From: Cirrosporium novae-zelandiae | Lineage: Eukaryota | Length of the DNA: 64,000 nucleotides | Assembly (NCBI GenBank): GCA_026023565.1 | Contig: JAPETS010000007.1 | Span: forward strand, 248,001-312,000 | Reading direction: 5' to 3' | Shown: piece after piece, positions 1 to 64,000 of the stretch | Layout of the letters: each line of letters starts with the position of its first letter | Position numbering within the stretch: position 1 is the first letter of the stretch | Position numbers and translations under genes: made by a program | Notes under the pieces: model-generated | What the model was told of the DNA's origin: nothing | The model's database searches: none | What the model saw: the letters and a program-made list of their open reading frames with translations, nothing else

Positions 1-2
1 CC

Positions 3-269
3 CTCAACCCGTCATCTTCTCAAGATTATGGGTGTTCCCCTCCATCCAGCATGTCAACGTCCTTCCATGAAGCTTCGCCAAGCAGGGATGGAAGAGCGCC
101 AGGAAGTCCCAGGTCACCGCAAAGCCCACCAATTGGAAGCGAATTAACAGTGGAGACGATGCGTCAAGCACTGAGAAAGACTGGCAGCAGGGATTTTGGA
201 TCTATTCGGAGTCAGCCACTGAGCGCAGTAGGAGAGGACGATGGTATTTCGGAACGGCATATTCGTTGA
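3..269 (+). CDS. 3' end of an unidentified protein-coding gene running in from outside the window
   Basis: Frame is open from position 3 (LNPSSSQDYGCSPPSSMSTSF...ERHIR) to TGA at 267-269. The S/P-rich tail is followed by AT-rich UTR-like sequence. Family not recognised. Confidence 0.55.
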   Translation, partial: LNPSSSQDYGCSPPSSMSTSFHEASPSRDGRAPGSPRSPQSPPIGSELTVETMRQALRKTGSRDFGSIRSQPLSAVGEDDGISERHIR

Positions 270-1159
270 TCCATAATGGATGAGGATACATCATGTTATT
301 TGAGTTTGTTGGAGGTTTGGTGACTCTGGAGGCTTTGGGAATTGTTAGGTTTTATTTATTTTTTTGAAGTGTACATCAACTAGCAACTATCAAAGGAAGA
401 AATGGGGGGGAGGCTTGGAGTGCCAGAATTAGTTATGTGAAGCCCGAGGTGCCTTCTTAATGGTTTTATGATAGCTCATGCCTACAATCAATGGGTGCGG
501 TATTTTGGACGTTGGTGATTACAAGTTAGACTCGCAAATGAAATAAGGGTAGAAATGGTAAAAATTGCGGTTCCATTTGAACATGTATTTCTGTCAGTTG
601 TTCAGGGTCAGGGTGGTGGAATATCCCAAGTTGAGAAAGTGGAAAAATTGGGCGAAGGTAAGTAGAGTAAGAGAACCGAAAGGTGAAGATTAGTGGAGAT
701 AGAGTTTACACCTCAGGAGTATATTCAGGCATCCAACTCTTTGGCAGTCTTTGAAGACCTGAAGGGGGGTTGGTCATGGGTAGTCATGGGCTTTGGAGAG
801 ACCGTGGGGAGTTGTGACAGGCATTCATCCTAGCTTAGAATGCCTGCATGGCAAATTGAACAGCAATGCGAGTGTGGAGAAAGCCGCTCGAGGCCCTTTT
901 TAAAGGAACAAGGAATTGAAATAATGTTTTGGAGGATTGATTGATTTCTACATGGTTAGATAGTGGGATTACACGCGATAGGATACAAGTGAGGATTGTA
1001 CCAGACAGCATTTGTCCTGGGTGGTACTTTGGTAGTACTTGGTTGTATCTGTCCTTTGCTTCCATGTAACAGGTAGAGTAGACTGACCCGCTCATTCGGA
1101 GCCCCAGTTGACAAAGCTTGGAACATGGACCCAAGACCGAATAGTCACGACCCCCAAAG

Positions 1160-1278
1160 ACTGAAGAAAAACAACAGCAGAAAGAAAAAAGAAAGAAAAA
1201 ACGAAGAAAGGGAAAAAGAACAAGAAAGAGAAAAGGAAAGAGGAAAAAAAATAAAACGAGGAAAAGAGAGGTTGGAAG
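1160..1278. repeat. Purine-rich (A/G) low-complexity tract
   Basis: Near-continuous runs of gaaaaa/aagaaa; this explains the spurious Phe-rich minus-strand ORF 1092..1298. Confidence 0.7.
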
Positions 1279-2414
1279 AGTTTACTAGGAGATTTCATAT
1301 TTAAAAATCATCTTGGATTTATATATATCCTCATGTACCTATGTGGTTTATATATGATTTCTGTGACGAATATGCCCAAAGTAAAATCATGATCTTACGG
1401 AATGGAAATAATCAAAAGAAAATTCCTTCCATGGCCTTTACTTTTTCGTTGTTTAGCTACTTAAAACTTCTCACGAGCATAGTTGTTGGTGATGGACCGG
1501 CGCCAAGACTAATGTTCCGCAACCTAACGGCTCTCAATCTTCAACTAAGACTAAGACTTGCTAAGCTGTAATAATCCGTCCACCATGGCCTTCAAGTTAG
1601 AACCATATTAAACTTGCCAGACTCTCCGGTTTCCTGATCCGTGGCTGTCAAAACCTTTTGCACCGTGTCAATGCTGTTGTAAAGCCTTGGCTTCATCCAA
1701 TTTTCCATTTTCCATTTGCCATCTTCCGTCTACCATATTCCATCTTCACATCTTTCATTCCCGCCCTCCCCCCCCATCTCTCTCTAACAAGCCCTCTCAA
1801 CTTGGTGGCTTCCAGAGACTACTTAGCTCGTCTATATCACGCCGAGTCTGATTAAGGCCCGTTAGCTGTCTTTGTGCGTCGTCCTTCCATCGTCCGGTCC
1901 GACTCCAAATCCCTTTCATCCCTTCTCTATGAGACCAAGGCCAATCTTGTGCGACTTTACAGAGCACTATCATCGCAAATACCTATAGTGCCATGCGCCG
2001 ATAACGACATCATCCTCGGAGTTTTCGGACAATTTATGAACGGTCTGCTATGCGACTCTGTTATTTTGAACGTTTGATCGAGGGAATAACCCGACTGACT
2101 GGATTTCCATTGACAGGCCCATTGTTGTACTCATACGAGTCTGGCAGCAAGACAGGGCTTCCACTCCACGTGCTGGCCGCGTCGTCATGATAACATTACG
2201 TCGAATTCCCCGTCAATATTTGTATATAATTACAGTGTGGGACAATCAATGAGTGGTCAATGGGCAAAGCGGTCAAGAGTACTACCTGAGATCGATTGGC
2301 AGGACCAGATGAAAGCGCGGATTTACACAAACTCTATTGGATTCACGAAGCAAACAAAGAATCAAGCGATTTCGTCAAGGTCGCACATCACCATCCGATC
2401 ACCCTCCTGGGAAA

Positions 2415-5400
2415 ATGGAGCACGATCAAAGGAACGGGAGCCATAAAAGGCTCTCGGGTCATCGACACATTCGGTCCAGTCATTCAGTCGAACGTAGGTC
2501 GAGCAAAAAGTCGAATTCTGAAGATAGACATGGAAGGATCTACCCTGACACCTTTCGAGGAGAAACTATTCGCACTGTGACACCCGACTCACCCTCACAC
2601 TCGCAGCTTAGCTCTGATGCACCAGCTTCTGAATCCGAAAATCCATCATCTTCCGCCACCACATCACCAAGGAGCGCGGCGAGGGGAGCGTCCTATGACC
2701 GCCCTCGGGAGCAGCCCTCCTCGTCACATCCACCACGTTCTGACAGCCACAACGCGATAAGGTTTGATAGCTTTTCGATGCGACCCAGAACAAAGACCCT
2801 TGATCAACAGAGATCGGCTTCCCCCACATTCGTCGCCAAGTCGAGACAAAGGGTTGGCTCTATGAACGTGGCCAGCTCTCCTGGTTCCTCTCAACCAGAG
2901 CAACAACAAGAAGATGGATCAAACTCAATAGGTTATCCGTCCATTGTCGCCTCTCCCCCTTTACCTCCTACCACTACTCGTCGACAACGCCTTGCCAAGG
3001 ATTTTGCCAGACAAGATTCCACATCCAAGCCGTCATCCATCTCGAGTAATTCGCCCATATCGCCTATCAAGATATCCGACCCGGGAAAGATACTTCAACT
3101 CATGAAAATAACATGCGGAAGAATGCACGGTATTCTTTCCTTCAAAGCCGCCGACAGCCATGTTTGGACTTCTGGATACTGCGCAATTAACGTTGGCAGT
3201 GGAAGCTTGATCTACCAAGCCAAGGGGGATCCTGCCTCGACGAAAACCTTGATATCCGATCTTCGGGGATGTCAAGTCCGAACCTTGACAGACACCGATA
3301 CCGACGGCACTTATTTAAATGTTTCAACTTATTCGTCCCAAACCGGAATTCATCTTCGTCCTCATGTCCCGGAGACATTTGACTCTTGGCTAGCTGCCTT
3401 ACTTTGCTGGCAGCCGATCCGGCCGAAGGGACATCAGAATAAGATGACCAAACCTCAATCTACAATAATGACGGAGCGCCGGAATCCGAAAAGTCGACGA
3501 AACTCTCAAGCCGTAGCCGCCCACAAAGAAAGTGGCACGACCATCATGAAGATGGGAAAGATGTTATTCTGGGACAAGCAATTTGGTTCCGGAATAGGAG
3601 TGCCTTTCGACTCGTCTGGACGAAGAGTTTCGACATATAAACAACAGCGCGCTTTATCTCCTTGCTGGCGGAAGGTGTCATGTACCCTTCATGAAAATGG
3701 ACATTTCAAGCTTTACTTTGAACCGGACAGTATTCTTATATCGACTATCCAGTTGTCTTCTTTATCTCGTTGCGCTATTCAAAAGTTGGATCCTTCGGTG
3801 CTGGAGGATGAATTCTGCATTGCTATATACCCCCAATACTCTGTTTCAACGTCGCCGCAGTCATTTTCACGCCCTGTCTATCTTTCCATGGAGTCAAGAG
3901 TTTTATTCGAGGTGTGGTATGTTTTGCTCAGAGCATTCACAGTTCCTGAACTATATGGCCCGAAACAAACTCCTATGAGCCCAGACACCGGCACTCTCCC
4001 GAATTTGCAAGCTTCATCTTCGAGTCCATCTGCCGATCTATTTCGTGTTGAGAGACAGCTTTCTATTAGAATAATCGAAGCTAGATTATACAGACGACAG
4101 GATTGGGGAAGCAGTGCCAATAGCCAAAAATCTTTTGATGGCAAGGAGCCTGCCCCTGGTGATTATTACGCCGAAGTTACTCTAGATGGGGAGGTAAGAG
4201 CGAAAACAGCCCTTAAAATTAATACCAGCACACCATTTTGGAGAGAAGATTATGAATTTCCAGATTTGCCACCTGTGACTTCGAGCTTCACTGTGGGTCT
4301 TAAAAAAAGAGAAGCTTCGCAAAGAGATTGGATCCTCACGGCTCACGGGCCATATGCATTGGGACAAGGTGATATGAGTCCCATGACCATCTTAGGCGAC
4401 ATCGAGATCTCATCTCATGATGCTACATTTGGAAAAGTTTCTCTTGAGATTGATGACTTAGAGCGAGGGCTTGACATCGAGAAATGGTGGCCTGTAATAG
4501 ATGATAACGGTGAGCAGATAGGCGAGCTGCTTATGAGAGTTAGAGCTGAAGAGTTTGTCATTCTCATGTCTGATGAATATCGGCCACTGTCCGAGCTTCT
4601 TCATCGATTTTCAAATGGTCTTACCGTGCAGCTAGGGCAAGTGATACCTACCGAATTGAATCGGCTGGCTCACCTGCTTGTCAATATATTTCAAGTATCC
4701 GGTAAGGCTAGCGAATGGATTATGGCGTTGGTTGAAGATGAAATCGATGGTCTACACAGGGAGACCTCCATCAATATTAATCGATTACGATTTAGTCGAA
4801 GGCTTCATTCCAACGAGTCTTATGAGACTGGACCAGAACGAGAGATATTTGTTCGCGAATTTGGAAGATCTGCGACTGCAGAGGCGAATTTACTTTTCCG
4901 GGGCAATTCTTTGCTAACCAAGGCTCTCGATTTACACATGCGCCGCCTTGGCAAGGAATATCTAGAGGAAACTCTCGGCGAACGGATACGGGATATTGAT
5001 GAGAGCGATCCAGAATGCGAAGTTGATCCAGTACGAGTGCGGAACAAAGAATACCTTGATAGGAATTGGCGTAACCTTATGGCCCTAACAAATGCCATTT
5101 GGAAGTCTATTAGCACCTCGGCAAGCCGATGTCCTCCAGAATTGAGACTGATCCTGAGACACATTCGTGCTTGTGCTGATGACCGCTATGGTGACTACTT
5201 GAGGACAGTTACCTACAGCAGCGTATCTGGCTTCCTTTTCCTTCGCTTTTTCTGTCCTGCTGTTCTAAACCCGAAATTGTTTGGATTGTTAAAAGGTAAG
5301 TTCTCTTTATGTAGATATATATGACGGTTTCTTACTGACTGGTGAAGATCATCCCCGTCCTCGAGCACAACGGACCCTCACGCTCATCGCCAAAACACTG

Positions 5401-6342
5401 CAAGGGCTTGCAAATCTGACTACTTTTGGCGGCAAAGAACCATGGATGGAACCAATGAACTCGTTCATCCAGTCACATCGTAATGAGTTCAAAAGTTTTA
5501 TCGACCAGATTTGTTCTATTCCTTCAGAACGGCCTATCTCAGCCATCCCCGCGTCATATGCCACCCCCATTGGTATTCTTGCACGTTTACCGCCAACGTC
5601 TCGCGAAGGCTTCCCTAGTCTCCCTTTTCTTATTGACCATGCTAGAAATTTTGCTGGAATTGTCCAGTTATGGCTTGAAATTATTAGCACTGAATTGTCC
5701 GAGCCTCAAAAAATGGACGGCGATCTTCTCACGTTCCATAAACGATGTGTTGAACTCCAGAAGCGTGCTAAAGACTGCCTTGCGAAAGCTGAGCAAGCTG
5801 AAAGACCATCGGTTGCGAATCTCGAGACGAGGTGGGAGGAAATGGTCGATCAATTGGAGCATGCCACGTTTTTTGAAACCGGCGATAAAAAATCTCCAGC
5901 CCAGCCTCAGTCTCCATACCAGCCTCAATCTCAATCTCAAATTCCCAATCAAGGGACCTTTTACAACAGCAATCCAGCAAGTCCCGTCCTTGAAAACCCT
6001 AAACAAAGAAGCAATCACCACTCAATGACTTTCGTCAACACTAAACAATATTCACCTAAAGAAGACAACACATCAGAGGAAACCAGCACCGGCTCTCCCT
6101 CAGACTACTGGCCTCGGCATCCCTTAGCCTTCCCCGATCGTAGACCCTCGGAACCTGTGTTCAAAGCGCCCTCTATGAGCTCATCTGATTATTCGTTAGA
6201 AAAAGAAACCTCTGAATTTCCCAAAAGCCCATCGAGCAGGGATGGAGGACAGAAAAGCAGATTCACAGATTTTATGCCAGGATTTAAGAAGAAAGGAAGA
6301 GACCGGGGAACTAGCGCGGAAGGGGATAGCAATAGATTATGA
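2415..6342 (+). CDS. BUD2: Ras GTPase-activating protein, Bud2/Cla2 type (PH-like, C2, RasGAP)
   Basis: First ATG at 2415. C2 segment (YYAEVTLDGEVRAKT..TPFWREDYEF) and RasGAP motifs LLFRGNSLLTK and SGFLFLRFFCPAVLNPKLFGL. Intron 5296-5347 (GTAAGT..CTGAC..AAG) restores LKDHPRPRAQRTLTLIAK and joins ORF 5446..6342. Confidence 0.9.
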
Positions 6343-7435
6343 CTATAAGACGGAATTGGGTGACAGGATTATACCTTTTTGCATCAATGTCATGATTTAT
6401 GTCGGAACAGACGAGGGAGTCAAGGTTGATGGTTCGCAGTTGTTTTTCTTATTATCGTGTTATCTAGCAGTTTACTACCTTCATTGCATATATTGGAGTG
6501 ATGGTGGCCCCGTTTATATGGAGAAGCTGGCCCAAGAATTGGAATGGGGAAAGGAAGAAAGTTATGTGTAATAATATCTAGCTCTTGGGTGCTGTCACAA
6601 TCAGGAGTCACATATCTTGCTACATGAAGAATGTACTTGTTAGTTTGAACTTGATTTAATAGGATGAATGGGGCCGCCTGGACGAAAAATTCCGGCTCGA
6701 CTCCAAGATCGACTAGTAGCTGGGGATCAGAAGTCATTAAATATCAACTATTTCATAATTCTTATGCATTTGGATTCTGCAGACAGTCGAGGTCGATCTC
6801 TAAGATACTATATGACGGCGCGTAGACGGGCAAGAATTAAATTAGAGCTGGCACTTTCTCTAGACAACCACAGCAACTAACAAACAATCAGCGGCAAGCA
6901 GTTAGTGACACCTTGCCAGGCACGCCAGGCTTCTCACCGCCCTCGGGCCGAGCCTTTCTGCCGTGCATTTATTCTCAGCCCGAAAACATCTTCCACTACT
7001 CCTTACTTCGGTGGCTGGGTTATAATTTGCTGACTGCTACTTTCTATATACCGTCACTCAATACACTCTTTTATAACATACGTTCTTGCTTGAGGTATGC
7101 TCTTTGGGTGCTCAATTGCTATAACCAACTGTTGACTTCTCGTTAAAATCCTAACCACGAAATCATCATTTCCTTTCTTTCACCAGAGTATCTCTTTTGA
7201 CTTATCTTTACTACTATGAAATTAGTGATTTCGCAGTCATCCTCTCAGCTATTTTAATTCACCATAGCTCTAGCGTCATCGCCCATCTCTCTTTATTCTG
7301 GCTTTGCTCTAGTCACGCTGAACATTTTCCTCATGCAATAGAATACGTTCTCGATATGCCACCAAGTATTACTATTATTTCTTTCATTGTATTAAGTTTG
7401 TTTATTTTGCTCACGTATTATCTACAGATTATGAT

Positions 7436-10400
7436 ATGGTTTGCCTTGACTCAGAATCACATGAACAAGATAGATCATCCCGAGAACCCTCTGCTACAAT
7501 CACTTCGTTCTCTTTGAACCGGATTGGCCGTGGTTTGGTGCTATCCGGTATCCAGCTGCCTGGATTAATGCGCCCAAGATCAATCTACCAAGGCTGGAAA
7601 CCTCGTTGGCTAGTAAGCAGTGAAATAGCCGCGTTATTTCAATTCTATGTGAGTGACTGGCATAACCTGAATGAAGCTTTTTTTTTATTAGAATGCTTGT
7701 ATGGAAGCCCACGCAGACGCTGACCAAAAATTGAAGGATAACTATTCTCCGAATTCGTCACGTCACAAGCATAGCTGCCAATTAAACCAGCTGGTATTTG
7801 CAGAGAATGCTACATTTGGTGGCGATGCATTCGTTTCATACGATTTAGTTGATTTTAGTATTTATCGACGCGAACTCGTATTCGACTCTCTTCATAATTT
7901 GCACACTAAACGAGGTTGTAATCGGTTTTTCTTTGATGGTGTACTAACTGACGGAAAAGACATCGTTTATGTTCAAAGGGTTCCCTTTGAGATACTCAAT
8001 ATTAGCTACAAAGTTGAAGAACATTCTGTGGGGGATGTTTGGGTTCAATCTGTTTGTGGGGAAAGTGTTCGCACTAATTTAGATAAGAGCAGAGACAGTC
8101 CGAATGGGGTATATTACCGATTGAAGTCTCCATCACCAGAATATCGCCGATACCATGAGGCGTTCCTTTGGCTAGCAAATTTCTCGAAATATCTCATGGA
8201 GTACCTCGAGTATCACGAAAAGGAAGATATTAGCCTCGCACATTTTAAAGCCAACTTTCATGATTGGATTGTTGGATCTCATGGCCAAGATGCGAACTTC
8301 CAAAAATGGCTCCACAGTTATCCTGGCTCCGATTTCCGACAAGTTGTGACTGCCCAAGCTGATTTTTTATACAATGAAGCATGGAACGCAGATGAGGGAA
8401 GTAACACGATTGATAAAAATTCAGTATGGATTGAAGCTCTTCCTGATGAGCGTGATCTTCGAAAAATCCCAATGCGGGAAGAGGAGCATAAAAAGACTGT
8501 TGTGACGCCATATGTTAAACATTGTTTCGATCAAATGTCTTGGAAAGAATATCTAGACTCAGACCTAGGAAAAAATGCTGGACATCTCCTATTCACATCC
8601 CCTATAGAGAATGGTCTTAATAGATACCTGACATCAACCGAAAGGGTTCGGAAGCTTCTAAAGCACAAACCTATTCAAGTTGAAGTTGGTGACGTTATTG
8701 GTATACGACAATATGATGGGTATTTGCGTTATGCGTATATTCAAAATGTGACAAAAAAAAGAAGGGTATCGAGTACCTAGTTATTTGGATCTACAGGCCT
8801 TCAAACACCCTCCTTCAAGGCGGAAAATATCCTTGGGTGAACGAACTGTTTCTTTCTGATCAATGCAACTGTGATGATTCAACTAAGTTCCTTGATATTG
8901 AAACCAGAGTCAATGTCAATTTTTTTGCTGAGCCAGAAATATCTGGTTCCGAATTCTTCCTCCGTCAGAAATATATTTCTGAAGATCCTCATTTTATGAC
9001 CTTACAGCAAAGATATCCCACGTGCAAACACTTGGGTTCAAGGTCAAAACCGGCGTGTAACAATCGCATAATTCGCGAAGGCGACACGTACGTGGCGAAT
9101 TTCCCAGGGGAGAGGTTACTTCAGCCAGTTGAGATCGTGAAAATAATTTCCTCGAAAATTCGAGTACGTCGATTTCTCCGGAGAAGGGTTGCTTTCAATA
9201 ATGAATACGCTCAACCAAATGAACTAGTTCATACAGAACAATGTGAGATTATCAACGCAGATCAGGTTACTGATAAGTGCTCTATTCGTTTATACTCGGA
9301 GGCAGACCTAAAACACAAGAGGATTCCATCCCCGTATAACAGGCATGGAAGTGGCAATTATTGGTTTATTGTTTACAAAACAGATGGATTTTGTCGCGGT
9401 TCGTTTTTAATCCCTTTGAGGCCAAATGAATTGACTTTAACTCAAGGGTTTAATCCTATGGCTAAGAAGGTGAAGTCAAAACTCTGCTGTTTAGACCTAT
9501 TCGCAGGCTGTGGCTGACTCGGTCATGGAGTGAAGGAAGCAGGTTGTACCAAAATTTCGACTGCAGTTGAATGGGACAAATATGCAATGCACTCTTACAG
9601 AGCAAACCTTCCTCGCCCAGAAAATGTGGATCTATTTCTAGGCTCTATCAACGATTATCATGCCCAGCTTATGAAAGATCGTTCTGGTTCATACAAAAAA
9701 GGGCGCATACATTGTATTTTAGCTGGATCACCCTGTCAGGGATATTCAAAGGCTAATAATCAAAAGGATAATGCACGTTCTCAGCGAAACAATTCGATGA
9801 TTGCTGCATTCTGCACCGCCGTGAATCTCCATCGACCACAATATGCGTTAATGGAGAACGTGGCTGATCTATCCCATGAACAAAAGAGAGAAACAACCCA
9901 ACCATTTAGGCAGCTGCTTTGTACATTAGTGGGAATGGGGTATCAACTACGAACTTTCTTAGCCGACGCTTGGAGTCATGGCAGCCCCCAGAGTCGGTGC
10001 CGAGTATTTATCTGGGCCACAGCTCCAGGGCTTATGCTTCCCGAGGCCCCTTTTTTAACTCATTCACATCCTCCCCGTATTCAAGGCCGCAAACTTGGTG
10101 TAACTCCTGGAAATATTCCTATTGGCAGAAGGCGTTTCCAGGAGAAATACTGTTTCGATTTTGTTTCAGCAGAGGCAGCTATTAAAGATCTCCCAGATAT
10201 CGGAGACGGCACCGTTGATTGCGTTCCATATCCAGATCACCGGACATCTGCGTACAGAAATCGGTGCCCACAGGAGTTTATTTCAGGCAGGCTACGAACC
10301 GATCTAAAAACGACCCTGAATAGAGAATTCTTAGAAAAAGAATTCCCTCAGACAGGTGCTTGGAGACGTGTTCAACCTCGTGACATTTTTCAAACTATCA

Positions 10401-10993
10401 TGACCAAATGTCGAGCAGCCGATCGTCGCGGCGTCACATGTATCCATCCATGGCAGCATCGTCTACTTACAATCCAGGAAGCACGAAGGGCCCAGAGTAT
10501 TCCAGACGATGTAGTTCTCGTTGGCTATCCCGCAGAGCAATGGAAGCAAGTCGGCAACGCTGTTGCAGGCACTGTTGCTTTAGCACTAGGGCTATGTTTG
10601 CGAGAGGCCTGGTTATCGAATTCCCAGGACGAGAAGGAACGTATCGGACCCCCTTCTCGCAAAAGCGTTGGTTCTAGAAACGAGCAGTTAGCCAAAAATA
10701 CTAAATTACATGAGCGGGCTCTGAAGAGGCGTAAAATGCTCGATCAGGGAGACAGCGACTCTTTTTCAGATTCCGATTACATTACAACTAAAGAATCTCT
10801 TCGTTCTCCGCTGCCCCCCAACCAGATCGAGCCGGACTTTGCGATGGCCATACAATGGACCAAGACAACTGTGGTTACCACTGGAATTGAAAGCGGGGCT
10901 CCAAGTAATCCAGACAAAGATGCGTTTAACGGCCACAGCAAGTCTTTGAGCTATTACTCGGGTAAAAAAGAGACACCTATTATTCTTGATTAG
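7436..10993 (+). pseudogene. dim-2: DIM-2-type (DNMT1 superfamily) C5-cytosine DNA methyltransferase, interrupted by a frameshift (A8 run, 8753-8760) and an in-frame TGA (9515-9517); pseudogene or recoded gene
   Basis: ORFs 7701..8780, 8837..9517 and 9530..10993 are collinear pieces of one protein. N-terminal DIM-2-like region (DFSIYR..FFFDGVL..YVQRVPF), BAH segments (IWIYRPSNT..YPWVNELFLSDQCNC; PNELVHT), motif I LDLFAGCG*LGHG, motif IV AGSPCQGYS, VI MENV, VIII PQSRCRVF, IX/X LTIQEARRAQ..QWKQVGNAV..LREAWL. Probable first exon 7436-7648 with intron 7649-7691. Confidence 0.85.
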
Positions 10994-11692
10994 AGGATAA
11001 AGCTAGAGAGGGTTAGAATGCTAGCAAGGATATACACGAATAGCATCATTTTTATATTCTCGATGTGATGCCGTGATAATGGAAGAAACAAGTTTTTGGA
11101 GCGGTGCTGGCGCCCTGCGATTACTTAGATAGAGGTGAGGTTTTTTACTTAGTAAAGTGTTGGAACCATAACCCGCACCTATTTAAAGCATTTGTGATAT
11201 CTGTTTCGAAGTCATTAGCTTATGATTATTCAGCACCAGGTTAGCTAGCAGTTGAGGTTGATTGTTAGAAATTACGAATAATTTATTTGGATAACTTTGA
11301 TTGTAAATAAAGTGTTGTATAGTCTACAGTGGTAATTAGTTATCTTTTGGAGAGCAAAGAGGGAAAGGTGTACAGTACATAGACTATCATGGATAGTCTC
11401 GGATTTAAGTTGGCATCTCCGGTACCACATTTTCTTTCCAGGGACGATTACTTTGGTAATTAGTCTACCTAGGTAATTATTACATTTAAAGTAATTACTT
11501 TAATCCAGATATTGACAAGAGTAAAGACGCGAACTCGACGTGACGGACTCGGAGTGTCTACAATATTATTGACAACAAATTTACCAAAGAGCGCATCCAC
11601 AATTTACCAACCACTTAGGAGGCTCAACTATCCTACCTCGTCCTAGCACAGCAATATAATTATTACTTAATTAGCTATACAACGGTTTGCAA

Positions 11693-12782
11693 ATGAACCC
11701 TCATATATCTGTTCCTCGACAGCATGGAGGATCTGGAACCTTTGGGAGTACGAACACGAGAGGAGATGGTCTTAAGATGCCGCAGTTCTTCAAGAGGCTA
11801 TTCAAGTTCCCCCAGATGGACTTTGAAATGGCAGTATGGGAGATGACCAACCTTATAATCTCTCCCAAGAAGGTATTCAGATCGATGTATTATCATGTGG
11901 GTTCTCGAGTTTTATTGGACACAGGCTGTCTCATGAAATACTAACGTTGAGTTGCAGAAACGTATGTTCTCTTCAAGAGTAGATCAAGTTTGACCTCCAA
12001 CACTCATAAATCTAGAAACCAAGAATACCTGGCATCGGCCCGATCCTTCCTTTACCTACCTTCTGTCACTGTTCCTCCTATTGACCTCACTTGCCTGGGG
12101 TCTTGCCTACACTAGATCCTTCGGTTCCATCGTACGACTCAGCTTCGTTTTCGTTTTCATCCATTTCCTCGCCCTATCCCTCATAATATCTACAATAGCC
12201 TATTTTTTGGTGGGAAAAGCTTTAGGGCCAGGAGTCTCTGGGTTTCCTGGCAGGAGAAGAACGCAAGGCCTATTTGCGAGGCCTGGGGAGATTGACCAAT
12301 TGGAATTTGGATATTGCTTTGATGTGAGGCAGTTTTGCTCTGCTCTGCGTTTTTTTGACTATGGCTGATTAGAATCAGGTTTCGATCAGAGCATTTTTCC
12401 CCATCTGGGTCTTCATATATGTAATCCAGTTCATATTGATGCCACTGGTTGCTGGAAACTTCTGGTGAGCATCCCCTCTGTGATACCTAAAACGCCACTA
12501 ATTGTTAAATAGGATATCACTCTTCGTCGGAAACTCGCTCTACCTCATAGCATTTGGTTATTATTTCGTAGTGACTTTCCTGGGGTACAATGGTGAGCAC
12601 TCTTGCTAGAGATAACTGGTGGTTAGACTGATCTTCTCAAAGCAATGCCTTTTCTTCATCATACGGAGCTACTTCTGTCGCCGATCGTGGTATTCGGCAT
12701 GCTTTGGCTCGTTAGCCTATTTGGGTATAATATCCCTAAACACATAGCTCCTGTGCTACTGCTTGGCTCCGGCCGCTCTTGA
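11693..12782 (+). CDS. GMH1: UNC-50/Gmh1 family Golgi membrane protein (6 exons, including a 4-nt micro-exon)
   Basis: RLFKFPQMDFEMAVWEM, spliced YYHKQTKNTWHRPDP, LEFGYCFDV, FLGYNAMPFLHHTELLL. Introns 11897-11957, 11962-12015, 12324-12378 and two more; stop TGA 12780-12782. Confidence 0.9.
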
Positions 12783-14010
12783 TATGAAGTTGTATTAATA
12801 TAAATATTTACGTTGCATCAAATTGCTACGCCTTGAGCAGGGGACTTATTTTGTGCCATCTGTAGACAGATCTTAATTTTATGATTTACGGGTTCTCTTT
12901 ATATACCTTCCCTGGTGGAAAAAAACGCGAAAGGTTTTTGTTGCTGCGTTGTGGTTTGTGCTCATACTTGGGGGAACACCAATCCTGCTCTGCCAACCTC
13001 AACAAAATAGGAGTCAGTTTCCACAAATGATAGTAAGGGGCTAGGATTTACGAGGCCAACAGGCCAAAGAATGGGTTATGCAAATTTCTAAATCAATAGA
13101 AGAAAGGATCTGGTTCCCATGTCCTATTTAACAACAACGTCATTTGATGAGACGCTTCTATCTTTGAACAAGACTTGTATGACACTAGTAATAGCCCTAA
13201 ATAGCCTATTTACGACCTCGCCATTTCAACTCACTGTCGATGGGGCTTCATAAGTTGGGATACTGTTCGCAGCTATTGACCTGGCTCTCCTTTCTCCCTT
13301 ATACTACTTCAAGCTTAACCCAAATAGAGGCCTGGGGACGACCCGAGTGAGCACGACGAATAATAAATATATTACAGGACATCGCCATAAAATCCTTACT
13401 ATTGTTATACAGGTACTGGATATACCATTAATTAATTAAAAAGGCTAGCTGCATTTGCACAAGATGGATAGATCAAAGATAAATAAATACGTATCTGTTT
13501 CTCCAATCTTTGAATAAACTTCAGCTTCATTTTCTTCTCCCTGCATGCAAATCAAACATAAGTATATGCTGTTTGCTGGAATTAGGGATAAAACAAGCAC
13601 TTAAGACTTTTTTCTTTCCAATCCTTCCATTAACTGATGTGTTGTGATGTGTTGTGCTTATATCTCCATCGACGTTCGTCGTATATTTGTGATCCTCCTT
13701 CCTGCAGCCTTAGCTCGATTTAATCAACGGTGTATTTAGAACCTTTTAAGAAAAAAATCTTTCTGGAATGAATCTCGCCAAAACCGAAGCCGAAGCCGAA
13801 GCATACCTTGGAAATATCTCAAAGAAGCTATCGCTGTCGCTGTCATCATCATCAAACCCACAACGAAATCCAGACGTATATAAGATAAGTGCCCGGTAGG
13901 AGAATCAACACATGCTCACATATTATGCATATGAAAGTAGCTCCAAAGCAACGGAAATGATAGATGTTTACTTAGTCCTTGTAATTATAATCCCCACGAC
14001 CTTTCACATT

Positions 14011-15510
14011 TCAACCGCTGCTGCTTTCAGAAGACTCAGAGGTTTCTGATTCTTCACTCTCACTTTGTACTCCCTCATCACCGTCCTTGGAGTCGGCGCT
14101 TTCTGAAACCGAGTCGGAGCTAGATGACGAAGACGAGGACGAGGATGACGAAGACTCCGATTCTGAGTCTGAAGCTACGGCCGAGGAGCCGTTACCAGCA
14201 CTTTTCGAACTGGCGGAGTCGGTAGATGAGTCCGACTCTGAGTCCTCGTCGGAGGAGCTTGAAGCATTGGAACTGGAATCCGAGCTAGAGCTGTTGCTCG
14301 TGTCTGAATCATCGTCCTCGTCGGACGACACTTGGGTCCGTCTTTTACGTCGTCGTTTAATTGTGCCGTCATTTAACTTGAGTCGTTTTCTAGCATCTTC
14401 GGTCTGTTCGGAAGGAGGGCGCACGCCATTGGTTGTGGGCCCATTTGATGTATGGAGGACCATCTCTGCTCGTTGCCTAGTCGCCAGTCGACGTTTAAGT
14501 TTGGAGCCAGGATCCAAGAGTGAGGGTTCAACGGGCGGTGATAAGCCTCGACTATTCAGTAATTGGGACTTGTATGCTTCAAGAGCTTCATTGTAATATT
14601 GCTGTCTTCGTTGGGGGTCCTCCATTTCAGGATCGTCGTCCGTATCAAATGATTTAGAGGTATCTTGAACAATTTCTTTCAAGGCGTTGTTACGAAGTCG
14701 CTGCTTGGCTGCTACTCCTTGTAGACTATTGATGTAGACTTGAAGTGCGATATCGTACTGGAGTGGAACCCGAGAGGTATCGAAGATATGCTTGAGCAAC
14801 CAGTTCTGCTTGCTCTTATTGAACTTCCAAGTATCTCTCGAGGCGTGATACTGCTGTAGATAGACCAATGCGGGGTGTACCTCACTTTCAATTGGACTAT
14901 TTACGCTGGTATTGATAGGCATCCGATTATTTCGGTTCCTAGGTCTCTTTACCTTGCGCTTAATAGTGGCTTGATCTTCCAATTGAGGTTTCCCACGTAC
15001 AGATGCGTTGGCGTTGGCGATCCGCGCACCGACCTCTAGTTCTTGTTCCTCTTGTTGCTCAGCATCATATGCATCAAGGAGTTCCTTGGTGCTAACAGCG
15101 TCCTCCTCTTTCGTACCCGTTGAAAAGGAGACGGATTTACGTTTCGAGCGATTTGGTTTTGAGGGGCGTGAAGTTAATGCGGTGGGTGAAGCCGCGGGCA
15201 CCTTGGTTGCGGACGACGATGACGGTGGTGCTGCAGCTTCATTCCGAGAACCACTCACAGGACTTTCGAAGCGGTGATGCTGGGATTTATGTTTTGGTGC
15301 TTGCGAGGTGCTGGTTGATGGGGTAGTAGTAGGCTTTTCTGTTGGATTCGGACGTTCGACTCGACGTTTTTTGCGAGCTGGCGGTAGCTCAGACCTATCG
15401 ATTCGAGTCGGAGAGCTTTCCTCAGCGTTCTTGAGCTTCTTCATGCCCAATTTTTTTCGGGTAGGGTTATGCGAGCTTGCGGTATAGGAACGCTGTTGTT
15501 CTGAGGGCAT
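14011..15510 (-). CDS. WKF-domain (DUF2373/YCR016W-like) basic nucleolar protein with an S/D/E-rich tail
   Basis: ALVYLQQYH..WKFNKSKQNWLLKH..YINSLQG signature, K/R-rich NLS-like tracts and an acidic Ser-rich C-terminus. First ATG at 15510. Confidence 0.8.
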   Translation of the reverse strand: MPSEQQRSYTASSHNPTRKKLGMKKLKNAEESSPTRIDRSELPPARKKRRVERPNPTEKPTTTPSTSTSQAPKHKSQHHRFESPVSGSRNEAAAPPSSSSATKVPAASPTALTSRPSKPNRSKRKSVSFSTGTKEEDAVSTKELLDAYDAEQQEEQELEVGARIANANASVRGKPQLEDQATIKRKVKRPRNRNNRMPINTSVNSPIESEVHPALVYLQQYHASRDTWKFNKSKQNWLLKHIFDTSRVPLQYDIALQVYINSLQGVAAKQRLRNNALKEIVQDTSKSFDTDDDPEMEDPQRRQQYYNEALEAYKSQLLNSRGLSPPVEPSLLDPGSKLKRRLATRQRAEMVLHTSNGPTTNGVRPPSEQTEDARKRLKLNDGTIKRRRKRRTQVSSDEDDDSDTSNSSSSDSSSNASSSSDEDSESDSSTDSASSKSAGNGSSAVASDSESESSSSSSSSSSSSSDSVSESADSKDGDEGVQSESEESETSESSESSSG

Positions 15511-15651
15511 GCTTGAACTTTGGGATGATGCCAAAGGTGAAATGGGGTATATAAAATTCAGGAATACCTAACAATGAATTCTAGAAATTTTAGAGTCATG
15601 GTCCTGCCAAAACTTGGAGAAAAATTAATTTCAAACATCCAAGTGTGAATT

Positions 15652-15683
15652 TTTTGGTAATTTTGGTAATTTTGGTAATTTTG
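15652..15683. repeat. Tandem 9-mer (TTTTGGTAA) x3.5 in a divergent promoter
   Basis: Exact copies at 15652, 15661 and 15670, plus a partial copy. Confidence 0.85.
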
Positions 15684-15904
15684 CTACATTAACTTGGCCT
15701 GTCGGTAACCGTAACGGCTTGTTCCGTTTGATATCAAGCTCTCAAGGCTTCCTTCTCTACGCGTTCGGACAGGAATATCACCCTAAACTTAGATATCCTT
15801 CATCACCCTCTTGATTCCTTCATATTTGCTCCCCTCTATACTTATTGCAGCTTCCTCATCAAGAAACCCTTTTACCCCCGCACAATACTACAGTCGCCGT
15901 CAAC

Positions 15905-16969
15905 ATGTCAGGTTTGGAACCTCCGAAGCTCTTAAAGTTATTGCATATATTAGAAGCTAATTGATTCATGTTACAGGCAGCGCTGGCTACGATAGGCATA
16001 TTACTATCTTCTCGGAGGCGGGTCGGTTGTATCAAGTCGGTTCGTTGTTTGCCTTCTGATTATACGTGGCTGGCTCAGCACGGGACTGGTTGAAGTGGAG
16101 GCAAAACGGGCGTCTGCCATGAAACATCGCTGACAATCTATCTTGGGTGAACGCAGAATATGCCTTCAAAGCCATTACAGCTGCGAATATCACATCGCTC
16201 GGCGTCAAGGGCAAGAACTGTGCAGTCGTTTTATCCCAGAAAAAGGTCCCTGTATGCTTCACCCCGCTCCATCTCAGCCCGCCAAGATACTCATTCATGG
16301 AATTTCCTAGGATAAACTCATTGACCCGGCTTCGGTCTCATACATTTTCAAACTCTCTCCATCGGTTGGTTGCGTCATGACTGGGTCGATAGCAGATGCT
16401 CGTGCGTCAGTAATGAGGGCAAGAGGTGAAGCTGCTGAATTTCAGTACAAGTATGGATATGAAATGCCTTGCGATGTTCTAGCAAAGAGATTGGCAAACA
16501 TCAATCAAGTCTACACCCAGAGGGTATGGATTAGAATATTATAGAGGAACATGTTCTAGATTTGCTAATTACCACACTTTAGGCCTATATGCGACCTCTA
16601 GGTGTTGCCATTACGCTTATCTCTGTTGATTCCGAGTTCGGCCCTCAGCTCTACAAATGTGACCCCGCAGGATACTATGTTGGTTACAAAGCAACGGCAT
16701 CTGGACCCAAGCAACAAGAGGTGTTCAATGCACTAGAGAAGAAGCTGAAGAACAAGGATTGTGCAGAAGGCGACTGGAAGGATGTCGTGGAGCTGGGGAT
16801 CTCTACTCTTAGCAATGTCTTGAGTGTGGATTTCAAGAAAAACGAACTGGAGATTGGAATTATTGGAGGACCAGGAGTGGATGGCAAGGAAGGCACATTT
16901 AATGAGTTCCGAGCTTTGACCGAGGACGAGATCGAAGAACGATTACAGGCTATCAGCGAGAAAGATTAA
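15905..16969 (+). CDS. SCL1: 20S proteasome subunit alpha1 (PSMA6)
   Basis: Spliced [62 protein letters not shown]. Introns 15912-15976, 16040-16156 and two more. Confidence 0.95.
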
Positions 16970-18709
16970 GAGGGTGAATCTACTATCGCTTTTTACTGTC
17001 CGGCGAATGATTGTGCAAATCGCTAGTTCGGAGTTTCGATGGTTTATATGTGTACTAGACGTGGTTTAACGAAGTCACAAAAGGACATTAGAATGGGAAG
17101 TGATACATGACGACCTTTTTCAGCTTTAACGACGCTCGTGATGCCTCTTAATTGAAATTGTTGTTGACGGTTATAATAATCTATTGTGAGATACTGACGG
17201 TATGGCAGGCTTTAAGTTTCTGGTGGATCGAAGCGTGGAATTTTCCTTGGAAGTTCTGCATGGCCAGATATTGAATGAGACACAGACGCAATTGGGTGGA
17301 TCTACTGGTCGTTCCAATAATCGTCTCAAAAGGTGGCCGTGACGTTGACTAGAAATGGCCTATGGTCGTCCAGATGTCGCGCCTGGGTGACACAGCCAAC
17401 ACCAAACTAGTGGCCTACCCATGCAGGAACACGACAAGAACACTGGAAGTGAGCATGGCGGTGGTTGACAGGAAAGGATCAGATAGGTTCCCGACGAGAT
17501 GTATGGAGCAAAACGATCTCAACAGAATTCCAGCATCTCCATTTCCGGCCCATCGGATAAACCTAATCTGTATCGTGCATCTGCAAACAAATCTTACTAT
17601 CGCCTCGAAGCAGCCGCCATGACTTATTATCCGTTTTATCCCCCACCACATCTCAAGTTTAGATACAACCCTAGACGCAGCCCTGATTTTGGCGTGGAGA
17701 TGGATGCCGAATTCACCGACCGCATATTTCTCTTTCGGGCCAAATTCTCCCCTTTTCAGCTTTGATCACGACGTTTTCTGTATTTGATGATGGGTGCCAA
17801 TCTTTGCATTGGTCCAACCAAAAGCCCTGAAAAGCTTGGCATTGGGCGTTCTTTCCACTCTTTCGCTTGTGGACCCGAGGTAGCCCCAGCAATCTCAACT
17901 AATGGCCCAGCTATAGCCCAGCTATCAGCTTCCCCCGACAGCCAATGACAACCCCCAAGCCCAATGCCAACGTCCAAGAGGTTCCCTTGGCCTTTCCTAG
18001 TGATCGGGGGAGCCGCAATATGCAGAATCTATACTCCACTGCCTCCCACTGGCCCCGGCTTATATCTTCCGGTTCTATTTGCATATGGCCATTGCTCCCT
18101 AGTCGTCTCCACCCTTCAGCAACCCTCCAGCTCAGGGAGTATTATATTTTCTTTTTTGTTCGCCTGTCTCGCGTATGAGAGAGAACGCCCAGTACGCCAT
18201 CACCTAGGGGACGTCATCCACATTTCCTCTTTCCTCCGTCTTCTCCACAGGGTCAGCAGGGCCTTTCAGCAATATCTCTTTATCTACAGTCCGATCTTCT
18301 CCAGCTCTTTACTTTCTCATTCTCATAGGTTCTACTGCGTCTGCATGAAATTTTAGCCACCATTGACTACTCATGTCCTACTCAATTGAACAATTTTTCA
18401 TACTCCTTCGTATTAGTCCCTTTCTTCTTTTAGCCCAGCGACCCCTACCATATATATCGCCAGATTTTATAAGCTCATCACCGTCCACCATGGCGGCCCT
18501 CTTTTCTTTGTTAGTCAACCAACTAATTGATTATACTCGAGTCTACTATATTTTAATTTTCTTTCGCAAGGCATCGCTGTCATAGTACTTCCACTACTCG
18601 TGGGAATAATTAAGCAATGAGGGCGTCCTCAAGTCGCGTTGCCAGGCCTTCCACTTTCGTCACAGGTCTAGACCTTCACGTGCCTGCGCAGCAGCTTACC
18701 AAGACGTCA

Positions 18710-19506
18710 ATGTCAATGGCGGATGGATGTATGTATTCCCAAGTTGCTTAAGCTTCGCAGCCCTCCTCCACCATTTTCTCCTCAGATCTTCAGCTGTTTC
18801 ACTTGTACCCTAAAAGTGGGTGAGGATCTATTTTCTTGTGGTTGATGTAATGCAGTAAACACGGCCCGGGCCCTCCGCGTGACAGAACTTATCAACGACT
18901 TTCGCACCCTCCAACTCCACGTCTCCGACTTGGTCGCCCAGCACCCCCAACTCGATGCTCTCTCCTCACCCACTCAGTCCCCTCCCCTACAAGGCTACAT
19001 TATCCTCCGAAACTGCAGGCAAGAAGCTCAGAATCTTCTCTTTGCTGGTTTTGAGGATGTTGGGGTGTTAGTGGATGGTGACGGTGAGGGAGAAAAGCAG
19101 AAAGCAGAGTTGAGACGAATCATCAAAGATGCAGCTAGGAGACGGTTTCTAGCACAGAGAATTCACCTAAAAGCGAGAGCAGCAACTAGCTATATCAATG
19201 GTTTGGCCGGAGGTGGAAATGTGGGTGCGCTGGAAGGAAGGTTGCGTTCTGTAAGTTTTTATTTTGTTCACCCGCTCCTCCTCGTTCTTCTGTCAGAAGG
19301 CAAAGACAATGCTGGAGACGTCTCCTTCAACTTGGTGTGCCTCGGGAGAGAACTAGCTAGGCTAACGCGATTGTTCACTTTCACTGTGGTAGGAGTTGCA
19401 GGAATTATCAGACCAGCAAATCCTTGCAGATTTGCGAGCCGCTGATCTTCGATCTGGACTATGGATCGCCGAGGACCCATCCCCTGCGGAGGTGATTAGT
19501 GGCTAG
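18710..19506 (+). CDS. Small conserved fungal hypothetical protein (3 exons)
   Basis: Introns 18729-18855 and 19251-19392 give MSMADGLNTARALRVTELINDFRTLQ...LRS|ELQELSDQQILADLRAADLRSGLWIAEDPSPAEVISG*, which resembles a Pezizomycotina hypothetical family as I recall it. Confidence 0.7.
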
Positions 19507-20321
19507 ATGGTCAACAACAATAACAATGTTAGAAGGATCAAGGCTATAGAACGAGGGGTGAGAAAAGCTCGTATTCTTTTTCTCTTCGGTATTTTTTTTA
19601 AAGATTCCTCGGTTTACTTAGAGGAGCACGTGATTGTTTTTGCTTAGACGGGATTTGGACACAATCTTGAATTTAGGAAGATTCCTTAGATGACACAGGT
19701 TCGGGTTTTGGATTTGGGTCTGGGAGGGGGTGAAAGGAGCTTGGAAGGAATGGGGGATGGAGCTGGTTCACCATCGTTTGCTTCTTCCTTCGTGTTCTTT
19801 CCCTTCATGGAAAGGGATTACCTTTTTTGTTGGAGTTTTTTTTGTCTTTTGGTTTTGGGTTTTGGGTTGTGGGTACGTTTGGATAGATAGGCTTAGATAT
19901 CATTATAGTTATAATGCTAAAGTAGTGATAATGATGAATGGGAAGGATGCTGCTTTTTTTCCTTTTTATCAAGTTGGTTGGTTCTCTTGAGTATTTATTA
20001 TTCATGAGGTGGAGAAATGTATTTATCTGCTAGGGTAGCAGAAGAAGATTTAGTTTTTTTTGTTTGCATTCCATATTTTATTCGTTCCCGAGATCAGATC
20101 GAAATCATTTCTGTCTAATAATTTATTTGCTGGGCTTGCGCTGCCGAAAAGGTCAAAGGGATCGTAGGGGATTTCCATGTCATATCTACCGTCGTCATCG
20201 TCTGCGTTGTGAGGCTGGAAAGCAATGGGAATTCTACCATTGCCATTGCCCTTGATAATCATATTCACCCACCCATCATCGTCATCTTGATAGTCTAGAA
20301 TCCCCACTGATAAGATAATTT

Positions 20322-21213
20322 TTACTTCTTTCCTTTATGTTTCTTGCCGCCCCCTCCCATAGCAGCCTCCCTCCGTTTCCTCTCCCGCTCTTCAAACTCC
20401 TTCTTCTTCTCCTTCTCCATGGCTTCCTTCTCTTCTTTCTCTGCCTTCTTCCTCGCGGCTTCCGCCTCTCGCTTCTCTCGAATCAACTTCAGTCTGGCTA
20501 AGTCTGCACGCGCTTCGTCAGTTTTGCCTTCGGCCTGTAGCTTCTGGTATCGTTCCTTGGCTTGCTGCGCCTGTATGGCCTCACGCTCACGACGGGAGAG
20601 CTGACTGAGGGGTGTTTTGGATGAGGGAGGGGCTCCCGTGGAAGGATTGGATGCCTGGTGGCGGGAGGAGGCCGTGTGGTTGGGATTTGCGGGCATGTCG
20701 GTTTCATCCTCTTCGTCGTCTTCCTCCTCCGAATCGCTGGGTGGGAGGTCACCTGGTTGGGCGGCCTGCTGCTTCTTTTTTGCTATGGCGGCCTCTTTTT
20801 TTGCTTTCGTAGCAGCGCGGCGTTGCTCCCGCGTCATTTCTTCGGGTACCGGGCCGCCTTTGGCTGTAGTGTCTGCGTCGGAGCCATCTTCTTCTTCAGA
20901 AGATTCTTCTTCGCTTGATTCCTGCTCTTCGGGTTCTCGGGGTTCCTACGTGAGAGGCAAGTGTTAGTGTATGTGACAAGAAAGGAAATTCAAATGTGAG
21001 GGGAGGGGCGGGTTAAACTCACCCCCCACATGCCTTCAGGGTTGCCATCGGCGTCCAGAGGTTGGAGGTCTCTGCTGAAGTGCTTGCCACCTGCACAGAG
21101 AGGATGGGTTAAATTCTCAAGGCTAAGACTTGGAAAGACAGGGTGTTTTCAAACGAACCTCCTCTCTTAGGCTTGGTGTATTTCCCTGCGCGACCTCGGT
21201 CTCCGTATCCCAT
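20322..21213 (-). CDS. PDAP1/HASPP28-like 28 kDa heat- and acid-stable phosphoprotein
   Basis: Introns 21158-21091 and 21022-20946 give [27 protein letters not shown]...; PP28 motif [31 protein letters not shown]. Confidence 0.88.
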
Positions 21214-22008
21214 GATGATGATGATAGTGGTTAGGTGAGGGGTACTGTAAATTTGGGAGAACCAAGCGGCTGTAGGAAGAATTAGTTTGGTAAGTCACGA
21301 AGACGGTTTTGGGATAAAGCAAAGACAAGTTAATGAGACAGCTATATTGACGGGGTGGTAGTTCAAAATTCTTTGGAGTAATGAGGATGGTGAGATATGA
21401 GAAGCATAAACAGCAGTCCAGCAGTCCAGCAGTCCAACAGTGCCAATGTGCCTTTTGGGCTGCAAAAACCTCCCCACGCCCCCACCAACCCTTATCGGGA
21501 CTAGTACACCACTTAGCCCACCAAATCACAAATTCTCGATTTCTATTTCTACTGCTAGCTTTCTTTTCCTTCCTTCTTTCCTTTCCCTTCCTTTTTTTCT
21601 CCATCAAAACTGAACGATCCTCCAATATTCACTCTGGCTGTTCCAACAACTTTCAATGGATAGTCTTGGAGGGGAAACTGGAGGGCAGACTGATGCGAGA
21701 CGTTGACTTACCCCTTGACTTTGCGTGAAAAACTTTTCAACGTCGAAGAAGAGGAAATACATAACAACGAAACATTCATGTGTGGACACTTTGTAGTAAA
21801 TATAAATCTACCAGTGTTTTTTTTTTCATCTATCCGCCTATCACATCATCTACTATAGTGCTGGCTTGATGTACGATCATCCATCTCTTCATACGCTCGT
21901 TTCGTGAGTAATTACACTAGTCTATTGATTCGAGAATACAAATGGAGAATGAGAAAATCTTCCTCATGCGATCGTACAACAACCTTTAGAACCGTAAATA
22001 TTCTCAAT

Positions 22009-25000
22009 TTACAATGACCGCTTTTCGCTCTTCTCTTCGTAGCATTGGATTTGATCGCCAATCTGGAAATCTTCCCATTTCTCAAAGCTCACGCCACATT
22101 CTGTACCTCTGCGCACTTCAAGTACATCCTTCTTGACATTTTTGAGCGAGGAAAGCGAGCCTGTTATTTTCAATTAATACCAGCAGTGGAAATTTTGGAC
22201 CAGCTTTCAGCTTACCGTCGAAAACAATCTCATCACCTCGCTGCACCTTGACCTTGCGATTTCTCATAATCAAGCCGGTGCGAACTTTGCATCCCGCCAC
22301 ATTCTTAAATTCTCTTCCTTTGAGATTAATCTGGAAGATTTGTCCAATCTCTGCTTCGCCAAGTACACTCTTTGTGATTCTAGGCTTCAGCTGCTCAGAG
22401 AGCTTTGCCTTTACATCATCCACCAACTTGTAGATGATATTATGGTCGAGAATCTTGACCCCAGATGTCTCGGCCAAGCTGCGCACATGTGGGTCAACAT
22501 CAACGTTGAAGGCTAGTATGCAGCCGTTAGCAGTGGCGGCGTGTTCAATATCGAATTCGGTTACAGATCCAACACCCGAGCGGATGATATGAGGTCGCAC
22601 TTCTTCGTTACCAACACCACAGACAGAGTTGACGACTGCTTCCACGGAACCACTAACGTCGCCCTTGACAATAAAGTACACTTCTTTCATACCAGACCGT
22701 TCACTTGTTTCTGTGATAGAAGGTTGAGCAGAGATCTCTTCAATTGAATCTTCATTTTCAGCTAGTTCTTTTTCCCGCTTCTCCCTGTCACGCTCACTGC
22801 GTTCCTCCGCTCGCTGCTCGTTGATAGCTGCCGTATCTTCGGATAACTTGACAAGAGAAGCTTTTTCTCGACGATAGTCGATGGAGCTTTTGGCTTTCTG
22901 TTCATCGGGAGCTTGAAGAACTTCGTCGCCCGCTACAGGCTGATCTTTCCAGCCATCAACTTCAACAGGCGTACCGGGTCCAGCGGCAGGGACCTCAACA
23001 CCAGCTTCGTTCTTGAGAGTTCGAATGCGTCCCCAAGTCGTACCGGCGACAATAACGTCACCTGAGCGCATCGTCCCACGGCGGACGAGTACTGTAGCCA
23101 CACGCCCGCCCTTTTTCGTGGTAGCCTCGATTATCCAGCCTTCGGCAAGACCATCTTGTTCGGCGCGCATGTCTTGCATTTCAGCTAGGAGCATTGTAGC
23201 CTCTTCGAGATCATGCATTCCTTCACCAGTCTTGCCACTAATACAGACAGCCTGGGTGTCACCGCCATAGTCCTCGACAACAACGCCATACTTGGCAAGG
23301 TCTTGTTTGACTCTCTCAGGATCTGCTTCTTCCTTGTCAATCTTATTGATCGCCAACAAGATTGGGACATTGGCAGCTTTGGCATGATTAATCGCCTCAA
23401 TCGTTTGAGGCATAACGCTGTCATCTGCTGCAACTACAAGAATCACAATGTCTGTGACATTTGCTCCTCGTTGGCGCATGCTTAAAAATGCAGCGTGACC
23501 TGGAGTGTCGAGAAAAGTCATGGTTTTTCCGGATGGCATCTTAACGGAGAAAGCTCCAATGTGTTGCGTGATACCGCCAAATTCCGAAGCCACAACTGAG
23601 GACTTCCGAAGGGAGTCCAAGATGGTAGTTTTACCATGATCAACGTGGCCCATTATAGTAATTATTGGTGGGCGTTGTGGTAGTACTGACATGTCCTCCA
23701 CGGGTGGACGAGGAAGAATATCTCTAGCGTCCTCCTGGTTGTCATATCTTGGTTCGAAGCTGAACTCCTGAGCAATCAAACCAGCAGTCTCCCCATCAAC
23801 AATATGATCATAACTTGTCTCCTCAAATCCAAGTTCCAGTAATTTTGCCTCAAATTGTTCGGGTGATACGTGGAGAGCAGTTGCGAGGTTAGCTACGCTG
23901 ATGAATTCCGGGAGATAGATAGGAGTCGGCGCGGCTGCCTTAGCCTTCTTCTTTAATTCCTTATTCTTCCTCCGTCTCCTGCGTTCGGCTCGGTCCTCAC
24001 TATAGTCATCGTAATCTATATCGTAGGTTTCCGCAAGTTTTTGTCGCCCTTTTGCAACGCGCGATGCTGGCATATGTTCAAGTTTTGGTGTGGGAACCGA
24101 CGTTATCCATGGATTCCCATTATGCATCTTAGAGTTTTCCTTCGCTTCCGCGTAGCCAACTTTCTCTTCAGTAGCCACGAAAGGTTGAGTATAAACCTCT
24201 CCTGAAGGGTTGAAAGTCCTGGCCATAGTTTCATCAACTGCATTGCCCCAATCCTCCCAGGAGCGTGATGGTTTGGGTTCACCAGATTGCGCAGTAAGTG
24301 GAATATAGTCACCCTGCTTTGACTGTTGCTCTCGATCCTGTTGTTTTTGGCGATCAAGGAGCACTTCTGATAACTTCTTTTGCGAAGGGTATGACGTTTG
24401 TAGATGAGACCAGCTCTTAGTAACAGAATCGTTCCATTTAGGCATGCTAAGCGTTGGTTGCCTCGGTTGCAAACAACTTATGCATTTAGACCGGGAAAGG
24501 CGATTTGAGCGGCCACAACTTGAGCATTGCCAAGTGCCTTGCGAAGTCGTAGCACTCTTAGCAGGTCCCGGCTCGACTTGGGCGTGTTTGGGTTGCTGGA
24601 CCTCATCTCCCGTGAATCTACTACGGCGGTATGAAGGGTAGTTGGAGTCTACGGATGATGGCGTATTAGTTAGATGATAGGAGGTGGAAGAAAGTTGTTG
24701 CCGGATTAAGGGCCTTTGTTCGCGTGGAGTTCTGCTAATTGAAGTATGGTGGTGTTGCGTTGCGGGGTACTGTCTAGGTGTAGGCTCCCGGGGATGAACC
24801 GGGACAGTATGTTGAGCAGAAGCCTGCTTTTGTCGCTGCTCTTCAGGCGATAGCTTGACAGTAAATGAATTGGATGCCCAGCTTGAGGTAGATGAAGGCT
24901 TTCCCCAGCTTCCGCTGGAAGGATCCGCTGGCAGTGGTGTATTATCCCAAGAATCCCGGTCTTGATCTTCTACCTCAGCAGTAGCATATGCGGGTGGTTT

Positions 25001-25210
25001 ATATGCAGTAGTAGAGGTTTTCAAAGTCCTTCGCCCTAAGGTCCATGCTCGAGGTCCTATAGAGGCCTCAAGTTCGAGGGCGGCGGCGCAAAAGATACAG
25101 AGGGATTGTGTTCGGAAGGGCTGGCAAAAAAATTATTAGTTTCAACATGAAGGCTTAACGGAAGGAATTAATAAGTCTAGGCTCACAGTGGAGAGTTGCT
25201 GCGGTGGCAT
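22009..25210 (-). CDS. IFM1: Mitochondrial translation initiation factor IF-2
   Basis: G-domain IMGHVDHGKTT, GGITQHIGAF, DTPGHAAF, NKID; KGDVSGSVEA; C-terminal KNVKKDV..GTECG. Introns 25186-25121 and 22215-22161 keep the frame. Confidence 0.93.
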
Positions 25211-25496
25211 TTTTAAAAGAGAGTGGAGATGAAGTCAGATAGCAATAACAGCAAGGAATCTGAAGCTTGGTGAATTTAATCTTGCCGTTCCCTAGAAATA
25301 TATTGGTACACGAATTGACTTCGGAGTATGACGGGGGTCTAAGATAATCCGATAGACCGAACTTTCCCGATGTTGGCCTTAGGCATAGAGTAATAGTTTA
25401 AATAATTCAGCTATCCCCATAGAATATCATGCATTGCTTTAGACATAAGACTATCTGATATTGTAATAATCAAGGCCAAGGTCAATCGCCATACTG

Positions 25497-27506
25497 CTAC
25501 TCTGTTGACATTTTCTTACACCCGCCCTTGACATTCACTATTTCTCCTGCTGTCGCATTAAGATGGTCCCCGTCCAGTTCAATAAAATTGTTTATGCCCG
25601 CATCTGGCACTCTTATGATTCCACTACTTTCTTCCGGTGTACACCAACTGAGACTCCATGATCCCGTGCTGCTAACGTTCCAGTTTGCAGAGAACTTCCC
25701 AAGCGATGTCACGAACCCTCCTTCTACAGACTCGAGGTCTCCAAACTGTGGCTGAAGCGACCAGGTAACACCAGCAGGAGACGTAACCTCCAAGCCAAGA
25801 ATAAAATTTGTCAAAGCCGATGTAGGACCAGAACTCCATCCGTGAGAATGGGATATGTAACTAGCATCATAATAGTACCCTCTTGAGCTTCGATACCCAA
25901 ATGTGCCATTTTGGAGGTAGCCTTCGATAATTGTGGACTCTGTACTATTGGCGTTGTTGATAATCCAACCCCAGGTTGTGCGAAGGAGTGAGAGAGCACG
26001 AGTGGTGTTGCGTAAAGTGAAATGTGATTGGAGTTCGAAGCTAGAGATAAAGGGGGAGATATTTTCAGGTAGTTCAGGGGCGACGGGGCCAATTGGTGTC
26101 CAATTTTTAGTGAGCTTTTCTGAAATTGATTCAGCACGGGAGGAGCTGGTGACATTGAATAGGACTGCAAGACTATTTGCATCTTGTGGATGGAGAGTAG
26201 TGTTTGTGTCGTTATCTTTAAAGGCACCATACGATCCATCCCAGCACCTAGCATTAATTGCCGTCTTGAGCGAGACAGCTTGTAATGTCCAATTTGCACC
26301 CAAGGACTGGTCATCCATCCAACCAGCCATAACAGCGCCTGTTATCAGTGTATGATATAATATCATATTCGCCTCCGAGTTATGGAATCCTTGTTGCCAG
26401 CGAGCCCAGTCTCTTGTTCCTGTCACATTCATTAATCCCGAAGAGTCTACTTTCCCTAGAACGTAATTCATAGCCAACTGGTATCCCGCCCAGTTTTCTT
26501 CTAAAAAAGCCGTATTGTTGCTGTAGAGCATATAGTTATACGTTCCAACCATTGTCCACATATGATATGTGTCACTATTCTTCTGACTCAGTGGAGGACC
26601 GGACTCATCAAACGCGCCAGTTGTGAGATTTTGATAGTCATACATGACCTGCAAGGCATTCTTGACACTTTCTAAATCTCCAATACTTACGAACATACTC
26701 GGTACTGCAATCCCCATATCTCCGGGCCACACAGCTCGGTCACGCTTTGCGCCATCAACAATAATAGTATCGTCGAGTCCAAGGGTGGCATTATTAGCCC
26801 AACCATGCTTGAGGGTTGGAATTTGACGCCCCGTATTAACTGGTACCGCGTTCGTCTGCAGAGTATAGGCGCCAGCATACCAGATACGGTTGAGCAGTAA
26901 ATCAGAACTATGAAAATAACCTTTATACGCACGGAGGTTGGACCAGGTGGGCTGGAAGGAGAGCTCAAGAGATATGTCAGTGAGAGAAAGAGAGGCATTG
27001 GCGGTATCAGCCAGGAGGAAGACTGTTAAGTAACGAAATCCCCCTCGGAGGACCTTGTCAGGCATTGTATAGCTTCCATTGCCGGATGTAAATGCGCTAG
27101 TTAGATATCCATCACCCTGAGCGAATGCACCGTTGGAGGAGTCTGATAAATATCCAATCCAGTTTTTAGCTTCTGAGAAAGCGAGACCTATTTCGCCAGT
27201 ACCACTAGCGGTATAGGAAACGGTAACAATCCCGCCAACTTCAATGCCAAAATCATAAGTGATGAGTGACAGGTTTCCGGGAAGAGTAATAGTCTCAGGG
27301 TATGCTGTTTCATTCAGGTTCGGCCAAGATAGAATGGTCTTAGGCGAGACCACTCGCGTTGAAGGGGAATAGATGTTTGATTCCCAGGTTCCTGGGAATG
27401 TGGCATCGGTAGGACCATCACAGGTGACGTTTCTCCAACATTGAGCAAATGCGGGAACAGCAAACAAGGGAAGAAGGAAAAGGGCAAGTGATGAAATCGA
27501 GGCCAT
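25497..27506 (-). CDS. Secreted glycoside hydrolase family 78 (alpha-L-rhamnosidase-like)
   Basis: Signal peptide MASISSLALFLLPLFAVPAFA; GH78 motifs DGAKRDRAVWPGDM and SHSHGWSSGPT; many N-glycosylation sequons; intronless. Confidence 0.88.
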   Translation of the reverse strand: MASISSLALFLLPLFAVPAFAQCWRNVTCDGPTDATFPGTWESNIYSPSTRVVSPKTILSWPNLNETAYPETITLPGNLSLITYDFGIEVGGIVTVSYTASGTGEIGLAFSEAKNWIGYLSDSSNGAFAQGDGYLTSAFTSGNGSYTMPDKVLRGGFRYLTVFLLADTANASLSLTDISLELSFQPTWSNLRAYKGYFHSSDLLLNRIWYAGAYTLQTNAVPVNTGRQIPTLKHGWANNATLGLDDTIIVDGAKRDRAVWPGDMGIAVPSMFVSIGDLESVKNALQVMYDYQNLTTGAFDESGPPLSQKNSDTYHMWTMVGTYNYMLYSNNTAFLEENWAGYQLAMNYVLGKVDSSGLMNVTGTRDWARWQQGFHNSEANMILYHTLITGAVMAGWMDDQSLGANWTLQAVSLKTAINARCWDGSYGAFKDNDTNTTLHPQDANSLAVLFNVTSSSRAESISEKLTKNWTPIGPVAPELPENISPFISSFELQSHFTLRNTTRALSLLRTTWGWIINNANSTESTIIEGYLQNGTFGYRSSRGYYYDASYISHSHGWSSGPTSALTNFILGLEVTSPAGVTWSLQPQFGDLESVEGGFVTSLGKFSANWNVSSTGSWSLSWCTPEESSGIIRVPDAGINNFIELDGDHLNATAGEIVNVKGGCKKMSTE

Positions 27507-28709
27507 CAAGTATTCATAGAATCAACATAGCAGAAGAAAAACCTGTTGAATATGCTCTTCATAAGAACACCATAGAAATATTCTAATGTACTGTACTTAG
27601 GTACCTTTAAGTCATAGAGACATGATGTATTCGGTATAAAGGCAGACCGAAGCAAATATCAAAGCTGGCTGCTACAGCGTTAGCGGCCTTTTCTGAGAGG
27701 CATTTTGATCGTGGGGGTGGATGAGGGGAATAACGAGATCGATATTGTCCCTGGTTCATAATCTCAAATATGGTGATAGTGAATATTTTACAACCTAGGA
27801 GGGAAGTCAGCGGAGAAATTATTGTTTAAAGTACGGAAAACAAAAGGGGGTTGAACCGGTAGAGGTACTAATAAGCCTATCATCATACAGTAAATTCAAA
27901 GTGCGGGGGGTGGAAATGTGGAGATATTAGGAGAGTCAACCACCTGCCATGTTTTTCTTTAGTTACTATAGCTTTGAAGGAAATTGGAATTGTCGACGTA
28001 GAAACTAATTCATGAATTTATCCTCTAACCTTTAGTCACCCCAGTTTTGTCGTTATTGAATTGGATACGGGGCACCTGCCCCCGCATGATCTTCCGCATC
28101 CGAGCCGTATACACCGTGCTCAAACCCCAGAGTTAGCTTTATGGATAATATAGGTAGAGAGAAGGATCGAACCAAATCAAACACAATTGCAGTGGCATCG
28201 TTAAATATTTGCCCGAAACGCATACGTCTATAACCCATGGTATTTACATAAATACAAGTTCTTCCTGAGGCGAGGCCACCATCGAGAATGCTAAGTGGCG
28301 GTTTCCATGGAAGGAGCTCAATCATAGATGAACTAGCTCCCTTGTCGGAGAAGTCATGATTTGAGGGGTATACTTTCATTGTCTGCTGGTAGTATTCTGA
28401 CTGGTGAGAAATTGATAGATGAAATTTTATCTCCCAATCATAGATACATGAATTCAAAATACTGTGCATGGGCCTCGGCCTGCTCTTTGTCTAGCCGTAT
28501 AAAGTGCCCTGGCTCCCACGTCTAAGTGCTGGAAGATTGGCTTGGACAACGGAAAGAGAGGTAATTACTCGAGACAAAGACAGTCCTACATTCAATTATA
28601 CTTATCTCGGAACAGTTGTTGCCGGTTAAGTAGACTATACAATGTTTTACAAGGATCTATTGACCCAAAGTAGATCAGAAAAGGGAACACAGAACGCTTT
28701 ACCTGGTCT

Positions 28710-30154
28710 TTATCGCTTCTCGGTCCCGTTAACAAGCCGTTCTTCCCTTTCTCTCCATTGACGCATTAGTTCAAAAACAACCTCAACGGCAATCAAGACG
28801 ATGATTGTCCATTCCAGAACGAGACCATGTCTCTCGCTGAGTCTTTCACGTAAAACGCTTGCTATCTCTGAAGCATAGTCCATCTTTTCGTTGAGAAGCT
28901 TGATTCGTATATTGATATCTAGCGCTTTCCCAACTTGTTCATAATAGCCTTCTAACCCAAGTTCATGACGGCTATCCCAGAATAGATCAGGAAGGGAATC
29001 TGTCAACTCCGAATATAAGTTGAGCTGTGCTCTAATACTCAATAGTTGGCCAGTCTTCATGAGGATAAAACGCCTAGTGAACGGTAGGCGTGAACCACGA
29101 GCCATCACAGTTGGTATTGATTTTGTAGCCTGGAAATAGTCATCCAAAAGTGTTTCCAAAATTGCCAGTTTTGTAGAGCGTGCTAGTCCAGATGAAAAGG
29201 CAATTTTGGCTAACACTGTGTCGACTTGACTTCTTTGATGGTGAGATTCCGTCGCTGTGGTGGCATCTGGAGAACTAGATCCTGAATCGATGACTTGCTG
29301 AGACAAGGTTTGCGCTTTTGTGCCGAGGACAATTGTGTCGCCCTTAACGCCGCTATTTTCCCTGGTGGGGTCTTCGAGATATTCTAGATTTTCTGTTTCC
29401 AACTGCCCAATATGTGGATTTTTGGCTGCTGGAAGTAGAGTTTTCATAGCAAAGTAAGATGTGAAATTCTCTGGAAGACCCCATGCTACCATCGTTCCTG
29501 ACGGAAATATGAGGATATCTCCAACCTCATCAACAGACAAGTCATGACTGCTAAGACTCAATGTCCTTCGAAGGGAATCAAGAGGCACTTGGATGTGCAC
29601 AACTTGAGGAAATAGACCAGTATTGCATGGGTCTGGCTCATAGCCTTTTGCACGCAAAATGTCCAAGGTTATTGATAGATCGAATTGCTCCGCAACGCAA
29701 TATGCCGTTACAGTCTAGATAACCCATCAACTTAGGTTGCCATGCAACGTGATAAAATTAGGCGTACCTTAGTCTCCGAAGTAATGTCAAGACCAGTCCC
29801 TGAAGCCTTGCGATCTCGAGTCCTCTGTGCTTCTACAGCCACCTGTCGTAAGGAGGTCTTCCCAGTAGGGAATCTACTAGATTTCCTTTTCGAAGATAAA
29901 GAAATGATAGGTGGTAGATCTTCATCTTTCGGCGATTCTGAGGACGATTTCTGCAGTTGCAGATACGGGTTTGTGGAGAAGAAATCTCGTTTTCGCGGAA
30001 ATGGAAGGGCCGAGGAGGCGTGAAGAGGCTGAAATCGGTGTCGGGGTTGAGAGAAAACCGTGGTGCTTGGGCGGATCAATATGTATAGGCATTTGGAAGT
30101 TGTTGCAGGTCTGATACTGTTAAGTTGACGCCATGATACTGCTGAGGAAAACAT
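28710..30154 (-). CDS. RMND1/Mrx10-like DUF155 mitochondrial protein
   Basis: Mitochondrial-presequence-like N-terminus. Intron 29767-29715 gives TVTAYCVAEQFDL; AFSSGLARSTKL, LPDLFWDS, RIKLLNEKMDYA, LEWTIIVLIAVE. Confidence 0.85.
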
Positions 30155-30496
30155 TGTCGCAATCTTCTTAGTTGGGTATGTGCTTTTAACAGCGAAGACT
30201 CATAAGCCCTAAGTCGCATTTTGAGTGCCCTTGGAGCATTATTGAAGTATTATCGTAGATTAGGTCAGAAGTATTATATATATTATTTTTTATTTTTTAT
30301 AACAATCTTGCACAAAGCCTCGGACTGCTTCGGGCCACTCAGGACAAGGTTATGCAGGAGTGCCAGACTAGCGGGAGGTAGTCGGGACCAGTCAAATCAT
30401 ATGCCGGGGCGCCTTTTCGTTGAGCTCACAGTGCATTACAGCTGTGCAGCTCTTACAGCTCACCCAGCTTAGTTGTCACATCCACTCTTTGATCGC

Positions 30497-33400
30497 ATGG
30501 CTCCGGAGGTGGGAGGGCTTAATTTAGAAAATGATTCTATACAACGAGAAACGAAAGAGAAAGCGAAAATGGCAGAAGCAACAGAAGACGATAACCGGGA
30601 AGAGGACTCTGAGGAGAGCGACGAGGAAGAAGACGAAGAACCCAAGCTTAAGTACGCTCCGGTGACGAGAAGCCTGCTGCCCGTATATCGCAATGGCGAT
30701 GCTACGAGTACTTTTATTGTTGCGGGAGATAAAATGGTAAGCGCGTTCTTAGATATCCTGCAATGCAGCTGTCAAGAGGATTGTTTTGAATGCTAGCATA
30801 CTGACGACCTTTTAGGTAATGGGCACACATAATGGAAATATAGTGAGTAGCTCCCGGATCTCATGTCAAATTTCAGTGCTAAAGTACTCTAGCATGTTGT
30901 CTCACTCCCTACATTTCAATCATTACGGGTATATCATGCACATTCAGCAAGCGTTACAGCTGTGTCAATATCACCCTTCCCACCCCCGCTTCCAAATATT
31001 AGATCAGATGCTAGCTTTCGACGCCCTCTCGAACGTCGACAGACTCTCGAGCGTCGACAGACCGCTGTTAAGCCGACTTTGAACGGGACGGCTACTACGA
31101 CTTCACCGAGAAGCACCAGATCCCTACTACCACTGCCTCCCACACCATCAAATTCAATCTACATTGCAACTTCTTCAATAGACGGACTTGTATGTGTGAC
31201 GTCTTTGGTTGACGCGAAGGATTCGACGAAGAGGAACTTTTCACGTCCTATACAAACAGTAGCATTATCCCCAGAATACAAGAGTGACAGGACCTACTTG
31301 TCAGGAGGGTTAGCGGGACAACTTATTCTCACAGTTAGCGGCCAGCCTGGAACGAGTTCTATATCCACAGTCTCAGGAGGAGCTGGAGCAACAGCCTCTG
31401 GATGGCTTGGAGCTATTGGTCTCGGTCCAAATGTCGGGAAAGATACTGTTTTGCATTCCGGAGAGGGGGCTATAAGCATAATAAAATGGTCGTTATCAGG
31501 GAAATATGTAGTCTGGGTTAATGAGCAAGGTATCAAGATCATGCGCTCGGGTCTTTACCTGGAATCTGTTGATTCTGATTTTGCCTGGAAACGCATCTCC
31601 CATGTTGATCGGCCAGACCTTCCAGGATGGGAGGAAATGGCTAGTGTATGGAAAGCAAGAGCCGAATGGGTTGACGAGACCAATATTGAAGCAGACGACT
31701 TAGCCACAACGACAAATGGCACTCACAACGTTGGTGGACATTCTCCAGTAAGGTCCCAACGCAATTTGACAGAGAAACTGGTCGTTGGTTGGGGCGGCAC
31801 TATATGGATTCTGAAAATATACCCTGGCGGTGCTGGGACTGGTAAAGAGGTTGGTGAGAGGAAGATCGGCCACGCAGAACTTGTCACTATGTAAGCCTAC
31901 AAAGACTTATTTCTTTACCTCATGCTTACTTATGGATAGTTTACGGACAGATTGCATAATCTCCGGTGTATCATTATACTCCCAAAACGTGCTTGCCGTG
32001 CTTGCATATGTATCTCCAGATGACGAGGAGGCATCACAATCCGTTTCTCCGAGTCTCCGACGTCGGCATCACAGAGAAAATGCTGTACAACCTGAGTTGC
32101 GTCTCATCAATGTTGATACTAAGGAAGAAATAAGTGCAGATACTCTAACAGTCAGTCGATATGAAACTCTATCAGCGTCGGATTATCAGATGGGAGTATT
32201 ACCAGATATAGGAAATAAAAGTACGCCAACCACACAACGGGGTGCCCTTGGTGTTCTTGGAGAGGGGTTTTGGAACGCGGCCTTTAACCCAGCAAGTCTA
32301 TTTGGATCCAATGCAAGTATTCGAAGTAATGGGAGCGGCGATAAAGACCTAGGATCAAGTACAATGGTGTCCAGCACTATAGGATCTGGAAAAGCAGCGA
32401 TTTTGTCCTCCAGTCGATCGTCTGACCTGCCCCTAGTTGCAACATCAACGGGGATGAAGATTTTCATTCATAGCCCGTATGATTGCGTCATTGCTATGAA
32501 GCGAGATTTATCTGATCATCTGTCGTGGCTTGACAGTCATGAACGCTATGAGGAAGCCTGGGACTTGATTAATGAACACCCCGAAACTGTGATTGCGAGT
32601 ACTGATAACATACCCCTCAGTTCACCAACCACGCCAACAAGAGCCCAATCCAGCCTGGCCGAGTTTTTTGCTGATAACAGCTCTCAGTCTACATCGGTGG
32701 CCCACCGCGAAGCAAATTCTACCGCAGAGAAAGAGAAACGCCGAATTGGTGACCTTTGGGTTGAACAGTTAGTTAGAGCAAATGAGTGGGGGCACGCTGG
32801 TGCCGTCTGTGGCAAGGTGCTAGACACATCTACAAGGTGGGAACACTGGGTCTGGATTTTTGCGAAGAACAACAAGATTGAAGAGATAGCACCATATATC
32901 CCGACCACACAATTAAATCCCCCGCTGCCCTCCTTGGTATATGAGGTCGTATTAGGTCACTATGTGACTAGAAATAGGCGACGGCTTAAAGAACTCCTCG
33001 ACCAGTGGCCCCCAGAACTGTTCGATATCCCCAGCGTCACTTCTGCGATTGAAGCCCAACTGAAAACTGGAGGAAAAGGAAAAGATTCTGACTGGCGAAC
33101 TTTGACAGAATGCCTAGCAAAACTTTACTTTTCTGACGCTCGTTACCAAGATGCCTTGCGCTGCTACATACGCCTTCAGGATGCGGATACTGCAATGGAG
33201 CTTATTAGGGAACACCACCTTATTGGCGACATATCTGATGACATACCTGGCCTGATTCTCCTTCGTGTATCTGACGAACAAATGAAGACGGCGTCTCTCA
33301 AGGAGTTAGAAGATGCCACCAAAGAACCTATCAGCCTATTAGTGGAAGAGGCTCACCATGGTCTAGTCGGCCCTGAAACAGTTGTCTCGCAACTGAATAC

Positions 33401-34499
33401 TGCAGATCTCCCTCTTTTCCTTTTCTTTTACCTTCGGGGGCTCTGGACCGGTCCCCATCGGTCAACGCTATCCGAAGAAGGAACCATACCTACTGCTCGT
33501 TCCGAGAAGCTTGCCAATGAATCTAGATCCCTTATTGAACCCTTTAGTGATACTGCCATCACTTTATTTGCAGAATACGACCGTCCCCTACTGATGAACT
33601 TCCTTCAGTCATCTCAATCTTATACATTCGAAAAAGCATCTGCTGTCTGCGAGGGACGAAACTATATCCCGGAACTTGTATATCTATTATCCAAAATTGG
33701 ACAAACAAAGCAGGCCTTGCGACTCATCATCGATCGACTCCAAGATGTTTCGCAGGCCATTGCCTTTTGTAAGACACAAGATGACCCCGATCTTTGGAAT
33801 GATCTTCTAGAAGACAGTATGGATAAGCCGCGCTTTATTCGAGGTCTTTTAGAAGAAGTTGGTACAGCCATTGACCCTGCCACCCTTGTACGTCGTATAC
33901 CAGAAGGCCTTGAGATTGAAGGCTTACGGGAAGGTCTCAGTCGCATGATTCGCGAATTTGAGATTCAAGGTAGCATCAGCAGTGGTGTTGCAAAAGTACT
34001 GCAAAGTGAAGTCGCTGTTGGAATGAACGAATTACGAATGGGAAGGAGGAAGGGTATCAAGTTCCATATGGTTGAAGATGAATCTCCTCTAGCCGAAGAC
34101 ATAGAAACCCAGTCCCCCGAGCCACCTAATGAGGTTTCCAAACCTCTTAAGAGCACCCCTACCCCATCCGAGCAAGCAAAACCTGGTTATTGTCCTGGCT
34201 GTGACCTTCCATTTACAGAAAAAGAAACCCAGACACTTGTTGGCTTTGCTTGTCCTTTCAACCACGTCTGGCACCTATCTTGCCTGACCAACTTCAATAA
34301 GGGCAAAGGTAAAGGCCCGAACTCCGATGATGATACCCCCGAGCGGGAACTCAGGTTCGCTGTTGGTGATGAGGAAGGAAACTATGACTACTTTGCCAGA
34401 AGCGTTGGAGACAAAGTCACACATGCGAGGTTGCTAAGGGAGAGGATTGGAAAGGGATGTCCCTTGTGCGTACATAAGGATTTAGGGGAAGCATTCTGA
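30497..34499 (+). CDS. VPS41: HOPS subunit Vps41 (beta-propeller, clathrin repeat, RING-like C-terminus)
   Basis: EEPKLKY..GDATS..GTHNGNIH, ATSSIDG, RPIQTVALSP, DDPDLWNDLLEDSMDKPRFI, C-terminal Cys/His cluster. Introns 30736-30815, 30843-30892 and about 31891-31939. Confidence 0.92.
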
Positions 34500-35287
34500 C
34501 ATATTATTTGGTAAGAGAAACCGGCCTAGGGATATTACTTAATATAATTTGGTCATCTGACTTTGTAAACTTTTCGTAGGACGCGTTTGTGCTTATTCTG
34601 AGCAACCCATATAAATTGGATCTGTGAAAATGGTAGTTTGATTCTAGTAAACCATAATACCTGGTCGCCAGAGGTGCCAGTTCCAGTTCCTCCATTGGAA
34701 ATGATCCAAAACTGACAATATCCGGGTACCTGAACGGTTTCACTTAATTGTCACCAAGCTTTAGTGGCGCCGAGAAAAGCTTGTTGAAACGTCGTGCATC
34801 AACATCAATAGATCGAGTAGGAATAAGGTACAAAAGTGAAGTCAATGACGGAAGCGGGAATATGGTGAGTATTTGCTGAGTTTGGGAAGAAAACAAACTC
34901 GGAAAGTGGATTTCGGCTTGAAGGCCTAGGACCGTGGCGTATGCACACCACATCCTCAACTATAAAGATTGATTACTATCTACTTGAATGGTAATATGTT
35001 CCCGGATTCGCTGAGGGAATCGAAACAAAAAAAATAAGTAGTGATTGGATTGATTAACTACCCATAAAAAAGAAGGCCTAGATTCTGGTCGCTCCCCCTT
35101 CTCATTCGCTAAGGTAACGAGCAAGAATAGGCCTCACAAAATACATTCCAGCGTGATCTCCTAGAGCAAGATAGCAAGACCTTGTCCAAGAAGACATTTT
35201 TCCATCCTTTCATTCCATCATATCATTGTCTCCAACAGGAAAGATTTTAATACCATTGTGAGACGCCACATATCATTACACTCATAC

Positions 35288-36177
35288 TCACAGCGCCGCC
35301 AGCATAACTAAGACACCGACGAGCATACCTAAAAGAGCTCCGTCCCCATGGCTTGAAGAAGCAACGTTGGATGCTGGTGCTGCAGAAGATGATGATGCGG
35401 GGGTAGCGGTGCTTCCTGTGCCTGAAGCTGTCTCTGTAGAACCGGTGGAATAACCAGTCTCGGTGGTCTTGGTGCCAGTTTCAGTGCCAGTCTTAGCACC
35501 AGTAGGAGTTGTAACTGGAGAGCCGGTGACTTCACCTGTTGAGGCTGCATTTTCGCCTGTAGTGGATGCAGCGCCGGTCTCAGCTGGAGCTTCAGAACTT
35601 CCAGCAGGGGCCGAACCACCAACAGGCGCAGTTTCGGAAGACCCGGGACTCTCAGTGGCTGGTGTGCCTTCTGCACCTGGAGTGGATGTGGCGCCGGCGG
35701 GGACTTGACTGATGAGAGTAGTAGAAGCTGCAAGAGTTTCGCCACTGCAACGGGATACAACCTGGGTTACCGTAACAGTGTTCGTCTCGGTCACAGTCTC
35801 TGCCAAACAGAACGGATTTATGAGCGGTTGGAGGTCAAGGCATGTGATATTTGAGATGAGACTTACCGGTGGCACCGCGTTTAGCGAGAGGAGCGCCATC
35901 ATTCTCCCGCTTTGCAAGGAGACCACCAACTGATGTCGCGTCAGTAATTGTATTAACAAAGGTACTGCCGTAGAAAAGGTCAAACTTACTATGGTTGGCT
36001 TTGATAGCATCCTTCGCGACTATTTCCTTGCTGAGAACTTGAGTTGAAGTCAGTTGATAAGCTTATGATATAAGAATACCTCGAGACGTGATGGTCCCTG
36101 AAGTTGAAGTACCCACCAGGGTTGAAGCTGATAATGGCAGCCATGAAGCTCACCAAGAGAAGAAAAAAGTGGTTCAT
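35288..36177 (-). CDS. Small S/T/G/A-rich GPI-anchored cell-wall protein (4 exons)
   Basis: Signal peptide MNHFFLLLVSFMAAII; spliced GKEIVAKDAIKANHIGGLLAKRENDGAPLAKRGATETVTETNTVTVT; C-terminal omega region plus hydrophobic tail (ALLGMLVGVLVMLAAL). Confidence 0.72.
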
Positions 36178-37205
36178 ATTGACGAAATACATATTTCCTA
36201 AAGTTGGTGATGAGGATGGTTCGTGAATTATTCAGAAGGAATTGGGGATTCTGAGATTAGGGATATGTCCAGAAGTAATAGAGGTCGAAAGATGAACGAA
36301 AGTAATGTTTGTGTGCGAAGTGAGGAGGAAAAAAGAGAGAGGAATGAAAGGAAGATTTGTACTTCAATTTATGGGGGTACAGTAACAATGCCAAATTCCG
36401 TTAGCGCGTTTTGGTAGAAATGTATGCAAGTTACCGGATGGCTGACACAGATTTAATTGGCTTTTCTCAAATACCCGTGTGCCTGCATGTCACACTCATC
36501 TAATGAGGTCTCGGACACAAGGCATCGGAGGGAGTCTCCTATTCCCTGTCCCCTGTCTTCTTCGTGTCGAGAAGACGTGTTTCTAGGAACTCGGATTGAA
36601 TATGATGTTCCAACTTGACCGCGATATTCGCCACTCGCTTAACTTTTCAGGAGAGGTTTCTCATAGTTATTTGGGTGTCTGGATAAATGGCAATGCGGTT
36701 CACAAGGATACCCGAAGACTGGATATTTTCCCTTATACATATATCATTCTTGATTTGGTTGTGACACCTTTGAGGATATTACCATGACCCATGCTCACCA
36801 CCATATATCTAATATTCGGCGGTTTATACAATGATCAGGAGGTTATTTCTTCTTCTCTTCCATTGTATTTCCCAAGAATTTGACCTTTTCTGAACAACAG
36901 TTATAATTCTCCTTGTGTGGGGCGGCACCGTTGTTCGTGCCTACCCCTCTTAGCCATGGGGAGCACATGTGTCGGATCAGAGAAGGAAGGAACGATTTTT
37001 CCAAGGCTACTAACTAATTTAACTCGTATTTCTCTTCTCTGTTCTGTCCCTTTCGTTCTCTTCATCTTCCCCACCTTCATTTTCTCTAGATCACTCACTT
37101 GCCTTTCAATAGGTTCTTCACAGAGCTTTTGGTTCTTTTGGTCCTTTTTGGTCAGCCTCTGAACCCTGTTTGAAAATTGAGTCGATCTATTCCTAAGCAG
37201 TCAAG

Positions 37206-39841
37206 ATGCATCTTCCCATTGGACTCACATTGACAGCCATGCTTGGTCTCAGCTTTGAAGCAGATCCATTTCGGTCTGGTGAGTGTTTATTGCTTAGGCC
37301 CCTTTCCATCTAAGCTTGATTCATAGTAGTCTACATGAAGGCATCGTTGACTAATTCTCTTTGCTTTACAGCTCATCAGGCTCCGAGACGGCAGATTCGT
37401 AAGTCCCATCTATCTATTTCGACCAGTGAACCTTCAATTGCACTAGCTTACCTTTGCAAATAGCAACCTCGTTCAGTAATTCTTCGGTCTTTGGAAGTAC
37501 AGGCGGAACTGTCATCTCGAATCGGCCAACCTTTTTTCTGCTGACTAATTCTGCGTCGAATACCAGCCTTTCTCGAAGTGTAGTCTCCTCGTATCTGGGA
37601 CTGGGATCTGTCACTCTATTCCTTACTGGTGATGTAACGACGCCGACGATGATATCTATTAGTCTCGGTTCAAACTCTACCATTCCTGCAAGCAATGACA
37701 CAGCTTCTACAACAGGGGTTATTGAGCCTAGCAATATGCTGTCTACTACATATTCAAAGAGTTTTTTGAGCTTTATGAATAGTACATCATTAAGTCAAAT
37801 ACCGACGTCAAGCAACCTTCTAAATGCCTCTGTTGGGAGCACAGCTTCAATCGCAGTTCTGCGCTCTACAGCCCCCAGCTTGCAGAGAAATAGTAGCTCA
37901 ACCATCCGGGCTAACGGATTGCAGGCAGCATCTACATCTAATGGGCATCCTTCGGTATTTAGTCCGACCAGCACCGCATCCAACACGTTTTCATCTGTTG
38001 TCTGGCCGCTTACTTTCGTATCGGCGTCTTATCTGGGCATCTCAGGGAGCTCTGAGGGCTCTTCAAGGACTTCATTCACTGTTCTCGTGCCAGGTAGCTC
38101 TGGAAACTGGTCTAAGGCTATGTTGCCTACGGGATCAAGCACGAATACGCCTTCCAGAATGCCCCTACTCACACCCTCCAGTATCTCGAGCACCAGCTTA
38201 CAAGGACACCCACCAAATACAACAAGGTTCTCTGAACAGTTAAGCTCATGGATTCCGTCTTCGAGCAGCATCTATGGCCTGCCTGCTATCACAACAAGTG
38301 TTTATTGGAACACAACTCTATCACCCCCAAGCACTCCTTCCACCTCAAGTATTACATTTAAGTTGTCTGGTGGTGGAATCTTACCGGTTCAAGCAACGGT
38401 TCAATTCTCAATACCGTCTATGGGCCCGTCTGCATTTTCATCCGCCCAGGCTTCGATGAGCCAACTATTGACAATTTCTTTACAGAACTTGAGTGTGCCG
38501 TTCTCAACGTCCTCAACCAGCTCGCAATTTGCGTCACAAATCCCCTGTGTGCTGCTAAGGCGGGCCATATCACCATTATTAGGGTGCATGGACGAAACTA
38601 CCATGCCATTAATCACAGCTTCTCCAGTTATGGAGGAAACGAGTTCGAGTGCTGCAACTTATTATCTAGCGATTTCATCAACGACAAATAGAAAGTATCT
38701 AAACTCCACGATAGCGATTACCGGATCATTCTCACCTTCTCCGTTGACCCAAGATACGTTTGCTAGTGTGCTTATGAACACTTTCTCTTCCTCAATAACT
38801 TCGGAGGTTTCTCTTGTAACAAGTACTTCGGCCATTAACAGGGGTTCCTCGATCATGAGCTTGTTGTCGATAAGTGTTTCTTCCTCGACCAATTCACTAC
38901 TTTCTCCGGCTACAAATGGAACTGAGTATACGACAACCCCTTCACTGTCATTCTCTTCGATGGTAGTTTCTTTAGGGGGGAGTTTTGTGCCTTCAGAGAC
39001 ACCTCCTAGAAGTTCACTAGCCTTATCTACTCCATACTTTATCCCACCAACGTTTCCATCAATTCTGCCAAATGTTACACTTCCGCTAGCTTCAACTTCA
39101 TCTTCAACTACGATGACCGGAACCACGATACTATCATTGGCGTCAGGAAATCTCACATTATCGACCGCGACATCTTTGTCCTCAGGTGGGGCGCCTAGAA
39201 TACCGACACTCTCACTATTGACCAATTCCCAGAGCAACAATACGACTATTAGCTCTACTAATTCCTCTATTGTTCTAGTCACTTCGAGTTTGTCCGCATC
39301 CGTACCTGTCGAAAGTTCGGTTAGTTATTCGTTGAGTGGTTCTTCAACAGCTCCTCCCGTACAGCTAAGTTCAGGATTGTACATTACGCCGCTACCTTTG
39401 CATACTGCTATCTCTCAGACTCTTAGTGCACCCTCTTTAGAATATCCAGAGTCTACTATTGAAACCGCTTCTTCACCAACCTTACCCTCTTTTGTGGTTT
39501 CATCGGTCAATAGCATGACCATTCGTGCAAGTAATTCAACCACTGCATTGATTCCATCTTCTATTCATGCAAGCCAGTCCCAAGCGGCCTCCTCAAGTCA
39601 AGTCGAAAGTTCAACTTCCTCGGGACTTCTAAACTTTTTGGCAGGTTCTAATGGCGGCTTACCTGCTGAAGGTTCTACTATTGTGACCTCAGTTTCAACG
39701 GGCAGTCCTAGTGACGTCACATTGACTGCTACACCTAGTGCATCTACCGTACCAACATCGCATCGAGCACGAGCTGCACATGCTGGCTTCGAGGCTTTGT
39801 GGTTAGTTTTAGGTGTTGCTCTAACTAGCTTGGTGTTGTGA
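37206..39841 (+). CDS. Large Ser/Thr-rich mucin-like surface protein, probably GPI-anchored
   Basis: ATG 37206 (MHLPIGLTLTAMLGLSF), two short introns (GTGAGT..TACAG, GTAAGT..AATAG) splicing in frame into the 795-aa S/T-rich ORF, and a hydrophobic C-terminus LWLVLGVALTSLVL. Confidence 0.68.
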
Positions 39842-40400
39842 CCTCTAGCCAAGTTCGTGCTAATGGAGCAAGACAATGCCTGGTGGTCATTGTTAAAGAG
39901 GTGTCATGTTTTGCTCTTCTGTTTGCTGCGTCACCTTCTGAAAGACTTAATGTTTAATCGATGTTGCAGTTTTTGTTTTGCAGCCCTTTTACAATATTTG
40001 GAGCTGGAGAAGTATTAGTTACATCATGGCAAATTAGTTAGCTACTGAACAGCTAAAATAAGGAAATGTATACAGCTCATCCCGAAAGTTCAGTGGGGTT
40101 CAAGAATATTATCAAATAGAAATTTCTTCATGTAACATTCTACTCAAACTTAATCAACGGAAATACTGTAATTCATCGGTGCATCATTTGTTCTTTTCCG
40201 CACATTAATTAAAGAGGGGGATCTGCACCAGGATAAGTAACCCCCACGATGCCCCTTCGCCGTTGTTTGAGTGCCTAAGTACGATTTACGGAGAAATTGA
40301 ATATTGAAGTTGAATATATAGATTGTACTGGGCATTTAATCATGGGGATTCAAAATATTTTCTCTCCCTACTCTCCTTATTCCGTAAAGTCTTGACGATC

Positions 40401-41588
40401 ATGGTCTCCCTAACTTTAACGTACCTCTTGTTTACGGCAATACACTTCACTCTTTCCCAATGTAAATTCTTATGGAATAAGACCACGTCCTTCGTGGCAT
40501 TTGGTGATTCCTACACATATGTCCAAGGTACCCTCGGCAGACAGAATTACTCCTTCATTGGCGATGCTTTCAATTTCTCATACACACCACAGCAGCTTAG
40601 CTCCGATAAAATTGTCCAGAACCAGATAGGAACAAGTGCAGGAGGGCCCAATTGGGTTGAATACCTGACAGGTTGTTTCAGCGGATTGCCTGAACAATGC
40701 CGAAATGGAACATCGAAGGAGTTGTGGGATTTTGCATTCGCAGGAGCCGATGTCTCGACGGAATAGTATTTCCCCTATTAGTCAAGATTATTTTTTTGTA
40801 ACGAAGGGAGTCTGATTCCACCACCAGTCTTACACTGCACCACAATTACACCGTCGATCTCACATCTCAAATCCAACAATATCTCACCTATGCAGACCCA
40901 TACCTGGCATTTATGCGCTCCCAATCTGTTGTGGCCATCTGGATCGGTATCAATGATATCGGCGATAGCTCTAAATGGACGAACGTCTCCTTCCCCGCCT
41001 TCTACTCTTCTATCATTTCTACCGTCTTTGATAGTGTCGAAGCCCTCTACGACATCGGATTTAGGCAATTTTTATTCCTGAACCTACCACCTTTGCAGCG
41101 GACGCCAGGGAACGTCGCTAAAGTAGCGAAGGGGGAGAGAACATATCCAAACGAGACGATGGTGGGGTGGTGGAATGGAATTTTGGAGCGAAAGGTGGAA
41201 AGGTTTGGTGAGGGTAATGGGACTTGGGTAAAGTTATTTGATGCTTATGGAACGTTGAACGAGATTATTAATGACCCGGAATCGTATGGGATAAAGAATG
41301 TGACTGGGTAAGTGAAAAACTTTTCTTGTTGGCGACGTGTGATAATGACTGAGATTGTTGTTGTAGGTATTGCCAAAATTATGATGCCCCAGATATTGCG
41401 ACAAACTATGCGTCTTATGGGTGTTTACCGATATATGAGTACTTTTGGTATAGTAAGTCTTCCTATCTGAAAATTCTTTTTAAGGTATACGATCAAAAAC
41501 TGATGGCATAGCAGATACTGGACATATCACATATCGGGTCCACGAGATTTTGGCAGGTGCCATCACAGAATTTCTAAATACCCAGTAG
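40401..41588 (+). CDS. Secreted SGNH/GDSL esterase (CE16 acetylesterase-like)
   Basis: Signal peptide; block I FGDSYT; TSAGGPNWVEYLT; DFAFAGA; WIGINDI; spliced C-terminal YFWY-x-TGHIT. Three introns; stop TAG 41586-41588. Confidence 0.85.
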
Positions 41589-42222
41589 GTAGTAATCGAA
41601 AGGAGAGAGTTGACGGTTCGAGGAAGTAGACTCCCAAGAAGAATTGAAAAATTATGAGCAACTATAGCCCTTTCTGAAAAAGCATTAGTTAGCTAGTTGG
41701 TTGTTTGGCCGTCCTATTTAATGAAATAAAAAAATCAACTGTGTTATTATTCCGGATGCCAAGCCACATATATGATAGACTATGCCTCAGGCTTTGTGTC
41801 ATATGATCTAGGTCACATGACCCCACATTATCGATCCCTGAGCTCGCACCTTAAGTCAGCATATTACCAGCTATATACCTAGATTTGTGCTTTATAAGAG
41901 CTATATCTTAGGCGTCGTAATAGTTATGTAGCTGTAGTCTGTATCTACGGTAACATTAATTACCTACCAAAGTACAGTGTTGGAAAAACCCTACCGCTAT
42001 TATGATGAAAATCCAAGTGCGTGCCAAGATTTCGCAGTTTGGCTCCAAACTTTCAACCTCAATTTGACCGCCCGCGAAAAAAAAGTTCCGGCCCTCAGCT
42101 CTCTATCACCCATCCTCCACCTACACAAGCGGAAGCCCTTTGAGTCCAGTCATTCAGTCATTTACCATCTTCTGAGACTCGATATCCTTCAATTTGTTCG
42201 TGTGGAGGAGAACTTGGTGACA

Positions 42223-44430
42223 ATGGGTGACGATATCGAGGTAGATCTAATTTTCACTTTTATCGGCTTGAGCTGCCTTCTCACAACTTGTTTCAGGAAC
42301 GGTTGAAGAGCCATGCGCAGGCTTTCGATAGCTTGCTGTCGCTTATTCCAGCAAAAGATTACTATGCTAAGGATGAAGATGTGAGTTCATGATCATTTCT
42401 ACCTGTTTTAAAAAATTTACTTTTTGACATATGAGTAATGTTGCCTGTCACTTTTGTTTTTAATACCTTAGTATTTCTTCGATTAATTGTTGGCCTTTTG
42501 ATAGAACCAATGGAACCGCAAAAAACAAACCAAAGAAGAAGCGCGAAGGGCTAAAATAGCAAAACTCGATCCTGAAAACGCCACCAAATCTGCTAAAGAT
42601 GTGATGGACGAAAATGCCCGCAAACGTAAACGCCAGGAGGATGGTGAAGCTGATGGACCTTCTCTTCCTTTCGGTAATATACCTCTCGAGCAACCACGTC
42701 AAGGTATGCGCAAACCTGTCACTATGAAAGAGCGCAAGGAGGCCAAAAGACAACGGAAGGTTGAGCAAAGACTTGCTAAGAAGCAGGCCTTCATGCAGAC
42801 CGAGAAGTTTACGGCGCTGCAGAAAGAGAATCCCGCGGAGGCTAGACGACTTAAAAGATATGAGAAACGACGAGAGAAGCAGGCACTGAAGCGCGAGAAA
42901 AATAAGATCAAATGGGAGGCTACTAAACAACGGAATGACCAGAAAGCGTCGGCGGAAATACAGAAGCAGGAGCAAGAGACAACAACACGAGCTGGTCCAG
43001 GGCTGGATGTCAATGCTACTATTCAAATCGATGCTAAGCCCGAGGCAACCTCGGAAGCTGAAGCGGAATTTATACCCTTGGCTGAACCAGACCCCAAAGC
43101 TAAGAATAAGAAGAAGGCCAAGAAATCCAAGGCTGGGTCTGTTTCTAAACAAGCACCAGAGATCAAAGAAACCTCTGAATCTCCCACGGAGGAACGACTC
43201 GAGAAGAGCTCTTCAGCTAAATCTAAGGAGTCTATATCCGAGCCACAGGTGGAAGCCAAGCCTGAGTTGTCTGAATCCTCTAAAAGCAAGGAGGATAATG
43301 TTAACGACAAGAAGAAGGCTGAAAACAAAGCAAATGAAATGGATATAGACACGAATGAAGCAGAAGGTAATTCACCAGCTTCAGAATCGGACTCTACACC
43401 TCTAGAGATTTCCGAAGGCTCAGATCCCAGTTCTGGTAATTCCTCCTCGATATCGTTCTTTCCTGTATCCTCGTCCGAATCCTTACCATCCTCACAGTCA
43501 CCACCACCGCCAAAGAGTCCGGAAAAAACAGACACAGATCCTCCAACAGCAGCAGTAAATCCCACAAAAAAGACAAATCAAAGTCCAAGCACAAGTCCAA
43601 GCACAAAACTGAGGTTTCCGAAAGCGGATCCCGAGGAGCTTAGAGCTCGATTGGAGAAGCGCATTGCCGAGCTCCGCGCGGCTCGGAAGGCAGACGGTGT
43701 GGATGGGCGATCTGCGCGGTCACGTCAAGAGTTAATGGAAGCCCGGCGAAAGAAGGAAGAGCAGCGGCGGGAACATAAAAGCGAATTACGAAGATTAAAA
43801 AAACAAGAGGAGCAGAGACAGAAAGACGAAAATCTGGGACGTGTGATGAGTCCCGGGGGCGGAAGTTTGCTGGGGAGTCCTATTTCCCCGTCTTATGGAG
43901 ATTCGAGGAGGATTTCTGGGTCTAACTGTTCAAGTAATGGGAGCGATGATGGAGCGTATACATTTGGTCAAGTGGCATTTGGTGATGGTACCATGGTTGA
44001 CGGCTCCTTGACGAAATTGATTGGGGGCTATAAACGTAAGGGACCTCAGGATCCGGAGACCGCTTTGAGAGCGGCGCAAGCTAAGGAATCGATAATTAAT
44101 GGATACGATAAAGACAAACGCAATGAGATTGCTGAAAAGGATATGTGGCTCAACGCAAGGAGACGTGCGAGAGGTGAAAGAGTGAGGGACGATACCTCTT
44201 TGCTCAAGAAGACGCTGAAAAGAAAACAAAAACAGAAGCAGAAGAGCGAGAAGGAGTGGACGGATAGGATCAAGGGGGTAGAAAAGGGGAGAGAGATAAA
44301 GCAGAAAAAGCGGGAGGATAATCTAAGGAAACGGAGAGAGGAGAAGGGTAGTGGTGGGGGAAAGAAGGGAGGTAAGAATGGAGGAAATAATAAGGCAAGG
44401 GCGGGGTTTGAGGGGAAAAGAAAAGTCTAG
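42223..44430 (+). CDS. RRP14: Rrp14/SURF6 nucleolar ribosome-biogenesis protein
   Basis: Spliced MGDDIE|ERLKSHAQAFDSLLSLIPAKDYY..QWNRKKQTKEE..AKLDP; SURF6 C-terminus GERVRDDTSLLKKTLKRK..KSEKEW..RAGFEG. Confidence 0.9.
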
Positions 44431-44947
44431 GTAGTTTGGCTTGTCTGAGATATTGCTTCTATGATGAAGAAATTAGGACTTCTTCTGAATGAAACTAGTA
44501 TCCTGTATATATGTTGCTGATGGTCTACGGTTGTTCTGGAAGCGGTATACAAATATGCCTTGGCTACTCCATAAATATTCACTTTCGAGTCTATTACATC
44601 AAAACAGGTATCATTCGTATGCTGTTGACTTCAAGCAATGACCTATTCAAGCCGCCTAATTAGCTACTCCTCAAAGTACGATGAATTCTTTGGCAAGATT
44701 GCAAATGGCTTAGCCCGAGCAACAAGTATTTACTTAATTATGGACATATAAGGCCTGGTCCAGTCTTAGAGTTTGGGGAAAGATTGTCCTACCAACTGGC
44801 TTTATCGGGAAGCCTTTGATTTTGATACATACGATAGCCTGCGAAAGTAACGACAGCTAATTAAGGAACCAACCCAAAAAAATAGTTTGATATTTTTGTG
44901 CACTGTACAAGTTTTGCTAGAAAAGGGATAGCCCAAGATGTCATATA

Positions 44948-45822
<875 letters not shown>

Positions 45823-46142
45823 GGTAGGAAGAGGAGGGGAGATTTTGAGTACAGTTGCTTGGTGGCAAAGTGGGAAAGGTGGTGATGATCGTTTAGATGG
45901 GGTTGATAGAATTCCCGGGTTGCGATCTACAAGGGTAAGTCATCAATTTCGGTGTTGTCTGGTTGGCTGGATCTTCTCCCGGACCGAAAAGGAAGCTAAG
46001 CGACATGGAGGGCAGGATCTTTGTGAATTTGTGAGACCTATTCGAGTAACCGCATCTACCTACCAAAGCTATTATACCATCCACAACTGCTCTCCTCTCT
46101 CAATTCTGTTTTCAATTCTTCTTTGGGAACCACCTCCTCACA

Positions 46143-46808
46143 ATGTTCCGCGCTGCTCTCCTCCGATCTGTGCGCTCAGCAGCTCCTACTATCAAGACTA
46201 GCCGATTCTCCTCCCTCGTGTCTCGGAGCACCGCGAGAGGCTCGTTTGTTCTGAAGCCAGCGGCTACGCAGGCTAAGCCTTTTCAGAGCATAAGATTCTA
46301 TTCCGCTCCAGCTGGTTTGACGCAGGATGAAGTCGAGGGGAGAATATTGGACATGTTGAAGGGTTTCGATAAGGTGGGTTGTACTATCTTAACTATCATC
46401 AATCTCTACTAACTGAAGCTACGTAGGTCTCGGACGCTTCTAAGGTATATTTATATCCCTTGCCCTTTTTAGTTCCGTGAAATCCGCATTCTCGTTGACA
46501 CTTTTTTATAGCTTTCGCCTACATCGCACTTTTCAAATGACCTAGGACTTGATAGTTTGGACACTGTGGAGGTGGTGATGGCAATTGAGGAGGTATGAGG
46601 GCTGCTATTGAGGTTGCTATTGATTTAATAGATCAGCAAGACTGACTTGATGGTGCAGGAATTCAGTATTGAAATTCCCGACAAGGAGGCAGATGCTATT
46701 CACAGTGGTATGCATGATTCGGAAAGTTGTAATGTGTAGAACTGCTAACAAAGCTTTCTAGTGGATCAAGCAGTGCAATACATCCTAAAGCAACCAGATG
46801 CCCATTAG
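46143..46808 (+). CDS. ACP1: Mitochondrial acyl carrier protein (NDUFAB1/SDAP), 5 exons
   Basis: Presequence MFRAALLRSVR; phosphopantetheine motif DLGLDSLDTVEVVMAIEEEF; 18-nt exon 46427-46444; ends QPDAH*. Confidence 0.95.
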
Positions 46809-47095
46809 GTGATAGAAAAGCAAAAGGGAGGAAAATTCTAGGCATATCTGATGAATAAAATGAGGATGTTTGAATACTGCTAGTGCGTATATTTGCTTTT
46901 AATATACAAGCATGGTTCACTCTTGAGATGGCATGCTAAGAAGGCCTCCCGGAAAAAATGATTGAAAGCTTGATGAAGGCTGCTTGTAGTTGTTTATTTA
47001 TCTGTTAGATTGTAAAAGTAGGGAGCCGCAATCAATACCATGGCGTAAGCTTCGTTTGATCTAACTACTATTGTAGTAAGACATAATTACTCGAG

Positions 47096-47315
47096 TAGAA
47101 TCGCAGACCGAGAAATAGGCGGACAGGGAAATGGTCACGCCAATTTTTGTATCGAGGTCTCACCAAAAAACCGAATTCTTGCAAAATATAAAATATTCAA
47201 AAGTATATTAAATATAAATTTTACAAAATTCCGGTTTTTTGGTGAAGGCTGATACAAAGATTAGGGTAACCATTTCCCTGTCCGTCTATTTCCTATTTCT
47301 CGGACCGCGATTCTA
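47096..47315. mobile_element. ~220-bp foldback/MITE-like long inverted repeat bounded by TA
   Basis: The left arm TAGAATCGCAGACCGAGAAATAGGCGGACAGGGAAATGGTCAC..TCACCAAAAAACCG is the near reverse complement of the right arm CGGTTTTTTGGTGA..GTAACCATTTCCCTGTCCGTCTATTTCCTATTTCTCGGACCGCGATTCTA. AT-rich centre, no ORF. Confidence 0.65.
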
Positions 47316-47678
47316 TGTCACTAGCCCCTCCTGTATTGTGGTAGCGCCCTTGGCCACGCGGGAGTCGTCAAGCGAGCTGGCAAGAAGCGCGTCTCGGGGA
47401 CAATGCTTCCTTCTGCTTTAAAAGCTCTATGACCAGGGATCCATTTTCTGTCAAAGGTTTTGAACCCAATTCGAACATTGAGCTGAATGAGACGTAACTA
47501 CACTCAATCATTATAGGAATTAGCATCCCTCATCCCTTAAGCTGTCGTCAAACTTACTCAAGCCTTGCATACCCATGTTCTCGGACTCTTAATTAGCGAA
47601 ATCAAAAGCGCCCTTTGCAGCCAAACTCTACTGCCAACCAACACAGCCCACCTCCTTGAATAAATATAACGATTGGCC

Positions 47679-48961
47679 ATGGCCTCTTCGGCCTCAGGCC
47701 TGACTCGCCGAAGAGGAGGCGGCGGTGGCACAACCAGCACTACTGAAAACGACGATAGTAGTCGAGTCAACTCCCCAGCTCCTAAATCTTTTGACTCGCG
47801 AACACCTGAGACTTCGTTCACTGGTGGAGAGAATGGACATAAAATCGCATTCGATCCGAGGGATATCAGCGAAAATGCGGAGAGGAGCAAACAACCCAAG
47901 TTGACGCTTATGGAGGAGGTTCTATTGTTGGGCTTGAAAGATAAACAGGTGCCTATTTGCTAATTATGATCGAAGAAAACCGAATACTCCCCAGAACTAA
48001 GTGCTTTTTATGTATAGGGATACCTCTCGTTCTGGAACGATAATATATCTTACGCTTTAAGAGGATGTATTGTCATCGAATTGGCCTTTCGAGGCCGCGT
48101 CAGCATGCAGAAGGACTCATCCCGACGACGTTACCCACTCGTGGATCGAATCATCGAGGTTGTGGATGATACTCTAACTGGGGAGGTCCTGCTGGACGAG
48201 GCATTGAAAATGATGAAGTCAAGCGAGAAGATGAGTGTAAGCTCATGGATTGACCTGATGAGTGGTATGCTAGCACCTCTACAAGTTGACTTTCCTCGAC
48301 TTCTCTACAGAACACTAACGTATCAATTTTCTCTTGTTTCATAATAGGAGAGACCTGGAACCTCATGAAAATCGGCTATCAGCTGAAGCAAGTTCGAGAA
48401 CGTCTGGCTAAAGGCCTTGTTGACAAAGGCGTACTCCGCACGGAGAAGAAGAATTTTCTTCTCTTTGATATGGCCACGCACCCTGTCGCCGATAGCGTAG
48501 CAAAGGACGAAATTCGTCGTCGTGTCCGCAACATACTCACCCAGCGCACTGTCGTCTTGCCACCTTCTCCTTTTCTCCCTGAAGAGACGGAATTCCGGTA
48601 CATTAGGACCATTTCCATGGTTTGTGCAGCATATGCGGCCAATGTATTGGAGAATGCGCTAAGCACCATGGGACATGAGGCTAGAGAGAGGGCGTTCACA
48701 CAAGTAGATGATCTGTTGCAGGACTATTCCACATGGCCCTTTGCAAAGCGAGGCGGGGCTACACAAGGGGTTGGGGAGAATCTTCCCAGAGTTATAAGCG
48801 AAGAAATAGAAAAGGGTGGAGGGGATAAGGAATTACAGCTGGAAGTATGTCCGACTGTTCTTCTTTCAAAATGTCCATCTCAATTGCTAATCATGATGCT
48901 CATTTACCAGGTCGTCGCTGCGTGCTTGAACGTCTTCACTCGTCTTGACTCTCTATTATGA
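47679..48961 (+). CDS. VPS74: Vps74/GOLPH3 Golgi PI4P-binding protein
   Basis: SGLTRRR N-terminus, [57 protein letters not shown]; three introns. Confidence 0.95.
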
Positions 48962-49434
48962 TTTATCTCTGTTCCTCACTGGATCGCAAGGAAAGCGATC
49001 TGTCTACTTCATTTTAATTCTTAGGGGGTGGGGCGCAGCAACCGGACTTAGTGTTGGTAAATCAGATCTTCCCCAATCTTAGGGAGGAGGAGAGGTCATA
49101 CTATTATTATACTACTACTACTACTGCGAAGCGGCTATGGGGTTAAGAACCACCCGAAAATTTTATACTTCTACTACAAATGTACGAATTGAACGGCTGT
49201 TTGTTGACCATGCCGGTTTGCTGATTGATACTTTCTAATCTGGTTTCCCTTTGAATGTACGTTTCCCTGACAGTTTATCTATTTTTAAGCCTACGTGGCT
49301 CGTTGCGAATGTTGCTTAGACCCGGTAAGTTTAGAGTTAGATCGCGGATATCTAACTTTATAGCAAAGAAATAGGATTATCGAAAGCGATGGTATTGACC
49401 TCTAAAATAGGCTAACTCATATGCATCCTATGAC

Positions 49435-52063
49435 TTAACTCCCTAGCTCGATTCTCCTACCTAAAACTTGTCGGGCTTCACTTTCTGACATTGTTTCTAG
49501 GCCTAGGTCGGCCAGCACCTCTCTCGCATCCTCGTTGCTTTTGAAAAGTCTCTTCTCTACCTCCCAGAGCCCTAGTTCCCCGCCGTCATTTTCCATCCTT
49601 TCTATTTCTTCCTGCTCCTCTTCTTTTGCCTGCTCTTTGCCACCAGCTCGGATAGGCAGATTCAAGAGCTTAACTCCTTCAAGAAGTTGTTGCATCCTAG
49701 TTTTTCCTTGCCCTTCACCAACATACTTGTCTATAACATTGCAAAAAGCTTGCGTATCACGCTGGAACTGCTTAATGCCAGCCGTAGAAAAATTGGTTCG
49801 TATAAGTACATAGTCCCAGAGATATGATTGTATGGCGGAACAGACATTTTGCATTATTCGTCTTAATGGTGCAGCCCCCAAAGCTCGAGAGAGGAATGAG
49901 AGATAGGTTGATAGAAGCTGGATTGTTGGGTCGAGTTCTGCAGTCACTAGCAGGTTGCTTGCGCTGGGCACGTTGGAGGATGACATGTCTGGGGCTGTGG
50001 AGAGGGATGACCAGGGGTTAATACGCGAGTAGGGACGCAGCGAGTCCCGCACGCTATGTGTGACGGTTTCTTGGATGACGGATTCACTACGAACGCGAAG
50101 GTCGTGATATGCGCCAGCCGTTTCGTCGAAAAGGGCACCACTGTCGCCAGCAGAGCCTACAGAACTAGATGTACGTTCTGCGATATCGGATACAGTCATC
50201 TCACCTACTAAGCTCTTTGTCACCGAGTGGCCTCTAGCACGTTCTTGGAGCTCGTCCCATAGCTCCAGGAAGAAAATGTCGTCGCTCCAATCACGCATTT
50301 TCTTCTCAAGATATTCGGAACTGCCGAAGATACGGCATAATCGCTCCAGGCCTGCCATGCCTTGAGTTTTGGCGCGGTCTTCGGCGCTAGAGCCTTGAAC
50401 AGTACGTCCGATGGTAGATGTGAGCGTCAAGTAGGCCTCAAGGCTGGACTTTAAGCGTTGGTGGAATTTATCAAAGATGGCAATTTGAATATCAATTAAG
50501 AAACGGAGTTTATGGGTAAAGGAGAAAAGGGGACGGTAACGGTCGGTGATAGTTTCGAGAAGGTCGTTAACTCTGATGGCTGCTTTCGTGGGTTTGGTCA
50601 TGCCGGGGTCCAGGGTATCGTAATCGATTTCTCCATTGTCCTTAGAATCTATGATTTCCTGATAACGGGCTAGAGCAAAATCCTTCTCGACTTGCAGCCA
50701 GCGGCCAAAAAAGTCTCTCTTGACCAGAATTTCCCAGGTCAGGCCTTTCCAGCCTTGCAGGTAGTAACCTCCATCGTACTCCCAGTCATCACGTAGAGTC
50801 GTATCGAAGTTCATCAGCTCGTGAATGCAGTGGCTTAGCAGTTGTGGCTGGCCAGCTATTCTAGGAACAAGCTCAAATAGCTTATGCCTCAGCATCGGGA
50901 GAAGAGATGTGATAAAAGCGGAGGTGGAATCTGTATAGATCCAATCAAGGTCAACCTTGGACTTCTGAAGCCTGGCTGAGAGGATGGGCTGAAGGTGCTC
51001 GATAAAGAAATCGGCATGTCTATTCAATAGATTGAGGACATGAGATAGAAAATATTCAGGTTTATCGGACCGGTTTGTGGGTCTATTGCTTTCGAAGTGA
51101 TATTTGAACCCCAATTCCAAGGACTGGACCATTATTTCAAGCGGAAGAAGCACGAAAGGATCCTCCGATTTTAACTTAGAGCCGATTCGATCTCCTTTTG
51201 CTTGGAATTCACTGAAGCTTGTTAATACGGATAGCAGTATATAAATTGATAAAACATACGGCTCTTGGAGATCAAGCAACCTCTCCACCCCTTCACGCCA
51301 TTCCTGTTCGATCAAGGGGGTGAAGACCAAGTTCTTGGTAGGCCATTTCATCTTTTTCAAGACCCTCTCGAAATCGCCGCCAAAAGATTTCTTGAGTTCA
51401 AGCCATAGAGACCGCGCTTCTTGATCAACATGATAGATCAAATTAGGGGCTGCTCCCTCAGCAGCAGGTTGGGCTTCTTTGAGGGTAGCTGAAATGGCCT
51501 GTAGCCGTATATAGGGCTGTAAGGCGACCTGAGGGGATGATCCTACATTTTCGCGCGCAGTATTCCTATACCCCTCTTAGCAAATCTTCCATGAACGACC
51601 TCCTAGATCTAACCTCAGGTTATCAATTTCCTTGAGTAACTCTATGTAATCTCTTGCGATTTCTAGTCTTCGTAACTTTTCTATGCTAGATCTAAAGCGG
51701 CGAACAGCATTGTCACTCGATTCTGACTGAGTAACGATCAAAAGTCGACGGTCAATTTCGGCCTGCTGCCTTTGAAAGTCTTCGGCTTGCTGTCTTATTT
51801 TTTGTTCATGGCTTTCGGATTCTCGTTTTGTTTTGTCAAGCACGGCTTCAGCATCGAACAACTAACGGTAATTTTTTTAGAACGATATAGGTTAATGGCT
51901 TGAAACTCGGGTGTACCTGTTTCTTCAATAGAATCTTCTGGTCTAGCACGTTCCGAAGCAGAGATTCGATATTCTGAAAGTCGGTCTCATCTTGTAGCTT
52001 ATCGTTCAAATAGTCTTCTACACGGACATCGCCCATACCATTTCCTAAAACCCTCTGGTCCAT
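49435..52063 (-). CDS. TIP20: Tip20/RINT-1 family Dsl1 tethering complex subunit
   Basis: DVRVEDYLNDKLQ, FKYHFESNRPTNRSDKPEYFLSH, LLSHCIHELMNFD, RVNDLLETITDRYRPL..LRFLIDIQ; three introns. Confidence 0.9.
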
Positions 52064-52202
52064 TCTGTAGTTCGATTATCAATCTTAATGGAATCCTTTG
52101 GGGAGGGATTCTCGTCGCATTCAATGCCAAATCATTACATCTAGAATACATCGGAGAACACCAATCTGTTCCGGAACTCGTTGCCGAGATTACAGCAACT
52201 TT

Positions 52203-52210
52203 ACGCGAAA
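52203..52210 (+). promoter_or_regulatory. MCB/SCB-like G1/S element (ACGCGAAA) upstream of the DNA ligase
   Basis: ACGCGAAA lies about 150 bp upstream of the ligase ATG, inside the TIP20/ligase divergent promoter. It is a short motif and could occur by chance. Confidence 0.35.
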
Positions 52211-52359
52211 CCTATGACGTCTTATTACACAGTAACACAGGTGAACGTCCTGATAAAGCTCAACGATATTCATTATGGTTACCAGTCTAAGCATCTAGGT
52301 ACTCTTCCCATAATATTGCTATGCAGTAACAATGTACGGGAACTCCTAAATGAAACCCA

Positions 52360-55098
52360 ATGGCGAGTCCAGCAAAAAGACGAAGGAGGAACGGCCACAC
52401 TGCATCCTCGCAGCCAGTTCGAAGTTTAGATTACTTCTTCAACAAGCAGAAGAAGGACCAGGAAAGCCAGAGGGAGAGAAAGGTAGTTACTAGGGACCTC
52501 TATACGTCAGAGGGTTCCAAATCGCGCAAGAGTGAACACAGCGACAATCAAACGCTGTCTGATGAAACTCTAGCGAGGAGACTGCAAGCAGAATGGAACG
52601 AGCAACTTGAACCATCCATTGCTTCGACAATACAGAAAACTATTGTTGAGAATACAGAGGAAAAGGATGAGAAGAATCGATCCAAAGGCTCCTTTTCTCG
52701 GTCGGAATCTCAAGAAGATTCAATCACTTCTTTTACTCCAAGATTGTCGACCCCTGTCGCTGCTGCATCAAATACTACCATTACAGAAGCGCCAAATGAG
52801 GTGCCAGGAAATCATTTTGATCATAGAGATAGGAAGAAGCCTAGCGACAAGGTGAATTTCTTGTCTCTTCAGGCCGCTACAGCGACCGAAGATGTAGTGT
52901 CTGCAGGCATCCCCTTTGATGAAAGTGTTCTGACATTTGATCCATCAAAATATCTCCCAGACCTTGATGATTTATGGGCCTCCGAAGGTGGAGATGCATC
53001 TTATTCTCTCCTCGCAAGATGCTTCGTCATAGTTAATGGCACGACAAGTAGGATCAAGATTGTTGATACCTTAGTCAATTTACTACGCATTATTATCGAA
53101 GCAAACCCCAGCAGTCTTTTGCCTGCAGTCTGGCTTGCTACAAATTCTATCTCCCCCCCTTATGTATCCCTGGAATTGGGACTTAGTAGTTCTGCTATCT
53201 CGAAGGCGCTGAAGAAGGTCTGTGGCCTAGACAATGCTGGGTTTAAAACACTGTATGACAAGCATGGTGATGCCGGAGATGTTGCATTTGAGGCAAAGAA
53301 GAAGCAGAGCTTCACCTTGCGCAAGCCTAAACCTCTTTCCATCAAAGGCGTCTATCAATCCTTGGTCAAAATTGCAATGACCACGGGACGCAGGAGCCAA
53401 GAAGCCAAGCAGCACATTGTGGAACGACTTATTCAGGATGCCAGAGGCGCTGAAGAAAGTAGATACATTGTTAGAACATTGATGCAGCATTTACGAATTG
53501 GTGCTGCCAAGACAACTATGCTTATTGCACTTTCCAGAGCATTTCTACTTTCTCGACCAGCAGGTTCTGATTTTTCAATTTATGCACAAGCCAATTTAGC
53601 AAAATTAAAAAAAGGGGAGCTCACTGAGATATATTCTAAGGCAGAAGGAAAGATTAAGGCTTGCTTTGCTCGTCATCCCAATTACGACGATCTGATCCCC
53701 TGCCTTCTCGAAGTAGGGATATCTCATGAGCTTTTACTTCGGTGTGGACTAGCGTTGCACATACCTCTGTTTCCAATGCTTGGAAGCATAACCAGAGATC
53801 TAGGCGAGATGCTTACCAAACTTCAGGGCAGAAATTTTAGCTGCGAATACAAATACGATGGCCAACGTGCACAAATCCATTGCGACTCTCGTGGCAAGGT
53901 ATCAATATTTTCAAGACATCTAGAGGTAATGACGGATAAGTATCCTGACCTTGTCTCTCTTGTTCCAAAGATTCGAGGCGACGGCGTGGAAAGCTTTATT
54001 TTAGAAGGAGAGGTTGTTGCCATTGACCGTGAAACAGGAGATTTGAAACCATTCCAGATGCTTACAAACAGGGCCAGGAAGGAAGTCACTATTGGCAGTG
54101 TTACGGTAGAAGTTTGCTTATTCGCTTTTGATTTAATGTACCTAAATGGTGAAGAACTTCTGAACAGATCATTCCGAGAGCGACGAGAAATACTCCGAAG
54201 CTTATTTGTTGAAGTACCTTATCACTTCATGTGGGTGAAGAGCCTTGATGTTACCTCTGGAGACTCCGAAGCAGTCCTCGAGTTCTTCAAAAGTGCCATA
54301 GAGATGAAATGCGAGGGCATTATGGTGAAAGTGTTGGACAATCTTCTCAATCCCGATTTCATCCCTACCAAGGAAGCGGATAAAGATAATCAACTCCTAG
54401 TTGAACAACCCACTCTCACGAAAAAAACCAGGGGTTCCAAAGGCAAATCCAAGTCAACTAAATTAAAATCAGGTTCTACTCCTGAAGAAATACTCCCAGG
54501 GTGTCACAAAGCTCTTCTCTCAACCTATGAACCCGACAAACGTCTCGACTCGTGGCTCAAAGTGAAGAAAGATTATCATTCCTCTTCCGATACCCTTGAC
54601 CTCATCCCAATAGCTGGTTGGCATGGTCAGGGCCGCAAAGCTACATGGTGGTCACCTATCCTCCTCGCTGTTCGTAATGCTGAGACTGGCTCCCTAGAAG
54701 CCATCACGAAGTGCATGTCCGGCTTCACAGACGAGTTTTATATAGCTAACAAGGACAAGTATGGCAAATATGGGGACAATGTGCTTGGTACTAAACCAAG
54801 TTATATAGATTATACAGGAACGCCAGACATATGGTTTGAACCACAAGAGGTTTGGGAAACTGCGTTTGCGGATATCACTTTAAGTCCAACATATACAGCT
54901 GCCATCGGATTGATCAATGAAGAAAGGGGACTAAGTCTAAGGTTCCCAAGGTTTTTAAAAGTCAGGGAGGACAAAAGTATCGATGAAGCTAGCACAGCGG
55001 AATTTTTGGCTGGTCTATATAGGAAGCAGGAGAGCAGGATCAAGGAAGAAGCTAGTGTTGGAAGGCCAAGTAGAGCAGACGAAAATGGCAATAACTGA
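52360..55098 (+). CDS. ATP-dependent DNA ligase, ligase I family (second fungal paralog, S. pombe Adl1-like)
   Basis: Motif I CEYKYDGQRAQIH, EGEVVA, FAFDLMYLNG, CEGIMVK, WLKVKKDY, SLRFPRFLKVREDK. The GWHGQGRKATWWSPILLA and KCMSGFTD wording fits the paralogous clade as I recall it. Confidence 0.88.
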   Translation: MASPAKRRRRNGHTASSQPVRSLDYFFNKQKKDQESQRERKVVTRDLYTSEGSKSRKSEHSDNQTLSDETLARRLQAEWNEQLEPSIASTIQKTIVENTEEKDEKNRSKGSFSRSESQEDSITSFTPRLSTPVAAASNTTITEAPNEVPGNHFDHRDRKKPSDKVNFLSLQAATATEDVVSAGIPFDESVLTFDPSKYLPDLDDLWASEGGDASYSLLARCFVIVNGTTSRIKIVDTLVNLLRIIIEANPSSLLPAVWLATNSISPPYVSLELGLSSSAISKALKKVCGLDNAGFKTLYDKHGDAGDVAFEAKKKQSFTLRKPKPLSIKGVYQSLVKIAMTTGRRSQEAKQHIVERLIQDARGAEESRYIVRTLMQHLRIGAAKTTMLIALSRAFLLSRPAGSDFSIYAQANLAKLKKGELTEIYSKAEGKIKACFARHPNYDDLIPCLLEVGISHELLLRCGLALHIPLFPMLGSITRDLGEMLTKLQGRNFSCEYKYDGQRAQIHCDSRGKVSIFSRHLEVMTDKYPDLVSLVPKIRGDGVESFILEGEVVAIDRETGDLKPFQMLTNRARKEVTIGSVTVEVCLFAFDLMYLNGEELLNRSFRERREILRSLFVEVPYHFMWVKSLDVTSGDSEAVLEFFKSAIEMKCEGIMVKVLDNLLNPDFIPTKEADKDNQLLVEQPTLTKKTRGSKGKSKSTKLKSGSTPEEILPGCHKALLSTYEPDKRLDSWLKVKKDYHSSSDTLDLIPIAGWHGQGRKATWWSPILLAVRNAETGSLEAITKCMSGFTDEFYIANKDKYGKYGDNVLGTKPSYIDYTGTPDIWFEPQEVWETAFADITLSPTYTAAIGLINEERGLSLRFPRFLKVREDKSIDEASTAEFLAGLYRKQESRIKEEASVGRPSRADENGNN

Positions 55099-55177
55099 CC
55101 TCTTATATTTTATGCTAGAGAATCACATCGCAGATACACCAGATAGGGAAATCTTCTCAAGACTCTCTCGTGCTCCT

Positions 55178-56074
55178 TTACGTCATCATCTTCCCCCCGA
55201 TTTTTACTGCCCTCTTCACTTGCTCGTCTGTCGGATTTTGCCATTTAGCATCTAGGCTACTCATCAACTTTCGGACCAACTCCTTCTCATACTCTTCTGC
55301 AGACTTCTTCCTGCGCCTCCAATACATATCAGTCGGGGCGCGCCAAATTGAGTCTACAATCTCCACATTACTGATCCGCTGCAGGGTTTCGAACGGTTTT
55401 AATGCTTCCCACCATGGTGCGGGCGACCAATTGTCGATAGCAGGGGGTATAATGTGGATCTTTAGAGTATCAAGGTTATGCCCAACAGACAACATTTTCG
55501 CGAAAACGTGGGCCACCATTCCATTCTCGCCATTCGTCCTAGCTCGCGCTATAGCTTTCATGACCAATTGCACGAAGTTTTCATCGTAAGCCCGTATTTG
55601 GCTATCTCCGAAGGAAGGCCAAACGGGTAAATTTAGTGATGATTCGTTCAAGTCTTTCGCTACCTTGGAATGTTTACGAAGTGTCATGTGCAACGAACAA
55701 CTTTTCATTGTGGTAAGATTGGCAAAAAGGCCAGTATAGAAAGGACTCTCTAAATCCACTATAAAGGCGAAGTGATTTTGGGAGTAGAAGATTGAACTTG
55801 CTTCTTGATATATTCGATGGTTGACGAGAAATATGGCAGGGCAGGAATGAGGAACGCTAGATTCACATTCATGGTCGTTATAAGCTGCAAATAAGGCCGA
55901 GTTATAACGCCGGTGTATACCAAGGTCGAGTCGAGGAGGAGGAGTGATCGCAAACCGATCCTCATGACGTTGGGGTGGTTTGATAAGAATATAAGAATAT
56001 ATTTTATTTCGGATTTCTCCTGGTAAGCTATCGAAGGATAGCGGAATTGACTCATTTATCGCAAGTGAAGCCAT
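55178..56074 (-). CDS. Fungal F-box-like-motif hypothetical protein
   Basis: N-terminal SFDSLPGEIRNKIYSYIL and PAIFLVNHRIYQEASSIFYSQNHF motifs. First ATG at 56074; intronless. Confidence 0.7.
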   Translation of the reverse strand: MASLAINESIPLSFDSLPGEIRNKIYSYILIKPPQRHEDRFAITPPPRLDLGIHRRYNSALFAAYNDHECESSVPHSCPAIFLVNHRIYQEASSIFYSQNHFAFIVDLESPFYTGLFANLTTMKSCSLHMTLRKHSKVAKDLNESSLNLPVWPSFGDSQIRAYDENFVQLVMKAIARARTNGENGMVAHVFAKMLSVGHNLDTLKIHIIPPAIDNWSPAPWWEALKPFETLQRISNVEIVDSIWRAPTDMYWRRRKKSAEEYEKELVRKLMSSLDAKWQNPTDEQVKRAVKIGGKMMT

Positions 56075-57076
56075 GAGAGGAGTAGAGAAAACCACGGAAT
56101 AAAGAATTTACTAAGACGATATTTTCGAATGAGATTTTAATGCTTTTTTCACTTCTCTATGGTGTTCGGGGAGGTAAGAGACAGTTGTATCTTAAAGCCT
56201 AGACATTATACGTAGTCGAACAACATTCTGATTCAGAGTGACCAAGGTAGCTAACATGAGGGAGAGTGCTAGGCAGGAGAGATTAGATGATGGAATAGTG
56301 AAATAAGTGAATCAGGTACTGATCAAGAAGTACTGTTTGAAGAAAAATAATTTCGACTTGGTTATGTGTTTTTAGAGGGGGGCTAAATAAGTTGAAGAAG
56401 CTGAAACGTCTTGAAGTTGTCTAAAGGAGTCCCGAGGAACTGGTGTTTATCAGCTGCAGCCTAAGGATCCGCAAATCCTTGTTCCTTGAATTGCCACATC
56501 AACATCAACAACAATATAAACATGAGTATGGAGGAAGCAATACCTTGTGGGTTGTCGCCTTCGACAAGTTAGCAGTGTAGAAGTTAGTTCGTCACTGGAG
56601 ATACCAGAGGGGTCCTCAAGACCATGCTCCTGATGTTTGGAGAATAATAGAGCATCGAGGAATGAAGAAGAAATTGACACAGAACAGATGGACCTTCTAT
56701 GAAGACTATGTAAATGCTACCACTGTCATTTCTTTTAGTTATACCACAGTAAACACCTACTGATAGTTGATGATGGACGCAAGATACCTCGTTATTCGTA
56801 TCTGGTGGATGGAGAAGGCGGATGCAAACTGAGCAAACTACTTCTCAACATCGCGTTCTCAAAAGTTTGGCGCGTTTAGTTGGAGCTCAAATCCCAAGTT
56901 TGGGGTGATCAAAATAATTTCGAGTCGGCGTCTCTCTCCGGAGTACGACCTTGAATTCTCTAATGGCCCTAGGTGTCCATACAGTGCAATGATAGCTTCC
57001 AAAGGCTTCCAACTCCACAAATACCGTTACTGAAGCTAGCTGTTTGTTTCAACTTTTGTCGTCGAAAGAGTATGCG

Positions 57077-60000
57077 ATGAATGGTGTACCTCACACACCT
57101 CGACTTCGGTCGGCCTTCCCTCAGACGCCTCAGAACTCTCAGAGGCGAGGGCTAGCTTCTCCCACACCATCCATAGACGATCTCCAACCGAAAGCAAATG
57201 ACGACAATTCCCCTCTTATTCCCTTCGACCTAGTGGACGCCCCGTCGCAACGTCTTTATGTTCTTACGTTTTATATTGGCCTTCATGCATGGCGTTTCTA
57301 CGACTACTGGAACCTGGTTGCAGATGATACAGAGTCGACATGGTTATTTCTCAAATGGATTACAATAGATGGAGTTTTTCTATTTGGGCTTCCGGGACTT
57401 AGAATCCCGTGGATGGAATGGTCTTTCATGATAACTATGACTGTGTTCCTTCTTCATTCGTTTTTTGATGGCGTTTTAATGTTTAGGATACCCGTGAGTT
57501 GTGTCCCATGCCAGATTCAAAGTGGATAGGCTGACTTTTTCTGAGGTTCCCTCTTGGATTTGGGCGTGGTTTATGGGAAACTTCAAATTGCTATGGGATA
57601 GAGAGCTGGCAGTTTCTGAACGCAAAGTGAAACCCGCAGATATCATTAATAACGCATCTTTGATTCTTGGGAAACAAATCATCCATATTCTACCTGAAGG
57701 GTCTGTCATCCCGATGTTAATCAATATTCGTGCGCTAACAAGGAAATAGATCTGCCATTCTCAATCAAGAGAATGAACCTTTCTGTATCGGCCCTTTCGC
57801 TCCTTCAATCGAACTTCCTATAACTATCAACCAAACCACACCAATTCTAATTGAGCTACTAAGAATTGACCTGGACACTAATCAGAACGAAACAATCATC
57901 ATATCTAAGAAGGAGACAAACCAACTGAAGAAAAGAGCTGAGAAGTTGATACCCAAGAAAGATCAGAATGATCCCTCTAAACCTCGGACATTGAAATATA
58001 CGGTCAAGAAGCCTGGTCTTTACCAACTACGGAAAGTTGTAGATGAGTCCAAACTTGAAGTCCAAAGACGGCTATCCGACACATTAATTGTCAATTGTCC
58101 AAAGGCCGTGATCAGAGCCCCTGCAACAGATAAATGTCATGGAGAGCTATCAGATCTCGTTCTGGAAGTTCATGGGACACCTCCATTAAAGATTAAGTAT
58201 AGCAGAACTATCAACCAGGAGGATCACATTTCCTCATTCCAGAGCATTCAACCAGAAAATTTAATCTCTCCATTGGTTCATCAACAGTCATCTCGAACTC
58301 TTATTGATCCTCGCAATGTTGATGTGTCTTGGGCGCGGGAACAGAAAATCGAGGTTCCCATGAATGAATCTCTGGGTACGATTGGCAACTGGCTTTATGC
58401 CATTGAGGAAGTTCATGATGCCTGCGGTAATATCGTAAAATATGAGACCCCTCATGAAGACAATCCGCGCGCAATAGCTAAATACACGCCACAGAGACAA
58501 CGATTCTCTGTCCATGAACGGCCACGAGCTATGTTGAATGGCTGTGACCCCCAGGATCCTCTTTACGTTGCTGCAGGTAGGACGGAGCGGCTCCCTCTCC
58601 GTCTTGCAAGAACGGGTCAACCTCAACCAGTTGAATGGCCTTTGAAGGTGTCTTATTTCTATGAGCCGCAACCAGAAGATCCAGATGATCCATTAGCCTT
58701 CCCACGGCTTGTGAATGTTACCTTCAAAAACGATTATGACTATCATCGGATAAAGCATGCTGGCTGGTATACTCTAAAGACCGTTGCTACGCCATTCTGT
58801 CAGGGTGAGATTCTCGAGCCAGCTACTTGCTTGCTCATCAACCCTCCAGAGCCAGACCTCCATTTCGTGTCAGAGGAAATTCATGACAAATGTGCCGGTG
58901 ATGTTATAGGGCTGTTGGTTGATCTCGACATGATTGGAACACCCCCATTTAACCTTTACTACAACATTCGACATGATGGCGAGGTAACGCCAAGAATTGA
59001 GAAGATCGAGCGTATGAGACATCAGCTCGAGTTGACACCTCCAGAGGCGGGACATTATACCTATGAGTTTCTCGAACTTGAAGATTCTGTCTACGGCAAA
59101 GAACATCTCAAGCAGAAAGAGATATTGGAGCAAAACGTTAAACCTCCAGCCTCCGCCCATTTCGTAGACGTTGGACCTAATATCAAGGCATGCATCGAAG
59201 AGCCTGTCTCTGCTCGTGTCCGTTTGATCGGTCAAGCGCCTTGGACCCTGCAATACGAGTTGGTGTATGGAAATAAGAGGACAAAACATGAGCTCAAGTC
59301 TGCGAAGGAATATGCAACAATCACAACGGATAAATTGACCAAAGGCGGCGAATATTCTCTTTCATTATCCAGTATCACTGATCGAACTGGCTGCAAGAAG
59401 TTCTTGGAGGGAAGCATTAAGCTGGATGTTCGTCACACGAGACCAAAGGCTGCTTTTGGTAAGCTGGAAGGCAAATTTAATATCCTTACTCTTCAAGGAA
59501 AGAATGCGGACATACCTCTACGTTTGACCGGAGAGGCGCCATGGTTTATACGGTATCGTAACCGTGACAATCCGACCGGTAGGGAGTATGACATGAAGGT
59601 TAAAGGGTCCAACGACTTCCTTCGTGTTGGATCTCAAGGAACTTGGGAGATACTTGAAGTGCAAGACGCAACTTGTCCAGGTTCCATCGACCTCAAGGCA
59701 AATAGTTTCTCGGTTTCCTGGATCCCTCGACCAAGCTTACAAGTTCCCGATCCCTCTGTGATGGAGAAAGGAGGTATATTCGTGAAACATGATGTATGCC
59801 AAGGGGACGAAGACATTCTAGAATTAAAACTCGCTGGGACTCCTCCATACCAGGTTGGATACAATCATCGTGGGCCGGACCAAGGCTCTATCGGTAAAAA
59901 GGAATTCACGGCCGGTCTTGGAACAGCGACAATCCGCATGGACACTTCGGTTGCGGGATTTCATAATTACGAATTTTCGGAACTTGGCGACTACCTCTAC

Positions 60001-61024
60001 GATCATGACCCTTCATCATTTGACCCAACCATTATCAAACAAATGGTCAATCCACAGCCTTCTGCTCGTTTTGCACACCCTGGGAAAACCTACGCCTACT
60101 GCAACGGCATGGAAAGTGATGACGAAGCAATCCCGATTCAATTCTCGGGCATTCCTCCCTTCTTTCTCGAGATTGGGATCAAGCACATAACGAGCGCGAA
60201 ACCTGAAATCATCTCCATCCCCAACATCAACACCGAACGGTACAACTTCCATATTCCACACCAGTATCTCGCAACCGGGCAATCTCTCGTAACCATCCGT
60301 AAAGTTAGAGATACGCTTGGCTGCCAACGTCGTAGCGAATACGAAGGCTCCAGTGTCCGGGTTCATGTCTCGGATATCCCGTCTATCATTCCTCTCGAAT
60401 CTCGCGAAGATTATTGTGTCGGCGATTTCATATCATACACTCTTTCCGGAAGCCCACCCTTCCACATCTTCTACACATTCGAAGGCAGGGACCGGAAAGC
60501 GTCTGCCGACACAACCACATTCAGGCGCATTGCCGACCGGGCAGGCAACTTCACTATCATGGCTATCAGTGATGGAGTTAGTGGATGCTCGGCCAAGGTG
60601 GGCCTGACGAAGCTCATCCATCAGATGCCAAGTGTGAGAATTAGCCAGGGGAAAGAAAGTGTTGTTGATATCCACGAGGGCGGCGATGCAGAAATCTTGT
60701 TTGAATTTGGAGGAACACCTCCATTCGAATTCACGTAAGTCTTGATTAACTTCACCTTCTACCCCTTTACTTCTTCCTTCTAGACCTTCACTAACCCTCT
60801 CCTCTCTTAATAGATATACCAGAAGCACGAACGCTCAAGGCCGAAAGAAGTCCCAGCTCCTGGAAACTAAACGTGACATATCGTATGAATATAGCAAAAG
60901 CGTCAGGGCGTCGGCTGAGGGTACATACGAGGTCGTGGCCATCAAAGACAAGTTCTGCGCGTTCTCGACACAGAAAACACAGCCCAAAAGCAAGGAGGGA
61001 TATAAGTTGTTGAAAGGTGGATAA
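57077..61024 (+). CDS. POM152: Nuclear pore membrane protein Pom152
   Basis: [44 protein letters not shown], repeated Ig-like GxPP(F/W/Y) modules and final exon [18 protein letters not shown]. Introns 57494-57545, about 57701-57749 and 60735-60813. Confidence 0.93.
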
Positions 61025-61756
61025 ATAATCGAAGAGAAATGGAATTGTTAGATAAAGAGATGGAGTATCTACCTAATAAAAAGATAGACAATGGTTGCAA
61101 TTCGGTTTCCAAGGGGGTCGACTTGTAGCTTTAGCATTCATATATGAATGTATGAAACTCAAAAAGAAATTCAAAAATTAGAGAGAGTAGAGTAGTCTAT
61201 TAAAGTTAAGGATTTTATAAGACGAAGGTAAAAAATAAATAAGAAACTCCACCGATATCCAGGCATGCTAGCGCTATGATAGGTATCCTTTTTTCTAACC
61301 TTTAAACCTCAACTTTCTTTCATAATCAGTACGTCCATTATCATTCATCGCCCGTCGTCGACCAAAAGTTATTAGATTAAGAAGAGTACAAATGGGAATA
61401 GGATATTCTAGACTAGGTTATTGTTAATTTATTGTTTGGAACCTATGTCGACGAATAATAGGACATCTCCCTGATCAAGGGCCATTGAGAAGAAGAAAGA
61501 GAGATATCTATCTATCTAATTAGATATCCGAGGTCTATACTATATCTGGATATCTCCATGACTATTTCCCCCTCCCCCATAACATCCCTAACGATTGGAT
61601 ATCCATCATGCGGGGGTGCATTAATAACATTAATAAAGATCCAGTCAGTAACTTGCCATCATAATATATATATATATAAAGGGCCCTGACTAATTACCTA
61701 CCTACCTAGGTTTTGATTAGCTTGTATTCCTTTTAAATAGTAGTATAGGTTCCCTT

Positions 61757-61789
61757 TTCTTCTTCTTCTTCTTCTTCTTCTTCTTCTTC
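61757..61789. repeat. (TTC)11 microsatellite, with (AT)n at 61664-61678 and (GTTGT)n nearby
   Basis: Read directly from the sequence. Confidence 0.9.
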
Positions 61790-61902
61790 TACAGTAAGGA
61801 CTCATAAAACATATATGTTACGTTGTGTTGTGTTGTGTTGGACTTTCAAGTTATTATTATTATAATATAAGAATATAAATCCCCCCTTATATATATAACA
61901 TT

Positions 61903-63138
61903 ATGTCTCGATACCCCCCCACGCCCGCCCCCCTCTGGCGCCTCCTCTACATCACCATCGCCGTCACAGCCACCCAAATCCCCCAAGTCCCTCCAACCAT
62001 AATAATCTCCAACAGCGCACCCTGCAAGCTCAAAACCACCAACGGTGTTGACCTCAGCGAAGGATTGGCCCCATCCAAGTCCCTATCCTTATCCTTTGCC
62101 CCAAGCACAAGCACACTGCGAGCTTACATGATTTTTATCGATTTCGACGATGCGTCGGCGGCTAGCGGGGGGGATACCGCCACCACCAGGGAACTATACG
62201 ATTACCTCATTCCCGATGCAGCGGACTGGTACGCCAGCTCCTCATTTGGAAAGCTAACGCTTGAGGTTTCGGCTGATTTTTCCCGGGTCTATCGCATGCC
62301 CCGCAGGTCGGACAGCTACAGATTTGTGCGGAGGATCAGCAGGGCTGATCATTGCAGGTATATCATGGATGCTCTGGCGGCTGTGGGAAGTAGGATTTCA
62401 TTCGCGGGGACGAATGTGCTCTACATCGTGCCCACGAGGAACGCAGTTAATATTCCGTTTTCTCCGATTTATATGGATGCGGTCACGGCTGGTGATGGCA
62501 CCGAGGTTGGGCACAGTGTGACGTTTGGCATGGACTTGTACGACAAGTGGGGATATAAGGTGCCCAACCACAAAACCGGGCACGCGATGGGGTTGCCTGA
62601 TCTCTATTCATATTCTGGTGGTAGTATTACCCGTTGGGTTGGCGGGTATGATTTGATGGGTTTGATCAGTGGCGGCTCTCCGGACTTTCTTGCCTGGCAT
62701 AAATGGAAGCTTGGGTGGTTCTCTGATGACCAGTTCGATTGTGTCGACAAGTACAGTTCCACCACCACTACCACCATCCACACGATCGCACCCGTGGAGC
62801 TTGATGCTGGTATCAAGGGCATGGTTGTCAGGGTCAACGAGACTACAGCTGTTGTTGCCGAGGTCCGTTCCAAAAATGGCCTTAACCGTAATGCATTTGA
62901 GACTGGTGTCCTCATATATACTCTTGATATCTCGATCGGTTCTGGCTACGGATGTATCGTTGTCCAGGGCGCCAACCCCGGCTCCGACGACGGCTGCAAC
63001 TTCGGTGAGCCCAATCATGCCCCCTTCACCCACGATGGCAATAATACCTTCACTTCTGAGGAGATGGGTGTCACCGTTACCGTCATTGGCCAGGATGGCG
63101 ACAAGCACACTATTGAGGTTGAGGTTGAGGTTGATTAG
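61903..63138 (+). CDS. M6-family (immune inhibitor A-like) secreted metalloprotease homolog with a degenerate catalytic motif (HKTGH)
   Basis: MIFIDFDDA, WYASSSFGKL, NHKTGHAMGLPDLY, VGGYDLMG, PDFLAWHKWKLGW, GVLIYT. Intronless and GC-rich. Confidence 0.82.
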   Translation: MSRYPPTPAPLWRLLYITIAVTATQIPQVPPTIIISNSAPCKLKTTNGVDLSEGLAPSKSLSLSFAPSTSTLRAYMIFIDFDDASAASGGDTATTRELYDYLIPDAADWYASSSFGKLTLEVSADFSRVYRMPRRSDSYRFVRRISRADHCRYIMDALAAVGSRISFAGTNVLYIVPTRNAVNIPFSPIYMDAVTAGDGTEVGHSVTFGMDLYDKWGYKVPNHKTGHAMGLPDLYSYSGGSITRWVGGYDLMGLISGGSPDFLAWHKWKLGWFSDDQFDCVDKYSSTTTTTIHTIAPVELDAGIKGMVVRVNETTAVVAEVRSKNGLNRNAFETGVLIYTLDISIGSGYGCIVVQGANPGSDDGCNFGEPNHAPFTHDGNNTFTSEEMGVTVTVIGQDGDKHTIEVEVEVD

Positions 63139-64000
63139 CTAAATAGCATCAAAGTTGGGGGGATTAGCCTTGATTTGGTAGTGGTCTGAGGAAATTCTGG
63201 TAGGCGGAAAGAGGGGGAGAGCTGGCTGTAGATATGAAACATACAACAGGAGCGGTCGTCATACTCAACCCTAGCAATGAGAACTATTTCAAGTATATCT
63301 ACATATAAGTATGGGGCAAGGATCTAAACAAATCGAGCAAAAAAAATTTCATGTAAAACGGATGGAATAGAAAAAGTATTACAAGTATAAGAAGAGGGAA
63401 TTATCGATCGTAAATAATAGCTTTAAAATAGCTGCCCACTGGCTTGACAGAGGAACCTTTTGTTTTAGTTGAATTTTATTTAAGGTAAATACCTAGGTAG
63501 ACATTTGTAGTAGTTACAATGTACGATTGCGTAGAAGGTAGGAGGTAGGAGGAATTCTTGGTATTGTTATAATCACGTGCTGCCAAGGAAGATTAGACGC
63601 CGGTCGGGGGAACTGGGCGTGCTTGGCATCCGTTGAGAGGATTCAGACATAGTCAACAGAACAAAAGTATCTGTACATTGCAAATATACAAAATATGTAT
63701 ATAATTCTACTCCATATTCTTGGTTTGAAGAGAAAGAGAGAAAAAATATATGTAGAAACCAATAGAGGGGGAAAAAAACACCTATAGACCTCTCTTCTTC
63801 CCTCCTTAATCCTCTTAAAATAAAAAGGAGAAAAATAATTATATGAAAAAAAAAAAACTGAAGCCATTACTACTAAAATGACCCTTTCCTCACTCTCCCT
63901 CGACATCTGTGGCGCACCTTGGCCCCCCATCGCTCTCACATACTAGTACGAAGGCTTCCTTTCTGCAGAAGATGGGGATATCAAAAGAGGGGTTGTGTGT

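Follow-up and report, generated by a model that had tools for sequence, protein, structure and literature searches.

Our results indicate, with good probability, that the gene for a Dim-2-type cytosine-5 DNA methyltransferase in the Cirrosporium novae-zelandiae metagenome-assembled genome (MAG) is a real and fairly recent pseudogene. The BAH domain is split at an A8 run that is one base short, and motif I, which binds S-adenosylmethionine, is cut by an in-frame TGA; with both in place, ordinary translation would never reach the catalytic domain, stopping after about 420 residues. This inactivation was probably preceded by an earlier, longer period in which conserved sites, motif I above all, were already drifting. 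The lesions appear to be present in the sequenced DNA rather than made by an assembler, and the public annotation masks them with two invented introns. From the sequence we infer a probable loss of function and its timing, together with whatever effect this may have had on the organism's 5mC.

Within the window (the whole stretch of DNA that was analysed, 64,000 nt in length), positions 7692-10993 of the + strand constitute the coding sequence of a Dim-2-type DNA methyltransferase with DUF7893, BAH and C5-methylase domains. This sequence is distributed over three stop-to-stop open reading frames (ORFs), namely ORF1 (7692-8780, 362 aa), ORF2 (8717-9517, 266 aa) and ORF3 (9518-10993, 491 aa). 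ORF2 and ORF3 share one frame and are parted only by the TGA at 9515-9517, the frame of ORF1 being one base ahead, and no further stop occurs in these frames over about 3.3 kb. The first-pass annotation had proposed that the three ORFs join into one Dim-2-like protein once one frameshift and one stop are bypassed, and had seen no other stops over about 3.5 kb; the ORF coordinates and Pfam matches agree with the former, and the frames of ORF1 to ORF3 with the latter. The single joined product stands, but its length of about 1,170 aa does not: a 79-nt intron at 7613-7691 reduces it to about 1,160 aa. The features of the locus are as follows.

7436..7612, + strand: predicted 5′ coding exon of dim-2, the first ATG of the exon being at 7436 (exon mapping of the deposited protein)
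7613..7691, + strand: probable genuine intron of 79 nt, GTAAGC...TTAG (exon mapping of the deposited protein)
7692..8756, + strand: coding part upstream of the frameshift, with DUF7893 and the first BAH strands (ORFs, Pfam, alignment)
8753..8760, + strand: A8 run, the frameshift site, downstream of which the homologous frame needs a -1 shift (frames, alignment)
8759..9514, + strand: coding part between the lesions, with the remaining BAH, the linker and the start of motif I (ORFs, Pfam, alignment)
9515..9517, + strand: in-frame TGA inside motif I, LDLFAGCG*LGHG (sequence, alignment)
9518..10993, + strand: C5-methyltransferase catalytic domain, C-terminal tail and terminal stop (ORFs, Pfam, motifs)

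The family identity of the gene is supported by its domains, its homologues and its closest solved structures. Pfam places DUF7893 (PF25423) in ORF1 (E = 2.2e-26), BAH (PF01426) in ORF2 (E = 4.8e-10, profile positions 31-89) and DNA_methylase (PF00145) in ORF3 (E = 1.1e-33, profile positions 15-318 of 324); since the first BAH strands lie in ORF1, it is the BAH domain that the frameshift splits. The motifs PCQ, ENV, QSRCR and GNAV are all found in the read-through translation. DUF7893 and DNA_methylase recur together in 55/55 matches of one protein search and in most of the best 120 of 193 matches of another, with DUF7893 annotated in nearly all of them; identity to these 175 listed homologues ranges from 31 to 42%, and 12 of them carry a Dim-2 name given by their source. 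The top matches of these one-way searches are Dim-2 or cytosine-methyltransferase proteins (E about 1e-140) of Lecanoromycetes, Eurotiomycetes, Lichinomycetes and other classes, and in the tree the Cirrosporium gene falls within the Dim-2 family on a long branch, its placement there being weakly supported (0.5). Among solved chains, 9bap_A matches best (E = 5.6e-116, over the BAH and catalytic domains), and we take the two closest solved chains, 9bap_A and 9baq_A, to be the Neurospora crassa DIM-2 enzyme. No match to the RFD family was found in any of the three ORFs (Pfam, E 0.01 or below), and the absence of RFD separates Dim-2 from DNMT1/Masc2, as stated in PMC7862722. By descent the locus is a member of the Dim-2 subgroup of the DNMT1 family, a subgroup also characterised by HP1- and H3K9me3-directed methylation of repeats, although it is predicted to encode no working member.

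Both lesions interrupt conserved homologous coding sequence. In an alignment of 71 sequences (the gene and 70 homologues), both sides of the A8 run align with conserved BAH strands, the upstream frame encoding the conserved YAYIQ and the downstream frame VIWIYRPS. The run is one base shorter than an open frame requires, and a -1 shift is needed. The TGA at 9515-9517 sits inside motif I, the AdoMet-binding loop, in a column occupied by N (59), S (10) or T (1) across the 70 homologues, and no intact motif I is present in an open frame. The position of the TGA inside motif I, the divergence of that motif and the 79-nt intron were three points that the first-pass annotation had overlooked. An alternative genetic code or selenocysteine is an improbable meaning of the TGA; the standard code reads the long housekeeping genes of the window in full.

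The deposited annotation presents the gene as intact. The protein KAI9738243.1 ('MAG: DNA methyltransferase Dim-2 [Cirrosporium novae-zelandiae]') derives from this same locus, every exon being 100% identical to the window, and comprises 1,060 aa. It starts at 7356, upstream of 7436, via a doubtful gap of about 35 nt, and it skips two segments that span exactly both lesions:

8721..8797, + strand: false 77-nt 'intron' of the deposited model, at the cost of 26 residues from the conserved BAH core
9335..9601, + strand: false 267-nt 'intron' of the deposited model, which removes 89 codons including motif I

The predicted protein has neither motif I nor the BAH core. Splicing as annotated, or in a similar manner, would leave a Dim-2 relic of about 1,060 aa that has no catalytic activity and serves in some way as a scaffold or reader, an explanation that we regard as highly improbable. 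Both skipped segments are GT...AG-ended and their removal restores an open frame, the remainder of the frame being open as well; however, both 'introns' translate to residues conserved across the 70 homologues and are therefore former coding sequence, for which reason introns were rejected as an explanation of the shifted frame and of the TGA. Moreover, the 267-nt 'intron' is more than three times as long as the convincing 79-nt intron, and the bridging of lesions is routine behaviour of gene callers. The 5′ sites GTATTT and GTATAA also look weaker, by the splice-site consensus, than the GTAAGC of the 79-nt intron. A further GT...AG segment of 42 nt, at 8720-8761, was discarded as an intron, its length being a multiple of three that would leave the frame unchanged. 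It is also very unlikely that the lesions reflect a sequencing or assembly error and that the true gene, carrying A9 and a sense codon, is undamaged. In favour of such an error, miscounted homopolymer lengths are frequent in sequence data, the genome is a MAG, and the only public run containing the stretch is probably the source of the deposited assembly. Yet a second assembly of that run is identical to the window over 5.5 kb, an 84,566-nt Logan contig showing neither substitutions nor gaps against positions 6500-12000, at a mean word depth of 358.9 (about 359). It represents another assembler applied to what are probably the original reads and is no independent sample; such contigs also drop minority variants, which may include an intact allele in a minority of nuclei or cells. 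An assembler error is an unlikely source of the lesions and so, given this long, high-depth k-mer contig, is a systematic homopolymer error at the A8 run. The TGA is a substitution that involves no change in a homopolymer, and no single error accounts for the further degenerative changes in motif I and BAH. The neighbourhood also argues against error. The earlier observation that long neighbouring genes, including ones with A7 runs, are uninterrupted is confirmed by 15 further ORFs of at least 300 aa in the window, all open, which contain ten 7-base runs in total (A7, T7, C7 and G7); seven of the ten consist of A or T, and six of those are A7. The open ORFs that hold such runs measure 333 to 1,004 aa, and 11 of the 15 neighbours have Pfam family matches, mostly to housekeeping families.

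Beyond the two lesions, the gene departs from its homologues at many conserved sites. Changed in the Cirrosporium gene are 9 of 83 columns conserved at 98% or more, 32 of 185 at 90% or more and 59 of 261 at 80% or more, the most departures among the 71 sequences; for the same column sets, none of the 70 homologues exceeds 6, 23 and 45 departures, respectively (medians 0, 6 and 16). Of the 11 near-invariant columns in the motif I window, the Cirrosporium gene departs at 6, versus at most two in any of the 70 homologues. The catalytic motifs had been described at first as intact, which holds for motifs IV, VI, VIII and X but not for motif I, which is both diverged to this extent and interrupted by the stop. 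In addition, a short BAH segment present in all 45 displayed homologues is missing from the Cirrosporium gene. These departures suggest that constraint on the gene has been relaxed, and their excess could stem in part from the isolated position of the lineage. The Cirrosporium terminal branch is the longest in the tree (1.32 versus a median of 0.19), but its root-to-tip distance is only 1.64 versus a median of 1.31. No relative closer than about 41% protein identity was found in the collections searched, the nearest homologues being 40-42% identical in protein. Scanning JGI metagenome contigs with six peptide patterns yielded 43 matches, and tblastn confirmed none of them as a relative. Apart from the lesions, the 3.3 kb read without interruption and the gene retains motifs IV, VI, VIII and X, so selection probably acted until recently, and the gene may have some residual use.

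The sparsity of stops allows a rough dating of the inactivation. In the dim-2 coding sequence (3,294 nt), 4.4% of possible substitutions would create a stop, so that the single stop observed points to about 23 neutral substitutions (0.7% divergence; Poisson 95% interval 0.02-3.9%). Compared with the age of the lineage, the inactivation thus appears young, with a neutral divergence since then of roughly 0.7%, and of about 4% at the most. Recent pseudogenisation, the explanation favoured from the outset, accordingly gains support from lesions in conserved sequence, a second assembly at high depth and only one stop in 3.3 kb. No RIP signature was detected in the gene, its TpA/ApT ratio of 0.68 and (CpA+TpG)/(ApC+GpT) ratio of 1.32 being like those of its neighbours; these ratios rule out RIP as the cause of the lesions, and we reason that the TGA would also be an untypical RIP product.

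Two further explanations concern the fate of Dim-2 activity rather than the reality of the lesions. The locus might be the decaying member of a duplicate pair, a dead paralogue with an intact dim-2 elsewhere that sustains DNA methylation. MAGs are often incomplete and a strongly diverged motif I would suit a redundant copy, but we consider this unlikely, because the only Cirrosporium protein among the 175 listed matches (all 55 of one search and the best 120 of 193 of the other) is the model of the dim-2 locus itself, whereas an annotated intact paralogue should rank among the top matches. The neighbours of the gene, furthermore, are single-copy housekeeping genes, and the gene bears no trace of RIP, which was the fate of duplicated dim-2 in Zymoseptoria. 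The very recent loss of DNA methylation put forward in the first-pass annotation nevertheless reaches further than the data, since the genome may contain a second copy or other methyltransferases. Exceedingly improbable, in turn, is a recoded gene in which -1 slippage of the ribosome or of the RNA polymerase at the A run, combined with read-through of the UGA, would produce a little full-length enzyme. The sequence A_AAA_AAA in the upstream frame is a classical -1 slippery heptamer, -1 is the very shift required, and the stop is followed by C, UGA-C being a comparatively leaky stop context. Beyond the heptamer, however, the recoding alternative raised in the first-pass annotation found nothing in its favour. 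No stimulatory RNA structure was detected in the 126 nt from the A run onward, which fold no better than 200 shuffles (MFE -20.9 versus a shuffle mean of -24.3 kcal/mol, z = +1.02; 169/200 shuffles at least as stable). The inefficiencies of two independent events would multiply, and near-cognate decoding of UGA yields residues other than the N, S or T that occupy the stop column in 70/70 homologues. We attach only a very slight probability to full-length Dim-2 being made in small amount by -1 slippage and UGA-C read-through, or to an intact allele persisting in a minority of nuclei. If either were true, DNA methylation would be tuned or switched by lesion bypass, not lost.

The pseudogene reading has consequences that are chiefly practical. 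Fungi often lose DNA methyltransferases, and for dim2 a recent loss is already known from Zymoseptoria; the Cirrosporium gene adds another case and teaches little about mechanism. It does correct the public annotation, in that the deposited 'DNA methyltransferase Dim-2' was put together by a gene caller in a way that masks a frameshift and a stop, and surveys of the presence or absence of fungal methyltransferases in predicted proteomes would miscount it. If there is no second copy, the only sequenced member of the Xylobotryomycetes would be predicted to lack Dim-2-dependent 5mC; because the loss is young, Cirrosporium repeats might still bear the mutational footprint of past methylation. A full-text literature search for the name Cirrosporium novae-zelandiae returned taxonomy and phylogeny papers only, and the genome paper is Diaz-Escandon et al. 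2022, as cited in PMC12238968. Xylobotryum is named as the sister genus in PMC6712537.

Compared with Dim-2 (DIM-2) of Pezizomycotina, the Cirrosporium gene has the same domain order (DUF7893, BAH, C5-methylase), likewise without an RFD match, and keeps motifs IV, VI, VIII and X. It differs in that its frame is broken twice and its motif I reads GCG*LGHGVKEAG, versus the family consensus GGGNFGRGLEEGG. A parallel is Zymoseptoria tritici, in which, according to PMC8016269, the Dim-2 gene carries premature stops and frameshifts while relatives keep it intact. The routes to inactivation differ. In Z. tritici the loss came after amplification of the gene and RIP, and both multiple copies and numerous C:G to T:A changes are described, whereas the Cirrosporium gene has two isolated lesions, no RIP signature and no extra copies detected. 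The parallel with Z. tritici drawn initially is thus a loose one, in which the route falls away and the broken Dim-2 gene itself stands, and the operational definition of 'non-functional' in PMC8016269 is the same one as applied here to the Cirrosporium gene.

Our results support the interpretation of the Dim-2-type C5 DNA methyltransferase gene of Cirrosporium novae-zelandiae as a pseudogene, the reading preferred in the first-pass annotation: both of its lesions lie in conserved coding sequence and both are reproduced in a second assembly. Loss of DNA methylation, which that annotation also raised, would be no more than a possible consequence. The proposal that three open reading frames (ORFs) belong to one Dim-2-like gene, broken by one frameshift and one stop, is confirmed by the ORF coordinates, an A8 run, an in-frame TGA and Pfam matches.

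Stop-to-stop reading frames of the gene
7692-8780, + strand: ORF1, DUF7893 (Pfam E 2.2e-26)
8717-9517, + strand: ORF2, BAH (Pfam E 4.8e-10; profile positions 31-89 of 121)
9518-10993, + strand: ORF3, C5 DNA methylase domain (Pfam E 1.1e-33)

ORF2 and ORF3 share a frame and are split by nothing but the TGA at 9515-9517, and the A8 run (8753-8760) lies inside the overlap of ORF1 and ORF2, the frame of ORF1 being one base ahead of that of the other two. The replication-foci domain had no Pfam match in the three ORFs. A search with ORF2 and ORF3 read through (X at the TGA) returned one 100%-identical protein, KAI9738243.1 (1,060 aa, 'MAG: DNA methyltransferase Dim-2 [Cirrosporium novae-zelandiae]'), which is the deposited model of this same locus. 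Every other listed match is at most 42% identical and is a Dim-2 or cytosine-methyltransferase protein, from many classes of Pezizomycotina; no second Cirrosporium protein occurs among the 175 matches listed (the best 120 of 193 from the 'near' homologue search and all 55 from the 'longer' one).

Deposited model KAI9738243.1 mapped onto the window
7356-10990, + strand: whole span
7395-7429, + strand: gap of about 35 nt near the start, treated by the model as its first 'intron'; doubtful
7613-7691, + strand: convincing intron, 79 nt, also spliced out in the model
8721-8797, + strand: skipped segment, 77 nt, holding the A8 lesion (exons end at 8720, resume at 8798)
9335-9601, + strand: skipped segment, 267 nt, holding the TGA (exons end at 9334, resume at 9602)

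Residue 14 of the deposited protein found no placement by simple exon matching, and translation may in fact begin at the ATG at 7436, the start assumed in the first-pass annotation. We aligned the read-through, with X at both breaks, to 70 homologues (42 'near' and 28 'longer') taken from the 175 listed. Just 5' of the A run, YAYIQ in the upstream frame is a conserved BAH strand, and just 3' of it VIWIYRPS in the downstream frame is the following conserved strand. The TGA lies inside the S-adenosylmethionine-binding motif I (LDLFAGCG*LGHG), in a column occupied by N in 59, S in 10 and T in one of the homologues, and by N in 9bap_A, the best solved chain (E 5.6e-116). Because residues encoded in 8721-8797 and 9335-9601 match these conserved strands and motif I, both segments are former coding sequence, and we reject them as introns. 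On this alignment, the deposited model is a gene-caller workaround whose two invented introns mask the frameshift and the stop, and its product would have neither the BAH core nor the loop that binds the cofactor. This annotation is an error worth flagging, as proteome-based surveys of fungal methyltransferases would count Cirrosporium novae-zelandiae as Dim-2-positive.

One public run, probably the one from which the assembly was made, carries the stretch (122 of 122 sampled words). The Logan contig, a second assembly of that run (84,566 nt, mean word depth 358.9), has no differing letters and no gaps over 6500-12000; this agreement argues against assembler error, although the contig comes from a second assembler on probably the same reads, is not an independent sample and hides minority alleles. 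The earlier observation that neighbouring long genes are uninterrupted, 7-base A runs included, also stands: all 15 further ORFs of at least 300 aa in the window are open, and they contain six A runs and one T run of that length. Eleven have Pfam families at E 1e-5 or below (RasGAP, WKF, IF-2, rhamnosidase-like domain, DUF155, Vps41 in two ORFs, SURF6, RINT1/TIP1, ATP-dependent DNA ligase and POM152), and four have none at that threshold: 37430-39838 (+, 803 aa), 55181-56107 (-, 309 aa), 61879-63135 (+, 419 aa) and 5293-6339 (+, 349 aa). The last overlaps the RasGAP ORF (2313-5321, +) in a different frame, as do the two Vps41 ORFs (30893-31891 and 31815-34496, both +) with each other; both overlaps most likely reflect ordinary introns at the junctions. 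The 674-aa ORF at 25500-27521 (-) matches a bacterial alpha-L-rhamnosidase six-hairpin glycosidase domain (E 7e-11), with housekeeping genes around it. The longest homopolymers of the window, T10 at 21817, A12 at 63846 and T9 at 7678, all lie outside long ORFs, the last being the polypyrimidine end of the 79-nt intron.

A full-length product would alternatively be made by recoding, through a -1 shift on the A8 run and read-through of the UGA. Read in the upstream frame, the run is A_AAA_AAA, formally a slippery heptamer, and -1 is the shift required; of the recoding check, this part came out positive. A supporting downstream structure did not: the 126 nt that begin at the run fold more poorly than shuffled sequences do (z = +1.02). 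Read-through of the UGA would have to occur as well, as an unrelated second event, and any residue put in there would not be the N, S or T found in all 70 homologues. We regard recoding as highly improbable.

The pseudogene reading is accompanied by decay at conserved positions, scored as columns at which the gene differs from the residue common to the 70 homologues.

Departures from conserved residues at three conservation thresholds
98% or more: 83 columns, gene departs at 9; homologues median 0, maximum 6
90% or more: 185 columns, gene departs at 32; homologues median 6, maximum 23
80% or more: 261 columns, gene departs at 59; homologues median 16, maximum 45

The Cirrosporium gene thus has the most departures of the 71 aligned sequences, and some homologues with high counts may themselves be poor gene models. 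Departures run along the whole gene and are densest at motif I. With the 90% threshold, 5 of 31 columns are changed before the frameshift, 5 of 45 between the lesions, 5 of 12 in the 31 residues after the stop and 17 of 97 in the remainder. The motif I segment reads GCGLHGVKEAG against a consensus of GGGFRGLEEGG, with 6 of 11 columns changed versus at most two in any homologue. The earlier description of the catalytic motifs as intact therefore fails for motif I, and the stop lies in a motif already degenerate. Within BAH, the gene has a gap (8690-8720) at a short segment including a W-K pair present in 45 of 45 homologues displayed, and the conserved W ahead of YAYVQ is replaced by R. Its terminal branch is the longest in a FastTree phylogeny of 975 trimmed columns (1.32 versus a median of 0.19), which is partly to be expected, since no other member of its class has been sampled; the midpoint-root-to-tip length is moderately raised (1.64 versus 1.31), with weakly supported placement (0.5).

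Stop-creating changes make up 4.4% of all single substitutions (3,294 coding nt enumerated, transitions weighted twofold), so that the one stop seen would be expected after some 23 neutral substitutions (0.7% per site; Poisson 95% interval 0.02-3.9%). At that level of neutral divergence, some 3 of the 185 conserved columns, and no more than about 16, should have changed. Because the observed excess over the homologue median is 26, we infer two phases, on the basis of a single event count that ignores indels: the gene would first have evolved for a long time unusually fast, or under relaxed constraint, while its frame stayed open, and would then have been knocked out recently.

Events of this kind are already known, and the present case adds one more, together with an annotation error. 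Dim-2, by its published description, is the DNMT1-family member of Ascomycota without the RFD, and the sets of methyltransferases retained differ widely between fungi (PMC7862722). The Cirrosporium gene carries no RIP signature, its TpA/ApT (0.68) and (CpA+TpG)/(ApC+GpT) (1.32) indices both falling inside the span of values for six neighbouring genes. By contrast, dim2 of Zymoseptoria tritici was inactivated after amplification and RIP, and some isolates keep intact alleles (PMC8016269).
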